From a virus: a stretch of DNA of 40,897 bases. The translations under genes and the position numbers were made by a program. The stretch is from the IMG/VR virus record IMGVR_UViG_3300030519_000008. One strand, 5' to 3'. Positions 1 to 40,897 of this stretch are shown here, piece after piece. The notes beneath the pieces are model-generated. The model did not search any database and was not told the origin of the DNA. It saw only the letters and a program-made list of their open reading frames with translations. Each line of letters starts with the position of its first letter. Within the stretch, counting starts at the first letter, position 1.

Positions 1-127
1 CCAGGCCCACCCCCACATTCAAAGAGCCCCACACCCGGGGCTCTTTCCACATCTACACTACCCTATGAAAATTCAGCAAACTTTCAACTAATCCTTCCCA
101 ACCGTCCCCCACCCCATTACGCTAAGC
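1..127. repeat. Terminal repeat copy 1, identical to 40771..40897. The window is a circularly closing complete genome.
   Basis: Read directly: 1-127 (ccaggcccac...cgctaagc) matches 40771-40897 base for base. The match is bounded only by the two window ends; the base before 40771 (c) has no counterpart. Confidence 0.95.
21..46. terminator. Hairpin between convergent genes (40332..40769 + and 196..843 -) once the window is circularised; probably a bidirectional terminator
   Basis: AAAGAGCCCC (21-30) pairs with GGGGCTCTTT (37-46); loop ACACCC. A-run on one side and T-run on the other. A second copy inside the terminal repeat lies at 40791-40816. Confidence 0.5.
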
Positions 128-195
128 GCACACCACTCTGCCAGCAACCAGGACACCGCGGCGTCATCCACCAAACTGAAAGCCACCCCATGGTC

Positions 196-843
196 CTACT
201 GCCTCATCCAGACAATGGGCGCCGCCGACGCCAGCCGGCCGCTCTCCACACCCTGCCCATCAAATCTCCCCAGGTTCCACACGCCCGGCTCGTAGCCCTT
301 GGCCACCCAGCGCAGCATCATTCCACCGCTCACCCGCGCATCGCCCAGCAGACGCACCACGCACAAACGCCCCACCGCCTCGGCTGGCACGCCCTGAGCC
401 GTGTCGAAGAAGAAAAGCCAGCCATCGCTCGCCCCACCGACGCCCCGCAGCGCCTGGAGGCCGCCACGGCCTCCCGTCGGCCCATCCACCAGGCGTGGCC
501 CAACCACATCACCGACGTGGCCCCGCCCCTCCGCGTCAATCCACCCCACCACTGGGACTCGGGCAGGGTCCGACGCCTTGACCACTTCCACGCCGGCGCG
601 GCACATGACCTCTTCCACCGTCACGCCGAACGCCTTGGCAAACATGGCCACATCATCCGCTTTCATGCCCTGCAGCCCGTTGGTCATCCGGCCAATCGCC
701 GAATAGTGCAGGCCGACACGCTCACCGAGTCCACGGGTGGTCAGGTGGTTGCGCCGCATCTGCAGCTTGAACCATTCCGAATCTAACCCGGCCAACATCT
801 TCAACTTCCCACTGTCTGAAACCGTCGCGCTATACTTTTTCAT
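196..843 (-). CDS. CI/LexA-like phage repressor: N-terminal XRE-type HTH plus C-terminal S24-peptidase-like domain
   Basis: ORF 196..951 trimmed to ATG 843, with AAGGAGG (849-855) 5 nt upstream. HTH-like LTTRGLGERVGLHYSAIGRMTNGLQ. C-terminal VPVVGWIDAEG...GRLCVVRL...MLRWVAKG...PIVWMRQ has the layout of LexA/CI cleavage domains. Divergent from a Cro-like gene. Confidence 0.8.
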   Translation of the reverse strand: MKKYSATVSDSGKLKMLAGLDSEWFKLQMRRNHLTTRGLGERVGLHYSAIGRMTNGLQGMKADDVAMFAKAFGVTVEEVMCRAGVEVVKASDPARVPVVGWIDAEGRGHVGDVVGPRLVDGPTGGRGGLQALRGVGGASDGWLFFFDTAQGVPAEAVGRLCVVRLLGDARVSGGMMLRWVAKGYEPGVWNLGRFDGQGVESGRLASAAPIVWMRQ

Positions 844-879
844 ACCAGCCTCCTTACAAGCCAACCAAGTGGCGCAACA

Positions 880-908
880 AAGATCGCACCTAGTTACGGT
901 CTGCGCAA
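880..908 (-). promoter_or_regulatory. Candidate weak leftward (repressor-maintenance type) promoter
   Basis: Minus strand: TTGCGC (908-903), 17 nt, GATCTT (885-880). The -35 coincides with the left half of the operator copy at 893-909. Confidence 0.3.
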
Positions 909-909
909 C
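893..909 (-). promoter_or_regulatory. Operator-like 17-mer GTTGCGCAGACCGTAAC (leftward copy)
   Basis: Reverse complement of gttacggtctgcgcaac at 893-909. Perfect match to GTTGCG-N5-CGTAAC. Points toward the repressor gene. Confidence 0.65.
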
Positions 910-959
910 AAAAATAAAAGCGAAACTTAAATTATTTTCACCCCAACGCATCTTATCTC

Positions 960-988
960 TTGACCTTCAGGTGCGCAGATCGTAACTT
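960..988 (+). promoter_or_regulatory. Rightward early promoter, sigma70-like
   Basis: TTGACC (960-965), 17 nt, TAACTT (983-988). The predicted start about 7 nt downstream falls on the ATG at 995. Confidence 0.55.
970..986 (+). promoter_or_regulatory. Operator-like 17-mer GGTGCGCAGATCGTAAC (rightward copy)
   Basis: One mismatch to GTTGCG-N5-CGTAAC. Its 16-nt core TGCGCAGATCGTAACT (972-987) matches the leftward core (892-907, minus strand) at 15/16 positions. Covers the spacer and -10 of the rightward promoter. Confidence 0.65.
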
Positions 989-994
989 GAGCCT

Positions 995-1273
995 ATGAGC
1001 GAACCAAACCCCAACCGAAAATCCGCATCACGTTGCGAAAACCCGGCCTTCAGCCAGGCCGCCAAGATCATCGCCCGGTTCGGTGGTGACTTGAAAATGG
1101 CAGCCGCCCTGGGCGCGCACCGTGTCACCGTCTACCGCTGGACGCACAGCCGGCCGTATGGGTCCGATGGGCTCATCCCGGGGCCAAGCGTCGAGCGTGT
1201 CCTTGAAGCTGCCGAGCGTTGCGGGATCACCCTCACCGCTGAGGACTGGCTGCCTGAACGCATCACCTACTAG
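995..1273 (+). CDS. Cro/YdaS-like small HTH DNA-binding protein
   Basis: 92 aa. MAAALGAHRVTVYRWTH...GLIPGPSVERVLEAA resembles Cro/YdaS-type HTH proteins. Divergent from the repressor. No Shine-Dalgarno sequence upstream. Confidence 0.7.
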   Translation: MSEPNPNRKSASRCENPAFSQAAKIIARFGGDLKMAAALGAHRVTVYRWTHSRPYGSDGLIPGPSVERVLEAAERCGITLTAEDWLPERITY

Positions 1274-1318
1274 CCCTTTCAACACGTCCCCCGGCACAGC
1301 CCGGATAAGGAGCCCCAC

Positions 1319-1945
1319 ATGAAACCTCATCTCCATCTGCTCACCAAACTGGGTGCTTGCCGCGAAGCACAAGCGTTCGCCGGGACCTGCCCTGACCTTG
1401 AAACCGCCTGGAACACCTGCGACCGGTCCGACTGGATGATCTGGCTGCTGCGCCGGCTGAAATACGACGACGCCAAGGTCTATCGGCTGTACTCGTGCTG
1501 GTGCGTGCGTAACACCCCATTGGCCAATGGCCGGATGGTGTGGGATCTGCTGACCGATCCGCGCAGCCGGAACGCCGTGGTGGTAGCGGAACGGTTTGCG
1601 GTGGGTGAAGCTACTGCTGACGAACTGCGCGAAGCACGCAACGCCGCCGACGCCGCCGCCGCCGCCACCTACGCCGACGCCACCACCTACGCCGCCGACG
1701 CCGCCGCCACCACCTACGCCGCCGACGCCGCCGCCACCGCCGCCGACGCCGACGCCACCGCCGCCACCTACGCCGACGCCGCCACCACCACCGCCGCCTA
1801 CGCCGACGCCGCCGCCACCTACGCCTACGCCTACGCCTACGCCTACGCCAAAGCCACCTACGCCTGGACGGCAGCCCGAAAGGCGCAGGCCCGGCAACTG
1901 CGTGAGATGGTTCCTTTCAACATTATCGCGGGGCTGATCAAGTGA
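1319..1945 (+). CDS. Early protein with a Cys/Trp-rich N-domain and an Ala/Asp/Thr/Tyr low-complexity array
   Basis: AAGGAG (1307-1312) lies 6 nt before ATG 1319. N-terminal ...GACREAQAF...AWNTCDRSDWMIWLLRRL.... About 75 aa are made almost only of A/D/T/Y and end in YAYAYAYAYA. C-terminal ARKAQARQLREMVPFN. Confidence 0.75.
   Translation: MKPHLHLLTKLGACREAQAFAGTCPDLETAWNTCDRSDWMIWLLRRLKYDDAKVYRLYSCWCVRNTPLANGRMVWDLLTDPRSRNAVVVAERFAVGEATADELREARNAADAAAAATYADATTYAADAAATTYAADAAATAADADATAATYADAATTTAAYADAAATYAYAYAYAYAKATYAWTAARKAQARQLREMVPFNIIAGLIK
1641..1866. repeat. Cryptic GC-rich simple-sequence tract built from GCC/GAC/ACC/TAC triplets
   Basis: Visible tandem variants of gccgccgacgccgccgccaccacctac. 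Several other reading frames stay open across it (spurious ORFs 1596..1937 + and 1028..1897 -). Confidence 0.9.
1820..1849. repeat. Perfect hexanucleotide microsatellite (TACGCC)x5
   Basis: tacgcc repeated five times at 1820-1849, in frame as (Tyr-Ala)5. Confidence 0.95.
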
Positions 1946-2460
1946 CCTACATTCTAGGCATTGACCCGGGCATGGGGGGCGCCCTGGCCATGTATGCCCC
2001 GAACAAGACTCCCATCGTGTGGGACATCCCCAAGTCCGTCGACTCAGGTATAGACCCCATCGCCCTGGCCGACCTGATTGCGCGCATCCATCTGACCTAC
2101 CCGGGCGTCACCGCGGTGGTTGAGCGTGTCTCCAGCATGCCCCGCCAGTCCGGCGCATTCGCCTTCGGGCTGAGCACCGGCATCATCCACGGCTGCCTGG
2201 CGTCGGCCGGCATCCCATTCGAGCTGGTCAGCCCAGCCGTCTGGAAGGCCAAGATGGGGCTGACCAAGTTCCCCACTGAAACCTACGCCCAGAACAAGAC
2301 CCGCGCCCGCGCCCTGGCATCCCAGCTGTTCCCAGCCTTGGCATCGCAGTTCAAACGGGTGAAGGATGATGGCCGGGCTGAAGCACTACTCATCGCTGTC
2401 TACTACGCGAACCGAAAGCAGGTTCGGATCCCATTCCGGGAGCTGGAACCAAAACCCTAA
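1942..2460 (+). CDS. RuvC-like Holliday junction resolvase
   Basis: GTG start overlaps the upstream stop (GTGA). ILGIDPGMGGA (catalytic Asp), AVVERVSS (Glu), DDGRAEALLIAVY (C-terminal acidic pair). Typical phage RuvC layout. Confidence 0.85.
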   Translation: MTYILGIDPGMGGALAMYAPNKTPIVWDIPKSVDSGIDPIALADLIARIHLTYPGVTAVVERVSSMPRQSGAFAFGLSTGIIHGCLASAGIPFELVSPAVWKAKMGLTKFPTETYAQNKTRARALASQLFPALASQFKRVKDDGRAEALLIAVYYANRKQVRIPFRELEPKP

Positions 2461-2567
2461 CAGTGACGCCGTTCCAAAGGCATCCGACGCGCCCGTGAAG
2501 TCCGGGCGTTTCGGCTGCCCGGACCAAGACCATCCGAGTTGAAAACGCCGACAACGCCACGTTCAAG

Positions 2568-2714
2568 GTGGTGGTGGAGGTGTGGGACAAGGGATACCCC
2601 GCTGGCGAGCCCGACACCCTGGTGCGGACCATCCCGCTCGACAACCCCTGCTCCATGACCCCGCCCGATCTCTACCTGACCAGCACCCGCTACCTCGTGG
2701 TCAAGGAAGTCTGA
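2568..2714 (+). CDS. Small hypothetical protein; start uncertain
   Basis: Frame with high third-position GC and a plausible beta-rich sequence (...VVVEVWDKGYPAGEPDTLVRTIPLDNPCSMTPPDLYLTSTRYLVVKEV). The first canonical start is GTG 2568, but the coding-like signal continues upstream to the stop at 2496-2498. Confidence 0.35.
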   Translation: MVVEVWDKGYPAGEPDTLVRTIPLDNPCSMTPPDLYLTSTRYLVVKEV

Positions 2715-2722
2715 TCCGTCCC

Positions 2723-2748
2723 CGGGCCGGGGCTTCGGTCCCGGCCCG
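2723..2748 (+). terminator. GC-rich intra-operon hairpin (attenuator or RNA-stability element); no T-tract
   Basis: CGGGCCGGG (2723-2731) pairs with CCCGGCCCG (2740-2748); 8-nt loop gcttcggt. Confidence 0.35.
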
Positions 2749-2775
2749 CACCTGTCCATCCTCTCGGAGCCTCCC

Positions 2776-2949
2776 ATGACCCTGAGCAACGACCTTTACC
2801 AAGCCCGGAAAGCGGGCGATGCCATCACCCGAGAGATGGAAGAAGCGGCGGAAGCACTGGAAGCCCGGATCACGGAACTGGAGGCGGAACTCGCCCGATA
2901 CACCACTCCGGCAATCCTGCCGGTCGATAACTCGCCCATCGCGGGCTGA
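2776..2949 (+). CDS. Small coiled-coil hypothetical protein, 57 aa (below the ORF-track cutoff)
   Basis: Hand translation: MTLSNDLYQARKAGDAITREMEEAAEALEARITELEAELARYTTPAILPVDNSPIAG. GGAG lies about 7 nt upstream. High GC3. Confidence 0.55.
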   Translation: MTLSNDLYQARKAGDAITREMEEAAEALEARITELEAELARYTTPAILPVDNSPIAG

Positions 2950-2968
2950 TGTCCAGGAGCCACCCTCA

Positions 2969-3112
2969 ATGATCAAGCGCGCCTTCCAGGCATGGATGCG
3001 AACGAAACTCGGCTGGTTCCTGCCAAAAACCCTGACCGTCTTCGAACGTCAGCTCAGCGAAGCCTATCGCGCTGGGTTCAAGGCCGGCCGGGCGCACAAG
3101 GTGAAACACTGA
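2969..3112 (+). CDS. Small basic hypothetical protein, 47 aa
   Basis: AGGAG (2955-2959) lies 9 nt before ATG 2969. MIKRAFQAWMRTKLGWFLPKTLTVFERQLSEAYRAGFKAGRAHKVKH. Its stop overlaps the SNF2 start (TGATG). Confidence 0.5.
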   Translation: MIKRAFQAWMRTKLGWFLPKTLTVFERQLSEAYRAGFKAGRAHKVKH

Positions 3113-4554
3113 TGCAAATTGAGACGCCCTATCCTTACCAGCTGACCGGAGCCGACTACCTGGCCGCCCATCCGCAGGCCTTCCTTGCCGACGACATGGG
3201 CCTTGGGAAGTCGTGTCAGGCGGTGGTTGCGTCCGACCTGATTGGCGCCGACCGGATCCTGGTGCTATGCCCGGGCAGCGTGCGGGTCAACTGGGAAAGG
3301 GAGTTCCAGAAGTTCAGCCCGATGGACCGGCCCTGCCGGGTGCTGATGACCGGAGGGGATGAAGTGCCAACCACAGGCGTGGTCATCTGCAGCTATGATC
3401 TGCTGGTGGCGCCCACGTCCGGCAAAGCGGAGAAGCGGGCGAAGAAGGCGCCGGAAGACCAAGCCTTAAAAGCCAAGGCCAAGGCCGCGCGCCAGCTCAA
3501 AGCGAAGCGTCAGGCCTTCCTCCACGCCATCCAGGCTACCCGGTGGGACGTCCTGGTGCTCGATGAAGCCCAATACCTGAAGGACAGGGGCGCCGGCCGC
3601 ACCACCGCGGTCTTTGGCCGCAACATCAACGACCTGGGCATCGCTGGCAACGTCGATCGCATCTGGCGCCTATCCGGCACCCCAGCCCCCAACAACGTCA
3701 GCGAACTCTGGATCCACCTGCGCAGCGCCGGCATCATCACGATGGGCTACTATGACTTCGTGGCGCGCTACTGCGTCTGCATCGAAGGGAAGTTCGACGT
3801 CAAGATCGTCGGGGTCAAGAACGCCGATGAACTGAAGGGGCTGCTGGCTCAGTTCATGCTGCGCCGGATGAAGGCCGACGTCCAAGCCGACCTGCCGCCC
3901 ATCCGCTTCGAGGAAGTGGTTGTCGAGGCGAGCCCGGTGCTGCTGGACGCATCCTGGGGCCCGGGCGCCGCGGACGAAATCCGGGTGGGCGAGCAGACGC
4001 TGTCCCAAGCCTTGGCCGCCATTGCGCCTGACGCCGCCCTGGGGCTGCTGAAGACCGAGGGGGTGGCGATGGCCACGCTCAGGCGCTACACCGGCCTGGC
4101 GAAGCTCCCAGGCATCCTGGCGATCATCAAGGAAGAGCTGGAGTCGGGCGCCCTGGATAAGATCGTCCTGTTCGGGATCCACCAGGCGGTGATCGAGCAA
4201 ACCCAGAAGGCCCTGGCCAATTTCGGCGCCGTCTCCGTCTACGGTAAGACGCCCGGGCCCCAGCGCCAGGCCAACATCGACCGGTTCAGCAAGGACCCAT
4301 CTTGCCGGGTCATCGTCGGAAATATCACGGCCGCCGGCGTGGGCGTCAACGGCATGCAGGACAGCTGCAGCGAGGTGGGCCTGCTGGAGTCCAGCTGGGT
4401 TCCCAGCGACAACGCCCAGGCCGTCGCCCGCGTGCATCGCAACGGCCAGTCAAAGTCAGTCAGAGTGCGGGTATTCAGCCTGCACAACTCCAGCGATGAG
4501 CCGGTGAACGCCGCACTCATCCGCAAGATCCGCGAGCTTGCGAAAATATTTTAA
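3112..4554 (+). CDS. SNF2/Rad54-family helicase (ATPase)
   Basis: ORF 2992..4554 trimmed to ATG 3112. DDMGLGKSCQ (motif I), LVLDEAQYLKD (motif II), LSGTPAPNN (motif III), GNITAAGVGVNG and QAVARVHRNGQ (motifs V and VI). Confidence 0.9.
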   Translation: MQIETPYPYQLTGADYLAAHPQAFLADDMGLGKSCQAVVASDLIGADRILVLCPGSVRVNWEREFQKFSPMDRPCRVLMTGGDEVPTTGVVICSYDLLVAPTSGKAEKRAKKAPEDQALKAKAKAARQLKAKRQAFLHAIQATRWDVLVLDEAQYLKDRGAGRTTAVFGRNINDLGIAGNVDRIWRLSGTPAPNNVSELWIHLRSAGIITMGYYDFVARYCVCIEGKFDVKIVGVKNADELKGLLAQFMLRRMKADVQADLPPIRFEEVVVEASPVLLDASWGPGAADEIRVGEQTLSQALAAIAPDAALGLLKTEGVAMATLRRYTGLAKLPGILAIIKEELESGALDKIVLFGIHQAVIEQTQKALANFGAVSVYGKTPGPQRQANIDRFSKDPSCRVIVGNITAAGVGVNGMQDSCSEVGLLESSWVPSDNAQAVARVHRNGQSKSVRVRVFSLHNSSDEPVNAALIRKIRELAKIF

Positions 4555-4561
4555 AATTTCT

Positions 4562-4591
4562 GTTGCGAATGCCGTAACGGGGACCTAATCT
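4562..4591 (+). promoter_or_regulatory. Internal promoter with an overlapping operator-like 17-mer
   Basis: GTTGCGAATGCCGTAAC at 4562-4578 is a perfect motif match. TTGCGA (4563-4568), 17 nt, TAATCT (4586-4591). Confidence 0.55.
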
Positions 4592-4620
4592 TTCAACACA
4601 CCCACCAAGGAGGACCACCA

Positions 4621-5412
4621 GTGATCAACGTTTCCTTCAACCTGTCCGAAGTGCGCCCCAAGGAAGCCAGGGCCCTTTCCGCGATGCTCGCGGTGATCGT
4701 CGGCGCGCCGGAACTCAATCTCGACGCGCAGCTCGGCGATCTGCTCCCCAATGACCTGGCCCGGGTCTCCGCGGTGTTCAAGTCGAACATCAATGCCAGC
4801 CTGGTACCGAACGCCCGGGAGAAGAGCGCCTGCGCCGACGACTGCGTGCATCCGGATCACCATCACCTAAGTTTGCCCGAAGGTCCGGTCCAGCCCGAGT
4901 GCCCGCTGTTCGCCGGCTGCCCGGAAACGCCCCAGACTGGGCGCCCTGAGCCCGCAGTGGCGTCGCAGGCGACCGAGCCTGTCATTGCCCAGCCCGAACC
5001 CGCCGCGGCTCCTGAGCCCGTCCAGCGCCACGTCCCGGCCGACGCCATGCAGCCCGTCAAGCGCAAGCGCCGGACCAAGGAGCAGATGGAGGCCGACGAG
5101 CTGGCGGACCAGGCCATCACGAAGAACCCTGACGACAAGCTGAACGTGGTGCCCGCGGACCCTATCCAGGCCGGTCCCGTTTCGGCTCCCTCAACCGAGC
5201 CTGCCAAGACGCCCTCGATGAGTGCGCCCGCCGCTTCGCCCGAGCCCACCGGCGATGACCTCCGCGCCGCCCTTAAGGTATACGCCAAGGTCCATGGCAT
5301 GCCCAAGGCCATCGAGCTGATCAAGGACTTCGGCTGCGAGCGCATCAGCGAGCTGGAGACGAGGTCCATCACTGACCGGCTGGAGTTCATGAAGTTGGCC
5401 TCCAATGCCTGA
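4621..5412 (+). CDS. Hypothetical protein with a Pro/Glu/Ala-rich central linker
   Basis: GTG 4621 with AAGGAGG (4607-4613) 7 nt upstream. 263 aa. I recognise no motif. Confidence 0.7.
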   Translation: MINVSFNLSEVRPKEARALSAMLAVIVGAPELNLDAQLGDLLPNDLARVSAVFKSNINASLVPNAREKSACADDCVHPDHHHLSLPEGPVQPECPLFAGCPETPQTGRPEPAVASQATEPVIAQPEPAAAPEPVQRHVPADAMQPVKRKRRTKEQMEADELADQAITKNPDDKLNVVPADPIQAGPVSAPSTEPAKTPSMSAPAASPEPTGDDLRAALKVYAKVHGMPKAIELIKDFGCERISELETRSITDRLEFMKLASNA

Positions 5413-6604
5413 CGAACATTCGAAACTCTCCCCCTCCGCTGCTGAAAAGTGGTTCCATTGCCCGGGCGCGTTGTTCCTGTCCGAGGGGATGCCCCAGAAG
5501 ACCTCCAAATACGCCGACGAGGGCACTCTGGCCCACGCCCTGGGCGAGCACATCCTGACCGAAAACCCCAACGTCTTCACGGGCGCGGTCGATCTCAGCC
5601 AGGCGCAGCGCGATGAGATGCTCGCCAACGTTCGCATCTACACTGACTACGTCAACGAGCTGATGAAGCAGCCGGGGGCCATCCTCCACGTGGAGCAGCA
5701 GGTCAAGATCACCGAGAACTGCTGGGGCACATCGGACGCCACGGTGTGGGCTCCCAAGAGCGAAACGCTGTATATTAACGACTTAAAATATGGAGCTGGA
5801 ATCCCCATCAGCGTCCGCGGCAACCTGCAGCTCAAGCTCTACGGCCTGGGCGCCTTGCTGACCTGTGGCTACCCCGCCGACATCATCAACGTGGCGATCA
5901 TCCAGCCTCGGATCCAGCACGAAGATGGCTGCGTCCGCTCGGTAGACTACGACGCGGTCGACCTGATTGAGTTCCACGCCGACGTCCTGGCGGCCGAGAA
6001 GAAGGTGCTGGAAGCCAACCGTGACGGCGAATCGGACATGAAGACCTACGGCTACCTCACCAGGTTCTGGGAAGACACGTACCTGCACCCCACCGAAAAA
6101 GGCTGCCGGTTCTGCCTGGCCGCGCCAAAGTGCCCGAAGCTGCTCAAGGAGTCCAAGCAGCTGGCCAGCCAGGTTTTCGGGCCCACCCAGGCCTACAACC
6201 CGAAGGAATTGGCCGAGGTGCTGGACAAGCTCCCCCTGCTGGAAGGCTGGATCAAAAACGTCCGGGAATTCGCCTACAACGAAGCCGAGGCCGGGCGCGT
6301 TCCCCCCACTTACAAGCTGGTGGAGAAGCGCGCGACCCGGAAGTGGAAGGAAAACGTGATCGACATCTGCCTCATGGGCGTGCTGAAGATCACCGACGAA
6401 TCCCTGGTCTACAAGCCCAAGGAGCTGCTGCCGGTCGGTGACATCCTCAAGCTCTGCCCGGGGAAGAACGCTGACGAGCGAGCCAAGGTGCTGGAGCCCT
6501 TCACCGTGAAGGAAAGCTCGGGTCACACCCTTGTGCCCGATTCCGACAAACGCGAACCCGTTCGCCTTGACGCCAAGGCGACTTTCTCACAGGAGTTAAA
6601 GTGA
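5405..6604 (+). CDS. PD-(D/E)XK (Cas4/RecB-like) nuclease, DUF2800-type
   Basis: N-terminal LSPSAAEKWFHCPGA. Nuclease core SDATVW...INDLKYG (D...D-x-K). C-terminal Cys cluster GCRFCLAAPKCP. Sits upstream of the DUF2815/PolA genes, as in the known cassette. Confidence 0.8.
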   Translation: MPDEHSKLSPSAAEKWFHCPGALFLSEGMPQKTSKYADEGTLAHALGEHILTENPNVFTGAVDLSQAQRDEMLANVRIYTDYVNELMKQPGAILHVEQQVKITENCWGTSDATVWAPKSETLYINDLKYGAGIPISVRGNLQLKLYGLGALLTCGYPADIINVAIIQPRIQHEDGCVRSVDYDAVDLIEFHADVLAAEKKVLEANRDGESDMKTYGYLTRFWEDTYLHPTEKGCRFCLAAPKCPKLLKESKQLASQVFGPTQAYNPKELAEVLDKLPLLEGWIKNVREFAYNEAEAGRVPPTYKLVEKRATRKWKENVIDICLMGVLKITDESLVYKPKELLPVGDILKLCPGKNADERAKVLEPFTVKESSGHTLVPDSDKREPVRLDAKATFSQELK

Positions 6605-6825
6605 CCTTTGCCGTCACCATCGAAAACCTGAAGGCCCACGTGGTGGCCTTCATCCAGGCCGAGGGCATCGAACTGGAAGGCGGCGCCCATAAGTGCCTCG
6701 CCAAGTTCGCCGCCTTCGTGGAGGGCAAGCAGGCCGAGCAGGACGCCATCGATCTGCTGACCGCCCGCGGCTACACCATCAACCCGCCGCTGGTGATCCT
6801 GCCGGCGCCCCCGGCCCTTCCGTAA
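6601..6825 (+). CDS. Hypothetical protein, 74 aa
   Basis: GTG start overlaps the upstream stop. High GC3. No motif recognised. Confidence 0.55.
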   Translation: MTFAVTIENLKAHVVAFIQAEGIELEGGAHKCLAKFAAFVEGKQAEQDAIDLLTARGYTINPPLVILPAPPALP

Positions 6826-6843
6826 CAGTTCCGCTTCACCGCC

Positions 6844-6862
6844 GGTAGGCCGGCTGCCTACC
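6844..6862 (+). other. Short intergenic hairpin
   Basis: GGTAGGC (6844-6850) pairs with GCCTACC (6856-6862); loop cggct; followed by a T-rich stretch. Confidence 0.3.
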
Positions 6863-6891
6863 ATTCGCTCTCTTTCTGAAAGGGCCACGAC

Positions 6892-7476
6892 GTGACCACC
6901 GATCGAATCATCACCCCCGAGTTCCGCGCCTGCTTCGTCTCGCTGTTCAAGGCCACAGGCTTCAAGAATGCCGATGGCACGGAAGGCAAGCGCACCTACT
7001 CCATCAAGGCCGCGTTCCCCCCGACCGCGGATCTCTCCCAGCTGATCGCCCAGGCCAAGCAGGCGGCTGTGGACAAGTGGGGCAACAACATCCCCAAGAC
7101 CCTGCGCAGCCCGTTCCGCAAGAAGGAGGAGACCGACAACCCGGTCCAGGGCATCGGCGACGACTGGACGATCATGACCTTCAGCGCCAACGAGGACAAG
7201 TTCAGCCCCCGGCACAACCTGGTGGACGCGAGCAACAACGGCATCATGGACGAGGTCGAGGTCTACTCGGGCGCCTGGTTCGCCGCCCAGGTCCAGGCCT
7301 ACGCTTACGACACCGCCGGCAACAAGGGCGTCTCCTTCGGCCTGCGCAACGTGCAGAAGCGCCGGGAGGATGAACTCATCGGTGGCGGCAGCGGCCCCGC
7401 CAACAAGGCATTCGAAGCCGTCGCGGCGGCCGGGCCCCAGGGCGCGCCGAAGAACGCGGCCAATATTTTTGGCTGA
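6892..7476 (+). CDS. DUF2815-type phage ssDNA-binding protein
   Basis: ITPEFRACFVSLFKA..., GAWFAAQVQAYAYDTAGNKGVSFGLRNVQK and a Gly-rich acidic tail match my memory of DUF2815 SSB-like proteins. Position between nuclease and polymerase fits. Confidence 0.7.
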   Translation: MTTDRIITPEFRACFVSLFKATGFKNADGTEGKRTYSIKAAFPPTADLSQLIAQAKQAAVDKWGNNIPKTLRSPFRKKEETDNPVQGIGDDWTIMTFSANEDKFSPRHNLVDASNNGIMDEVEVYSGAWFAAQVQAYAYDTAGNKGVSFGLRNVQKRREDELIGGGSGPANKAFEAVAAAGPQGAPKNAANIFG

Positions 7477-7479
7477 GAT

Positions 7480-7496
7480 GTTGCTAGTTTCGTAAC
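7480..7496 (+). promoter_or_regulatory. Operator-like 17-mer GTTGCTAGTTTCGTAAC
   Basis: One mismatch to GTTGCG-N5-CGTAAC. Lies 4 nt after the SSB stop, at the head of a 235-bp non-coding stretch. No convincing -10 follows. Confidence 0.5.
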
Positions 7497-7499
7497 ACG

Positions 7500-7693
7500 T
7501 TGACGTCATCGGCCCGAAAGGGCCTTTGCCGCCCGACCGAACAAGCAGTCCGATCTGCCGTTCGTAAACCGGCATCAGGAGCGCGCCTACGGCAAGCGTC
7601 TGCGCAGCGAAGCAACGAAACTGCGCCTGGAATACCAGGAAAACCTCAAGTAGAAACCCCCACACAAAGCCAATCGCCCCGAAAGGGGCTTTT
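7500..7693 (+). ncRNA. Candidate structured RNA or leader, bounded by two near-identical GAAA-loop hairpins
   Basis: GGCCC-GAAA-GGGCC (7511-7524) and GCCCC-GAAA-GGGGC+TTTT (7676-7693). Further stems TGCCG/CGGCA and GCGCAG/CTGCGC lie between them. The track ORF 7500..7700 has low GC3 and a TTG start. Confidence 0.3.
7676..7693 (+). terminator. Rho-independent terminator-like hairpin
   Basis: GCCCC GAAA GGGGC followed by TTTT. Lies 19 nt upstream of the next gene's start codon. Confidence 0.5.
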
Positions 7694-7711
7694 GGCCTGA
7701 AGGAGCCTCAC

Positions 7712-7930
7712 ATGATCAAGCGTGCAGCCATCCGCGACCGAGTCTACGAAGAGCAGCGGGACCAGCTCATCCCGATTGCCGAATCCTACGCCAACCAGGT
7801 GGTGAAGTGCCGGGCCGGCGTAGGCGCCATTGAGAAGTTCCGCGAGGAGTGGACCCGGTGCTTCTGCGACCAGATGAAGAAGCTGGCGATGGCTCTGGGG
7901 ATCGCGGTTGAAGTTGAGATGGGGAGCTGA
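7712..7930 (+). CDS. Hypothetical protein, 72 aa
   Basis: AAGGAG upstream of ATG 7712. High GC3. Confidence 0.6.
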   Translation: MIKRAAIRDRVYEEQRDQLIPIAESYANQVVKCRAGVGAIEKFREEWTRCFCDQMKKLAMALGIAVEVEMGS

Positions 7931-7932
7931 AG

Positions 7933-9948
7933 GTGTCGATCGCGCACCTTGACTTGGAAACTCGCTCATCCTGCGACCTGAAGGCATGTGGTCTGGACGT
8001 CTACTCGAAAGACCCGACGACGGACGTTCACTGCGCGGCCTACGCCTTCGACGACGAGCCAGTCCAGATCTGGACCGCCGCCCAACCGTGCCCTGAACGG
8101 CTGCGCCAGCATATCGAAGCCGGCGGTTTGGTGTACGCCCACAACGCAGCCTTCGAGATAGCCCTGACCAACGAGGTGCTCGCCAAACGGCACGACTGGC
8201 CCACCCTGAAGCCCGAGCAATGCCGTTGCACAATGTGCATGGCCTACGCGATGGCACTGCCCGGCAGCCTGGAGAACGCCGCGCCAGCGGTGGGGCTCAC
8301 CGAGCGCAAGGACGGGCTGGGCAAGCGCGTCATGCTGAAGTTGTGCAAGCCGAACGTCAACGACGAGTTCTGGACCCCGGAGACGGCGCCCGAAGATTTT
8401 CGCAAATTATACGCTTATTGCAAAACCGACGTGGAGGTGGAACGTGCGCTTCACCACAGGCTCATGGAGTTGTCCGAGCAGGAGCAGGCGGTCTGGACCC
8501 TCGACCACAAGATCAACCAGAACGGCATTCTGGTGGACCTGGTGGCAATCGATAAGGCGCTTGCCCTGGTGGCCCAGGAGAAGACCCGTCTCGACGGCGA
8601 GATCCTGAAGGTCACGGGTGGCGTTGTCGGCAGCTGCACCGAGGTCCAGCTGCTGGTGAAGTGGATCAAGTCTCAGGGCGTCAAGATCACTGGACTGGCC
8701 AAGGCCGACGTGCTGGATGCGCTGGGTGGCGACGATCTGCCACCCCAGGTGCGGAACGCCCTGGAGCTGCGCAAGGAAGCGGCGAAGAGCAGCACGGCGA
8801 AGCTGGTGGCCATGCGCGACCGGGCCGCCGGCGATGGCCGGGTCCGCGGCATCCATCAGTACCACGGCGCCAGCACCGGCCGGTGGGCGGGCCGCGGTGT
8901 ACAGACCCAGAATTTGCCTCGCTGCCGCCCCGGGATCAAGCCCCAGGACGTCGAAGACATCATCGCCCACCTGGACAGCCGCGACTACGTCGACACGTTC
9001 TACGGGCCCACCCTGGACGCGCTGAGTGATTCGCTGCGTGGGATGATCATCGCCCCGCCCAGCAAAGATCTGGTCGCGGTTGACTTCTCCAACGTCGAAG
9101 GGCGCGTCCTGGCGTGGCTGGCCGGCGAGAACTGGAAGCTGGAGGCGTTCAAGAAATTTGACCGTGGCGTGGGCCCTGACATCTACAAGCTGGCCTACAG
9201 CCGGTCCTTCGGCATCCCGGTCAACGAAGTCACCAAGGAGCAGCGCCAGATCGGCAAGGTCATGGAGCTGGCCCTGGGCTACGGCGGCGGCGTCGGCGCC
9301 TTCCAGTCCATGGCCAAGAACTACAACGTCCACTTCACCGATGAGCAGGCCGACCAGATCAAGGTGGCCTGGCGCAAGGCCCATCCGCGCATCGTTGCTT
9401 ACTGGTCCGAGCTGGAGGCTGCACTCTACACACTGACGTCCGGCCGGCCCATGACTGTGGGTCTGGGCTACGGGCCCGGGCGTAGCGTGACCTTCAAGAA
9501 GGCAGGGAGCTTTCTCTGGTGCCAGCTTCCCAGCAAGCGGGTGCTGTGCTACCCCTACCCCGAGATCCGCGAAGTCACCACCCCCTGGGGTGAGGACAAG
9601 GATGCGCTCACCTACATGACCGTGGTGTCGAACGTCAAGGCGAAGATCCTGGCGGACCCGTCGGCTTCGGGGACGTGGAAGCGCATCAGCACTTACGGAG
9701 GAAGCCTTGCTGAGAACGTGACTCAGGCCGTGGCCCGGGACATTCTTGCGGAAGCGATGTTGCGATTAGACCAACAAGGCGCTAAAATCGTGGCCCACGT
9801 TCATGACGAGGCGGTCATCGAGATCGCGCATGACGCCCCCGAGGATGCATTGAAACGGATCGAAGCGATCTTCGCTGAGGCGCCAAGTTGGGCGGTGGGT
9901 CTACCCCTGGCCGCTGCTGGGTTCCGCGCCAAACGCTATCAAAAATAG
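7933..9948 (+). CDS. Family A DNA polymerase with 3'-5' proofreading exonuclease
   Basis: GTG start. Exo I HLDLETRS, Exo II VYAHNAAFE, Exo III YCKTDVEVE. Pol motif A DFSNVEGRVLAWL, motif B RQIGKVMELALGYGGG, motif C AHVHDEAVIE. Confidence 0.95.
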   Translation: MSIAHLDLETRSSCDLKACGLDVYSKDPTTDVHCAAYAFDDEPVQIWTAAQPCPERLRQHIEAGGLVYAHNAAFEIALTNEVLAKRHDWPTLKPEQCRCTMCMAYAMALPGSLENAAPAVGLTERKDGLGKRVMLKLCKPNVNDEFWTPETAPEDFRKLYAYCKTDVEVERALHHRLMELSEQEQAVWTLDHKINQNGILVDLVAIDKALALVAQEKTRLDGEILKVTGGVVGSCTEVQLLVKWIKSQGVKITGLAKADVLDALGGDDLPPQVRNALELRKEAAKSSTAKLVAMRDRAAGDGRVRGIHQYHGASTGRWAGRGVQTQNLPRCRPGIKPQDVEDIIAHLDSRDYVDTFYGPTLDALSDSLRGMIIAPPSKDLVAVDFSNVEGRVLAWLAGENWKLEAFKKFDRGVGPDIYKLAYSRSFGIPVNEVTKEQRQIGKVMELALGYGGGVGAFQSMAKNYNVHFTDEQADQIKVAWRKAHPRIVAYWSELEAALYTLTSGRPMTVGLGYGPGRSVTFKKAGSFLWCQLPSKRVLCYPYPEIREVTTPWGEDKDALTYMTVVSNVKAKILADPSASGTWKRISTYGGSLAENVTQAVARDILAEAMLRLDQQGAKIVAHVHDEAVIEIAHDAPEDALKRIEAIFAEAPSWAVGLPLAAAGFRAKRYQK

Positions 9949-9959
9949 AAGGCTGCCAA

Positions 9960-12125
9960 ATGACGATCCTCAATCAAGCTCTGGCCCTGGCGTCCCGCGG
10001 CTTCCACGTCTTCCCGCTCAAGAACAACGGCAAGCTCCCGGCGCACAAAGGCTGGCAGGATTCTGCCACCCGCGACCCCAAGCAGATCACCAAGTGGTTC
10101 TCCAACCAGAAGTTCAACATCGGAATTTCAACCAGCAAGTTCGGCGAGGACCAGGCCTTGTGCGTGGTCGACGTCGATGACAAGGGGGTCAAACATGGAA
10201 GCGAAACCCTGCTCGGACTCGAACTCGACGGCATCGAGTTTCCGGTTACCTGTGAGCACTCCACTCCCTCGGGCGGTAGGCATCTCATTTACGTGTGCGA
10301 TGCGCCGCTGCGCCAAGGCACGGACGTCCTCGGAAGCGGCCTCGACATCCGCTCACGCGGTGGCCTCATCGTCGGCCCTGGCTCCGAGATTGACGGCAAA
10401 GCCTACGCCCAGATCAATGGCCACTCCCAGCTCGCATCTGCGCCCGCCTGGCTGGTCACGCGCCTGGGTGTGGACGCTGGTGCTCGTCGCAGCGACAGCA
10501 CTCCTGTTGGCGGGGTCGATCCTCTACGCGCTGCTGAGCGCGCTATCGGCTACCTGAAGGATGCGGCGCCGGCGCTGGAAGGCCAGGGTGGCGACACCCA
10601 CACCTACAAGATCTTCCAGGCGCTGAAGGACATGGGCTGCACGCTGGACCAGGCGGTGCTGCTGGCCGATGAGCACTGGAACGAGCGCTGCTGCCCGCCC
10701 TGGTCTCTCGATGAGCTTTTGAAACTCGCTGACCACGCCTACAAATATGGCCGTGAGCAGCCCGGGTGCTCCGCGCCCGAAGCTATCTTCGAACCGGTCG
10801 AGCCGCCCAAAGACCCAGGTGCCAAGCTCCATCCCTTCGCCGAGATCAACCGGGAGTATGCGCTCATCAAGCAGGGCTGCTTCATCCTCCAGGAGACCAC
10901 CGACGAGGAGGGCAACCGCATCATAGAGCGCTTGCCCATCAGCGATTTCCATAACTGGTTCGCTAACAAGCCTTGGGCCACTGGCAAAGAGAAGCCGAGG
11001 CCCATCAGCCAGCACTGGATGGAGTGGTCTGGACGCCGGCAGTATGACGCCGTGACTTTCATGCCCGGGAAGGACATGGGGCCCCGCTGGTACAATTTAT
11101 GGCAGGGGTTCAGCGTCGAGCCGGCCAAGGGTAAGGCCGACCATCCGTCCCTTGACCTGTTCCTGGAGCATGCGTTGAAGAACGTGTGCGGCAACGACCC
11201 CAAGCTTTTCCACTGGCTCATGGGGTTCTTCGCCCACATGATCCAGCGCCCCTGGGAGAAGCCCCTAGTGGCCCTGGTGTTCAAGGGCAAGAAGGGCACC
11301 GGAAAGAATGCGCTGGTGGAACGGGTGGGCCATCTCATCGGTGTCCACTTCCTTGTCGCCACCAGCGAGCGCTACCTGGTGGGGAACTTCAACAGCCACC
11401 TGGAACACAATCTGTGCCTGGTGCTGAACGAAGCCACCTGGGCCGGCGACAAGAAGACTGAAGGCATCCTCAAAGGCCTGGTCACTGAGAACAAGATGCT
11501 GATCGAGCACAAGGGCAAAGAGGCCCGCAACAAGCAGAACGTGTCTCGCATCATGCTCCTGGGCAACGAGGACTGGGTGGTTCCGGCCAGCCAGGAAGAG
11601 CGCAGGTTCGCCGTGTTCAATGTGGGCGAAGAGCGCATGCAGGACAAGCCGTTCTTCATCGCCATGCGTGAGGGCATGGAGCAGGGCGGCTACTCCCACC
11701 TCCTGCGCTACCTGCTGGACTTCGACCTCTCCACCGTCGACATCAACGACGCGCCGAAGACCCAGGGCCTGGTGGAGCAGAAGCACGCCAGCCTGGAGAT
11801 CGTCGAAGAGTGGTGGCTGAACTGCCTGATGTCGGGCGAAATGCTGGGGTCGGACTTCGGTGGTGAGTGGCCAGACAGCGCCAACACCAATCGTCTGCGC
11901 GATGCGTGCCAGCGGTGGGCCGGCAAGCGCAACGTGAAGGGCAGGATGCCCAGCGACATCGCCTTCGGCAAGACCCTGCGCCGTGTGGCGCCTTCGTTCA
12001 AGAGCAAGAAGGCCAGGCCAGACAAGCCTGGCGACACCAGCTACGCGTTCTTCAGCCCTGGGCTGGAACGGCTGCGGGCTGACTGGGTGAAGTTCATCGG
12101 AGGAGAGGTAGAATGGCCAGAATGA
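9960..12125 (+). CDS. Bifunctional primase-polymerase (PrimPol-like) fused to a D5/VirE-type P-loop helicase
   Basis: ORF 9888..12125 trimmed to ATG 9960. N-terminal FHVFPLKNNGKLPAHKGWQ, VVDVDDK, GGRHLIY, IRSRGGLIVGPGS. C-terminal Walker A FKGKKGTGKN and Walker B-like CLVLNEA. Confidence 0.85.
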   Translation: MTILNQALALASRGFHVFPLKNNGKLPAHKGWQDSATRDPKQITKWFSNQKFNIGISTSKFGEDQALCVVDVDDKGVKHGSETLLGLELDGIEFPVTCEHSTPSGGRHLIYVCDAPLRQGTDVLGSGLDIRSRGGLIVGPGSEIDGKAYAQINGHSQLASAPAWLVTRLGVDAGARRSDSTPVGGVDPLRAAERAIGYLKDAAPALEGQGGDTHTYKIFQALKDMGCTLDQAVLLADEHWNERCCPPWSLDELLKLADHAYKYGREQPGCSAPEAIFEPVEPPKDPGAKLHPFAEINREYALIKQGCFILQETTDEEGNRIIERLPISDFHNWFANKPWATGKEKPRPISQHWMEWSGRRQYDAVTFMPGKDMGPRWYNLWQGFSVEPAKGKADHPSLDLFLEHALKNVCGNDPKLFHWLMGFFAHMIQRPWEKPLVALVFKGKKGTGKNALVERVGHLIGVHFLVATSERYLVGNFNSHLEHNLCLVLNEATWAGDKKTEGILKGLVTENKMLIEHKGKEARNKQNVSRIMLLGNEDWVVPASQEERRFAVFNVGEERMQDKPFFIAMREGMEQGGYSHLLRYLLDFDLSTVDINDAPKTQGLVEQKHASLEIVEEWWLNCLMSGEMLGSDFGGEWPDSANTNRLRDACQRWAGKRNVKGRMPSDIAFGKTLRRVAPSFKSKKARPDKPGDTSYAFFSPGLERLRADWVKFIGGEVEWPE

Positions 12126-12589
12126 ATGACATGAAGGTAGCCGCGCTGTGCGCCGCCTGCGGCTGGACGACGGTGGGTGACGCCTACCCCATCGTGTGTG
12201 CCCATTGCCAGCAAGTGGTCCACGGGCCTGGGACGTATAAGTTGGTCGACCCCAAATCGGCCGAAGCGGATCCTCTCGGCATCGCTCCCCACGAACCCGG
12301 GGCCAAGCTGGACGCGGGTAAGATCCGCCCGTGGCTGTGCGTCTCGGGATTCTCCCGCGCGCTGGCGAAGGTGGCCGACGTCACGACCAAGGGCGCCGCC
12401 AAGTATTCCCCAAACGGATGGATGGAAGTGCCTGATGGGCAGGCCCGGTACATGGATGCCTTCGGCCGCCACATGCTGGCCCTGGGCCAAGGCGAGACGA
12501 CTGACCCCGACACGGGCTGCCTGCACAAGGCGCAGATGATCTGGAACCTGCTGGCCAGTCTAGAACTGGATCTGAGGCAGGAGCCGTGA
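12113..12589 (+). CDS. Zinc-ribbon plus DUF5664-like (dATP/dGTP diphosphohydrolase N-terminal-type) domain protein
   Basis: AGGAGAGG (12101-12108) before ATG 12113. N-terminal CAACGW...CAHC. C-terminal KLDAGKIRPW...GAAKYSPNGW...DAFGRHMLALGQGETTDPDTGCLHKAQMIWNLLASLEL fits my recollection of the DUF5664 consensus. Confidence 0.65.
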   Translation: MARMNDMKVAALCAACGWTTVGDAYPIVCAHCQQVVHGPGTYKLVDPKSAEADPLGIAPHEPGAKLDAGKIRPWLCVSGFSRALAKVADVTTKGAAKYSPNGWMEVPDGQARYMDAFGRHMLALGQGETTDPDTGCLHKAQMIWNLLASLELDLRQEP

Positions 12590-12819
12590 CCGTCTCGCTC
12601 AAGACGAAGAACCACTACGCCAGGCGCAAGTTCATCAAGGACCACCAGCCGGACCCGATGACCCTGCGCGATTGCCCGCAGCACAAGCTTGCCCACCCCA
12701 CCGAGGCCCAGGCGAAGCAGCGCGCCGCCCTTGCGTTCAAGGCTGACGGCAAGAAGCTCTACCCCTACAAGTGCCCGCACTGCCGGAAGTGGCACCTCAC
12801 TTCGATGGAGCAGGGATAA
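12586..12819 (+). CDS. Small zinc-finger-like protein, 77 aa
   Basis: GTGA overlap with the upstream stop. DCPQH...YPYKCPHCRKWHLTS gives a C-x2-H ... C-x2-C arrangement. Last gene of the rightward arm. Confidence 0.6.
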   Translation: MTVSLKTKNHYARRKFIKDHQPDPMTLRDCPQHKLAHPTEAQAKQRAALAFKADGKKLYPYKCPHCRKWHLTSMEQG

Positions 12820-12821
12820 AT

Positions 12822-12848
12822 AAAAGCCCCGGATGATCCGGGGCTTTT
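12822..12848. terminator. Bidirectional rho-independent terminator between the convergent early (+) and late (-) arms
   Basis: AAAAGCCCCGGAT-G-ATCCGGGGCTTTT: a perfect 13-bp stem with an A-run and a T-run. Lies between stop 12819 (+) and stop 12866 (-). Confidence 0.85.
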
Positions 12849-12865
12849 CGTTTGCGCGGTCCTCG

Positions 12866-13474
12866 CTACCAGCTCATCCCGACCACTACGAAGGCGCTGA
12901 ACTTTGGCAAAGGGCTGTAGGTGCCCACAACGCCAACCTGGAAAGGTCCGAGCTTGTGCAGATAGCCTGCGAGGTAGGCCTTGTTGACCAGGTCGTAGCC
13001 GCCGATGGCCGTTGACTTCGGCTCGCGCGGCGCGGATGACACTGGTATGTCCACGCCTCCCACGATGGCCCCGTCAGGGCTGCTTGCCACCACACGCTGG
13101 GTATCATCCGGCATCCTCAAGAGGGTCAGATCCACTGTCGTTGTAGACGGGAGGGCCGGGGTCAGCGCGGCGCCCGGCTGGCCGGACCCATTCGTTGGGG
13201 CGGTCGCCGCGGCGGGTGCAGATGATGCCCGAACCTGGATCCTTTCGATCCGCTCGACCTTGGCGCCCTTCGGGATCTGCTGGGCGGGAACCGCCTTGGC
13301 GTCCGGCGCGCGCTCCAGGATCAAGCTGCCGTCCGCCTGGCGCGCTGCCGCTGCCGGTGTCTCCACCGTCGCCACGGGTTTCGGGCGAAAGATCTTCCAG
13401 CCCAGCCCGATGCCTGCCACGAAGATCAGCCCTGCGGCCAGAGCCCATGCTCCTATTTTTGTGGTCCATGTCAC
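12866..13474 (-). CDS. N-terminally membrane-anchored protein with a Pro/Ala linker and a beta-rich, aromatic-terminated C-terminus (possible atypical spanin or envelope-disruption factor)
   Basis: GTG start overlaps the holin stop (GTGA). TM segment IGAWALAAGLIFVAGIGLGWKIF. Linker PKPVATVETPAAAARQ...APAAATAP. C-terminal ...GGYDLVNKAYLAGYLHKLGPFQVGVVGTYSPLPKFSAFVVVGMSW. Last gene of the late arm. Confidence 0.6.
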   Translation of the reverse strand: MTWTTKIGAWALAAGLIFVAGIGLGWKIFRPKPVATVETPAAAARQADGSLILERAPDAKAVPAQQIPKGAKVERIERIQVRASSAPAAATAPTNGSGQPGAALTPALPSTTTVDLTLLRMPDDTQRVVASSPDGAIVGGVDIPVSSAPREPKSTAIGGYDLVNKAYLAGYLHKLGPFQVGVVGTYSPLPKFSAFVVVGMSW

Positions 13475-13707
13475 TGGCCACCTCTCATGGAAAGGGCGCC
13501 GAGACCGCAGACGCCACCCATGGTCGCCAGCGCCGTGTTGTTGATGTGCCCGGTCCCCCGGAACTCAAGCCAGATCATCGCCAGGCCGACGAAGACGTAG
13601 GCGCCGAAGGCCAGGAGTCTGACCTCGGTGGTGTGGTCGGAAGGATTGCCTAGGCTGACTGCCCAGGATCCGGCCGCGGTGATTCGCTGAAGAAGCCAAG
13701 CCCACAT
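13471..13707 (-). CDS. Holin-like small membrane protein, 78 aa with 2-3 hydrophobic segments
   Basis: GGAG 6 nt upstream of ATG 13707. Hydrophobic segments VRLLAFGAYVFVGLAMIWLEF and ALATMGGVCGLGALSM. Adjacent to the putative lysin. Confidence 0.6.
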   Translation of the reverse strand: MWAWLLQRITAAGSWAVSLGNPSDHTTEVRLLAFGAYVFVGLAMIWLEFRGTGHINNTALATMGGVCGLGALSMRGGQ

Positions 13708-13767
13708 GGGGTCTCCGGAAGTGGGATATCGTAAACGTCTTCGTCGTACGGGTCGTCTAGATATGGG

Positions 13768-14202
13768 TCAGGCAAGGAGGAAATCGTCGGTGATCACGAT
13801 GCTGACGTCCTCCCCGGCGGCCAGCGCCTTGGCAACCTGGGCCTGCAGCATCGGCAGCGCGAGACTGCCCCCGTGGATGTGGTCGGGCCCGTCCACCACC
13901 TGGCCCACCAGGATGCAACCGTGGGTGTTGGTGTCGTCGTTGCCGCTGTGGATGAGGATGCCGTCGAAGTGTGGCACGTCCAGCAGCCGCATCATCGGGC
14001 GCCCCAGGCGCGGGCTCATGTTGATGATGACGGGGTAGGTGCCGGCCGGAATCGCGGTGGCGTCCTGGACTTTGCCCGAGCCGTCGTCCGCGATGCAGCG
14101 AACCACGTCCTCCAGGGTGACGCATTCGAAGTCTTCGTTGACGAACAGCCGGCCGAGCGTGGCCGTTTCGTTGCTGGACAGGCGGTGCAGGGAAAGGATC
14201 AC
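13768..14202 (-). CDS. Putative cell-wall hydrolase (DUF5675-like; His ... Gly-Cys motif reminiscent of the YkuD fold)
   Basis: GTG 14202 with GAGG 6 nt upstream. TLGRLFVNEDFECVTLED...IPAGTYPVIINMSPRLGRPM..LLDVPHFDGILIHSGNDDTNTHGCILVGQ matches my memory of DUF5675 phage proteins. Sits within the lysis cluster. Confidence 0.5.
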   Translation of the reverse strand: MILSLHRLSSNETATLGRLFVNEDFECVTLEDVVRCIADDGSGKVQDATAIPAGTYPVIINMSPRLGRPMMRLLDVPHFDGILIHSGNDDTNTHGCILVGQVVDGPDHIHGGSLALPMLQAQVAKALAAGEDVSIVITDDFLLA

Positions 14203-14210
14203 AGGCTACC

Positions 14211-14522
14211 TCAATGTCTTCCGGGGACGGGTTCTTCGGTCTGCGCGGTGCGAGGCTTGGCGACCAAGTAAAACTTCTGCCTGTCCTCGCGCAGATTGGT
14301 TTCGTAGCTGGTCTTGAGCGCGTCCTGCTCAAACTGCAGCCGGTCGATGCGCTGATTGGCCGAGCGGATCTCCACTCCATTGGCCGCCATGGTTTCGCAT
14401 AGGCGCTGGACGGTGGTGTTGAGCATTTCCAACTTGCCCCCGAACCAGACGATGATGAGCCCGACCGCCCCGATTAGGATGCGGTCGAGCCAGGAGCCGA
14501 GAGTGGCGCGGCGCTCGGTCAT
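14211..14522 (-). CDS. N-terminal TM plus coiled-coil protein (i-spanin-like topology)
   Basis: ORF 14211..14540 trimmed to ATG 14522, which overlaps the tailspike stop (ATGA). TM WLDRILIGAVGLIIVWFGG, followed by heptad-like QRLCETMAANGVEIRSANQRIDRLQFEQDALKTSYE. Confidence 0.6.
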   Translation of the reverse strand: MTERRATLGSWLDRILIGAVGLIIVWFGGKLEMLNTTVQRLCETMAANGVEIRSANQRIDRLQFEQDALKTSYETNLREDRQKFYLVAKPRTAQTEEPVPGRH

Positions 14523-17053
14523 CAGTAGCTCGGATACCAATGGCTGTCAGCGGTATTCCACGTAAGAATCAGGGATTTACCCGGGATAGCCGTAGAAGCC
14601 ATACCGATGTTACCGGAAACCCCTGTTGTCCAAGTGGACCCAGCTTGGGGTAAAAGAGTGATTGTGGGCCAGGATCCAAGGGTAATATTCTGGATAGTCC
14701 CGGATGAATTGACGCCGATGACTTGGGCGCTTGGAGTGATAGTGGCTGCGGCAGCAATTACCCCCACAGCAGGCATCCCCTGGTTATTGACAATCAGGCC
14801 AGGGTTGGTGAACACGGGGGCAGTACTTAGGAATGTGTTTCCCTCGACCACACATCGGTTCGCTACCGTGATTTGGTCGGTAAAGACCAGCCCCTGGCTG
14901 TTAGTGAAAACGTTATTGCTTACAACAGCGTTGGCGCATTTCGTGAAGTTCGTCAGACGGAAGCACTGGTTGCCAATAAAAGGCGCGGTATAAAATCCGC
15001 TTCCAGTTGTTGCACCGTTAATTTCAAAGTTGATAGAGTCTGGGTTCCCAGACCCAGGCGATGCGCCCGAAATAGTGCAACCTGTGAAGGGGACGTTCAC
15101 ATTGGACCCGGCGTTCGTGCTGGTGTCCATGATATTCAATCTTGAGGTATTCCCCACACTGGTGGAAGGGATAGTGAATTGGCAGGTTGATACTGCTCCA
15201 TTCACCGTCACATTTGCCCCCAGCTTGAACACCGTTACTTCGGATGTATTGGAAGGGGCTGCACATATGAATTGCACGTTGGAAATCTGGATATTAGGGC
15301 CGCTACCTCCAGTGTAGACCGCAAATATAAAGTTGCTGTTCCCGGTGCCGCCGATGGAGTTACCCGTCATGCTCACAGTGCAATCGGTCATGCGAACCAA
15401 TGGTTGCACCACTCCTGTTGTATTGATGGCAAAAAGGTTTGAAACGATGCTGGATTGGTTTGTCCAGACTACGCTGTTTCTCATATTTAAGGAACATCCG
15501 GAGCCAATAGTAAAATCGGCTCCTCCGCTTAGTAAAACAAAGTCTTTAACTGCTTCCATATATGTATCTAAAATCTGCATTGATCCTGAACTTAGTACGA
15601 ACGCAGTTACACCAGTCATTGCGGTTCCGGTTCCGGCTCCCGCGCCCGTGGCTACAAAAACAGTGCCCGCAGTATTAGATGGCGCCCCGATGGCGACAAA
15701 GTTGGTGGTTCCAGGGGAGAGGATGGTGTAGACGTTTCCAGATATAAACGATCCTGCCGGGATCGTGTTGCAATACATGGCTTCTTCGCAGTAGCAGGAG
15801 ACACAAGTGCAGAAGTTTGGACCCCAGTTGGCGCCAATGTAGGCTGTGCCAGTCCCGGCTCCTGGGCCAGTAGCCGTGAAAGTGAGGCCGGCTGTATTGG
15901 ATGCGGCACCGATGGCAATCCAGTTGGTTGTCCCAACAACGCTAATAACATATTGGGTTCCTGCAACGAAGCTACCCGCAGAAACAAGCGGGGTATTTGA
16001 TAAATTCCACCCGATCCCTACCGGGCGATAGTTTTTTACGTGAAAAAAATGGGTTAGGATGGATTCACCAACAACGTTGGCGATCTGAGTGTAGAAACAG
16101 GTAACGTCCTCCCCGTTGAAATAGGGCATCCGGTAGATGTTCCAAAGGTAAGTATTGGTGTTATAGGTTGACGAATTCCCGATGACCTGACAGCCTCGGA
16201 AGGTCGTGTGTGCGCAAACAAAAATTGACCCCCCGATATAGCCGGGATTGTAACGGAATGCCGCAACAGTGGTATTATTCGCCAGACTGATTATGGTTCC
16301 GTCGAACTCGAAACTGCAACCAATGGGGCAAAATATCGTCCCATCGATTCTCAAAGTTCCTTTTGGAACTCTGATCTTTACGGGAGTTGGCATGACAGCG
16401 GTTGGAAGGTTCACGTTGACGCCGCTGAAATAGCCGTTGGTTGTATTGGTTGCATCATTGACGGCAACCTGAATCGCTGTAGTGCTATCCGTAACCCCAG
16501 TCAGGTCGATTCCAGGCCAATCAGTCAAGGAGACAACATCAGCATTTTTATTGTGCTGCAAACGAGAAGCTGCGTTGGGATATGGAGCCTTCACCGCCAG
16601 CAGTGCGTCACCCTGTCCTGCGGCTGGGGAGGCGAGAGGCGCGAGGATCTGCGCGATGGTCAGCCCAGGCGAAGCCAGGTTCTGGATCTGCCCCTGCAGC
16701 TGCTGCGCCAGCAACACGGCATGGTCAGCCGCGGCTTCATGGGAAGCAGCTGGGAACGGGTCGCCTTCAACCCAGTGGGTGAGTTGCGTGAAGGGCTCGT
16801 TCAGCAGGATCGAGAGAACCTGCACCGCGTTCTTGGGCGCCACGAAAAGCGACACGGTGACGAACAGGCCGCCCACCGAGGTGAGCGTGTAGTCCGAGTT
16901 CAGCACCAGCGTCCGCACCACAGGCGAAGCCGGAATGGTGTTGTCGGTGAGGATCACCAGCGGCGCCGAGATGCAGTTCGAAGGCGCGTTGAAGCTGGTC
17001 GTGACGCCATTGCCCGTGTAGTTAACCACCGGGTTGTTGCTCTGAACGGTCAT
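14522..17053 (-). CDS. Tail fibre / tailspike with a conserved N-terminal anchor and a beta-helix (pectate-lyase-like) receptor-binding or depolymerase body
   Basis: SD CAGGAG before ATG 17053. The N-terminal ~150 aa are typical of podovirus fibre adaptors. VSLTDWPGIDLTGVTDSTTAIQVAVNDA resembles the start of pectate-lyase-type tailspikes. Asn/Thr/Gly/Val-rich beta-helix-like repeats follow. Confidence 0.85.
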   Translation of the reverse strand: MTVQSNNPVVNYTGNGVTTSFNAPSNCISAPLVILTDNTIPASPVVRTLVLNSDYTLTSVGGLFVTVSLFVAPKNAVQVLSILLNEPFTQLTHWVEGDPFPAASHEAAADHAVLLAQQLQGQIQNLASPGLTIAQILAPLASPAAGQGDALLAVKAPYPNAASRLQHNKNADVVSLTDWPGIDLTGVTDSTTAIQVAVNDATNTTNGYFSGVNVNLPTAVMPTPVKIRVPKGTLRIDGTIFCPIGCSFEFDGTIISLANNTTVAAFRYNPGYIGGSIFVCAHTTFRGCQVIGNSSTYNTNTYLWNIYRMPYFNGEDVTCFYTQIANVVGESILTHFFHVKNYRPVGIGWNLSNTPLVSAGSFVAGTQYVISVVGTTNWIAIGAASNTAGLTFTATGPGAGTGTAYIGANWGPNFCTCVSCYCEEAMYCNTIPAGSFISGNVYTILSPGTTNFVAIGAPSNTAGTVFVATGAGAGTGTAMTGVTAFVLSSGSMQILDTYMEAVKDFVLLSGGADFTIGSGCSLNMRNSVVWTNQSSIVSNLFAINTTGVVQPLVRMTDCTVSMTGNSIGGTGNSNFIFAVYTGGSGPNIQISNVQFICAAPSNTSEVTVFKLGANVTVNGAVSTCQFTIPSTSVGNTSRLNIMDTSTNAGSNVNVPFTGCTISGASPGSGNPDSINFEINGATTGSGFYTAPFIGNQCFRLTNFTKCANAVVSNNVFTNSQGLVFTDQITVANRCVVEGNTFLSTAPVFTNPGLIVNNQGMPAVGVIAAAATITPSAQVIGVNSSGTIQNITLGSWPTITLLPQAGSTWTTGVSGNIGMASTAIPGKSLILTWNTADSHWYPSY
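15620..15979 (-). repeat. Two ~46-aa intragenic repeats flanking a Cys-rich linker inside the tailspike
   Basis: aa 359-404 AGSFVAGTQYVISVVGTTNWIAIGAASNTAGLTFTATGPGAGTGTA. aa 433-478 AGSFISGNVYTILSPGTTNFVAIGAPSNTAGTVFVATGAGAGTGTA. Linker NFCTCVSCYCEEAMYC. Confidence 0.85.
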
Positions 17054-17135
17054 GAAAGCTCCTGTGACTTGGTTCAGGCTTGTCCCGTGCGGGGGCCAGT
17101 GGTCGTTTCAATTATGACAACTTGTGGCTTATTTC

Positions 17136-19790
17136 TCAACGGTCTTGGTAGCCCTGGCTCAGGTCTGGCGCAGACTGGGGCGACGTGGTGCCTGGGGTCC
17201 ACCAGTAGGACGCACCATGCCTCTGCATGCGCGCCGTCTGCTGCTGGGAATGCCCTGGCGAGAGCTGGTCCTGCAGCTGATCGTAGACCAGCCGATTGAA
17301 CGCGGCCTTGGCATACCAGATGTTGGCGAAGGGCGTGGCGTTCTGCCGGACCAGGCGCAGCGCGGCCAGGGCGTAGCTGTGCTTGGACTCGCCATTCATC
17401 GCGTCTTCCCTGGCCTTGGACATCTCCTTGATGATGTTGTAGCCAGCGGTGATGCCCGGGCCAGCCAGGACCTCGGCGCCGCTGCCGAACTTGGTCCGGT
17501 CATTGGCGAACAAGTCGCCGTAGAGGCCCATGCCGCCACCGGCCGCCACGCTCTCCATCCAGAACTTCCGGCCTTCATCGGTTCCGATGTTCATGTCGCG
17601 AGGGTTCTGCCCGTTGATGACCGCCTTCAACTCAGTGGCCAAGGCGCCCATCAGGGTGCTGTAGCCGACGAAGCGCGCAGCGTAGGACGCCTTGCTGCCC
17701 CAGCCGTCCAGGTCTTTCATCGCGTCGAAGTGGGCGCGGAAGATGCCCAGCGGCACGCTCTTGAACTGCACCATGAAGCGCTTCAGCTCACCCATGAAGG
17801 TGCCGGCATCCTTGGAACTCTCCACCCCAAAGGCCATTCGGTCTTCGAGGCTGGACTTGGACGCGCCCCGGGCGCCGAACTGCATCTGCTGGGCGGCCAC
17901 CTCCATGAGCTTTTCCGCCGCCTCATCCTTCATGCTAGCCCGTTCTTCGCTGAGGATGCTGTCGTGCTTGGCCTGGAAGGCATCGCGGATCTCCTGGACC
18001 CGGGCGCCGTCGGGGTTGTCGCCCAGCCGGGCGATCTGCGCATCGCGCTTGGTGATCTCGTTCTGGAAGATCTCGCTGCGCGCCGCCACCCGGCTCTCGA
18101 CCAGCGGATCCAGCTTGGCATCGGGGATGTTGTGGATGGACTCGGGGGTCAGCAGGGTCTCGTTGCCACGGCCCTTCTCCACATCGGCCGCGCGCCAGGT
18201 GGCCCAGTGGTCCTCGGTGATGCCCCCTTTACCCAGAAAGCGCGCCTCACCGTCGGCGCTGGCTAGGGTGTCGTGCTTGCGGGTGAACTCGCCCAGCATG
18301 TCCAGCACGGTGCGGCCCATGCCAGTGCGCAGTGCTCGGTCGAAGCCGTTTAGTCCCATAGCTTTGTGGGTGGTCTCGTTCATCCAGTTGCCCCAACCGT
18401 TGCGGAACTCATCTCCGGCGATCGCAGTTCCGGCATGCTGAAAGCCTTCCTGCCACACGCCGATGCGGTGCAAGAAATTCTTGCCCTCAGGGCTCATGAT
18501 GATGGCGTCTGCCATGTTACGGAACACCCGCATCTGGGGCAGGCCGCTGTGCTCGGCGGCCATCTTCATGGCAGCGATGTCCGGTAGCGCGCCCACCAGT
18601 GAGCCGAGCTGAGTGGAGCCGATGAGGCCACGGGTCTGGGACCCGACGTTGGCCCAGTATTCGTTGCCGGGTCGATCCGGGTGGGCCAGGGCGTCATAGA
18701 TGCGCTGCACCTTGGCGCTCAACTCGCGCACGCTCTGCCGGTCCTTGCCGGCCACGGCGTTCTGGTCGTTCTCGAAGGCCTTGGCCAGGATCTGCTTCAC
18801 GTTGGTGTCGGCGTCCCGGCCGAAGGTCTCGGTCATGGCGATGTCCTTTGCCATGCTGCGGACATGGGACGATACCAGCTCGTACATGTTGGTGGAGCGG
18901 CCGTAGCTTTCCATCGCAGCCTGCCAGGACGCGGCGTCCTTGAAGAAGAGCTGGCGTGGAGCGTTCTTGGTGCTGCCCACCAGGGCGGATCCACCGTAGC
19001 CCCCGCCTGCCGCCTCGGCCCGCTTGTTGGCGCCGTCGGTGGAGATGGACCGGTAGGACTCGCCCAACATGCTGCGCATCTGGTCGTCGTTCATGCGGGA
19101 GCCATCGGAGTTGACGTATTTGCTCCGGTCCACCCAGTTCATGTGGTCCTCAACCCAGGCGTCCTTGCCCGCCTTGGCCACCTTGTAGGGCTCCTGGGGC
19201 TGCGGCGTGCGGTAGTCCTCCCGGGCGTTGAGCGGGATGCCCTCGCGCTGGTACCGATCGGCCATGGCGTCCATCATCTTGTGCAGGGAGTCGCCAGCGC
19301 GCTGCGCTTCGGGCGTCGTCTCCTCGCCGAACAGAGCCTTGGCGATGTTGAAGTGCTGGGTGGGGTCCATGAACAGGCCGAAGAGCTTGCCCCCGGCCGC
19401 CTCATGCGCGCCCTCGGTCGTTGAGAAGAAGGCCGAAGCGATGCCCTCGGTCTTCGCCTCAATGCCGTTGATCTTGGCGCGGATCGCCTGGATCTGACCG
19501 TTCTTTCCCGGTACCACGCTGGCGATCTCGGACTGCAGCGCCGCCTTGCGCCCAGCCTCACGGATGGTAGCTTCGTGGGCTCGCACCACGTCGGTCATCA
19601 TCTTTTCCTTGGCCATCTTCGCCGCCTCGGTCATGCGCTCGGGCAACGACATGCGCAGGAACCCATCGCGGTCCTGGCTGGCCAGATCGCGCAGGGACGA
19701 ATGGATGCGCTCCTCGATGCCGTCCAGTTCGCCCTTGCTGAGCTTCCGCCCGGCCGCGCTGTTGATCGCCTGCTCGCATTCAGGTTTCAT
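17136..19790 (-). CDS. Large internal virion / DNA-ejection protein (hypothetical, 884 aa)
   Basis: ATGA overlap with the upstream gene. Long uninterrupted high-GC3 ORF in the T7 gp15/gp16-equivalent position. No catalytic motif recognised. Confidence 0.7.
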   Translation of the reverse strand: MKPECEQAINSAAGRKLSKGELDGIEERIHSSLRDLASQDRDGFLRMSLPERMTEAAKMAKEKMMTDVVRAHEATIREAGRKAALQSEIASVVPGKNGQIQAIRAKINGIEAKTEGIASAFFSTTEGAHEAAGGKLFGLFMDPTQHFNIAKALFGEETTPEAQRAGDSLHKMMDAMADRYQREGIPLNAREDYRTPQPQEPYKVAKAGKDAWVEDHMNWVDRSKYVNSDGSRMNDDQMRSMLGESYRSISTDGANKRAEAAGGGYGGSALVGSTKNAPRQLFFKDAASWQAAMESYGRSTNMYELVSSHVRSMAKDIAMTETFGRDADTNVKQILAKAFENDQNAVAGKDRQSVRELSAKVQRIYDALAHPDRPGNEYWANVGSQTRGLIGSTQLGSLVGALPDIAAMKMAAEHSGLPQMRVFRNMADAIIMSPEGKNFLHRIGVWQEGFQHAGTAIAGDEFRNGWGNWMNETTHKAMGLNGFDRALRTGMGRTVLDMLGEFTRKHDTLASADGEARFLGKGGITEDHWATWRAADVEKGRGNETLLTPESIHNIPDAKLDPLVESRVAARSEIFQNEITKRDAQIARLGDNPDGARVQEIRDAFQAKHDSILSEERASMKDEAAEKLMEVAAQQMQFGARGASKSSLEDRMAFGVESSKDAGTFMGELKRFMVQFKSVPLGIFRAHFDAMKDLDGWGSKASYAARFVGYSTLMGALATELKAVINGQNPRDMNIGTDEGRKFWMESVAAGGGMGLYGDLFANDRTKFGSGAEVLAGPGITAGYNIIKEMSKAREDAMNGESKHSYALAALRLVRQNATPFANIWYAKAAFNRLVYDQLQDQLSPGHSQQQTARMQRHGASYWWTPGTTSPQSAPDLSQGYQDR

Positions 19791-21688
19791 AGCATGGTCC
19801 TCAAGAAGCAGCCGATGGCGGTGGTGAACAGGTTGGAGTCCTGGTTGGCCTTGGCCATCTGCTCGTTCAGCGCGTCCGGCATCTGGCTGGCCTTGACCGT
19901 GCTGCCGTCAGGCATCTGGACGTCCATGTCCGGGTGGCGCGCGGCGAGCTGGTTGGCTGCCTCGTCAGCCATGGGGTTCAGCCCAGAGGTGGACTCAGCC
20001 TTGGGCACCGGGGGCTCAGCCTTGGCCGCAGCCTGCGCGGCCCGGTATTCAGCCGTGTGCTCGTTGGGATAGGCGCTCTGCCCGGGTTCCATGCCGTAGC
20101 GTGCCGTAAACTCCGCGCCGGTCTTCGACGCAGTCGGCTCCGTCACAGGCTCCTGGAATGCCCGCCACCGGTCGAGGGTCTGCTGCTGGGCTTCGTGCGC
20201 TGCGTTCAGCTTGGCCTCGACCGCGTCCTGCTGCGCTGCGATGGCCTGCGCTTCCCGCTTCACTTCAGGGAAGGCGTTGAGCGCCTTGGCCATGTCGGCG
20301 TGGGTTGGATCGTAACCCTCGATGTTGGGTAGCTGAGTCCGCAGCCGATCCTGAACGGCCTGTGCCCTGGCCTCCAGCGCATCGAACTCGGCCTGGAACC
20401 GAACCACGCTGGACTCAGACGTGCTGCGGTCCTGGGCGAACCGGTTGGCGAGGTGGTCGGGGACGTTGCCCTCCAGATCAGCCCACCCGCTGCGGGACGG
20501 CACCGCGGTTTCCGCCAGGTCGCCATAGACGACGCGGAAGGCGTTGGCCATGTCCTGGTGCAGCTGGACGCGCTCGGGATCCATCAGCGAATGGGTGACG
20601 ATCAGCTGGGCCTCGTCCGGAGTCACGCCCGCTTCCCGGCCGCGCAGCATGTTGCCCAGGGCGCGGTCGGAGAGCTCAGCGTCCAGGCCTGCGGTAGCGG
20701 GATCGGTGGGCAAGCCGGCCGCGCCCCGCGCCCGCATTTCAGCCTTGCGACCCTCCAGCGCAGCTTCGACCTGGGAAGGGTCGGGCCGCTCCAGCGGGTT
20801 CAACTTATCCCCAAGTTTCTCGCCCATCACACCGCCGGCGCCGAAGGCTAGGCCCAGGACCAGGTCGGAAACGATAGCCTGCGCATCGAGCGTCTTGTAT
20901 TGCGCTGCCATCTCAGGGTAGCCCGCAGACTCCAGGAGGTGACTGGTGAGGAAGCGGTTGCCCGCGCCGAACGCAGTCATGGCCACGCCCGAGGTGGCGA
21001 TCTTCCCCGCAGCCGTGCCCGCCATGGTGGCGGCCGCGCGGCCCGCGCCGTAGAACACGCTGGACAGGGCGGTGTTGCCCGCCACCTCAGCGGACAAGCC
21101 CATGCCCGCCAGGCGCATGGCCACCCGGCCGCTGACCGCCATCGGCACGGCTGCGCCGGCGAAGGCCGCCACGCCCGTGAGCCCGGCCTTAGCCAGTGCC
21201 GTGTCCGGGTCGATCCCCGCCGCGGTGGTGTCGGCGTAGTCGTTGCTTCCCTCGGTGACGCCCAGGGCGCCAGCCCCGGCCAAGGGAGTGCCCATCAACG
21301 AGCCCAGGCCCATGATGGCCAAGCCCTGCGCCGTAGACCCCAGGATCTGCGCGCCAGTGCCGTGGGTGCGCGGATCGATGGCCGACCAGTCCTGGAGCGC
21401 CTTCAGCTGAGCGTCCGAATACAGCGGGTTCTCGCCCGGGCCGATATTGACCGGCTCGGTGGGCGGCGCCGAACTGGGTGGGACCAGACTCTGCGCCCAG
21501 CCATATTGCCCGGCGTTGGCCGCGCCCTGGTAGTCGCCCAGCATGGTGAGGGTCTTGCCGATCTTGCCGACCGCCCCGACGACGCCCTTCTCCAGCGCGT
21601 CCACGGTGCCGGTGAACATGCCCGGCACGAAGGGCGTGGCCGGCTGGTTCATCCCCACCGTGGCCGCCCGGTAGTCGTCGTCCGGCAT
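19787..21688 (-). CDS. Internal virion protein with Gly/Ala-rich membrane-like segments; start uncertain
   Basis: ORF 19787..21850 trimmed to ATG 21688 (alternative GTG 21706). Multiple Gly-zipper-like hydrophobic stretches (AQGLAIMGLGSLMG, GVAAFAGAAVPMAVSG). Confidence 0.65.
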   Translation of the reverse strand: MPDDDYRAATVGMNQPATPFVPGMFTGTVDALEKGVVGAVGKIGKTLTMLGDYQGAANAGQYGWAQSLVPPSSAPPTEPVNIGPGENPLYSDAQLKALQDWSAIDPRTHGTGAQILGSTAQGLAIMGLGSLMGTPLAGAGALGVTEGSNDYADTTAAGIDPDTALAKAGLTGVAAFAGAAVPMAVSGRVAMRLAGMGLSAEVAGNTALSSVFYGAGRAAATMAGTAAGKIATSGVAMTAFGAGNRFLTSHLLESAGYPEMAAQYKTLDAQAIVSDLVLGLAFGAGGVMGEKLGDKLNPLERPDPSQVEAALEGRKAEMRARGAAGLPTDPATAGLDAELSDRALGNMLRGREAGVTPDEAQLIVTHSLMDPERVQLHQDMANAFRVVYGDLAETAVPSRSGWADLEGNVPDHLANRFAQDRSTSESSVVRFQAEFDALEARAQAVQDRLRTQLPNIEGYDPTHADMAKALNAFPEVKREAQAIAAQQDAVEAKLNAAHEAQQQTLDRWRAFQEPVTEPTASKTGAEFTARYGMEPGQSAYPNEHTAEYRAAQAAAKAEPPVPKAESTSGLNPMADEAANQLAARHPDMDVQMPDGSTVKASQMPDALNEQMAKANQDSNLFTTAIGCFLRTML

Positions 21689-21714
21689 GTTCGAAACGAA
21701 GCCCACGTCTCCCC

Positions 21715-24357
21715 CTACTTCAGCAGTTGAACGCTGGGCCGGGCATGGACCCCGGGGGCCAGGTTGTTGATGTCCACCATGACCGGCCTGCCATCGTTGC
21801 CCTGCAGCGCCCGGCCACCCATGGTGATGAGGTATTTGCCTTCGCCCCAATTAGCATATTGGAATGCGTCCGAGGTGTCCAGGGCCGTGCCTTTGAGCCC
21901 CGAACGGTCCAGCGCAGCAGAGACCGCCGGCTGAAATTTTCCGTCGAAGGCGCCCTTGTTCATGCCCCAGGGCAGAAATACCTTGCTGCCGTTCTGCCAG
22001 GACATACCACCAGTCACGGCGTTGACCGCGTTCTCGACGTCCTTCGGCGCCAGGGCCTTGGGGTCGATGCCCCGCTTGTAGATGTCGGCCGCGAGGTAGG
22101 ACTTAACGGCCTGGTAGGTGTCATCCGCCACCTGGGCGCTGCGCTGCGCGTCGGGGCTGGAGAACGCGTTCGGGCCCACGGCCTGACTGAACATCGTGTT
22201 GAAGGTATTGTCGTCCAGGTTCATGGCCCGGCCGGTCTTCGTGCCGTCGCCGTCGGGCGCCCCGCCCATCAGGATGTGGTTGCCCTCCAGCACGTACTGG
22301 CCGACGATGTCGCCGGTCTGCGCGCCGGCTGCCGTCGGCACGGTGCCACGGTTGGCCGAGATGCCCGCGGCGATGGGCAGCATGGCATTCTTCGGGGCGA
22401 CCTGATGCCAAACGTCAGCGGACCAGCCCGGGTGATTGGTAAGCGCTGTGCTGAGGCCCTTGACGTAGGACATCTGGTCCTGGGGGTTCATCCGGTTGAG
22501 CAGATCGCCCAGGCCCGAGGCCTCGTCCTTGGTCAGGAGATGCGCTGCCGGAGCGCCGTAGTCGTTGCGGCCTGAGGTGGCCAGCGGTAGCCGGTTCAGG
22601 ATGCCGACCTGGAAGTTCTGGGCGGTGGAGAAGTCGATGGGCTTGGCCCCGCCGATCCCATTGTCGATGGCGAACTGGGGGAAGTCGACGTTGCGCGCTT
22701 GGGTGACGGCTGCGGCTGCCTCGATGAAAGCCCGGGCCGCGGGGTTCTGATCGGCGAAGCCCGGGCCGCCGGCCACGTCCTGCCGATTGATGGTGGACTG
22801 GATCTGGGCATCGGTCATGGTGGCGAGCTGAGCGATTGCGCCCCCGACATCCTTCACCTTGGCCAGGTCGTCGAACTTGCGCTGGCCGCCGTCCACGCCG
22901 TAGAGGCGCTGCAGGTTGCCCAGGCTGACGTCGGGGGGAGGCGCACCGGGGGCGCTGGCGTAACCCTTGCCAGCCATGAAGCTGGCCGACATGTCGCGCA
23001 GCACCACGTCCATCTTGCCCCGGTCGCTGGCGAGCCCGGCGCCCATGGCCGCTTCTGCCTGGCGCACCGCAGCCACCTTCTCTGGCCAGGTGAGCTTGCC
23101 CCAGCCAGAGATGCCCGGGGCGGCCTGCCCGATCTGCTGATCGGTGAGCGGCTGAACCTGGGGCACGTCCGGCGGTTCCACCGTCATCGCCGAGGCCGCG
23201 GGAACCGTAGCGGCAGCCGGGACCGTCGACATGATGGAGGATACGTAGTTCTGGGTCTCAGCCGGCGCGTGCTGCAGCCAGGAGTCCCCATACTTGGCGA
23301 CCGTGGCGGCCAGCGCCGAGGGACCCATGTTGTAGGCGGCCAGCGCCTTGGACACGTCGCCGTTGTTGGTGGCCAGCTGCTTCTGGAAATAGGCGTTGCC
23401 GAGCTGCGCGTTGTATGTGGAGTCGTTCTTGAACTTGTCGGGATCCCAGGCCACGCCGGCGAGCCCCGCAGCCTCGGACCCGGTGGTCGGCATGATCTGG
23501 GCCACGCCCACGGCGCCCTTGGGGCTGACCGCGCCCTGGTTGCCTCCGGACTCCTGCTGGATGACCTTGCTGAAGATGTCGGAAGCTGGGGCTGTTGGAG
23601 TAGCCGGAGCAGCCGGGGTATCCGGGACTCCACCAGGGACCGCGCCCTTCCCTGTGGTGAGGCCGCCCTGGGCATGCACGCCCCGCAGGAAGCCGACAGG
23701 ATCCGTAGCTGCCAGCACACCCACCTGGGTGATGGCCATGCTGTGCTCGGAATTGTCCTGCCACTTCATCTTCAGGGTGGGGTCGACGTTGAGGCCACCA
23801 ATGGTGTCCTGCATCCCGGCCTTGATCCGGTCGTAGTTGTCGTTCGAAGGATCGGCCGCTAGGGAATCCTGGTTCGCCTTCGCCGTGTCCTCGACCATCT
23901 TGCTGACGTAGACCCCGGTGAGCCGTGCCTGCTCGCCCATGGCGTGCTGCATGAGCGCGTGGCCGTTCATCGCCATGTGACTGGCGACGATCTTGCGCGC
24001 GGACTTCGTGGGCGCGGCGGCCATGGCATCGTCCGAAGCCTGCTGGATCTGCGAGTGGAAGGTGTCCGAGAGGCCGCTGACCTTCTGGGAAAACTCGGGG
24101 TCGTTGGGGTCCAGGGAGTTGACCTGCTCGCTAAAGCCCTTGCTCAGGCCGGTGTAGGCCTGGGATGCCGCGTTGTAGGCCCAGAGCCGGCCGTTGTTCT
24201 GGTCCACCGCATCAACGGCCTCAGCGCCCTGAGCCAAGCCCCCGGCGATGTGGCCCAACCCCTGGCCGATCCCGGCGCCGAAATCACTGGGCGAAGCCTG
24301 GGCTCCAATCCCGCCCTGGGCCGTGACGTGGTCTTCGTACTGCGGGATCTGCGCCAT
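21715..24357 (-). CDS. Internal virion protein with a lytic transglycosylase (SLT) domain
   Basis: GGAGAG 6 nt upstream of ATG 24357. SLT motifs at aa ~260-360 (23278-23580): VIQQESGGN (catalytic Glu-Ser), GAVGVAQIMP, AAYNMGP. Confidence 0.9.
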   Translation of the reverse strand: MAQIPQYEDHVTAQGGIGAQASPSDFGAGIGQGLGHIAGGLAQGAEAVDAVDQNNGRLWAYNAASQAYTGLSKGFSEQVNSLDPNDPEFSQKVSGLSDTFHSQIQQASDDAMAAAPTKSARKIVASHMAMNGHALMQHAMGEQARLTGVYVSKMVEDTAKANQDSLAADPSNDNYDRIKAGMQDTIGGLNVDPTLKMKWQDNSEHSMAITQVGVLAATDPVGFLRGVHAQGGLTTGKGAVPGGVPDTPAAPATPTAPASDIFSKVIQQESGGNQGAVSPKGAVGVAQIMPTTGSEAAGLAGVAWDPDKFKNDSTYNAQLGNAYFQKQLATNNGDVSKALAAYNMGPSALAATVAKYGDSWLQHAPAETQNYVSSIMSTVPAAATVPAASAMTVEPPDVPQVQPLTDQQIGQAAPGISGWGKLTWPEKVAAVRQAEAAMGAGLASDRGKMDVVLRDMSASFMAGKGYASAPGAPPPDVSLGNLQRLYGVDGGQRKFDDLAKVKDVGGAIAQLATMTDAQIQSTINRQDVAGGPGFADQNPAARAFIEAAAAVTQARNVDFPQFAIDNGIGGAKPIDFSTAQNFQVGILNRLPLATSGRNDYGAPAAHLLTKDEASGLGDLLNRMNPQDQMSYVKGLSTALTNHPGWSADVWHQVAPKNAMLPIAAGISANRGTVPTAAGAQTGDIVGQYVLEGNHILMGGAPDGDGTKTGRAMNLDDNTFNTMFSQAVGPNAFSSPDAQRSAQVADDTYQAVKSYLAADIYKRGIDPKALAPKDVENAVNAVTGGMSWQNGSKVFLPWGMNKGAFDGKFQPAVSAALDRSGLKGTALDTSDAFQYANWGEGKYLITMGGRALQGNDGRPVMVDINNLAPGVHARPSVQLLK

Positions 24358-24360
24358 GAA

Positions 24361-24882
24361 TTACTCTCCGAAAACGGTGGAGTTCAAGCTTGTGCTCTGG
24401 TAGCCGCCAAATTGTGGAATGGGCGTGCCCCCACCGCTCATCGAGTATACCTTCGAAGCGCCGCCGAGCCCGGCACCCAGCGCACTGAGGTATCCCGCGG
24501 CGCTGGCATTCTTGGACTGCGAGGACTCCAGCGAAGCCTGGTCCTGGTAGCCCAGGCCCTTGAGCTGGTAGTTGTATCGCGTGGTGAGGTTGTCCAGGGC
24601 CGCACTGCGGGCCGAGTCCGCCAGCACGTCAGCCGGGGATCCATCGGACATCTGCACGCCGGACGCGCCGTAGGCTGCCATCTCGGTGCCAATCCTGCGC
24701 TGGGAGTCGCGGGACTGAGCCTGCGCAGCCGCTTCACCCTGCGCCGCAGCAATGCCAGCGTTCTGGGTGGCGAGCTGGGAGTTGTAGTCGGCGGCCTGGG
24801 AGGCAGCCTGGCCTTGCTTGACCGCGCCGACCACCGCCATCGTGGTGGAGGCGGCCATCAGGATGGCAGGAAGAGCGGCCAT
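24361..24882 (-). CDS. Small internal virion / membrane protein, 173 aa (T7 gp14-equivalent position)
   Basis: ORF 24361..25227 trimmed to ATG 24882 (TAATG overlap with the upstream stop). N-terminal hydrophobic MAALPAILMAASTTMAVVGAV, then a Gln/Ala-rich region. Confidence 0.6.
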   Translation of the reverse strand: MAALPAILMAASTTMAVVGAVKQGQAASQAADYNSQLATQNAGIAAAQGEAAAQAQSRDSQRRIGTEMAAYGASGVQMSDGSPADVLADSARSAALDNLTTRYNYQLKGLGYQDQASLESSQSKNASAAGYLSALGAGLGGASKVYSMSGGGTPIPQFGGYQSTSLNSTVFGE

Positions 24883-25301
24883 TATTTCACCCTCGAATAG
24901 AGGGACGCATCGGAGCCGTCCGGGTAGTAGGCGCGAGCGCGAACGGTCTCCAGGCGGAAACCGAGCATCCTCAGCCACCGGTGCCCGGCGGGGAAGCTGC
25001 ACAAGCAGTCCGACTCCAGGCGCTTCTGCGGCGCATCGTCCAGGATCTTGCGACAGGCCCGGTGCAGCTCGGTGAAATGTGCGGCCGCACCATGTCCGAG
25101 GATGGACCAGACCGTGCCGCGGCCCGCCCAGATCTCCATCACACCCCCGATGCCCAGCAATTCGTCGCCTTCCAGCGCGGTCCAGGTCTGCGGGCCCTCT
25201 GCGCTCTTGGCGTATTCCAGGGTGCATGGGAACGTCCCACGCTGCGCCTGCTGGACCTGGAGAGTCAGCATATGCTCAGCCTTGTAGGGGACCATGATCA
25301 T
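24882..25301 (-). CDS. GNAT-fold-like protein in the T7 gp13-equivalent position
   Basis: 139 aa. ...ELLGIGGVMEIWAGRGTVWSIL...FPAGHRWLRMLGFRLE resembles the C-terminal half of acetyltransferase folds. Lies between the nozzle and the internal proteins. Confidence 0.45.
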   Translation of the reverse strand: MIMVPYKAEHMLTLQVQQAQRGTFPCTLEYAKSAEGPQTWTALEGDELLGIGGVMEIWAGRGTVWSILGHGAAAHFTELHRACRKILDDAPQKRLESDCLCSFPAGHRWLRMLGFRLETVRARAYYPDGSDASLYSRVK

Positions 25302-27862
25302 TGGTTATCCTGGGTGTCCAGCTGGACGGTGAGGCAGGTGATGTTCGAAGGCAGAGGGGAATCGGTTTCCCAGTAAACGTCGCCAGCTTCGCTGCTGACG
25401 CCGTCATAGGTCCAGCGTTTGAACCCGTCATAGAGCGCCACCTGGGAATCCATGTCGTCAGTGCTGGAGCGCCAAGGCTGAACGTCGAGGCCGGTGGGAG
25501 AGGACTGAGACTCCAGGCTGAGCCCGATGGACTGGAAGAAGCGGAAGATGGTCCGGAAAACTTTCTTGTACTTGCCCTGGGTCGGGCCTTCGGCACCCCC
25601 CGATTCAATGCAGAGGGTCCGGCCGGCGCTCTTGTATTCCAGGCCAGCGTAGCGTGTGTATCCCAGATAGTTGAGCGTGATCTGCCCGGTGTTGTCCACC
25701 ACGCAGTCAGGGTGGACAGCTCCGTCCACCAGCACGCTGACGGTTTGGCCGACCAGATGGTTCAGGCCGACGATGTAGTTCAGACCGAGCGTCCCCGTCG
25801 ACGTCACCGAACCATCCAGGAATTTCGCGTTCTCTATGGCGTCCCCGTCTTCCCAGGGCTTCGACATGAGCTCGATGGTGCGGATGACCTCGCCGAATAT
25901 GCCCCCGATGACCGGCCGGTTGACCACACACCATACGTCGTCCCTGGTGATGTCCGGCGCCGGGATGGTGGCCACGCTCTCTACGATGGCACCGGCGCTC
26001 ATGGGGTGCTGATGCCAACCGCAGGTTTCCTGGTCCTTGTCGTAGGTGATCGCCACCAGGGTGCCATCGTTTCGCACAGCCCAGATGATCTGCTGCGGTG
26101 CGAGCTGCAGCGCCAGCTGCTTGAGCCCAGTCTTGGTCAGGTGCTCGCTCACCAGCGAGATATCCAGGGTCTGGAACGTGTTGTACATGAACTGGTAGGT
26201 CATCTCGCGCAGCTTGCGACCGGTGCGCTGGACGAATAGCGTCTGCTTACCGACCCGAAGCGGGGGGATCTGCTTGGACCCATAATTGCCGAGGAACTGC
26301 GCGTTGACGTTGCTCGGGGTGATGGCAGCACCCGTGCCGCCAGTAGGTGCGACGATCCACTCGCCCCCCGCGGTTCCGACCAAGAGGCCCTGGGCGTCCG
26401 AGGACATCCACTGGATCGCGTTGACCACGCCAGCGTCCAGATCGAAGCCGATGGCGTTGGAGTCCACCACCGTGCCATCGAGGTTGGTGGGCGCCTGGTT
26501 CTCGTAGTCGCCGCTGTTTGAACCATCCAGGCGGCCGGGACTGTTGGCCGCGCCACCCCAGATCAACCGGCTCTGGTGGAAAGTGACGGTGCTGGGGTAG
26601 CCGTCCGTCGCGTTGTACAGGCCCAGACACCAGAAGGTGGTGGTAGCCGGGACGATGGCGGTGGGCGCGGCCAGGGTAACGGTGGGCGCCAGGGTGTAGC
26701 CTGTGCCGGTCACGCTGATGGTGACGGAGGTGACCACGCCGTTGGTGAGGTTGGCGTAGGCAATAGCTCCGCTGCCTGGGCCGCCGAAGGTTAGGCTGGG
26801 GGGCTGCGCACCGTAGCCACTGCCACCGTTGGTGACCGTGACGCTGAAAACGCTGCCCCCCGATACGTTGGCCGTTGCCGTGGCTGTCGTGGGCAGCTGG
26901 GAGCCGAGGGGAGGCGCAATGGCCCACTGAACGTGGGTGGTGTCGGTGAAGGAACTGATCGTTCCCCACAGCCACACGCCACCGCACTTTAGCCGCAGCG
27001 TTCGGCCCACGTCGGTGGATCGGAACCCAGTTCCGGTGTTTCCGGTGGTTGCGTTGATGCCGACGACGCTGCTGGCCGTGACGATGCTGGTTCCACTGGT
27101 GACGATCGGAGGCGCGATCACCACGGTGGGGTTGGACGTGTAACCGGTGCCGGGGTTCGTCACGGTGATGGCCGTGATGGCGCCATTCACCACATTGGCC
27201 GTCGCTGCCGCGTTGGCGCCCGCGCCCCCCGTAAACGAGATGGCCGGCGGATTGGCGCTGTCGTAGCCCATGCCCCCGTTCGAAATCACGATGGTGTTCT
27301 GCACGCCACCACCGGACTGGGTGGCCGTGGCTACCGCCTGAATCCCGGATGGGGTCAGCGTGGTGGCCGTGACGTTGACAGGCAGGTAGGGCCCGTCCAG
27401 CAGGGAGACCGGCGTGTAGGTCCAGGCCAGGGCGCCGGCGCGCTGAAGCTTTGCGGGCGGGTGGTTGGCGTGCGCGATGTAGAGCGTGTCCGCGCTCTGA
27501 GCGAAGCACATGCCCCACAGTTCGCTGGTAAGATAGGGCGTGACCACCTCGACCGGAACCCCGGCGTTGAGCAGCGGCTGACCGTTGGCGAAGATCCGTG
27601 CGTAGAGGTTCCCGATCTCCAGAATGTATGCCTGGGTGACCGAGAACTCGAAAGCCTGGAGCCGGGGCGCGTAGGTGCTGTCCTTCACCTGGGCGACGAA
27701 CGCGAAGCCGGGACGCCGGGTCAGACCGCCCTGCTGAGTCGGAATGTAGTTCTGGCACAGGGCCAAGCCGTTCTTGAACTTGGCCAGGTCGAAGCGCCCA
27801 TACGCAAGCGGGGACCATTCGCCCCCGTTGAAGTTGCTCTGGGTCCAAGTAGATTTGGCCAT
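25298..27862 (-). CDS. Tail tubular protein B / nozzle-like protein with two inserted GxGY...GTGYT..PTV modules
   Basis: N-terminal TQSNFNGGEWSPLAYGRFDLAKFKNGLALCQNYIPTQQGGLTRRPGFAFV is typical of podovirus nozzle proteins. 854 aa. Follows the adaptor gene. Confidence 0.7.
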   Translation of the reverse strand: MAKSTWTQSNFNGGEWSPLAYGRFDLAKFKNGLALCQNYIPTQQGGLTRRPGFAFVAQVKDSTYAPRLQAFEFSVTQAYILEIGNLYARIFANGQPLLNAGVPVEVVTPYLTSELWGMCFAQSADTLYIAHANHPPAKLQRAGALAWTYTPVSLLDGPYLPVNVTATTLTPSGIQAVATATQSGGGVQNTIVISNGGMGYDSANPPAISFTGGAGANAAATANVVNGAITAITVTNPGTGYTSNPTVVIAPPIVTSGTSIVTASSVVGINATTGNTGTGFRSTDVGRTLRLKCGGVWLWGTISSFTDTTHVQWAIAPPLGSQLPTTATATANVSGGSVFSVTVTNGGSGYGAQPPSLTFGGPGSGAIAYANLTNGVVTSVTISVTGTGYTLAPTVTLAAPTAIVPATTTFWCLGLYNATDGYPSTVTFHQSRLIWGGAANSPGRLDGSNSGDYENQAPTNLDGTVVDSNAIGFDLDAGVVNAIQWMSSDAQGLLVGTAGGEWIVAPTGGTGAAITPSNVNAQFLGNYGSKQIPPLRVGKQTLFVQRTGRKLREMTYQFMYNTFQTLDISLVSEHLTKTGLKQLALQLAPQQIIWAVRNDGTLVAITYDKDQETCGWHQHPMSAGAIVESVATIPAPDITRDDVWCVVNRPVIGGIFGEVIRTIELMSKPWEDGDAIENAKFLDGSVTSTGTLGLNYIVGLNHLVGQTVSVLVDGAVHPDCVVDNTGQITLNYLGYTRYAGLEYKSAGRTLCIESGGAEGPTQGKYKKVFRTIFRFFQSIGLSLESQSSPTGLDVQPWRSSTDDMDSQVALYDGFKRWTYDGVSSEAGDVYWETDSPLPSNITCLTVQLDTQDNQ

Positions 27863-27865
27863 GGC

Positions 27866-28501
27866 TTACGGTTCTGCCTGGATCGTGATGTTGACCCAGC
27901 CGGCCGGCCACGCGCTGCCGCCCTCTTGAGTGAACCCGCTGCGATGTGCGGTCAGGAAGCCGTCGTCCGGGGATTCCACCGGGCGTTGTTCGAAGGCATT
28001 GTTCCGGCGAGCCTCGCGGGAGAGCTCGGCGTATTCCGCGTCGATGGCTTGCTTCTTCGCCGTCGAGTTGGTCAGGCGCTGGCAGAGGTCGCTGGCCAGG
28101 CTGCTGGCGAGCATGTCGTAGAAGATCGAGTCCCACTGGGTCGCATCAGTGACGTCCGCGATGTAGCGCAGGTTCAGCACGCTGCTGGCGTTGCTGAGGA
28201 TCTTCCGACCCTCGACCACCCAGTCCAGGTCCACGTCCTTCGGCATCAGCACGCGCAGGCAGTCGGCAGGCAGGGTGAACTGATAGGTGAAGTGGAAGAG
28301 CGGCGTGGCCGTGTCCGGAGCGAGGACGGCCCGCTTGATCGAGAAGTTCCACCGATGCTTGCGGAGCTCGCTCTTCCGATTGCTGTCGTAGGCGATGAGA
28401 AGCTGCCGCCCCTGGAGTGTGCTGCTGTCCAGGGCGATGACACTAGGCTCGCCAAGACGCTGGAGAGCCGAGTTGCAGCAGTCGACATCGCTTTGGGACA
28501 T
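27866..28501 (-). CDS. Tail tubular protein A / head-tail adaptor-like protein
   Basis: CNSALQRLGEPSVIALDSSTLQGRQLLIAYDSNRKSELRKHRWNFSIKRAVLAP matches the N-terminal pattern of podovirus adaptor (gp11-type) proteins. Confidence 0.65.
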   Translation of the reverse strand: MSQSDVDCCNSALQRLGEPSVIALDSSTLQGRQLLIAYDSNRKSELRKHRWNFSIKRAVLAPDTATPLFHFTYQFTLPADCLRVLMPKDVDLDWVVEGRKILSNASSVLNLRYIADVTDATQWDSIFYDMLASSLASDLCQRLTNSTAKKQAIDAEYAELSREARRNNAFEQRPVESPDDGFLTAHRSGFTQEGGSAWPAGWVNITIQAEP

Positions 28502-28511
28502 GGCCTACTCC

Positions 28512-28832
28512 TTAGCCGAGCCCGATGAGGCTGGCGCAAAGCCCACTGATGGTGCCTCCAGTGGAAGCCACTCGGACGTTGCCCGCAGGAAGGTCGATGG
28601 TCGTCTGGCTGAACGGCAGCGTGGCCGACTTGACCGGGGAACCGTTGAACACCTGGACGTCAATCCAGGTGTTGGTGAACGGCGCCTGAAACTGGAGGCT
28701 GGTGGTGGCGCCCGCCGGGGTTCCCTCGGCCCAGAACATGTACTCGCCACCGAGGATCGCAACCGCGGCTCCGGTAGCCGACAAGTTGCTGCCGAGGTTG
28801 TACGCGAGAGGATCACAACGATTTACGGGCAT
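28512..28832 (-). CDS. Hypothetical virion-module protein, 106 aa
   Basis: Complete ORF with high GC3, between the capsid and adaptor genes. Confidence 0.6.
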   Translation of the reverse strand: MPVNRCDPLAYNLGSNLSATGAAVAILGGEYMFWAEGTPAGATTSLQFQAPFTNTWIDVQVFNGSPVKSATLPFSQTTIDLPAGNVRVASTGGTISGLCASLIGLG

Positions 28833-28841
28833 GGCCTACTC

Positions 28842-29030
28842 CTACAGCGGCGTGTAATTAAGGCGCATGATGTACTCCTCCAAATTTTTCAGGGCGAGCA
28901 GAACCGACTCCTTGTCCGGCACGTTGGCCCCATTGACGTTGACCTCGATGTCGGTGCTGTTGGTGGAGGTTCCGACGACAGCCTGATACTCGTTCTGACC
29001 CTGGTTGATGCCGTAGTAGTAATTGGTCAC
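28842..29030 (-). CDS. Hypothetical small protein, 62 aa
   Basis: GTG 29030 with GGGGAG 4-5 nt upstream. MTNYYYGINQGQNEYQAVVG... Confidence 0.5.
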   Translation of the reverse strand: MTNYYYGINQGQNEYQAVVGTSTNSTDIEVNVNGANVPDKESVLLALKNLEEYIMRLNYTPL

Positions 29031-29092
29031 TGGGCTCCCCTTTCAGGAGGAAAAGGGACCGGCCGCCAGGCCAGCCCCTTCGACGTTTCGGC

Positions 29093-29542
29093 TTACTGGG
29101 GCATCGAGTAGAAGATGTCGATCACCTGGGTGCCGGAAGCGGGCAGCGAGGCCGCGGCGATGGTGCCGATGATGGTCTCTTCCGCGGTGGAAGGAGCCAC
29201 CTGGCCAGCCACAGCGGTCATGCCGAAGAAGGCAGGGGCGCCATCAGCGGCGGTCGAGGTTGCGGCGGCGCGGTACTTGCCAGTGCTGGAGGCGTTGCCG
29301 ATGGCCAGGGTAGCCGAAGCGCCCATGGTGGCGTTCTGGGTGATGACGCCGAAGGCGAAGGTCGCGCCGACGGGCAGGATGCCGAGCACCAGGGTGTCCG
29401 AGGTGGTCTGGGTATTCCAGGTGATGGTGGCGCGCATCCGCTTCAGGCGAGCCTGATAGACGGAGGCTTGGGGCTTGTAGCCGACAGGAATCGCGGTGAG
29501 GTTCGCGGTGCCGGCCATTTCAGCAGAGTAGTAGGCGGCCAT
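29093..29542 (-). CDS. Putative head decoration / accessory capsid protein, 149 aa
   Basis: ORF 29093..29722 trimmed to ATG 29542 (GGAGA upstream). Beta-rich. Immediately downstream of the major capsid gene and its hairpin. Confidence 0.5.
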   Translation of the reverse strand: MAAYYSAEMAGTANLTAIPVGYKPQASVYQARLKRMRATITWNTQTTSDTLVLGILPVGATFAFGVITQNATMGASATLAIGNASSTGKYRAAATSTAADGAPAFFGMTAVAGQVAPSTAEETIIGTIAAASLPASGTQVIDIFYSMPQ

Positions 29543-29581
29543 TTGATTCTCCAGAGGAAGGACGAAGGGGAAGAAGCGGTT

Positions 29582-29607
29582 TGACCAGACCCCGAAGGGT
29601 CTGGTCA
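29582..29607 (-). terminator. Strong stem-loop directly after the major capsid gene (partial terminator or mRNA stabiliser)
   Basis: On the minus strand: TGACCAGACCC-TTCG-GGGTCTGGTCA. An 11-bp perfect stem with a UUCG loop, 9 nt after the capsid stop. No clear U-tract. Confidence 0.55.
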
Positions 29608-29615
29608 GGAGGGGT

Positions 29616-30578
29616 TTACTTGCAGCAGATGATGCCGCAGCGCTTCTCTTCAGTCCGAGCGGCGCCAATCGTTTCGGTGATGTAGACCTGCATCGAATTG
29701 CGCTTGTCGGGGCGCCGATCAACGCTGGCCTGGATGTCGTTCCAGATGCCCATGCACATGCCGGACTTGGCCCAGAAGGGCACCAGCCAGCGGGAACCGA
29801 GGACGTAGTTGCCGTCCACGTCCGAGGAGGTCAGACCGCTGTTCAGGGACAGCGTGCTGGCAAAGTTCGCGGCGCCGGGGATGCGCTCGGAGTGGATGAA
29901 GTTGAAGCCCATGAAGTTGGTGATCTTGCCATCCACCAGGACCGGGCGGGTGTTGTAGTCCGTGTTGATAAACTGCGCTTCGTTGCGCAGGTTGTCGTTC
30001 TGCTGGGCGCTGACGATCATGTAGAGCGGATCGTTGTCCACGTCCACGTCGGACAGTTCCAGCAGCTTGCGGGCGGCGCGCAGCTTGGCGATGTTCAGCC
30101 CGGTCGCGGCCGAGGCGCCAACAGTGGATGCCACCATCTGGGATCCGGAGTTGTAGGCGGACAGCAGGCCGGTCGAGGTCACACCGGTCTCACCCGTGTT
30201 GTTCGAGCCGAGATGACCGGCGATGATCACGTCGTCCTGCGCGCGACCCATGGCCATGGTGCCGGCCTGGGCGTAGTAGCCGGTGGGGTCGATCAGCAAC
30301 CGGAGCTTGTCCTGATTGTCGACCAGCTCGGCCCAGTCCGCGTCGATGGGATAGATCCAGCGGCGATCCTGGGGAGTGGAGATGAGGGGCGTATCGGTGT
30401 GCCGACCCTGGTTGAACACCGGGTTGACGCTGCCGATCTGCTCCATCATGGAGGCGGCCTTGCCGAAGAACTGACGGTTCTCTACGGCGCCGCGCAGGCG
30501 CGAGCCCTTCTGCTGAAGGAGCATCGCAACGACGGTCGAGTATTCCTGGACCTGGGCAGTGGTGATTTGATAGGACAC
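29616..30578 (-). CDS. Major capsid protein (HK97-fold type)
   Basis: 320 aa. MSYQITTAQVQEYSTVVAMLLQQKGSRLRGAV...QIGSV has the typical N-terminus of this capsid family. GGAGG upstream. Follows the scaffold gene. Confidence 0.85.
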   Translation of the reverse strand: MSYQITTAQVQEYSTVVAMLLQQKGSRLRGAVENRQFFGKAASMMEQIGSVNPVFNQGRHTDTPLISTPQDRRWIYPIDADWAELVDNQDKLRLLIDPTGYYAQAGTMAMGRAQDDVIIAGHLGSNNTGETGVTSTGLLSAYNSGSQMVASTVGASAATGLNIAKLRAARKLLELSDVDVDNDPLYMIVSAQQNDNLRNEAQFINTDYNTRPVLVDGKITNFMGFNFIHSERIPGAANFASTLSLNSGLTSSDVDGNYVLGSRWLVPFWAKSGMCMGIWNDIQASVDRRPDKRNSMQVYITETIGAARTEEKRCGIICCK

Positions 30579-30687
30579 AATGTCCTCCGAGGAAAAGTTG
30601 AAAGCATTGACCTTTAGGGGGTCATCTACCCTCGGCTTGTCCTCGGATGGAGGGGCCAGCTACGGCTTTGAGAGAAGGCTGCGGGAA

Positions 30688-30897
30688 CTAATCGAAGAGA
30701 TCGGCCTTATCCGCTTTTGCCTTCCGAGGCTTCTTAATGGGTTCCGTCTCCGGAACGGGCTCGTCGGCCTCGGTGATGTGATTATAGAACTTAGTGGAGA
30801 TTTCCGCAACATGGTTGAGATCACCGTAGGTGCCCTCATTCCTGGCCTGATTGATGGCCAGCTCCAGGCAGCGGAGTCTGATTTCATAGGTGTCCAC
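30688..30897 (-). CDS. Hypothetical small protein, 69 aa
   Basis: GTG start overlaps the scaffold stop by 1 nt. Acidic/basic tail PIKKPRKAKADKADLFD. Confidence 0.5.
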   Translation of the reverse strand: MDTYEIRLRCLELAINQARNEGTYGDLNHVAEISTKFYNHITEADEPVPETEPIKKPRKAKADKADLFD

Positions 30898-31760
30898 TAG
30901 GAACCTTCCGGATACGCGAAGGCATTCAGCTTGGACAGTTCGGCCCGGGCCCCGGCGTCACCCCGAGAGAGCTTGGTGATGAAGTCACGGTCGGCTTTCA
31001 GCTCGGCGATCTTGGCCAGGGCCTGCCCCGGAGTGAGCGCGTTGCCGAACTTCTGTCCACCTTCACCGGTGACGAAGTCGGGTTCGCCAGTCTTTGCGCC
31101 GATCTTCTGGAACAGCTCCATGGTGGCCTTTAGTCCCATGTTAGCTTCCATCTTGTCGATGGTGGCCTTGTCGATGCCGAGCCCACGCACCGCGGCCTGG
31201 GCCAGGGCGACGTTCTGCTGGAACGCGGCGCCCCATGCCGTCTTGAGCGCGGCGTCGTCGGCGGCGATGGAAGCGTCCAGCGCAGCGTTGCTGGCGGTCT
31301 GGGCGGCCGTGGCCTGCTCGTTCCACCAGGCGGCCAGGCCATCGCCGGCGGCCTTCGGGATGCCCAGCTCGTGCAGCTTGGCGGCCACGCCCGTGGCGAA
31401 CTCGGGCGGCACGCCCTCGGGGACGGGGATCTTGTAGCCGGAAGGATCGGACGGCCGGCCGAGCTTGTCATAGAAGGAAGCCAGTTCCGCCGGCGCTGCG
31501 TCCGGGTTGGGCAGCACCACCGTGCGGCCGGCGCGGTCTGCGCCCAGCAGCTTCTCCAGGTTGACGTAGGACTCGACCACCTGGGTCGGGTCAGTCCAGC
31601 CCTTGTTCTGGACGTAGCCAACCCTCGCTTCGTCGGCGCCGGTCAGCCATGCGGGGGCGGCAACGGGCGGAACGATCGGCGCCGTGGTGAGGGTGGTGGC
31701 TGCGGTTGTGGGCGGTGCTCCACCTTGTCCGTCGGCGACGGGGGTGAGAAGGTCAGTCAT
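30897..31760 (-). CDS. Scaffolding protein
   Basis: 287 aa. Ala-rich and helical. Lies between the portal-side genes and the capsid gene. Confidence 0.65.
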   Translation of the reverse strand: MTDLLTPVADGQGGAPPTTAATTLTTAPIVPPVAAPAWLTGADEARVGYVQNKGWTDPTQVVESYVNLEKLLGADRAGRTVVLPNPDAAPAELASFYDKLGRPSDPSGYKIPVPEGVPPEFATGVAAKLHELGIPKAAGDGLAAWWNEQATAAQTASNAALDASIAADDAALKTAWGAAFQQNVALAQAAVRGLGIDKATIDKMEANMGLKATMELFQKIGAKTGEPDFVTGEGGQKFGNALTPGQALAKIAELKADRDFITKLSRGDAGARAELSKLNAFAYPEGS

Positions 31761-31769
31761 GCAAGCTCC

Positions 31770-32084
31770 TTAGTTGACCGAAGCGGTCAGGGTGTGTCCT
31801 TCGACCTCGTCCTTGACCTCGTTGGTCATGACGAAGTGGACTGCGCTGAAGTCGGGGCTGATGTCGGCGGCCAGGGCCTGGATCTCTTCCAGGAAGAACT
31901 CCTGGGGGAGCGGCTTCCACAGGCTGCTCTGCTTGGTGGGGGCGGCCGGGGGCGTACCTTCCGGAGCCTGGGGGACTTCGGGCGCTGCGAGCCCAGACTC
32001 GGGGGGAGGCGGGGGGAGCACTGTGAAGCCTTCGCCCTGCAGCAGGGCCTCGGCCTGGGCTTCGGGGGTCAGTTCGTCAGGCAT
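31770..32084 (-). CDS. Hypothetical protein, 104 aa, Pro-rich N-terminal half
   Basis: Complete ORF with high GC3. Overlaps the upstream gene by 8 nt. Confidence 0.55.
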   Translation of the reverse strand: MPDELTPEAQAEALLQGEGFTVLPPPPPESGLAAPEVPQAPEGTPPAAPTKQSSLWKPLPQEFFLEEIQALAADISPDFSAVHFVMTNEVKDEVEGHTLTASVN

Positions 32085-32358
32085 TGGGGCTCCTTGGGGG
32101 TTGGGGCGCGTTGACGCGCAGGAGTTCGTAGAGTTCGTCGTCGGTCATCCGGAGGTGGTTGGAGATGCGTAACCAGACCTCCCGGCGACCCTCAGCCACT
32201 GCGTGCAGCCGGGGGTCGGGATGAAAGGTGCTCTCGCGGGCGCGGCAGAACCGGGCCAGATCACAGAGCACTTCCTGTCCAAGGGGGCCTTTGAACGTGA
32301 GGCAGTAGGCGTTGCGGCGCCGGCTGATGAAGTCGAGGATCGGGTCGAAGATGCTCAT
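32077..32358 (-). CDS. Bbp19-like small protein
   Basis: AYCLTFKGPLGQEVLCDLARFCRARESTFHPDPRLHAVAEGRREVWLRI matches my memory of the Bbp19 family found just after the portal in BPP-1-like podoviruses. Confidence 0.6.
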   Translation of the reverse strand: MSIFDPILDFISRRRNAYCLTFKGPLGQEVLCDLARFCRARESTFHPDPRLHAVAEGRREVWLRISNHLRMTDDELYELLRVNAPQPPRSPNA

Positions 32359-34037
32359 CCGGGCTGCCCTTGGTTGGGCATGCTGCCCTGCGGCGCCACA
32401 GCCTTGGTCATGGCCGCCATGCCAGGCAGCGCCTGGGTGAGTTGGGCGGCCTGCTTGTCCTGCTGCCGACCCTGGCGCAACTGGGCCACCGCATCGGCGC
32501 TGCGGATGAACCTGGACGGCGCGCCGTTGATGTCGGCCACCTCGGGGGTGATGACGTCGAAGTCATACCAGTCCATGACGCTGGGATCCTGGGTCTGGCT
32601 GGCGATCTCGGCAGAATACTGAACGCTGCGCATGATGCCGGACGCAGCTTCGGAACGCATCTGCCGGTTGAGCGGGGCGTCATACTCGACCTTGTATTCG
32701 GCATTCGCGTCCAGGATGATCTGCGGCGGGGGCGGAATCAGGCCCTGGTAGACCAGCAGATCGAACTCCCGCTCGATCATCGGGCCCAGGCCTTCGCTCT
32801 GGAACCGGCCCATGGTGGGCGAGATGAGCGCGCCCTTCTCCCGGGCCCGCTCCAGCACTTCTGTCGCGGTCATCTGGGGCGTCTCAACCAGGATCTGGAA
32901 CAGGTCGATCAGGAAGCCCGAGTTGATGGCCTTCCGTTCGTCCTCCATGATCTCCTGGCCGATTCGGGGATCCCCCGTGGGCAGTGCATGAACCAGGGGC
33001 CGACCATCGGCGGACACGCCACCGTAGTTCAGGGCCCCGTTGCGCATCTGGAATGAGTCCAGGATCCCGTCGTCGTAGGCCAGCAGAACCGGATCCAGCG
33101 CGCGGTGCCCGGTCTTCAAGACGACCTTCTTCTCCTCGTTCAGCACGTTGATGCTGGGGAAGACGTTCATGGCCGGACCGCGGCCGTAGTCCTCGCCCGG
33201 CGCGGTCAGGTAGCGCGCCACGCTGTAAGGGAAGGTGCGGTAGCCACCCTCCTCCAGCAGATATCGCGCGTCCTTCAGGATGTAGTGGGAGCTGAACCGC
33301 TTGCCCTTGGCATCGATCCGGTAGCCGTCATACTCGCGGTTAGGCCGGACGCAGTGGACGAGGAACACTTCCTCTTCGGGCGCGGCGCTGAGCTTGTCCT
33401 TCAGCGACTGCGGGAGATTGTCCTTGCCCCAGCGCTGGGCGATCTGCCGCAAGGTCATCTTGAACCGACGATAGACAGTGTCGACCTGGCCTTGGTGGTT
33501 GACCGAGAAGAACAGTTCGCCCAGGGGGATCTGCCGGTAGCGCAGGCCGCGGGCGCTGGGGTCGGTGGGATCCCGGTAGGCATCGGTGAACAGGCCACAG
33601 GTTCCGAAGGCGCCGATGGAGATGAAGCCTTCGTGCATGTTGCTGTGGAAGCCTGAGCGCGGGGAATACCGGTAGTGGAACATGGTGTCGGCCACCAGGT
33701 CATACCAGTTCATCGCGTCCCTGGACTTGCGCAGGGTGGGGTCAGTCGGCCGGATTCGGTGCCACTGGCTGCCCATCGGCACCAGCTCGGACTCCATGAT
33801 CGAGGCGAACTTGAGCAGGGCGCCATTCGCCGTGACGTCGAACTGCTCCTGGTTCCTCTGCTGGCCGGGGACCGTGTTGCCCTGGCTGAAGAAGCTGGTG
33901 CTGTAGTGGGGCAGCACCTTCTGAGAGACTTGCTCCCATTGGCCCTCAAAAATCCCCCGGGTGGTGAATTTCCGCTCGGCTGCCTGTAGAATTTCATCCA
34001 CAACAGATTCGTTTTGCGGCGTGACGGCCCCGTTCAT
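32355..34037 (-). CDS. Portal (head-to-tail connector) protein, podovirus/T7-type
   Basis: ORF 32355..34136 trimmed to ATG 34037, which overlaps the HNH stop (ATGA). 560 aa. Position after the terminase. FEGQWEQVSQKVLPHYSTSFFSQGN...ESELVPMGSQWHRIRP resembles connector-family N-termini. Confidence 0.85.
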   Translation of the reverse strand: MNGAVTPQNESVVDEILQAAERKFTTRGIFEGQWEQVSQKVLPHYSTSFFSQGNTVPGQQRNQEQFDVTANGALLKFASIMESELVPMGSQWHRIRPTDPTLRKSRDAMNWYDLVADTMFHYRYSPRSGFHSNMHEGFISIGAFGTCGLFTDAYRDPTDPSARGLRYRQIPLGELFFSVNHQGQVDTVYRRFKMTLRQIAQRWGKDNLPQSLKDKLSAAPEEEVFLVHCVRPNREYDGYRIDAKGKRFSSHYILKDARYLLEEGGYRTFPYSVARYLTAPGEDYGRGPAMNVFPSINVLNEEKKVVLKTGHRALDPVLLAYDDGILDSFQMRNGALNYGGVSADGRPLVHALPTGDPRIGQEIMEDERKAINSGFLIDLFQILVETPQMTATEVLERAREKGALISPTMGRFQSEGLGPMIEREFDLLVYQGLIPPPPQIILDANAEYKVEYDAPLNRQMRSEAASGIMRSVQYSAEIASQTQDPSVMDWYDFDVITPEVADINGAPSRFIRSADAVAQLRQGRQQDKQAAQLTQALPGMAAMTKAVAPQGSMPNQGQPG

Positions 34038-34489
34038 ACGTGCCCCCAGCGAGAACCGTTTCGAATCTTGTAGAGCCCTCCACGGGAAACCCCGTAGTGT
34101 GCGGCGATGTCCTTGCCACTTCCGAAGGGGATGCACTTGGGCAGCGCGCGGATCTCGGCTACCTGCTCAGCGGAAAGCTGAGACTGCTCTTCCCGTGGCA
34201 CGAAGTTGCGCCCCTTGGACACACAGTCGACTGAGTTGTCCTTCATCGTCCCAAGGAAAAGATGCTCTGGGTTGACACAAGCCGGATTGTCGCAACGATA
34301 GCAGATGACCAAGCCGCTAGGGATCTCACCAACGAAGAGCCGATAAGACATGCGGTGCGCCATCTCCACCTTCTCGCCGTCCCAAATTTTCCCGTAGCCC
34401 GGGGAGTTCACCGCGCCGAACCAGAGCCAGCAGCCAGACATGGGCTCGGGGGTGAATTTTTCGTCGAAGCGCTGAGCCAGGGTTTTCAT
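34034..34489 (-). CDS. HNH homing endonuclease (free-standing; candidate mobile element)
   Basis: ORF trimmed to MKTLAQRF (ATG 34489). GCWLWFGAVNSPGYGKIW...MAHRMSYRLFVGEIPSGLVICYRCDNPACVNPEHLFLGTMKDN is the HNH_3-type core. The C-terminal ~50 aa form an HTH-like tail. Confidence 0.85.
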   Translation of the reverse strand: MKTLAQRFDEKFTPEPMSGCWLWFGAVNSPGYGKIWDGEKVEMAHRMSYRLFVGEIPSGLVICYRCDNPACVNPEHLFLGTMKDNSVDCVSKGRNFVPREEQSQLSAEQVAEIRALPKCIPFGSGKDIAAHYGVSRGGLYKIRNGSRWGHV

Positions 34490-34490
34490 A

Positions 34491-34745
34491 TCACTGCCCC
34501 AATAAAGTTTTTGAGGCGGACTGGGTGCTGTTGAGCCCGCCACCGCCGGTCAGCAGGGTGGCGGATCGCCCGCGCTGCAGCATCATCTGCTGCTGCTGGG
34601 CGGCCACGTCCAGGCTGTCGGCGCTGTTGCCCAGGGTAGGCGCGGGAGGCGGGGTGACGGGATCCGCGGGCTTCGCTGGGGCACCGAGCCAGCCGAACGG
34701 ATTCGCCAGGTTGGTTGGCTTCGCGCTGTTGAACATACCACCCAT
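34491..34745 (-). CDS. Small hypothetical protein, 84 aa
   Basis: ORF 34491..34919 trimmed to ATG 34745, downstream of the terL stop. MGGMFNSAKPTNLANPFGWLG...QQQMMLQRGRSATLLTGGGGL. Confidence 0.5.
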   Translation of the reverse strand: MGGMFNSAKPTNLANPFGWLGAPAKPADPVTPPPAPTLGNSADSLDVAAQQQQMMLQRGRSATLLTGGGGLNSTQSASKTLLGQ

Positions 34746-34791
34746 GCCGGCCCCCAGATAGCAACGTGGTGAGAATACCACAACACGCAAG

Positions 34792-36333
34792 CTATGAGAA
34801 GACGTCGAAGTCCTGGCCCGGGACCGCGGCGCGCCGGGGGGCATCCCTGGGGCCCAGGTGCTTGGGCCTGGCGTCGCCCCAGACCACCCCGGTGCCCGGC
34901 CCTGGGGTAGACGGGCCAAAGACTGGGTCGTCCATCCCTACGGCCAAGGTAGACCGGTTCCTGCGTGTTTCTCGGTTCAGGGCCAGATCGGAGCCGCCCA
35001 TGCCCAGGACCGCGTACTGGAGCGCGTCATGAGGATGGCTGTATTGGTTCTTCTTGGGGGATTCGTGGTAGGTGGCGCTGCCGGACGTGGCCACCTTGGC
35101 GAAGCAATACCCGCCGGCGAAGCCCTTGCGCAGGATCCCGCAGCCCGGGTTGAGCATGAAGCCCGGCTTGCCATCCACCATCCGGTTGAGGAAGGCCGAC
35201 ACCGCTTCGATGCGCAGGGTGGGGTCATTGGTGCTCGCCGGCTTCCAGTGCCAGGGGGTCCGGCTGTTCATGATCTCGAAGATGGTCCGCTCGTCGGGAC
35301 CACGGGACGTGCCGGCCGGATCGCCTATGGCGGCCGAGACGTGGAAGTCTGGGTAGCGCTGCTTCATGAAGGCGGTCAGGGAGTCAGCGAAGCGTATAAT
35401 CCCGGAATCGTCGCACACGTACTCGTCCACCACCAGGATCCTGCCGTCCGGCCACTGCTGGCAGATCGCGCAGGCAGGGGTCAGCCCCCAGTCGGCGCCG
35501 AGCACCAGGGGAATGCCTGGGAGAGGAGGGACGGGGGCCGCAGGAACGTGGACGCTGTCACGGAAGCTGGGGTAGACGACCTGGCCTTCGATGAGGAACC
35601 CGTCGAGGCCATCCACGTAGACCTTAACGAACTCCGCATCCTTTCCCTCCATTAGCGTTAGGTAGTAGTCTTTCGGCAAGTTCTGGATGTTCTCTGCTTC
35701 AGGGCTACGGCCGCTGGGTTGCCGCATCATGACCCAGTTCTTGGGAATCTTAACCCCGGGGTCTGTGGGGCTGAACACTTTGTGCAGCCAGTGCTCCGTG
35801 TCGCTAGGGTTGCTGGTGAGTAGGATGCCCCGCCAGGTGCAGCCGCCTTGCAGCCGGGACGGGTACCGCCCCACGCGAGTGGTGAGCACGTCAAGAACAC
35901 CCTTCGGGATCTCCCGGCACTCGTCGATCCAGGCTCCGGTGATTTCCAGGGAGAGCAGCTTGGACACGTCTTCCTCGGTGTCAAGCGGCAAAAACATCAC
36001 TTCGATGTCCAGCCCAGGCGCCTGGATCCGGTGGACGATGGGGGATCCGCCGATGGTCAGCTTGCCAAAGGTCCGGGGGCACCATTGTTCCCAACTCTTC
36101 AGGGTAGTGGACTTAAGCATAGCGAAAGTGTTACGTATTATGGCCCAGCGGGTACGCCGGATGCCGTCAGGCCCAGGTTCCTGCGCCATGCTGCGGCGAA
36201 GGATTTCCACACAGGCCCCGGCGGTCTTGCCACTTCCTACCGGACCGATGAGTACTCTCACGAAAGAGTCATCCTCCATCCAGGCCTTGACGACGGGGCC
36301 ACTTGGGGTGAAGTTGATCTCAGTCATCGGCAT
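34792..36333 (-). CDS. Terminase large subunit
   Basis: Walker A GPVGSGKT, Walker B AWIDECRE, nuclease-domain acidic motifs LGADWG and AIGDPAG. Start at ATG 36333, or at 36327 (the latter is an ATGA overlap with the upstream small ORF). Confidence 0.9.
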   Translation of the reverse strand: MPMTEINFTPSGPVVKAWMEDDSFVRVLIGPVGSGKTAGACVEILRRSMAQEPGPDGIRRTRWAIIRNTFAMLKSTTLKSWEQWCPRTFGKLTIGGSPIVHRIQAPGLDIEVMFLPLDTEEDVSKLLSLEITGAWIDECREIPKGVLDVLTTRVGRYPSRLQGGCTWRGILLTSNPSDTEHWLHKVFSPTDPGVKIPKNWVMMRQPSGRSPEAENIQNLPKDYYLTLMEGKDAEFVKVYVDGLDGFLIEGQVVYPSFRDSVHVPAAPVPPLPGIPLVLGADWGLTPACAICQQWPDGRILVVDEYVCDDSGIIRFADSLTAFMKQRYPDFHVSAAIGDPAGTSRGPDERTIFEIMNSRTPWHWKPASTNDPTLRIEAVSAFLNRMVDGKPGFMLNPGCGILRKGFAGGYCFAKVATSGSATYHESPKKNQYSHPHDALQYAVLGMGGSDLALNRETRRNRSTLAVGMDDPVFGPSTPGPGTGVVWGDARPKHLGPRDAPRRAAVPGQDFDVFS

Positions 36334-36524
36334 GCCCAGCGGAGCCACGCCACGGCTATAATGGCCAGCGCCACGAAACCGCACGCCGCGCCGAATCTGA
36401 TGGCCCAACGGTCCAGCCGCTCATCCTCAGCCTGCAGCTGGTCCAGGCGTCTTTGTATTTCTTCCGGGTCTCGGGAGCCTGAGTGCCGAGAATGCAGGGG
36501 GGTGCGCGCGGCTGGATTAATCAA
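36324..36524 (-). CDS. Possible 66-aa C-terminally membrane-anchored protein between terS and terL
   Basis: Only a TTG start is available, overlapping the terS stop; the stop overlaps the terL start. Coiled-coil-like EEIQRRLDQLQAEDERLDRW, then TM FGAACGFVALAIIAVAWL. Confidence 0.35.
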   Translation of the reverse strand: MINPAARTPLHSRHSGSRDPEEIQRRLDQLQAEDERLDRWAIRFGAACGFVALAIIAVAWLRWACR

Positions 36525-36972
36525 AGATCGACTCCTTGGCCTCTACCTCGACCGTGGCGCCCTTCGGTGCGGCCAAGCCAGTGATGTTGATCTGAAAGTT
36601 GTTCGCCTCAGCCTTGTCCTTTTCGCCCAGCCCGTACAGCGCCTGCTTCTGCTTCAGCGCCTGGCTGTAAGCGTTGGCGTTGCCGGTTTGGCGAGCAAAC
36701 TTGATCAGTTGCTCGATCTCTTCCACCGCTTCCTTCACGGTGTAGGTCGCACTGTCGTCCAGGGCCCGGGCCACCTTCTTGCGGTAGTCCTCGACGGCTT
36801 CCTTGATCTGATCCATCTCCAGCAGCTTCCAGCCACGGGTGTGCGCCGCCTGGGGAGCGAAGCCGGCGCCGATGGCCGCCTGGGTCGCGTTGGCCCCATT
36901 GCAGTAGAGTTCCACGAACTTAACCTGCTGGGAGGTGAGAGGCTTGGTGCGGGTGCGGTATTCCTTTTTCAA
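36517..36972 (-). CDS. Terminase small subunit
   Basis: LTSQQVKFVELYCNGANATQAAIGAGFAPQAAHTRGWKLL is the classic Terminase_2-type N-terminal HTH. Confidence 0.85.
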   Translation of the reverse strand: MKKEYRTRTKPLTSQQVKFVELYCNGANATQAAIGAGFAPQAAHTRGWKLLEMDQIKEAVEDYRKKVARALDDSATYTVKEAVEEIEQLIKFARQTGNANAYSQALKQKQALYGLGEKDKAEANNFQINITGLAAPKGATVEVEAKESIFD

Positions 36973-37121
36973 GGGAGCTTCTCCCAGATGACGATGTAGA
37001 GGTCGGGGTAGTCGAGGATCGAGTGGAGGTCATAGCCTTCGGACAGGCAGGAGTTGAGGTGGTCCTGGAGCGCGGTGGGCGTGTCCTTGGGAATGGTGAT
37101 GGCCTGGAAGCGGGGAGGCAT
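36969..37121 (-). CDS. Small hypothetical protein, 50 aa; first gene of the late arm
   Basis: ORF 36969..37193 trimmed to ATG 37121, with AAGGAG 7 nt upstream. Overlaps the terS start. Confidence 0.5.
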   Translation of the reverse strand: MPPRFQAITIPKDTPTALQDHLNSCLSEGYDLHSILDYPDLYIVIWEKLP

Positions 37122-37144
37122 GAATGGGCTCCTTTGTGGGTTAG

Positions 37145-37173
37145 ATTGTGACATGGTGCGCAAGGGGTGACAA
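37145..37173 (-). promoter_or_regulatory. Candidate late-arm promoter
   Basis: Minus strand: TTGTCA (37173-37168), 17 nt, CACAAT (37150-37145). CGCACC repeats flank the -35 (tttCGCACCcTTGTCAccccttgCGCACC). Confidence 0.35.
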
Positions 37174-37185
37174 GGGTGCGAAAGA

Positions 37186-37224
37186 GGTCTCATAAAATAA
37201 AAATAAAATTTTTATGGAAAGACC
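37186..37224. other. AT-rich hairpin upstream of the late arm
   Basis: GGTCT-CATAAAA (37186-37197) pairs with TTTTATG-gaa-AGACC (37210-37224). 12-nt A/T loop. Confidence 0.4.
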
Positions 37225-37658
37225 CTATCGCGTGAGGACTTGGCCCCGGGCTTCACGGCGCCGGCCCGAATCCGGCCCCCCGGCTCCCTCTGGCCGAAAG
37301 ATCGCAAGGGTCCCCCTCGACCAGGCCTGAGCGTTCGCCCACGTCCAGACGCGCCGGCCGGCCCCTGCGGATGGGGTGCGATAGCAATGACGTGCTCATC
37401 AAAGAGTCGATATTTATGAGCGTGCAGCTGACAGTTATGAATGATGAGTAGCGCACCTATACAGCATATGGGTTTTAGGCTTATGAACAATGTTACATAA
37501 TGGTCGTTATCTAAAGCTATGAGCGTGACGCATGAGAGATGATGGGGGATGCGCAGATAGAAATGAGTTTCATTTAGAACTCTCTTCTATTTGGAACGTG
37601 GGATGCCGGCCGCGGGCCCGCGGATTCGTCGCACCCCAAAAATAGTTCGAAAATAGTT

Positions 37659-37687
37659 GTTGCGCATTTCGTAACATGGCCTAACCT
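37659..37687 (+). promoter_or_regulatory. Accessory-operon promoter with an overlapping operator-like 17-mer
   Basis: GTTGCGCATTTCGTAAC at 37659-37675 is a perfect motif match. TTGCGC (37660-37665), 16 nt, TAACCT (37682-37687). GGAGG at 37696-37700. Confidence 0.55.
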
Positions 37688-37707
37688 TGAGTCATGGAGG
37701 AAACACA

Positions 37708-37884
37708 ATGGATAACCTGGCAGTCATGCAAGGCTTCACTGAAGAGGTCACACTGACCGGCTCGGAGCATGATCTTTACCTGCTGATCAAGCCTTGCACT
37801 GACATGGATTCCAGGTTCAAAGCTTGGGACACCGATTGCCAGGAATTCATCTACGTCAACGGTTGGCTGTTCAATCGGGAGTAG
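37708..37884 (+). CDS. Small acidic hypothetical protein, 58 aa
   Basis: ORF 37687..37884 trimmed to ATG 37708, 7 nt after GGAGG. Low-GC codon usage. Confidence 0.55.
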   Translation: MDNLAVMQGFTEEVTLTGSEHDLYLLIKPCTDMDSRFKAWDTDCQEFIYVNGWLFNRE

Positions 37885-37886
37885 AG

Positions 37887-37958
37887 ATGAACCACTTCGG
37901 CCGATTCATCCTATTCTTTGTCCTCATCGCAACCCTCACCCTTCACTTTTTCTTCTAA
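37887..37958 (+). CDS. Hydrophobic micro-ORF, 23 aa with one TM-like segment
   Basis: Hand translation: MNHFGRFILFFVLIATLTLHFFF. GGGAG 5 nt upstream. Exactly fills the gap between two genes. Confidence 0.35.
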   Translation: MNHFGRFILFFVLIATLTLHFFF

Positions 37959-37970
37959 CGGAGTCCAACC

Positions 37971-38360
37971 ATGTCAGCGTATCTCTGCAGTGAACGCCAT
38001 ATCTCCGCAGTTGCAACGATCGTTGCACAGAATCCCGGGATGTATTTGTTGCTTGGTTCGATCTTTGACCAGCTGGTCATGGACAATGTTGCCAGCTTGC
38101 AAGCGCGGTATCCACATGACCCGGACATGTGGGAAGGGTATGATGAATACTGCGTTCAACTGGTCAAAGTGGATTTGAAGACGACCCAAGGTAAAGCGCA
38201 AGCGCTCAAGGCCTTGAATTGCTACTCATATCAGGCCTGCGAGTTTGACGGATGGGGAAAGTCAGACTCTTACCAATGGGTCGAATTCGCCATTGCCAAG
38301 CTTGAAAAGACTGTTTCCAAAGAATCCAGCGAGTATCAATCCTCCGACTGGGGGTTTTAA
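37971..38360 (+). CDS. Hypothetical protein, 129 aa; partner of the GP88-like gene
   Basis: GGAG 7 nt before ATG 37971. Contains SERHISAV..., ...ASLQARYPHD... and LNCYSYQACEFDGWGKSDSY. I recognise the general pattern from phage hypothetical proteins but cannot name a function. Confidence 0.7.
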   Translation: MSAYLCSERHISAVATIVAQNPGMYLLLGSIFDQLVMDNVASLQARYPHDPDMWEGYDEYCVQLVKVDLKTTQGKAQALKALNCYSYQACEFDGWGKSDSYQWVEFAIAKLEKTVSKESSEYQSSDWGF

Positions 38361-38362
38361 CC

Positions 38363-39016
38363 ATGTTCTCTGCAATTCCCCCAATCCAAGTAAAAACACT
38401 CAATCTGTTGTCAAAGCAGAACCAAAAGCTTGGCAAGGGTATCGCCAGCTGGTCTATCAGCTCTGGCATCAGCTGCCCCGGAAAAACTCCGGCCTGCAGC
38501 GCTTGCTATGCCGACGCTATGGAAAACCAGGGGCCCCACGCGGCCGCCATCAAAAAGGGGTGGGCCAAGCGCTATCAGATGACCTTTGACCTTGACGCGC
38601 TGGAATCCAGCCTATCCAAGGATCTAGCCAAGCTTGCGCCCGGCACTCCGGTGCGGATCCATGTATCTGGTGACTTCCATAATTCGGAATACGTCATGTT
38701 CTGGCGTTCGATCGCTCAGCGCTTCCCGGACTTGGCCTTCTTTGGCTACACTCGCAGCTGGCGTGTCCCATCGCTCATGCCGGCACTTGAAGCGCTTCAC
38801 GCTAGGCCGAATGTTACGCTTTTTGCATCGATGGATGAATATTGCACTCTGCCACCCAATGGATGGCGCTATGCCATGATGGGGACCTTGAATGGTCATC
38901 CAGCACCCGGCACCATTCTTTGTCCTGAGTTAACAAAAAAGGTATCAGACTGTGGATCCTGTAAACTTTGCTTCAACAAATCGGCAAAGCTCTCCGTGAC
39001 ATTCCCAATCCACTAG
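38363..39016 (+). CDS. Cys-rich GP88-like (Gp37/Gp68-DUF5131-like) protein; possible Fe-S enzyme
   Basis: QNQKLGKGIASWSISSGISCPGKTPACSACYA (C-x5-C-x2-C-Y-A) at the N-terminus and CPELTKKVSDCGSCKLC near the C-terminus. Starts 3 nt after the previous stop. Confidence 0.7.
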   Translation: MFSAIPPIQVKTLNLLSKQNQKLGKGIASWSISSGISCPGKTPACSACYADAMENQGPHAAAIKKGWAKRYQMTFDLDALESSLSKDLAKLAPGTPVRIHVSGDFHNSEYVMFWRSIAQRFPDLAFFGYTRSWRVPSLMPALEALHARPNVTLFASMDEYCTLPPNGWRYAMMGTLNGHPAPGTILCPELTKKVSDCGSCKLCFNKSAKLSVTFPIH

Positions 39017-39071
39017 AATCTAACCCGGGCCCTGCTATCGTGGCGGGGCCCCAATCTCTTGAGGTGACCCA

Positions 39072-39422
39072 ATGCGAGACCTTGAATCTAGACTTGCAAA
39101 GTGCAAGAAAGTCGTTGACGAACACTCAGCGATCCACGCTATGGAATTCGTGGATCAAGCCAAGATAAAGAAAATCTCAGTGCAGGCCTTGACCAATCGC
39201 GCGGAAAAAGATGCCAGTGTCCGAGGTGCCAGGGTGGATCACTGCACTATTTCCGCGCCTCAGGCCTTTGGGGAATGGCTGAACCTGAGATCCATACGCC
39301 CATACTTCCTTTGCGATAACACGATAGGGCTGGACGTCAAAGGGGCCCATCGCATTAAAGATATGTACATGCTTTGGTATGACAATGCGCATTGGGCCCG
39401 GGCCCAAAGGCCTATCAAATGA
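39072..39422 (+). CDS. Hypothetical protein, 116 aa
   Basis: GAGGTGA 5 nt before ATG 39072. No motif recognised. Confidence 0.6.
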   Translation: MRDLESRLAKCKKVVDEHSAIHAMEFVDQAKIKKISVQALTNRAEKDASVRGARVDHCTISAPQAFGEWLNLRSIRPYFLCDNTIGLDVKGAHRIKDMYMLWYDNAHWARAQRPIK

Positions 39423-39523
39423 GACACCGTCTCATCCTCTGCGCAGTCTTCGCTGCCATCATCTATGGAATCATCCAAGGCCTACCTTGCGCCGTCCAAG
39501 CGACCCTTGACCTATTCCACTGA
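39419..39523 (+). CDS. Hydrophobic micro-ORF, 34 aa with one TM-like segment
   Basis: Hand translation: MRHRLILCAVFAAIIYGIIQGLPCAVQATLDLFH. ATGA overlap with the upstream stop. Confidence 0.35.
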   Translation: MRHRLILCAVFAAIIYGIIQGLPCAVQATLDLFH

Positions 39524-39561
39524 CCCATTCTGTCCGTTCTCGATCCCCCAGGAGTCACCCC

Positions 39562-39786
39562 ATGGCGTTCCAGATCCCAGAGCCCTCCGTCTCCCTGAAG
39601 TCCAAGCTGACCACTCTCGCCAAGTCTGCCCACCACCGGGTCCGGTTGATCACCGATGACGAATTTGCGGAGATCAAGGGCACGGTCTGCCTGGAGGAGG
39701 ACGCGAAGGGCTGGTTCATGTTTGACAAGCGCCAAATCGTCCTGGATCAGCGCAGCAATGGGCAGCGCGTGATCTTCGCCGTCTAA
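39562..39786 (+). CDS. Hypothetical protein, 74 aa
   Basis: CAGGAG upstream of ATG 39562. Followed by a terminator. Confidence 0.6.
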   Translation: MAFQIPEPSVSLKSKLTTLAKSAHHRVRLITDDEFAEIKGTVCLEEDAKGWFMFDKRQIVLDQRSNGQRVIFAV

Positions 39787-39810
39787 ACCTAGAATGTCCG
39801 TTCTCAACCC

Positions 39811-39834
39811 AAGGCCCCCGTCACCGGGGGCCTT
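39811..39834 (+). terminator. Rho-independent terminator of the accessory operon
   Basis: AAGGCCCCCG-TCAC-CGGGGGCCTT: a 10-bp stem followed by a T-rich tail. Confidence 0.7.
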
Positions 39835-39858
39835 TCACATTACCGCTTTACGATTTCA
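39835..39858. repeat. 24-bp direct repeat, copy 1 (TCACATTACCGCTTTACGATTTCA)
   Basis: 23/24 identical to 39923-39946. Period 88 bp. Non-coding. Confidence 0.9.
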
Positions 39859-39922
39859 GCACACATTTTAGCCCGACCATCGCTAGGCTTTTTAGGCCAC
39901 TCGGCCACGGGCTGGGACACCC

Positions 39923-39946
39923 TCACATTACCGCTTCACGATTTCA
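39923..39946. repeat. 24-bp direct repeat, copy 2 (TCACATTACCGCTTCACGATTTCA)
   Basis: 23/24 identical to 39835-39858. Confidence 0.9.
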
Positions 39947-40161
39947 CACCTGAAGCCCGGTCAGAAGCCAGAATCCAGAACAAAAGCCGGAACGCGAAAA
40001 GCCATACGCCGTAAGGGTTGCTCTACCCTCTCTTTATTTCTAAAGAAAAATAAAGAAGTATAGGTATAGCTATTATGGCCCGGTTCGGCCTTGCACCCCC
40101 TCCCGTGGCCGACCCCCGGCCCGGTCCCGGCCGCCAATGCGGATTCTGATTTAGTTTAGGG

Positions 40162-40223
40162 AAAAGCTGGAACAATTCGTGGAACATCTTAGTGCCAAGA
40201 GGGTCTGCCACGTTCCAGCTTTT
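40162..40223 (+). other. 12-bp perfect inverted repeat with a trailing T-run (terminator-like or sRNA 3' end)
   Basis: AAAAGCTGGAAC (40162-40173) pairs with GTTCCAGCTTTT (40212-40223), followed by aattttg. 38-nt loop. Confidence 0.4.
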
Positions 40224-40269
40224 AATTTTGTTTCGCCCTCCCGACGGAACATATACATGGCACTAAGAT
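40186..40269. other. Second 12-bp perfect inverted repeat, interleaved with the first
   Basis: ATCTTAGTGCCA (40186-40197) pairs with TGGCACTAAGAT (40258-40269). Its left arm lies in the loop of the first repeat and its right arm lies beyond it. Confidence 0.4.
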
Positions 40270-40284
40270 ATTTATCCGGAGCAC

Positions 40285-40313
40285 TTGATTTTTGTCCCTC
40301 ATGTGCCTATCCT
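40285..40313 (+). promoter_or_regulatory. Candidate sigma70-like promoter for the last gene
   Basis: TTGATT (40285-40290), 17 nt, TATCCT (40308-40313). GGAGG at 40321-40325. Confidence 0.45.
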
Positions 40314-40331
40314 AACCTCAGGAGGCTCTAA

Positions 40332-40769
40332 ATGAATCACCCACTCACTAAAACCGGCGCGGCTGTCCCCCGCAAGGAATACGTGTCCTATCCCTTCGCC
40401 CTCATGGCCAAAGGGGAGCACTTCGAGGTCAGCGAACCAGGGGACACGGTGGAAGCCCGCGCCAAACAACTGCGGGCGCTGCGCATCGCGGTGGCTAGGC
40501 GAAAAGCCAACAACTCAGGTGAGGAGTATGTCATCAAGGCTACTAAAACTTCAGTCATCTGCTGGAAGACGGCGGGGAAGCCTCATTGGCTATACCTCAT
40601 GCCTGTCGGGGAATGCCTGCGCAAGGGGCCGGAGCCGTCCTTGAAATCGCTCCGTCAATTTTCCCTTCAGGTTAAAGCGCTCGCGAAGAAATGCCCCGAC
40701 CGAGAGTTCCGCCTGGTGGAAGCCCGAGAGAACGGCATCCTGTTCCTCCAGGTGAAGCGCACCAAGTAG
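40332..40769 (+). CDS. Hypothetical protein, 145 aa, apparently an internal tandem duplication of a small domain
   Basis: GGAGG 6 nt before the ATG. The halves YPFALMAKGEHFEV...QLRALRIAVARRKANNSGEEYVIKAT and LYLMPVGECLRKG...SLRQFSLQVKALAKKCPDREFRLVEA align by eye. Confidence 0.65.
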   Translation: MNHPLTKTGAAVPRKEYVSYPFALMAKGEHFEVSEPGDTVEARAKQLRALRIAVARRKANNSGEEYVIKATKTSVICWKTAGKPHWLYLMPVGECLRKGPEPSLKSLRQFSLQVKALAKKCPDREFRLVEARENGILFLQVKRTK

Positions 40770-40770
40770 C

Positions 40771-40897
40771 CCAGGCCCACCCCCACATTCAAAGAGCCCC
40801 ACACCCGGGGCTCTTTCCACATCTACACTACCCTATGAAAATTCAGCAAACTTTCAACTAATCCTTCCCAACCGTCCCCCACCCCATTACGCTAAGC
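40771..40897. repeat. Terminal repeat copy 2, identical to 1..127
   Basis: Base-for-base identity with 1-127. Confidence 0.95.
40791..40816. terminator. Hairpin 22 nt after the stop of 40332..40769 (same element as 21..46)
   Basis: AAAGAGCCCC-ACACCC-GGGGCTCTTT. Confidence 0.5.

What the first reader, a model, noticed from the sequence alone, without database searches (positions are those of the whole stretch)
893..986. Five co-oriented, strictly intergenic copies of GTTGCG-N5-CGTAAC: a distributed operator (stoperator-like) network
The copies are:
- 893-909 (minus strand): GTTGCGCAGACCGTAAC
- 970-986: GGTGCGCAGATCGTAAC
- 4562-4578: GTTGCGAATGCCGTAAC
- 7480-7496: GTTGCTAGTTTCGTAAC
- 37659-37675: GTTGCGCATTTCGTAAC

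The two half-sites are 5/6 symmetric (GTTGCG versus the reverse complement GTTACG), separated by 5 bp. That is what a dimeric HTH protein would bind.

With 12 specified bases, at most 1 mismatch and equal base frequencies, I expect only about 0.2 further chance hits on both strands. A hand scan for CGTAAC/GTTACG found no other copy with 1 mismatch or fewer, and none in coding sequence.

Every copy reads in the direction of the downstream transcription unit. Each overlaps a promoter element: the -35 at 4563 and 37660, and the spacer plus -10 at 970-986. One repressor would therefore control the immunity switch, two replication sub-operons and the accessory operon. This resembles the asymmetric stoperators of mycobacteriophage L5 more than a lambda-type clustered OR/OL.
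Basis: partly seen in the sequence, partly recalled or inferred. Interest (0 to 1): 0.68.

Follow-up and report, generated by a model that had tools for sequence, protein, structure and literature searches.

The report
Phage repressor operators built into promoters
Five copies of a 17-bp near-palindrome in this complete temperate-phage genome are most likely binding sites for its lambda-CI-like repressor, four of them built into early promoters; the pattern is real and conserved but is a familiar kind of phage regulation, not an L5-style "stoperator" system.

Summary
There are exactly five copies of GTTGCG-N5-CGTAAC (at most 1 mismatch) against 0.09 expected by chance. All are intergenic, and there are no intermediate-scoring sites. 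The window is a complete circular ~40.8-kb temperate podovirus-like genome from a metagenome, related to Ralstonia phage RpY1.

The motif family GTTNCG-N5-CGNAAC recurs at syntenic positions in relatives whose CI protein is only 30-50% identical: twice in the cI-cro switch, just after the SNF2 helicase gene, and in the divergent region before the accessory operon.

The sites sit in promoters in two fixed registers. At PR, a TTGNNN hexamer lies 4 nt upstream and the right half-site supplies the -10 (TAACNT). Elsewhere the left half-site supplies the -35 (TTGCGN), with a -10 16-17 bp downstream. This explains the one-base asymmetry and the co-orientation; one relative has perfect palindromes.

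The likely binder is a lambda-CI homologue (HTH plus an S24-like C-terminal domain lacking the catalytic Ser). The stoperator analogy is therefore not supported, except that site 7480 has no credible promoter and could be a roadblock or a looping anchor.

Verdict: a new member of a known kind, of moderate-to-low interest. No binding or transcription has been tested experimentally.

The parts
893..909 (-). Operator at the cI promoter; motif positions 2-7 (TTGCGC, 908-903) serve as the -35
   Evidence: 0 mismatches. Orthologous sites 60-90 bp upstream of cI in relatives down to 30% CI identity. Register with the -10-like hexamer.
880..885 (-). -10-like hexamer GATCTT of the cI promoter, 17 bp from TTGCGC; predicted start near 873, about 30 nt before the SD and the ATG at 843
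   Evidence: identical in L001 and L008; TACCTT in L004; TACAAT in L019. Inferred only, no transcript data.
960..965 (+). -35 hexamer TTGACC of the rightward early promoter (PR-like), exactly 4 nt upstream of the operator
   Evidence: a TTGNNN hexamer lies 4 nt upstream of the cro-proximal motif in all 6 genomes listed there. One search adds L009 (TTGACA) and RpY1 (TTGCAT).
970..986 (+). Operator over the spacer and -10 of PR; motif positions 14-17 plus 2 nt give the -10 TAACTT (983-988). The cro ATG at 995 is the 7th nt after the -10 and has no SD, so the mRNA is probably leaderless
   Evidence: Motif position 14 is T in 6 of 7 lineages.
4562..4578 (+). Operator at an internal early promoter 8 nt after the SNF2 stop: TTGCGA (4563-4568), 17 bp, TAATCT (4586-4591), then the SD and GTG at 4621; AT-rich tract upstream
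   Evidence: A motif copy lies within about 10-35 bp after the SNF2 stop in 7 of 8 lineages. The RpY1 version reads TTGCGG-17-TATATT.
7480..7496 (+). Orphan operator 4 nt after the SSB stop, with no credible -10 in either register (CGTCAT); followed by a hairpin
   Evidence: Identical in close relatives L030 and L031 although the downstream sequence has diverged. No motif copy was found after the SSB gene in L004 or RpY1.
37659..37675 (+). Operator at the accessory-operon promoter: TTGCGC (37660-37665), 16 bp, TAACCT (37682-37687), SD GGAGG, ATG at 37708; AT-rich tract upstream
   Evidence: Syntenic sites with -10 hexamers TAACCT (L004), TATAAT (L009), TATAGT (L010, L017, RpY1).
196..843 (-). 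Gene of the CI-like repressor (215 aa), the proposed binder: lambda-type HTH N-terminal domain plus a beta-rich C-terminal domain
   Evidence: repressor PHROGs; lambda repressor N-terminal domain, E about 1e-7; Foldseek: 7jvt, 2fjr, 3bdn; hhalign with lambda CI, 94.5%.
995..1273 (+). Gene of the Cro-like HTH protein (92 aa), a possible second binder of the same sites
   Evidence: weak P22_Cro match, below Pfam's cut-off. Conserved in relatives.

Best explanation
The five 17-bp sites are operators for the phage's lambda-CI-type repressor, probably shared with the Cro-like protein. A repressor dimer places one HTH on each GTTNCG half-site, 11 bp apart on one face of the DNA. Four sites are built into sigma-70-type promoters, so a bound dimer would exclude RNA polymerase. 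At PR the operator covers the spacer and the -10, silencing cro and the early/replication operon. At the cI promoter, the internal promoter after the SNF2 gene and the accessory-operon promoter, the operator's left half is the -35. In a lysogen one repressor would therefore shut every early promoter and limit its own synthesis. The one-base asymmetry and the co-orientation arise because the half-site base that the repressor does not appear to specify (position 4) is fixed by the promoter: G of the -35 TTG, or T of the -10 TA. Shown here: existence, non-randomness, positional conservation, fixed registers relative to promoter-like hexamers, and homology of the protein. Inferred: who binds, dimer stoichiometry, promoter activity and repression. 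The fifth site (7480) has no recognisable promoter; it is most simply an auxiliary operator (roadblock or looping partner).
For: Non-random and exactly five sites. The motif is conserved at syntenic positions in L001, L008, L012 and L030/31 (same motif), L004 (perfect palindrome GTTGCG-N5-CGCAAC), L009, L010, L011, L017-L023 and cultured Ralstonia phage RpY1. An operator lies just after the SNF2 stop in 7 of 8 lineages. Two fixed promoter registers carry -10 hexamers such as TATAAT, TATAGT (three times), TATATT, TACAAT and TAACCT at 16-17 bp. The upstream half-site has G at position 4 in 13 of 14 sites, while the downstream half-site has A6/G4/T4; motif position 14 is T in 6 of 7 PR-type sites. 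SD and start codons lie at sensible distances downstream. The CI N-terminal domain matches the lambda repressor DNA-binding domain. The full-length fold matches lambda and 186 CI, and the profile alignment with lambda CI runs through the C-terminal domain. Lambda operators are also 17 bp with 6-N5-6 pseudo-symmetry (established knowledge). The phage hosts span Alpha- and Betaproteobacteria, which argues for a phage-encoded binder.
Against: There is no binding or transcript data. A strict E. coli-type promoter scan calls none of these promoters, and several -10 hexamers are weak (GATCTT, CACGAT, TAATCT). CI cannot be separated from Cro or another phage protein, because both are conserved across the lineages. 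Half-site variation does not track the clear differences in the CI recognition helix (HYSAIGRM versus DPAAVSLM), so there is no specificity covariation to pin the binder. Site 7480 fits neither promoter register. The perfect site lies over the cI promoter and the imperfect one over PR, which is not the affinity order a simple switch would predict.
Confidence: 0.8

Rival explanations
1. Stoperator-like system, the first reader's framing: the sites are orientation-dependent blocks to transcription elongation placed in short intergenic gaps, as with the mycobacteriophage L5 repressor.
For: Sites 4562 and 7480 lie 8 and 4 nt after the stop codons of upstream genes inside the long early operon, and they are co-oriented with transcription. 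Site 7480 has no credible promoter yet is identical in L030 and L031 while the sequence just downstream has diverged.
Against: The site is near-palindromic, and perfectly so in L004. There are only five sites. The candidate binder is a lambda-CI homologue, not a monomer with two DNA-binding domains. The co-orientation is explained by promoter overlap. Site 4562 has a conserved -10, SD and start codon downstream.
Confidence: 0.1
2. The motif is mainly a promoter element (a -35 plus a phage- or host-specific extended element) read by RNA polymerase or a sigma factor. It would then not be a repressor site, and the dyad symmetry would be incidental.
For: At three of the five window sites, and at most sites in relatives, motif positions 2-7 coincide with a -35-like TTGCGN preceded by an AT-rich UP-like tract.
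Against: At PR-type sites the same 17-mer sits in a different register (spacer plus -10) with its own separate -35. The downstream half-site CGNAAC is conserved although it lies in the spacer, where sigma-70 promoters carry little sequence information. The dyad symmetry is conserved across lineages and is perfect in L004 and L011. Site 7480 keeps the motif without a promoter.
Confidence: 0.05
3. RNA-level element: the inverted repeat forms a hairpin in transcripts that acts as a terminator, attenuator or processing site.
For: One search lists 4557-4583 as terminator-like. The 4562 hairpin extended by its flanks folds at -11.7 kcal/mol, z = -2.4.
Against: The other copies fold no better than shuffles (z -0.3 to -0.5) and have no U-tracts. 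In both promoter registers the predicted start lies downstream of the motif, so the controlled transcript does not contain it. The two switch copies lie on opposite strands in untranscribed DNA. No Rfam family matches.
Confidence: 0.03

Closest known systems
Bacteriophage lambda CI/Cro with the OR and OL operators
   Same: The operators are 17 bp with 6-N5-6 pseudo-dyad symmetry and overlap core promoter elements of divergent cI and cro promoters. The repressor is homologous to lambda CI in the HTH domain and, by profile alignment, in the C-terminal domain. A small Cro-like HTH protein is encoded next to the switch.
   Different: There are no tandem triplets: the switch has two single operators about 77 bp apart (67-200 bp in relatives), each over its own promoter. 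Further single operators lie 3.6 and 6.5 kb into the early operon and at a distant accessory operon. The operator half-sites themselves supply the -35 or the -10. The catalytic Ser segment of the S24-type domain is deleted, so RecA-stimulated self-cleavage is unlikely.
Coliphage 186 CI with its pR operators and the distal FL/FR sites
   Same: An HTH repressor whose solved structures are among the best fold matches (2fjr, 7jvt). It uses single distal operators besides those at the switch (FL and FR about 300 bp away; PMC3675496). From general knowledge, it is not inactivated by self-cleavage.
   Different: In 186 the distal sites lie about 300 bp from the switch and act by looping or wrapping on a 14-mer wheel. 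Here the distant sites are kilobases away and mostly sit in their own promoters. No evidence for a wheel oligomer was obtained; Foldseek TM-scores are low (0.32-0.42).
Mycobacteriophage L5 / cluster A repressor operators and stoperators
   Same: One repressor with sites dispersed over the genome, in short intergenic gaps, co-oriented with transcription.
   Different: L5 sites are asymmetric 13-mers bound by a monomer with an HTH and a 'Stoperator' domain. There are more than 20 per genome, and they block elongation in an orientation-dependent way (PMC9283540). Here the site is a dyad, there are five, the protein is lambda-CI-like, and four of the five sites are in promoters.
Ralstonia phage RpY1 (MN996301) and related prophages of Ensifer adhaerens ST2 and Nitrosovibrio sp. 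Nv4
   Same: Same genome architecture (cI-like gene, SNF2 helicase, PD-(D/E)XK nuclease, Enc34-type SSB, PolA, Prim-Pol, Bbp19-type structural module). The same operator family sits at the same positions.
   Different: CI is only 35-43% identical. Half-sites mix GTTACG, GTTGCG and GTTGTG. RpY1 has an extra site after the small-terminase region (16662) and none after the SSB gene. The papers in the held library that mention RpY1 include no primary description of the phage, and the one I opened says nothing about a repressor or operators.

Membership tests
Lambda-type CI/Cro operator system | Operator of about 17 bp with two half-sites one helical turn apart (pseudo-dyad) | tested here: met
   GTTGCG-N5-CGTAAC with 5/6 symmetry; a perfect dyad in L004 and L011.
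Lambda-type CI/Cro operator system | Operators overlap core elements of divergent cI and cro promoters in the cI-cro intergenic region | tested here: met
   Two oppositely oriented sites in 844-994. The register to -35/-10-like hexamers is conserved in 6-8 lineages. The promoters are inferred, not mapped.
Lambda-type CI/Cro operator system | Repressor homologous to lambda CI (HTH N-terminal domain plus an oligomerising C-terminal domain) | tested here: met
   1lli, 1lmb, 3bdn; E 1e-7 to 1e-6; 3bdn, 7jvt, 2fjr; hhalign 94.5%, aligned to lambda residue 188.
Lambda-type CI/Cro operator system | Tandem arrays of three adjacent operators (OR1-3, OL1-3) bound cooperatively | tested here: not met
   Only single sites: two in the switch, 77 bp centre to centre. 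The only extra element is an isolated half-site at 872-877 that is not conserved in L008.
Lambda-type CI/Cro operator system | S24 Ser-Lys self-cleavage for SOS induction | tested here: not met
   The lambda G-N-S-M segment (Ser149) aligns to a deletion. There is no invariant Lys in the family and no Peptidase_S24 Pfam match. The lambda sequence was supplied from memory.
Lambda-type CI/Cro operator system | Direct binding of CI and Cro to the sites | not testable with these tools
   Needs EMSA, footprinting or ChIP.
L5-type stoperators | Asymmetric 13-bp recognition sequence | tested here: not met
   A 17-bp dyad; the single asymmetric base is explained by promoter overlap; palindromic in L004.
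L5-type stoperators | Monomeric repressor with two DNA-binding domains (HTH plus Stoperator domain) | tested here: not met
   The candidate binder has one HTH and a lambda-CI-like beta-rich C-terminal domain. Criterion taken from PMC9283540.
L5-type stoperators | More than 20 sites per genome, many inside operons in short intergenic gaps | tested here: not met
   Exactly five sites in the complete genome; two lie in short gaps inside the early operon.
L5-type stoperators | Site orientation correlates with the direction of transcription | tested here: met
   5 of 5 in the window, but promoter constraints account for it.
L5-type stoperators | Orientation-dependent block of elongating RNA polymerase | not testable with these tools
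   Needs read-through reporters with inverted sites; relevant only for 7480, and possibly 4562.
Intrinsic terminator / RNA hairpin | Stable G+C-rich hairpin followed by a U-tract, present in the transcript | tested here: not met
   z-scores from -0.3 to -2.4, no U-tracts. The motif lies upstream of the predicted transcription starts.

The most novel reading that the evidence does not exclude
The dispersed sites could do more than occlude promoters. The promoter-less 7480 operator, and similar orphan sites in relatives such as RpY1 16662, could act as transcription roadblocks. Alternatively they could be anchors that an oligomeric CI, with a lambda/186-like C-terminal domain, uses to loop kilobase-distant operators together. 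That would amount to a dimer-and-palindrome counterpart of stoperators, or long-range repressor looping, in a proteobacterial podovirus. The roughly 70-bp promoter-operator cassette seen twice in L012 might then be a portable module that plugs newly acquired genes into the immunity circuit.
Probability: 0.15. Interest if true: 0.6.

Novelty: new member of a known kind. Interest (0 to 1): 0.33.

Why it matters
The result gives a testable regulatory map for a widespread, essentially unstudied clade of temperate podoviruses: RpY1-like phages of Ralstonia, prophages of Ensifer and Nitrosovibrio, and many soil and peat metagenome contigs. The map consists of the operator consensus GTTNCG-N5-CGNAAC, five predicted operator sites, four predicted promoters, and a lambda-CI homologue that probably cannot self-cleave. 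For RpY1-type phages considered for biocontrol of Ralstonia, knowing the immunity circuit helps in judging lysogeny risk or in engineering virulent derivatives. The finding is also a clear example of how overlap with promoter elements can make a symmetric operator look asymmetric and oriented. It does not reveal a new regulatory principle.

Tried and rejected
1. **Megablast of window 1-8000 against cultured phages:** no match. The relatives were found only through protein searches.
2. **Specificity covariation:** I looked for a link between the CI recognition helix and half-site position 4. The first impression was G in the window and L004, T in L009 and A in L010/L011. It dissolved when more sites were collected: every lineage mixes GTTGCG, GTTACG and GTTTCG. 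Covariation therefore cannot identify the binder.
3. **Presence or absence of Cro:** the Cro-like protein is conserved in all lineages, although it is not always the first gene after the switch. This does not separate CI from Cro.
4. **A third switch operator:** only an isolated half-site exists (GTTGCG at 872-877, minus strand; direct repeat D1), and it is not conserved in L008. Rejected.
5. **A promoter at 7480:** neither register gives a -10 (CGTCAT; CACCAA in L031). The TTGACG just downstream of the motif has no -10 either.
6. **RNA hairpin or terminator role:** rejected.
7. **Host-factor site or plasmid-partition (parS-like) site:** no ParA/ParB-type domain appeared among the roughly 30 window ORFs I scanned (most structural-gene ORFs were not scanned). 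The sites sit in fixed promoter registers and in the cI-cro switch of phages from different host classes. Rejected by inference.
8. **Strict E. coli sigma-70 consensus scan:** it does not detect the proposed promoters. The promoter calls rest on conserved geometry, not on consensus strength.
9. **phiC31 repressor comparison:** the literature search for phiC31 conserved inverted repeats found nothing usable in the held library, so that comparison is not made.

Full report
**1. Observation**

The five copies of GTTGCG-N5-CGTAAC (at most one mismatch) are at the stated coordinates and strands. Dinucleotide-preserving shuffles give 0.09 matches on average, and none of 100 reached five.

- Relaxing to two mismatches adds three new positions (5179, 16479, 38813); 2.4 matches are expected by chance at that stringency.
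- A position-weight matrix built from the five sites scores them at 23.9-27.7 bits. The next best 17-mer in the genome scores 12.3, within the range of the best hits in shuffled genomes (10.9-18.6). The distribution is bimodal: five sites and nothing in between.
- The first and last 127 bases of the window are identical, so the window is a circular assembly of a complete genome of about 40,770 bp, and five is the full complement.
- The window is JGI metagenome contig Ga0311343_10001484. An independent ENA assembly gives a 40,911-bp contig.
- All five sites are intergenic. A crude gene map that under-calls genes still gives at least 85% coding sequence. The chance that five random sites all fall in non-coding DNA is then at most about 6e-5.

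**2. What the genome is**

Gene content:
- A CI-like HTH repressor on the minus strand (196..843).
- A divergent Cro-like gene (995..1273).
- A long rightward early/replication operon: RuvC-like resolvase, SNF2 helicase 2992..4554, DUF2800 nuclease, Enc34-type SSB 6892..7476, family-A DNA polymerase, Prim-Pol primase, and a lysozyme-like protein.
- A leftward structural operon starting with the terminase genes (36972 down to 14522).
- A rightward accessory operon (37708..40769) that converges on cI.

No cultured phage matches at the DNA level. By protein search, the closest cultured relative is Ralstonia phage RpY1, with CI 41% identical and the same gene order. Related prophages occur in Ensifer adhaerens ST2 and, integrated in a 1.77-Mb contig, in Nitrosovibrio sp. 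Nv4. The clade is therefore temperate.

**3. Comparative evidence**

CI homologues from 93% down to 30% identity were placed in their genomic context. The motif family GTTNCG-N5-CGNAAC recurs at the same map positions:

| Position | Where it is found |
|---|---|
| cI-cro switch, one copy facing each gene | W, L001, L008, L004, L009, L010, L011, RpY1 |
| Within about 10-35 bp after the SNF2 stop codon | 7 of 8 lineages, although SNF2 is only 40-60% identical |
| Divergent region between the terminase operon and the accessory operon | W, L001, L012, L004, L009, L010, L017, L019, RpY1 |

In L004 (CI 49% identical) the switch sites are perfect palindromes, GTTGCG-N5-CGCAAC. L011 has a perfect palindrome after the SNF2 gene.

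The 7480 site is found only in the window's close relatives. In L030 and L031 it is identical, although the sequence immediately downstream has diverged and the window carries a ~165-bp insertion there.

**4. Two promoter registers**

I oriented all orthologous sites by the downstream gene.

- **Register (a), the cro-proximal sites.** A TTGNNN hexamer lies exactly 4 nt upstream of the motif in every genome examined (TTGACC, TTGCGC, TTGCAA, TTGCCA, TTGCGT, TTGACA, TTGCAT). At the resulting 17-bp spacing, the -10 consists of motif positions 14-17 plus two bases (TAACTT, TAACCT, CAACAT, TAACAT).
- **Leaderless cro.** In the window the cro ATG (995) is the seventh base after this -10 and has no Shine-Dalgarno sequence. 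This predicts a leaderless cro mRNA in W, L001, L008 and L004. L010 and L011 have a leader with an SD instead.
- **Register (b), all other promoter sites.** Motif positions 2-7 (TTGCGN) are the -35, and a -10-like hexamer follows after 16-17 bp:
  - TAATCT (4586-4591)
  - TAACCT (37682-37687)
  - GATCTT (885-880, minus strand)
  - in relatives: TAACCT, TATAAT, TATAGT (three times), TATATT, TACAAT, CATAAT and CACAAT
- **Flanking features in register (b).** An AT-rich UP-like tract lies upstream. An SD and a start codon lie 14-30 nt downstream of the predicted start.

A strict E. coli consensus scan does not call these promoters. The argument rests on conserved geometry across diverged sequences, not on consensus strength.

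**5. Why the sites look asymmetric and co-oriented**

In register (b) the upstream half-site has G at position 4 in 13 of 14 sites. That base is the G of the -35 TTG. The downstream half-site has A, G or T there (6, 4 and 4 sites). In register (a), motif position 14 is T in 6 of 7 sites, and it is the first base of the -10. The repressor therefore seems not to specify position 4; the overlapping promoter element fixes it on one side. This accounts for the GTTGCG/GTTACG asymmetry and the 5-of-5 co-orientation without an intrinsically asymmetric binder.

**6. The probable binder**

- The CI family's N-terminal domain matches the lambda repressor DNA-binding domain by sequence (1lli, 1lmb, 3bdn; E about 1e-7 to 1e-6).
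- An AlphaFold2 model (mean pLDDT 81) has five helices followed by a beta-rich domain. Its best Foldseek matches are the lambda-186 hybrid repressor, 186 CI and full-length lambda CI. TM-scores are low (0.32-0.42), as expected for two flexibly linked domains.
- A profile alignment with lambda CI (sequence supplied from memory) has 94.5% probability and extends to lambda residue 188. The G-N-S-M segment carrying the catalytic Ser149 aligns to a deletion. The family has no invariant Lys. This is a lambda-CI homologue that probably cannot self-cleave, so induction may need an antirepressor or another route (inference).
- Lambda operators are likewise 17 bp with 6-N5-6 pseudo-symmetry (established knowledge).
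- The Cro-like protein is also conserved. It may bind the same sites, as in lambdoid phages.
- Neither presence/absence nor specificity covariation separates the two candidates. All lineages mix GTTGCG, GTTACG and GTTTCG half-sites despite clear differences in the CI recognition helix.

**7. Mechanism proposed**

In a lysogen, CI dimers would occupy one operator in each early promoter and exclude RNA polymerase. At PR this silences cro and the replication genes. The other two targets are the internal promoter after SNF2 (nuclease, SSB and downstream genes) and the accessory-operon promoter. The operator over the -35 of the cI promoter would give negative autoregulation; it is also the natural target for Cro during lytic growth. 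An internal constitutive promoter would otherwise leak replication functions in a lysogen, so it makes sense for each early promoter to carry its own operator. These steps are inferred; none has been tested.

**8. The exception**

Site 7480 has no -10 in either register (CGTCAT in W and L030; CACCAA in L031). It lies between the SSB stop codon and a hairpin whose sequence differs between L031 and the other two genomes. It may be a roadblock, an auxiliary or looping operator like FL/FR of phage 186 (PMC3675496), or a very weak promoter.

**9. Rivals**

- **Pure promoter element.** This is contradicted by the second register at PR, by conservation of the downstream half-site inside the spacer, and by the dyad symmetry.
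- **RNA hairpin or terminator.** This is contradicted by weak and inconsistent folding, by the absence of U-tracts, by the motif lying upstream of the predicted starts, and by the lack of any Rfam match.
- **Host factor or partition site.** This is unlikely given the switch location, the fixed promoter registers and hosts from different proteobacterial classes. No ParAB-type domain appeared among the ORFs I scanned.

**10. Comparison with known systems and verdict**

Functionally and by homology this is a lambda-type CI operator system. It differs in three ways: single rather than tandem operators, dispersal to internal and distant promoters, and half-sites that themselves supply the -35 or the -10. 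It fails four of the five defining features of L5 stoperators listed in PMC9283540 that could be tested. The fifth, orientation bias, is met but explained otherwise.

None of the nine papers in the held library that mention RpY1 is a primary description of that phage. The one I opened says nothing about a repressor or operators.

I classify the finding as a real, conserved, well-explained feature: a new member of a known kind. Its interest is moderate to low.

Noticed in passing
window 1-127 and 40771-40897: An exact 127-bp terminal direct repeat, typical of the assembly overlap of a circular sequence. The window is therefore a complete genome of about 40,770 bp. The accessory operon (ending at 40769) and cI (ending at 196) converge on a shared hairpin, gagccccacacccggggctc (window 24-43, repeated at 40794-40813).
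   Followed up: yes
window 196-843 (minus strand): The CI-like repressor is a lambda-CI homologue through its C-terminal domain, but the segment equivalent to lambda G-N-S-M (catalytic Ser149) is deleted, and no Lys is invariant in the family. RecA-type self-cleavage is unlikely, and the induction route is unknown. No antirepressor was identified.
   Followed up: partly
window 7497-7711: Compared with close relatives L030 and L031, the window has a ~165-bp insertion between two similar hairpins (GGCCCGAAAGGGCC at 7511-7524 and GCCCCGAAAGGGGC at 7676-7689). The insertion contains an open frame in phase with the SSB gene (ending ...LRLEYQENLK*) that has no ATG, GTG or TTG start. No Rfam match. 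Its origin and function are unknown.
   Followed up: partly
L012 4353-4369 and 4652-4668: In a relative with 93% identical CI, the roughly 70-bp cassette (AT-rich tract, operator/-35, -10, SD) occurs twice, 299 bp apart, in front of different genes. One copy has unrelated upstream sequence. This looks like a portable promoter-operator module.
   Followed up: partly
window 983-997: The cro-like gene appears to be leaderless: the ATG at 995 is the 7th base after the -10 TAACTT and has no SD. The arrangement is conserved in L001, L008 and L004, whereas L010 and L011 have a leader with an SD.
   Followed up: partly
window 37491-37658: The part of the divergent region that should hold the late (terminase-side) promoter has no operator. 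It contains a 14-bp GC palindrome, ccgcgggcccgcgg (37610-37623), a direct repeat GTTCYAAAT on the minus strand, and a degenerate operator-like 17-mer, GATGCGCAGATAGAAAT (37548-37564; 10.6 bits, which is chance level). Part of this block is conserved in L012.
   Followed up: no
L029 (RpY1, MN996301) 1310-3460, and window 9888-12125: The RpY1 gene annotated 'integrase' (RpY1_001) is 53% identical over 738 residues to the window's Prim-Pol/DUF5906 primase-type protein, so that annotation is doubtful. No integrase was recognised among the window ORFs I scanned; the structural-region ORFs were not all scanned.
   Followed up: partly
window 872-884 and 903-915: Direct repeat GCGCAACAAAGAT / GCGCAACAAAAAT. 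It places an extra isolated GTTGCG half-site between the cI-proximal operator and the cI SD. It is conserved in L001 but not in L008.
   Followed up: partly

What the first reader, a model, noticed from the sequence alone, without database searches (positions are those of the whole stretch)
12866..14522. Lysis cassette without a recognisable spanin pair or a classical endolysin family
Four consecutive genes end the late arm:
- a TM + coiled-coil protein (14211..14522)
- a DUF5675-like protein with a His...Gly-Cys motif (13768..14202)
- a 2-3 TM holin-like protein (13471..13707)
- a 202-aa N-anchored protein (12866..13474)

I see no lysozyme, amidase, SLT or peptidase M15/M23 signature in the cluster. 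I also found no lipobox-bearing o-spanin, either separate or embedded: all out-of-frame ATGs within 12866-14522 were translated by hand.

For a phage of a diderm-type host (its structural module is typical of phages infecting such hosts), outer-membrane disruption must therefore be done in another way.
Basis: partly seen in the sequence, partly recalled or inferred. Interest (0 to 1): 0.62.

Follow-up and report, generated by a model that had tools for sequence, protein, structure and literature searches.

The report
Phage lysis cassette lacking lipoprotein spanin
This phage's four-gene cell-bursting module uses a little-known cysteine enzyme to cut the cell wall, and in place of the usual lipoprotein "spanin" pair it carries an unnamed protein predicted to hold the inner membrane with a helix and to end in an outer-membrane-type beta segment, which may be an undescribed way to break the outer membrane.

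Summary
Four tightly packed minus-strand genes follow the tail-fibre gene: A (14211-14522), B (13768-14202), C (13471-13707) and D (12866-13474).

- **B** is a DUF5675 protein (PF18925, E 1e-24) with invariant His85 and Cys96. Its confident model best matches Tlde1a, an L,D-transpeptidase-fold enzyme. Related phages carry a Peptidase_M15_3 endolysin in the same slot, so B is most likely the endolysin. This has been proposed before (crAss-like phage annotations, a 2026 preprint) but not demonstrated.
- **No lipoprotein o-spanin** was found anywhere in the window. The same scan recovers the embedded Rz1 of the nearest cultured relative, Ralstonia phage RpY1.
- **D** sits exactly where RpY1 has Rz/Rz1. 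It belongs to a family of about 650 clusters with no Pfam or PHROG model and no match in 50,697 GenBank phages.
- In 13 further contexts D lies last in, or directly after, a lysis cassette, behind five different endolysin families.
- D has an N-terminal membrane helix, an all-beta body and a four-strand C-terminal unit. 118 of 120 homologs end in Phe or Trp, with an outer-membrane-protein beta-signal pattern.

Best reading: D is a one-piece, lipobox-free substitute for spanins. Its function is inferred, not shown. This scan noted both features earlier on other DNA.

The parts
14211..14522 (-). Gene A: 103-aa type II membrane protein (N-in transmembrane helix about residues 12-30, periplasmic heptad/coiled-coil region, Pro-rich tail). 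Candidate holin, antiholin or lysis regulator with i-spanin-like topology.
   Evidence: ORF. Hydropathy and the 1-nt overlap with the tail-fibre stop. Third-position substitution bias against L001. Only 10 close homologs. No family hit. Analogous transmembrane-plus-helical genes open the cassettes of L002, L007, L008, L009 and L010, without sequence similarity to A.
13768..14202 (-). Gene B: 144-aa soluble, acidic DUF5675 protein. Candidate endolysin with an L,D-transpeptidase-like (C82-like) fold.
   Evidence: PF18925 at E 9.9e-25; phrog_1501. AlphaFold2 pLDDT 95.7. Best PDB match is 7uo3_A Tlde1a, probability 0.98, TM 0.50. Homologs sit in crAss-like lysis modules. The same slot holds Peptidase_M15_3 in the related phage L007 versus DUF5675 in L008.
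13915..13950 (-). Codons for His85 to Cys96 of B (IHSGNDDTNTHGC), the putative catalytic His/Cys pair.
   Evidence: H85, G87, N88, G95 and C96 are invariant in 30 diverse homologs (alignment A2).
13471..13707 (-). Gene C: 78-aa small membrane protein (one strong and two weak Gly/Ala-rich hydrophobic segments). Candidate holin.
   Evidence: ORF; hydropathy and GGAG ribosome-binding site. Small two-transmembrane proteins of about 90 aa occupy the same slot directly upstream of D in L002, L008 and L009. No family hit.
12866..13474 (-). Gene D: 202-aa protein with an N-terminal membrane anchor, an all-beta periplasmic body and a C-terminal four-strand unit. Candidate one-piece, lipobox-free outer-membrane disruptor at the spanin position.
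   Evidence: ORF; start overlaps the stop of C. 218 or more homologs and 647 clusters at 50% identity. No Pfam, PHROG or NCBIfam family. It follows lysis genes in every context examined. It takes the place of Rz/Rz1 of RpY1.
13388..13465 (-). D residues 4-29: transmembrane signal-anchor helix, followed by the conserved GW.(L/I)(W/F).PKP interface motif.
   Evidence: Hydropathy maximum 2.04. Modelled as a helix at residues 3-28 with pLDDT 88-96. G25 is nearly invariant in alignment A1.
12869..13015 (-). D residues 154-202: four amphipathic beta strands of about 10 residues each, ending ...VVVGMSW (an outer-membrane-protein beta-signal-like C-terminus).
   Evidence: Strands 154-161, 166-175, 178-187 and 191-200, with block-mean pLDDT 90-92 across residues 151-200. 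118 of 120 homologs end in F or W. Positions -1, -3, -5 and -7 are 95-99% hydrophobic, Gly occupies -4 in 104 of 120, and Arg occupies -2 in 58 of 120. The alternation persists across 222 sequences.

Best explanation
This is the complete late lysis cassette of a temperate podophage of a betaproteobacterial-type (diderm) host. It is built from non-classical parts.

- **C, possibly together with A,** is the holin or holin-regulator pair that permeabilises the inner membrane.
- **B** is a leaderless cytoplasmic endolysin with a DUF5675 (L,D-transpeptidase-like) fold. It most likely uses Cys96 and His85 to cut an L,D peptide bond in the murein stem once it is released. Which bond it cuts is not known.
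- **D** replaces the Rz/Rz1 spanin pair. It stays anchored in the inner membrane by its N-terminal helix and reaches across the periplasm with an all-beta body. Its C-terminal four-strand unit, which ends in an outer-membrane-protein-type beta-signal, engages the outer membrane. This could be by oligomerising into a small barrel or by docking onto the host's Omp85-family insertase.

Once B removes the murein that holds D in place, D would disrupt the outer membrane.

**Shown:** the gene order, the family memberships, the predicted folds, the conserved motifs, the position-for-position replacements, and the absence of lipobox ORFs.

**Inferred:** every function, the topology of D, and how D acts on the outer membrane.
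For: **Cassette location.** The four genes directly follow the tail-fibre gene. This is the same place as the holin, lysozyme and Rz/Rz1 cassette of the nearest cultured relative, RpY1.

**B as the endolysin.**
- DUF5675 hit at E 1e-24.
- Invariant His85 and Cys96.
- Model pLDDT 95.7. The only good PDB match is Tlde1a, an L,D-transpeptidase-fold murein peptidase.
- No signal or transmembrane segment.
- 35%-identical homologs lie in the annotated lysis modules of crAss001 and related phages.
- L007 and L008 are related phages: flanks 75-81% nucleotide identity, A-like protein 50% and D 48% amino-acid identity. They carry Peptidase_M15_3 and DUF5675 respectively in the same slot.
- Another D-bearing locus carries a Tlde1_dom/YkuD-like protein upstream of its small membrane genes.
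- A preprint classes DUF5675 as a C82-like lysin domain.

**D as the spanin substitute.**
- In 13 contexts besides the window, D lies last in or directly after the lysis genes. Its start overlaps or abuts the upstream gene in the contigs with called genes.
- The endolysin upstream belongs to one of five unrelated families: Peptidase_M15_3, Glyco_hydro_19, Phage_lysozyme, DUF5675 and Tlde1_dom.
- Only one of the seven metagenomic cassettes scanned (L006) has a lipobox ORF. The window has none, while the positive control works.
- The N-terminal helix and the four C-terminal strands are modelled with high confidence.
- The terminal F/W and the alternating hydrophobic pattern are conserved in 118 of 120 homologs.
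- The periplasmic body is beta-rich, as is predicted for the T1 gp11 u-spanin (PMC6139136).
Against: - No experiment exists for any of the four proteins.
- D's overall model is only moderate (pLDDT 72.9, pTM 0.34).
- Fold searches for D give nothing significant. The matches to the Hia and YadA membrane anchors are local (54-56 residues, rmsd 3.3 A) with E about 0.4-1.
- A monomer with four strands cannot form a barrel alone, and oligomerisation was not modelled.
- No precedent is known to me for a beta-signal protein that stays anchored in the inner membrane during outer-membrane insertion.
- Lying last in a late operon is also typical of morons, such as lambda bor.
- An L,D-carboxypeptidase activity like that of Tlde1 would not by itself break murein cross-links.
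- C lacks the charged C-terminal tail typical of holins.
- The window's clade of D lacks the periplasmic Cys found in most relatives.
Confidence: 0.55

Rival explanations
1. D is not a lysis protein. It is an accessory envelope protein (a moron, such as a superinfection-exclusion or host-surface-modifying protein) that happens to sit at the end of the late operon. The phage would then have no dedicated outer-membrane disruptor, or an unrecognised one.
For: Genes at the end of lysis cassettes can be morons; lambda bor, which follows Rz/Rz1, is the established example. About 13% of phages of Gram-negative hosts have no identifiable spanin (PMC6139136). D has no similarity to any known lysis family.
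Against: D's start overlaps or abuts the upstream lysis gene wherever genes were called. No promoter-like site was found in 12500-14700. D travels with five unrelated endolysin families in podo-, sipho-like and lambdoid-layout genomes. It takes exactly the Rz/Rz1 slot of RpY1.
Confidence: 0.18
2. A and D together form a two-component system. A (N-in transmembrane helix plus periplasmic coiled coil) would be a short i-spanin, and D would be its non-lipoprotein outer-membrane partner.
For: A has i-spanin topology: a transmembrane segment, two heptad stretches split at Asn48-Gly49, and a Pro-rich tail. Analogous transmembrane-plus-helical proteins open five of the seven metagenomic D-containing cassettes.
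Against: D keeps a conserved uncleaved-looking N-terminal anchor of its own. The L004, L006 and lambdoid prophage cassettes have D without an A-like gene. A-like proteins share no detectable sequence similarity with A. A's periplasmic part is only about 70 residues.
Confidence: 0.12
3. D acts by beta-signal mimicry, not by bridging or fusing membranes. Its C-terminal strand would jam the lateral gate of BamA (or TamA) and so destabilise the outer membrane.
For: The C-terminus has every feature of a beta-signal. Beta-signal mimicry is a proven way to inhibit BAM: lectin-like protein antibiotics do it (bioRxiv 10.64898/2026.09.25.754295, listed), as does darobactin (established knowledge).
Against: Inhibiting outer-membrane-protein assembly acts slowly compared with the seconds-scale last step of lysis. 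The conserved inner-membrane anchor and the long body would not be needed for a simple inhibitor. Nothing tested here distinguishes this reading from bridging.
Confidence: 0.1
4. A canonical o-spanin or endolysin exists but was missed, for example through an unusual lipobox, a start codon outside ATG/GTG/TTG/CTG, or sequencing errors.
For: Embedded spanins are often missed. Rz1 of RpY1 is not annotated in GenBank, and the LambdaSo spanins were found only by experiment (bioRxiv 10.1101/2024.01.23.576932). My first regex missed the LMGC lipobox of RpY1.
Against: The relaxed scan recovers the RpY1 Rz1 but finds nothing credible in any frame of the window. The D genes of the three homologous loci checked for this (L002, L004, L006) also lack embedded lipobox ORFs. 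Pfam over about 35 ORFs found only the SLT domain of the virion protein.
Confidence: 0.04

Closest known systems
Unimolecular spanin, phage T1 gp11 type (Kongari et al. 2018, PMC6139136)
   Same: A single polypeptide encoded by the last gene of the lysis cassette. It is predicted to connect the inner and outer membranes, and its periplasmic domain is predicted to be mainly beta. It works with different endolysin types.
   Different: [quoted passage not shown] D has the transmembrane helix at the N-terminus, no lipobox and no Cys at all, and ends in an outer-membrane-protein-type beta-signal. There is no sequence similarity to any PHROG spanin family.
Two-component spanin Rz/Rz1 (lambda; DUF2514 Rz plus embedded Rz1 in Ralstonia phage RpY1)
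   Same: The same genomic slot in a related phage. D has an N-terminal inner-membrane anchor like Rz. Most D relatives carry a conserved periplasmic Cys (59 of 120 homologs have exactly one Cys), reminiscent of the intermolecular disulfides of Rz and Rz1.
   Different: No lipoprotein partner and no coiled coil in D. BLASTP of D against RpY1 Rz gives E = 1. The window's D has no Cys.
DUF5675 (PF18925), the 'C82-like' lysins, e.g. crAss001 Gp30 and LysPd160; structural neighbour Tlde1a (PDB 7uo3)
   Same: B is a full-length member of the family, with the invariant His and Gly-Cys. It lies in a lysis module as in crAss-like phages and has an L,D-transpeptidase-like fold.
   Different: About 35% identity to the crAss proteins. 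The host is proteobacterial rather than Bacteroides. The His-to-Cys spacing is 11 residues, shorter than my recollection of the YkuD motif (14-17 residues between His and the [S/T]HGC). There is no YkuD Pfam hit. Activity and bond specificity have not been demonstrated for any member in the papers I could read.
TamB/AsmA-like envelope-spanning proteins and trimeric autotransporter membrane anchors (YadA/Hia)
   Same: TamB has an N-terminal inner-membrane anchor and a C-terminus that engages an Omp85 protein in the outer membrane (established knowledge, recalled). In YadA and Hia, four beta strands per chain combine into a 12-stranded barrel. D's C-terminal unit superimposes locally on these anchors at rmsd 3.3 A over 54-56 residues.
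   Different: D is ten times smaller than TamB. There is no YadA_anchor or other Pfam hit. The Foldseek E-values are not significant. D has no cleavable signal peptide.
Disruptin, phage phiKT gp28 (bioRxiv 10.1101/515445)
   Same: It substitutes for spanins in a spanin-less podophage.
   Different: gp28 is described as a phage-encoded cationic antimicrobial peptide. No small ORF fits in the 8-60 nt gaps of this cassette, and D is a 202-aa anchored beta protein.

Membership tests
Two-component spanin (Rz/Rz1 type) | An o-spanin: a small outer-membrane lipoprotein with signal peptide and lipobox Cys, encoded embedded in, overlapping or adjacent to the i-spanin gene | tested here: not met
   Six-frame scans with strict and relaxed lipobox rules find none in 12866-14522 and none credible in the window. 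The same scan finds the embedded Rz1 of RpY1.
Two-component spanin (Rz/Rz1 type) | An i-spanin: an N-terminal transmembrane domain plus a periplasmic coiled-coil domain | tested here: inconclusive
   A has this topology (heptads read from the sequence), but it has no partner and no family hit. D has the transmembrane domain, but its body is all-beta. D against RpY1 Rz gives E = 1.
Unimolecular spanin (T1 gp11 type) | An N-terminal outer-membrane lipoprotein signal (lipobox Cys) | tested here: not met
   D contains no cysteine. Its N-terminus is a 26-residue hydrophobic anchor.
Unimolecular spanin (T1 gp11 type) | A C-terminal transmembrane helix | tested here: not met
   The only hydrophobic helix is N-terminal. 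The C-terminus consists of amphipathic beta strands.
Unimolecular spanin (T1 gp11 type) | Last gene of the lysis cassette, with a beta-rich periplasmic domain | tested here: met
   Gene position. Eight beta strands and no helix after residue 28.
Unimolecular spanin (T1 gp11 type) | Complements a lambda Rz/Rz1 lysis defect | not testable with these tools
   Needs an induction experiment.
DUF5675 (PF18925) | Profile match above the Pfam gathering score | tested here: met
   B scores 87.1 bits against a cut-off of 26.7, E 9.9e-25.
L,D-transpeptidase / YkuD (MEROPS C82) | YkuD profile match and the H-x(14-17)-[S/T]HGC motif | tested here: not met
   No PF03734 hit at E <= 1. His85 to Cys96 spacing is 11, sequence THGC. 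The motif spacing is recalled from knowledge of the family.
L,D-transpeptidase / YkuD (MEROPS C82) | The L,D-transpeptidase fold with a catalytic Cys/His | tested here: inconclusive
   The top PDB match is Tlde1a at probability 0.98 and TM 0.50, but E is 0.038 and rmsd 5.6 A. No residue-level superposition was available. A preprint calls the domain C82-like.
Classical endolysin families (lysozyme GH24/GH19, SLT, amidase_2/3, Peptidase_M15/M23, CHAP/NlpC) | A profile match in a cassette protein | tested here: not met
   None for A-D. The only such domain in the window is SLT, inside the 880-aa virion protein.
Outer-membrane beta-barrel protein (BAM substrate) | C-terminal beta-signal: a terminal aromatic residue with hydrophobic residues at -3, -5 and -7 | tested here: met
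   118 of 120 homologs end in F or W. Positions -3, -5 and -7 are 95-97% hydrophobic, and Gly is at -4. The window's D ends VVVGMSW.
Outer-membrane beta-barrel protein (BAM substrate) | A cleavable Sec signal peptide and a barrel of at least 8 strands in one chain | tested here: not met
   The hydrophobic core is 20 residues long with no A-x-A site near it, and is followed by a conserved W.PKP motif. The terminal unit has only four strands.
Trimeric autotransporter anchor (YadA_anchor, PF03895) | A profile match, or a significant structural match to the four-strand anchor | tested here: inconclusive
   No Pfam hit. Local Foldseek matches to Hia (2gr7, 3emo) and to a phage YadA-like anchor give rmsd 3.3-3.4 A over 54-56 columns, but E is 0.4-1.1.
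Disruptin (phiKT gp28) | A small cationic peptide gene in or near the lysis cassette | tested here: not met
   The intergenic gaps are 8, 60 and 46 nt. No extra small ORF in a coding context was found.

The most novel reading that the evidence does not exclude
D founds a third class of spanin-like lysis proteins. The chain is anchored in the inner membrane by an N-terminal helix and captures the outer membrane through an outer-membrane-protein beta-signal, using the host BAM/TAM machinery or self-assembling into a shared barrel. This makes the Lol lipoprotein pathway unnecessary. The class is widespread (about 650 clusters at 50% identity) in uncultured phages and in prophages of Burkholderiales-type hosts. 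It would explain part of the 'spanin-less' phages.
Probability: 0.4. Interest if true: 0.85.

Novelty: new variant of a known kind. Interest (0 to 1): 0.66.

Why it matters
How phages without spanins break the outer membrane has been an open question since about 13% of phages of Gram-negative hosts were found to lack them. Only one alternative, the phiKT disruptin, has been described.

A large and uniform protein family that takes the Rz/Rz1 slot behind five unrelated endolysin types gives a directly testable candidate. If it really uses a beta-signal to engage the outer membrane, that would link phage lysis to the BAM machinery, which is an antibiotic target.

The cassette also adds comparative evidence that DUF5675 is a genuine endolysin class. 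That matters both for genome annotation and for lysin discovery.

Tried and rejected
- **GenBank phage searches.** blastn of the cassette found nothing. tblastn of A, of D and of a typical D relative (P0047) against 50,697 records also found nothing.
- **PDB sequence searches.** Profile searches found nothing for D, and only chance FlgD matches for B.
- **Fold searches for D.** No significant match in PDB or BFVD, so the YadA/Hia resemblance is kept only as a lead.
- **Family scans of D and neighbours.** Pfam and PHROG scans of 24 D relatives gave only scattered chance hits. PHROG scans of the A-like and C-like neighbours gave nothing usable.
- **A against its positional analogue in L002.** No alignment, so the analogy is architectural only.
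- **First lipobox regex.** It was too strict and missed the LMGC lipobox of RpY1 Rz1. I replaced it with a relaxed scan that has a positive control.
- **ORF 12615-12752(-).** It contains a weak ASLCC string. I rejected it because it lies antisense inside the 77-aa zinc-finger gene, has Leu or Cys at -1, and would give a mature part of only about 20 residues.
- **Cleavable signal peptide in D.** Rejected: the frequent A-P-A motif lies 13-18 residues beyond the hydrophobic core, and the interface motif GW.LW.PKP is conserved.
- **The SLT protein as the endolysin.** Rejected: it is an 880-aa protein among the structural genes, and RpY1 annotates a similarly sized gene at a similar place as a minor structural protein.
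- **Pattern scan of species genomes.** The first attempt failed because the alignment had no conserved stretch. The second gave only two loci, so I used a profile search of 401 genomes instead.
Full report
**What is there.** The window is a podophage genome. Early and replication genes lie on the plus strand up to 12819, and late genes lie on the minus strand from about 37000 down to 12866. Its portal is 63% identical to those of the Ralstonia phages RpY1, DU_RP_II and C22. A virus record that is 92% identical over the cassette is also held (L001).

Four genes directly follow the 843-aa tail-fibre gene: A (14211-14522), B (13768-14202), C (13471-13707) and D (12866-13474). B, C and D have GAGG/GGAG ribosome-binding sites. 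The A start overlaps the tail-fibre stop, and the D start overlaps the C stop.

Against L001, substitutions are enriched at third codon positions in A (17/12/35), B (7/3/23) and D (8/7/18). C and both flanking spacers are virtually identical between the two phages, while A is only 77% identical in protein. The cassette is therefore mosaic.

**The enzyme (B).**
- B matches DUF5675 (PF18925) at E 9.9e-25 and phrog_1501, and nothing else.
- It has more than 1,600 homologs. In 30 diverse ones, His85, Gly87, Asn88, Gly95 and Cys96 are invariant.
- With that alignment AlphaFold2 gives pLDDT 95.7 and pTM 0.89.
- The only meaningful PDB neighbour is Salmonella Tlde1a (7uo3_A: probability 0.98, TM 0.50, E 0.038). 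From established knowledge, Tlde1a is an L,D-transpeptidase-fold murein L,D-carboxypeptidase/transpeptidase. A sequence-profile search of the PDB finds nothing.
- B is acidic and has no hydrophobic segment, so it would need a holin to reach the wall.

Three lines of context make an endolysin role likely.
1. Homologs 33-41% identical occur in 168 GenBank phage records. In crAss001 and cr106_1 they are annotated as L,D-carboxypeptidase/transpeptidase and sit next to "lysis regulatory protein/holin" genes.
2. Two related metagenomic phages show non-orthologous displacement. L007 and L008 have flanks 75-81% identical in nucleotides, a first cassette gene 50% identical and D 48% identical in protein. 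In the same slot L007 carries Peptidase_M15_3 and L008 carries DUF5675.
3. Another D-bearing locus has a Tlde1_dom/YkuD-like protein upstream of its small membrane genes.

A 2026 preprint independently classes DUF5675 as a "C82-like" lysin domain on structural grounds. In the passages I read it reports no assay of that protein. B is therefore not a classical endolysin, but it is a recognisable and previously proposed one. The bond it cuts is unknown. A pure L,D-carboxypeptidase would not break cross-links.

**No spanin pair.** A strict and a relaxed six-frame lipobox scan of the whole window found nothing credible, and nothing at all in 12866-14522. The relaxed scan recovers the embedded Rz1 of RpY1 (MQRALTLLLPTLLLMGC..., 39958-40212), which GenBank does not annotate. 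This is a working positive control. Pfam over about 35 ORFs of the window shows only one other muralytic domain. It is an SLT domain at residues 261-356 of the 880-aa protein 21715-24357, which lies among the large structural proteins and fits a virion-borne entry lysin.

**The protein at the spanin position (D).** In RpY1 the genes after the tail fibre are a DUF7940 holin, a signal-anchored Phage_lysozyme, and a DUF2514 Rz with embedded Rz1. D occupies the Rz/Rz1 place, but BLASTP against RpY1 Rz gives E = 1.

D has no Pfam, PHROG or NCBIfam family. Neither D nor a typical relative matches any of 50,697 GenBank phage records by tblastn. Yet it has at least 218 homolog clusters at 90% identity and 647 at 50% identity, nearly all 185-235 aa long. 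Relatives occur in a Rhodocyclaceae assembly and in 8 of 401 genomes sampled from its order.

In every context examined D follows lysis genes:
- Peptidase_M15_3 in L002/L003 and L007
- Glyco_hydro_19 in L004/L005 and L006
- DUF5675 in L008 and the window
- Tlde1_dom in L009
- Phage_lysozyme in prophages L014, L017 and L021; L018 and L020 have the same holin-endolysin-D layout as L017, but their endolysin was not scanned
- an unassigned protein in L010 and L019

Its start usually overlaps the upstream gene by 1-4 nt. In the prophages L017, L018 and L020 it is followed by an ORF whose sequence looks like a small terminase subunit (not scanned against Pfam), which is the lambda layout. Only L006 has a lipobox ORF in the cassette.

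**Anatomy of D.** The alignment-based model (pLDDT 72.9 overall) shows a helix at residues 3-28 (pLDDT 88-96) and lower-confidence beta segments at 72-82, 111-120, 126-131 and 137-140. Four strands of about 10 residues each lie at 154-200, where block-mean pLDDT is 90-92.

Conserved family motifs are GW.LW.PKP after the helix, RQADGSL.LER, IPKGAKVER, and (C)PPVRVDL.L.RMPD..RRV.ASSPDG..VGG.DIPV. Hydrophobic and polar residues alternate in all the strand regions across 222 sequences.

The C-terminus is striking. 118 of 120 homologs end in Phe or Trp. Positions -3, -5 and -7 are 95-97% hydrophobic, -4 is Gly in 104 of 120, and -2 is Arg in 58 of 120. This is the pattern of the beta-signal of outer-membrane beta-barrel proteins. 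I recall that a basic penultimate residue is typical of neisserial (betaproteobacterial) proteins (Robert et al. 2006), but I did not check this here.

Fold searches are not significant. The only low-rmsd local matches of the terminal unit are the four-strand membrane anchors of Hia (2gr7, 3emo) and a phage YadA-like protein, at 3.3-3.4 A over 54-56 columns and E 0.4-1.1. I treat this as a lead only.

**A and C.** A is a type II membrane protein with a heptad-patterned periplasmic part and a Pro-rich tail. It has only 10 close homologs. Proteins of the same architecture, but with no detectable similarity to A, open the cassettes of L002, L007, L008, L009 and L010. C is a small membrane protein. 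Its positional counterparts in L002, L008 and L009 are typical two-transmembrane, holin-like proteins. Which of A and C is the holin, and which is a regulator, cannot be decided here.

**Mechanism proposed.** C and/or A open the inner membrane. B is released and degrades murein through its Cys/His site. D has accumulated as an inner-membrane-anchored chain whose C-terminal strands engage the outer membrane, and it is freed from the murein mesh and disrupts that membrane. The gene order, motifs, folds and replacements are shown. Topology, outer-membrane engagement and function are inferred.

The closest functional analogue is the T1 gp11 u-spanin: one chain, a beta-rich body, last in the cassette (PMC6139136). 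D fails both defining features of that class, the N-terminal lipoprotein signal and the C-terminal transmembrane domain. It also lacks the lipoprotein partner that defines two-component spanins. It may therefore work like a spanin without being a member of either class.

**Rivals.**
- D is a moron unrelated to lysis (0.18).
- A and D form a two-part system (0.12).
- D jams BAM by beta-signal mimicry rather than bridging the membranes (0.10).
- A canonical component was missed (0.04).

**Relation to earlier notes of this scan.** First-reader notes on this same genome single out D and B separately (e1-3281707, e1-3281708). On other DNA the scan had already noted:
- spanin-position proteins with an N-terminal anchor and a C-terminal beta-signal (e1-3282437, followed up and supported; e1-4723200, whose protein ends ...IGIRF like most D relatives)
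- DUF5675 as the only enzyme in lysis cassettes (e1-3507841, e1-3424608)

My results agree with them.

**Verdict.** The endolysin part is a new member of an already proposed kind. The spanin substitute is the interesting part: it is a large family that I did not find described in the literature I searched. Its role is well supported by comparative genomics but rests entirely on inference.

Noticed in passing
window 21715-24357 (-), SLT domain at about 23290-23577: An 880-aa protein among the large structural genes carries an SLT lytic-transglycosylase domain (residues 261-356, E 2.4e-16). It is probably an ejected internal virion protein that opens the wall at entry. It is the only classical muralytic domain in the genome.
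   Followed up: partly
L011 (Ralstonia phage RpY1, MN996301.1) 39958-40212: A canonical embedded Rz1 o-spanin (MQRALTLLLPTLLLMGC..., Pro-rich mature part) lies in the +1 frame of the annotated 'putative Rz protein'. It is not annotated in the GenBank record.
   Followed up: yes
window 13471-13767 and 12800-12865, compared with 14211-14522: Between the window and the 92%-identical virus record L001, gene C and the adjacent spacers are nearly identical (1 change in 237 nt). Gene A has 64 changes in 312 nt, and the last 78 nt of the tail-fibre gene, just upstream of A, are unalignable. This points to a recombination mosaic whose breakpoint lies inside the lysis cassette.
   Followed up: partly
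L006 2854-3168: Of the seven metagenomic D-containing cassettes scanned, only this one also encodes a small lipoprotein-like protein (…LFLTLFLAGCGAG…). It could be an o-spanin-like partner or an unrelated lipoprotein.
   Followed up: no
L009 1700-2068: A 122-aa Tlde1_dom/YkuD-like protein (…YIHGP…SMGCIVV) lies upstream of the small membrane genes and D in a sipho-like phage. It is a second L,D-transpeptidase-fold family apparently recruited as an endolysin.
   Followed up: partly
L010 2351-3001: Directly upstream of D lies a 216-aa protein with an N-terminal hydrophobic segment and a long Ala-rich helical region, reminiscent of an Rz-type i-spanin. Its relation to D is unknown.
   Followed up: no
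alignment A1, column equivalent to window D residue about 108: Most D relatives have a conserved Cys in the motif CPPVRVDL (66 of 120 carry such a motif). The window's clade has none (STTTVDL). This recalls the intermolecular disulfides of Rz and Rz1, and their absence in u-spanins.
   Followed up: partly

What the first reader, a model, noticed from the sequence alone, without database searches (positions are those of the whole stretch)
37708..39786. Low-GC seven-gene accessory operon under direct repressor-operator control: candidate undescribed system
From 37700 to 39800 the G+C drops. The line starting at 38161 has 29/60 G+C, against 41/60 in the line starting at 9001. This indicates foreign origin.

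The operon is driven by a promoter whose -35 lies inside a perfect operator copy, and it ends at a strong terminator. It encodes products of 58 aa, a 23-aa TM peptide, 129 aa, a 217-aa Cys-rich GP88-like protein, 116 aa, a 34-aa TM peptide and 74 aa. None has an assigned function.

The combination is a putative Fe-S enzyme, a tightly linked partner and two membrane micro-proteins. It sits at the genome position where podoviruses keep host-takeover genes. This makes it the best candidate in the window for a novel DNA/nucleotide-modification, anti-defence or superinfection-exclusion module.
Basis: partly seen in the sequence, partly recalled or inferred. Interest (0 to 1): 0.7.

Follow-up and report, generated by a model that had tools for sequence, protein, structure and literature searches.

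The report
Shuffled early accessory genes of phage
This stretch is the first early-gene block of a podovirus genome assembled from a metagenome, probably switched by the phage's own repressor, but its seven small genes are independently swapped cassettes rather than one coordinated new system.

Summary
The sequence-level observations hold. There are seven co-oriented ORFs of 58, 23, 129, 217, 116, 34 and 74 aa. G+C falls to 52.9% against 62.4% for the genome. A perfect copy of a 15-nt motif sits 33 nt upstream, and its only other perfect copies lie between the CI-like and Cro-like genes. A -20.8 kcal/mol hairpin closes the block. The 217-aa product is a clear Pfam GP88 member.

The interpretation as one coherent system does not hold. 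In the nearest relatives the genes are exchanged one by one. L089 keeps the 129-aa gene (95%) but has no GP88 and no 116-aa gene. L003 keeps GP88 (88%) behind an unrelated 129-aa gene. L170 has neither. None of 80 GP88 loci carries a 129-aa-family gene, and none of 80 loci of that family carries GP88.

What persists across relatives is a scaffold: the promoter/operator cassette, both micro-peptide genes, a hairpin linker and the terminator.

The closest precedent is mycobacteriophage L5. Its gp88, the founding GP88 member, is the second ORF behind the repressor-controlled Pleft promoter.

All seven functions remain unknown. The 129-aa protein belongs to a large family (449 cluster representatives) with no Pfam, PHROG or NCBIfam model and a confident all-alpha model that has no PDB match.

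The parts
37634..37707 (+). Promoter/operator/RBS cassette of about 75 bp that ends at the first start codon
   Evidence: It is 96% identical in relative L089. There it occurs twice (L089 about 3336-3407 and 3635-3706), each copy in front of a different small gene. It is 88% identical in L170.
37661..37675 (+). Operator-like 15-mer TGCGCATTTCGTAAC
   Evidence: One of exactly three perfect copies in the window. The other two lie in the cI/cro intergenic region. Both L089 cassette copies carry it perfectly.
37660..37687 (+). Putative sigma-70-type promoter: -35 TTGCGC, 16-nt spacer, -10 TAACCT (inferred, weak)
   Evidence: Read from the sequence. Not called by the consensus scan. A2 and T6 of the -10 are kept in L089, which has TACCCT.
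37708..37884 (+). orf58, 58 aa, unknown function, poorly conserved
   Evidence: ORF with a GGAGG ribosome-binding site. No family match. The only relative is a 23-residue match in one viral contig. Absent from L089 and L170.
37887..37958 (+). orf23, a 23-aa hydrophobic micro-protein (MNHFGRFILFFVLIATLTLHFFF), part of the conserved scaffold
   Evidence: An intact 23-codon ORF in L003, L006, L089 and L170, 52-78% identical. Hydrophobicity is retained and third-position changes outnumber second-position changes.
37971..38360 (+). orf129, a member of a large unnamed all-alpha protein family
   Evidence: 449 cluster representatives at E <= 1e-3. Conserved motifs are MSAxLCSxxH, ENxxSLxARY, CYxYQACE and Y..APWG. 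No Pfam, PHROG or NCBIfam model. AF2 pLDDT 96.8. No PDB fold or sequence match.
38363..39016 (+). GP88-family protein (PF17338, 217 aa) with two Cys clusters
   Evidence: Pfam E = 3.3e-21. Invariant residues include C38-x6-C45-x2-C48, R98, G103, D104, Y129-T130-R131-S132, S156, D158 and C197-x2-C200-x2-C203. AF2 pLDDT 88. BFVD matches are GP88/DUF7227 proteins plus one Gp37/Gp68-like protein. 27% identical to L5 gp88, E = 6e-13.
39002..39074 (+). Conserved inter-cassette linker: the last GP88 codons, a hairpin at 39027-39051, and the RBS and start codon of the next gene
   Evidence: 79-84% nucleotide identity in L003, L006 and L087, although the genes on either side differ or are only 40-42% identical. 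The stretch 39010-39072 that contains the hairpin folds at -24.4 kcal/mol, z = -2.6.
39072..39422 (+). orf116, unknown function
   Evidence: Five relatives at 61-91% identity. It follows a divergent GP88 in L087. It occurs without GP88 in L085 and L086. It is absent from L003, L006, L089 and L170.
39419..39523 (+). orf34, a 34-aa hydrophobic micro-protein, part of the conserved scaffold
   Evidence: Conserved in L003 (72%), L087 (68%), L089 (79%) and L170 (88%), with a partial match in L085/L086. Its start overlaps the orf116 stop codon (ATGA).
39562..39786 (+). orf74, unknown function, with native-like composition
   Evidence: 100% identical in L089 and absent from L170. GC3 is 0.85. It is flanked by 16-nt direct repeats at 39531-39546 and 39795-39810.
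39811..39834 (+). Terminator-like hairpin followed by UUU
   Evidence: -20.8 kcal/mol, z = -3.99, with no shuffle folding as well. It lies in a segment that is 97% identical in L089.
196..846 (-). CI-like HTH repressor candidate, the presumed operator-binding protein
   Evidence: Weak HTH_31 and HTH_26 matches. It is divergent from a Cro-like gene at 995-1273 (P22_Cro E = 1e-3; carph-isopro domain E = 2.7e-9). 93% identical in L089 and 84% in L170.
893..986 (.). The two other perfect operator copies, 893-907 (-) and 972-986 (+), in the cI/cro intergenic region
   Evidence: Each points towards its downstream gene. The + copy overlaps a TTGACC-17-TAACTT promoter-like site.

Best explanation
The stretch is the early accessory operon of a roughly 40.8-kb circular podovirus-type phage genome, probably from an Acidobacteriota host.

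A 75-bp promoter/operator/RBS cassette carries the same 15-nt site that occurs twice between the CI-like and Cro-like genes. I infer that the phage's immunity regulator shuts the operon off, and that it is transcribed at the start of lytic growth as far as the hairpin at 39811-39834.

The seven products do not work together as a machine. They are independent, individually exchangeable cassettes. They are held in a conserved scaffold made of the P/O cassette, the two micro-protein genes, a hairpin linker and the terminator. Those conserved 70-100-bp segments probably serve as recombination points for swapping cassettes between related phages.

Within this set, GP88 is most likely a stand-alone metal- or Fe-S-binding partial-barrel enzyme that acts early on a nucleic-acid or nucleotide substrate. 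orf129 is a stand-alone small protein with enzyme-like conservation. The two micro-proteins are membrane-inserted early peptides. The product functions and repressor binding are inferred. The anatomy and the mosaicism are shown.
For: Operator. There are three perfect copies and all are intergenic. Each points towards its downstream gene, 8-46 nt before the start codon.

P/O cassette. It is conserved, and duplicated in front of two different genes in L089.

Gene-by-gene replacement in relatives:
- L089 has orf23, orf129, orf34 and orf74, but no orf58, GP88 or orf116.
- L170 keeps only the P/O cassette, orf23, orf34 and the repeats.
- L003 has GP88 at 88% behind an unrelated 129-aa gene and ahead of a 64-aa zinc-ribbon gene.
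- L006 has orf23 directly ahead of a GP88 only 42% identical.
- L005 has GP88 as the first gene after the terminase genes.
- L087 has a 40%-identical GP88 followed by orf116 and orf34, next to the immunity genes.
- L085 and L086 have an orf116-like gene without GP88.

Co-occurrence. It is 0 of 80 in each direction. No neighbouring gene family occurs in more than 11 of the 80 GP88 loci or more than 10 of the 80 orf129-family loci.

Breakpoints. Recurrent breakpoints fall at 39002 and 39074.

Composition. Low G+C marks this region in all close relatives.

Precedent. L5 gp88 is the second ORF downstream of Pleft (TSS at 51,672 in PMC5712189).

GP88 fold. The AF2 model places the Cys loop after strand 1 and SGD after strand 2. 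The weak best PDB matches are to NifB, a radical SAM enzyme. One BFVD match is Gp37/Gp68-like. RadicalSAM.org lists that family, DUF5131, as a radical SAM subgroup (PMC9477430).
Against: No transcription or binding data exist.

The promoter hexamers are weak and host promoter rules are unknown.

The operator is asymmetric, which is unusual for a dimeric HTH repressor. It could instead be bound by the Cro-like protein.

The CI-like protein matches HTH models only below Pfam's cut-off. No integrase was found, so a temperate lifestyle is not established.

The terminator has only three U. A second strong hairpin inside the operon (39027-39051) could divide it into two transcription units.

GP88 and orf116 are adjacent in two genomes with divergent GP88 alleles, so a two-gene relation is not fully excluded.
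Confidence: 0.75

Rival explanations
1. One reading: the seven genes form one coherent, undescribed DNA-modification, anti-defence or superinfection-exclusion system. GP88 is the Fe-S enzyme, orf129 its obligate partner, and the two micro-proteins its membrane components.
For: The genes are tightly packed on one strand, with 2-nt gaps and one overlap. They share one upstream operator and one downstream hairpin. All are of unknown function.
Against: Co-occurrence fails at every scale. orf129 at 95% identity occurs without GP88, and GP88 at 88% occurs without orf129. None of 160 family-seeded viral loci holds both. There are no PADLOC matches.
Confidence: 0.04
2. A smaller functional pair exists inside the block. 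Either GP88 works with orf116, or the 23-aa micro-protein works with GP88.
For: GP88 and orf116 are adjacent in the window and in L087, even though the two GP88 proteins are only 40% identical. orf23 lies upstream of GP88 in the window, L003 and L006.
Against: L003, L005 and L006 have GP88 without orf116. L085 and L086 have an orf116-like gene without GP88. L089 and L170 have orf23 without GP88. L004 and L005 have GP88 without orf23. In L087 the shared nucleotide similarity starts only at 39002, so the adjacency may simply reflect the common linker.
Confidence: 0.1
3. The conserved 23-aa and 34-aa ORFs are not proteins. They are conserved DNA or RNA elements (recombination linkers or regulatory leaders) that happen to stay open.
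For: They are the best-conserved pieces of an otherwise fluid region, and they sit at cassette boundaries. Non-synonymous codon changes equal or outnumber synonymous ones in all 12 pairwise comparisons but one (window against L089 for orf34).
Against: ORF length, start codon and hydrophobic character are kept in four or five genomes at 52-88% identity. Third-position changes outnumber second-position changes. orf34 is translationally coupled to orf116 through an ATGA overlap.
Confidence: 0.15

Closest known systems
Early right-arm operon of mycobacteriophage L5 (cluster A), driven by Pleft and repressed by gp71
   Same: The founding GP88 member, L5 gene 88 (49663-50382), is the second ORF downstream of the repressor-controlled early lytic promoter, whose TSS is at 51,672 (PMC5712189). 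It is 27% identical to the window protein, E = 6e-13. It sits among many small genes of unknown function. From my own knowledge, the L5 repressor also recognises an asymmetric site that overlaps the promoter.
   Different: The host phylum (Actinobacteria) and virion type (siphovirus) differ. L5 has a long non-coding RNA before the first gene. L5 has many 'stoperator' copies across its genome, whereas here there are three perfect copies and one near copy. No other gene of the block is shared.
Lambdoid PL/PR-type immunity circuits with hypervariable early accessory ('moron' or nin/b-like) regions, and the modular theory of phage evolution with conserved linker sequences (from my own knowledge)
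   Same: The same operator is used at the immunity region and at a distant early promoter. The accessory genes are small, dispensable-looking, compositionally deviant and swapped between relatives. Short conserved segments lie at the exchange points.
   Different: The early operon is transcribed towards the repressor gene rather than away from it. The operator is asymmetric, with one copy per promoter rather than three. No N- or Q-type antiterminator has been identified.
DUF5131 (phage Gp37/Gp68), listed as a radical SAM superfamily subgroup
   Same: One Gp37/Gp68-like viral protein is a fold match to the GP88 model, with E = 1.2e-3 and TM 0.62. From memory, both have an N-terminal three-Cys motif ending in CYA. 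RadicalSAM.org lists DUF5131 in the superfamily (PMC9477430).
   Different: No GP88 member matches the Pfam model for that family or for Radical_SAM at E <= 1. The Cys spacing differs from CX3CX2C. GP88 has an additional C-terminal four-Cys cluster.

Membership tests
Pfam GP88 (PF17338) | Match to the family HMM above the curated cut-off | tested here: met
   76.6 bits against a cut-off of 24.4, E = 3.3e-21. All 52 aligned relatives match the model.
Pfam GP88 (PF17338) | Homology to the founding member, L5 gp88, with the family's conserved motifs | tested here: met
   BLASTP E = 6e-13 with 27% identity, aligning the CPG..C..CYA, RIH.(S/D)GDF and YTR motifs and the C-terminal Cys cluster. The invariant columns are listed.
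Radical SAM superfamily | Canonical CX3CX2C cluster motif | tested here: not met
   The motif is C38-x6-C45-x2-C48 here and C-x6-C-x3-C in most relatives.
Radical SAM superfamily | Sequence match to Radical_SAM (PF04055) or related Pfam models | tested here: not met
   None of the 52 members matches at E <= 1. There is one Fer4_6 match at E = 0.086.
Radical SAM superfamily | Partial (beta/alpha) barrel, with the Cys loop after strand 1 and a GGE-like motif after strand 2, similar to solved radical SAM structures | tested here: inconclusive
   The AF2 topology is compatible. The best PDB matches are NifB at probability 0.57-0.80, over only 84 columns, with E >= 0.058.
Radical SAM superfamily | Binds a [4Fe-4S] cluster and cleaves S-adenosylmethionine | not testable with these tools
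   This needs anaerobic purification, UV-vis or EPR spectroscopy, and a 5'-deoxyadenosine assay.
Multi-gene functional system (defence, anti-defence or modification module) | The component genes co-occur in other genomes | tested here: not met
   0 of 80 and 0 of 80 in reciprocal neighbourhood scans. The closest relatives carry different subsets of the genes.
Multi-gene functional system (defence, anti-defence or modification module) | Similarity of any component to known defence-system proteins | tested here: not met
   PADLOC gives no match, apart from a 9.9-bit chance-level hit.
Immunity-controlled early operon (lambda PL-type or L5 Pleft-type) | The operator sequence is shared with the repressor/cro intergenic region and overlaps the promoter | tested here: met
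   Three perfect copies, two at cI/cro and one 33 nt upstream of orf58. It is conserved, and duplicated together with the cassette in L089.
Immunity-controlled early operon (lambda PL-type or L5 Pleft-type) | A functional promoter at the site | tested here: inconclusive
   The hexamers each match only 3 of 6 positions and were not called by the scan. Host sigma-factor specificity is unknown.
Immunity-controlled early operon (lambda PL-type or L5 Pleft-type) | The repressor binds the site and silences transcription | not testable with these tools
   This needs EMSA or footprinting, plus expression data.
Unnamed orf129 family | Full-length homology and shared motifs (MSAxLCSxxH, ENxxSLxARY, CYxYQACE, Y..APWG) | tested here: met
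   449 representatives at E <= 1e-3. The invariant residues are M1, S2, N39, S42, R46, Y47 and Y87.

The most novel reading that the evidence does not exclude
At least one of the stand-alone cassettes has a truly new activity that phages use in the first minutes of infection. The candidates are the orf129 family (449 cluster representatives, no model in any library, invariant N-terminal Met-Ser and enzyme-like conserved residues, and a confident all-alpha model without a PDB match) and GP88 (a minimal Fe-S or zinc barrel enzyme found in bacterial and archaeal viruses). A second possibility is that the conserved micro-protein genes and the hairpin linker form a dedicated scaffold for cassette exchange in early operons.
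Probability: 0.15. Interest if true: 0.6.

Novelty: new member of a known kind. Interest (0 to 1): 0.3.

Why it matters
It removes a false lead: there is no seven-gene system here to chase.

It leaves three concrete things instead:
- A clean natural example of cassette shuffling in an early operon. The breakpoints map to 70-100-bp conserved segments, one of them a promoter/operator cassette caught duplicated in a relative.
- A candidate repressor-operator pair for phages of Acidobacteriota, a host group with almost no phage genetics.
- Two widespread phage protein families of unknown function, GP88 and the unnamed orf129 family. Their recurrent position next to the first early promoter makes them reasonable targets for anti-defence or host-takeover screens.

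Tried and rejected
Searches that found nothing:
- Megablast of the region against 50,697 phage records.
- Rfam and tRNA scans of the whole window.
- PDB sequence and profile searches for GP88, orf129 and orf116.
- Foldseek against the PDB: no significant match for GP88 or orf129.
- Pfam, PHROGs and NCBIfam for orf58, orf116, orf74 and orf145, and PADLOC for all operon products.
- Pfam, PHROGs and NCBIfam on 50 orf129-family members. Only three single-member PHROG hits resulted, each to a family of unknown function.
- Literature searches for PF17338, DUF7227, PF07505 and 'gene product 88'. Only one relevant line turned up, on DUF5131.
- Exact-pattern scans for the P/O cassette. They found only the L089 contig in IMG/VR and nothing in the JGI metagenomes.

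Dead ends:
- I tried to obtain a DUF5131 sequence for a profile-profile test. My recollection that Bcep781 gp37 is a member was wrong; that protein is 63 aa. A motif search of all fetched loci returned only GP88 variants. The link from GP88 to DUF5131 and radical SAM therefore rests on one Foldseek hit.

Rejected ideas:
- TAACAT at 37672-37677 as the -10 element. L089 has TAACAC there, and no -35 lies at a usable distance.
- The 127-bp terminal repeat as a true terminal redundancy. An exact 127-nt overlap is what assemblers leave on circular contigs (the assembler behaviour is from my own knowledge).
Full report
**What the window is.** Bases 1-127 repeat exactly at 40771-40897. An exact overlap of that length is typical of an assembler closing a circle (my own knowledge). 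The window is therefore one circular genome of about 40.8 kb.

The minus strand from about 13 to 37.2 kb carries a T7-type podovirus structural module. It includes a major head protein, tail tubular proteins A and B, internal virion proteins, a tail fibre, and TerS and TerL.

The plus strand runs from 37.7 kb through the junction to 12.6 kb. It carries the block in question, an immunity region and a replication module. The immunity region has a CI-like HTH gene at 196-846 on the minus strand, divergent from a Cro-like gene at 995-1273. The replication module has an SNF2 helicase, DUF2800, an Enc34-type SSB, PolA and a primase-polymerase.

TerL relatives at 66% and 57% identity lie in Holophaga and Terriglobales MAGs. 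One of them is inside a 553-kb contig. The host is therefore probably an acidobacterium, and related prophages exist.

**Checking the observation.** All seven ORFs exist with the stated sizes, on one strand. Gaps are 2-55 nt and one junction is an ATGA overlap.

The block is 52.9% G+C against 62.4% for the genome. GC3 is 0.57-0.71 for orf58 to orf34, against 0.80-0.91 for core genes. orf74 has GC3 0.85 and does not share the signature.

The 'operator' is real as a sequence feature. TGCGCA-N3-CGTAAC has three perfect copies in the genome. Two lie in the cI/cro intergenic region. The third lies 33 nt before the orf58 start codon. Each points towards its downstream gene.

The promoter hexamers are weak and the scan did not call them.

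The closing hairpin is strong (-20.8 kcal/mol, z = -4.0) but is followed by only three U.

The 217-aa product is an unambiguous Pfam GP88 member.

| Relative | Similarity to the window | What its early region holds |
|---|---|---|
| L089 | 92-97% nt in the flanks | P/O cassette, orf23, orf129 (95%), orf34, orf74 (100%); other genes in place of orf58, GP88 and orf116 |
| L170 | about 90% nt in the replication genes | only the P/O cassette, orf23, orf34 and the downstream repeats |
| L003 | GP88 88% | GP88 behind an unrelated protein that also happens to be 129 aa, followed by a 64-aa zinc-ribbon gene |
| L006 | GP88 42% | orf23 immediately before GP88 |
| L005 | GP88 57% | GP88 as the first gene after the terminase genes |
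| L087 | GP88 40% | GP88, then orf116 (79%) and orf34, next to the immunity genes |
| L085/L086 | orf116-like 66% | no GP88 |
| Unfetched contig (sample ERZ1426849) | orf129 homologue (P0094) 67% | followed by genes of 52, 161 and 151 aa |

At family scale the result is the same. None of 80 GP88-seeded viral loci (plus or minus 6 kb) contains an orf129-family gene. None of 80 orf129-family loci (plus or minus 4 kb) contains GP88. No neighbouring gene family recurs in more than 11 loci for GP88 or 10 loci for the orf129 family. The recurrent neighbours are terminases on the opposite strand, DNA methyltransferases and replication genes.

**What is conserved instead.** Across the relatives the stable pieces are short:
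- The 75-bp promoter/operator/RBS cassette. In L089 it is present twice, each copy with a perfect operator and each driving a different small gene.
- The 23-aa and 34-aa hydrophobic ORFs. They are intact in four or five genomes, and third-position changes exceed second-position changes.
- A 73-bp linker at 39002-39074 with a near-invariant hairpin. It is shared by four genomes that have different genes on either side.
- The terminator together with a pair of 23-nt direct repeats.

Similarity to the relatives repeatedly starts or stops at these segments. I therefore read them as the points where cassettes are exchanged by homologous recombination.

The region is 6-9 G+C points below its flanks in every close relative, whatever genes it carries. 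That fits a shared pool of cassettes better than a single foreign acquisition.

**The individual products.**

*GP88.* The family has these invariant or near-invariant features:
- an N-terminal GN.KLG motif;
- a C-x6-C-x2/3-C-Y-A motif;
- RIHVSGDF, YTRSWR and S.D motifs;
- a C-terminal Cys cluster.

The AF2 model (pLDDT 88) is a small beta/alpha barrel-like fold. The Cys loop follows strand 1 and SGD follows strand 2.

No PDB match is significant. The most probable ones are to the radical SAM enzyme NifB, over 84 columns. Among predicted viral structures the model matches GP88/DUF7227 proteins of bacterial and archaeal viruses. It also matches one Gp37/Gp68-like protein. That family, DUF5131, is listed as a radical SAM subgroup (PMC9477430).

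No GP88 member matches a radical SAM Pfam model. I therefore treat 'Fe-S enzyme' as a reasonable guess and do not file GP88 as a radical SAM member.

370 cultured phage genomes carry a relative. Most are cluster A mycobacteriophages and Streptomyces phages, and in every record listed the gene is annotated as hypothetical.

*orf129.* The word-index search found only two relatives. The exhaustive search found 449 cluster representatives. Conservation is strikingly enzyme-like. No Pfam, PHROG or NCBIfam model covers the family. The all-alpha model has pLDDT 96.8 and no PDB match.

*orf58, orf116 and orf74.* They have few or no relatives and no annotation.

[quoted passage not shown] Pleft is the repressor's main target (PMC5712189). 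A GP88 gene close behind the first repressor-controlled early promoter, as here, has thus been seen before.

The overall arrangement matches lambdoid and L5-type immunity circuits with hypervariable early accessory genes. One operator is shared between the immunity region and a distant early promoter. The small genes behind that promoter are compositionally odd and swappable.

**Verdict.** It is a new member of a known kind of feature.

The residual interest lies in three things. The orf129 and GP88 families are uncharacterised early-gene families. The scaffold-and-cassette organisation is unusually clear. And there is a testable repressor-operator pair for an acidobacterial phage.

Noticed in passing
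window 1-127 and 40771-40897: An exact 127-bp terminal direct repeat. It most likely marks an assembler overlap on a circular contig, so the window is a complete genome of about 40,770 bp.
   Followed up: partly
L089 3336-3407 and 3635-3706: In the closest relative the 75-bp promoter/operator/RBS cassette is duplicated in tandem. Each copy has a perfect operator and a different small gene behind it (66 aa zinc-ribbon-like and 68 aa).
   Followed up: yes
window 39002-39074: A conserved 73-bp linker with a near-invariant hairpin (39027-39051). Four genomes share it although different genes lie on either side. It is a recurrent recombination breakpoint and possibly also an RNA processing or attenuation site.
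   Followed up: partly
window 39836-39858 and 39924-39946: Two 23-nt direct repeats (CACATTACCGCTTYACGATTTCA), 88 bp apart, in a 545-bp non-coding stretch after the terminator. They are conserved in L089, L170 and L171. No other copy exists in the genome and their function is unknown.
   Followed up: partly
window 39531-39546 and 39795-39810: 16-nt direct repeats (TGTCCGTTCTCGATCC and TGTCCGTTCTCAACCC) flank orf74. That gene has native-like GC3 and is missing from L170.
   Followed up: no
window 4564-4578: A one-mismatch copy of the operator (TGCGAATGCCGTAAC) lies in the short gap between the SNF2 helicase gene and the next gene, pointing the same way as that gene. It may be a fourth regulated site.
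   Followed up: no
window 14300-16600 (ORF 14522-17053, minus strand): A second low-GC island (52.6% G+C, GC3 0.59) coincides with the 843-aa tail-fibre-like gene. Only the N-terminal ~240 residues of that protein match PHROG families (tail-protein and unknown-function).
   Followed up: partly
window 1596-1895 (inside ORF 1319-1945): About 20 copies of a 9-nt periodic repeat encode an Ala/Thr/Tyr/Asp-rich low-complexity tail in the 208-aa gene after cro. The L087 homologue matches only the first 107 residues.
   Followed up: no
window 12113-12589: The last gene of the replication module carries a dATP/dGTP diphosphohydrolase N-terminal domain (PF18909, E = 8e-24). From my own knowledge this domain is linked to aminoadenine (Z) genomes. 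No ORF of PurZ size is apparent in the window.
   Followed up: no
window 960-995: The Cro-like gene's annotated start codon lies only 8 nt after the operator and the TAACTT -10-like element. The transcript is therefore either leaderless or the true start is further downstream.
   Followed up: no
whole window; L173, L174: No integrase was recognised among the ORFs I scanned, despite the CI/Cro-like pair. TerL relatives sit in Holophaga and Terriglobales MAGs, one of them in a 553-kb contig. This suggests acidobacterial hosts and prophage relatives.
   Followed up: partly
L052, L055, L061, L064-L067, L075, L077, L078, L080, L081, L084: In a separate group of viral contigs GP88 again lies 1.7-2.7 kb from divergently transcribed TerS and TerL genes. 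This is the same early position next to the packaging genes as in the window.
   Followed up: partly
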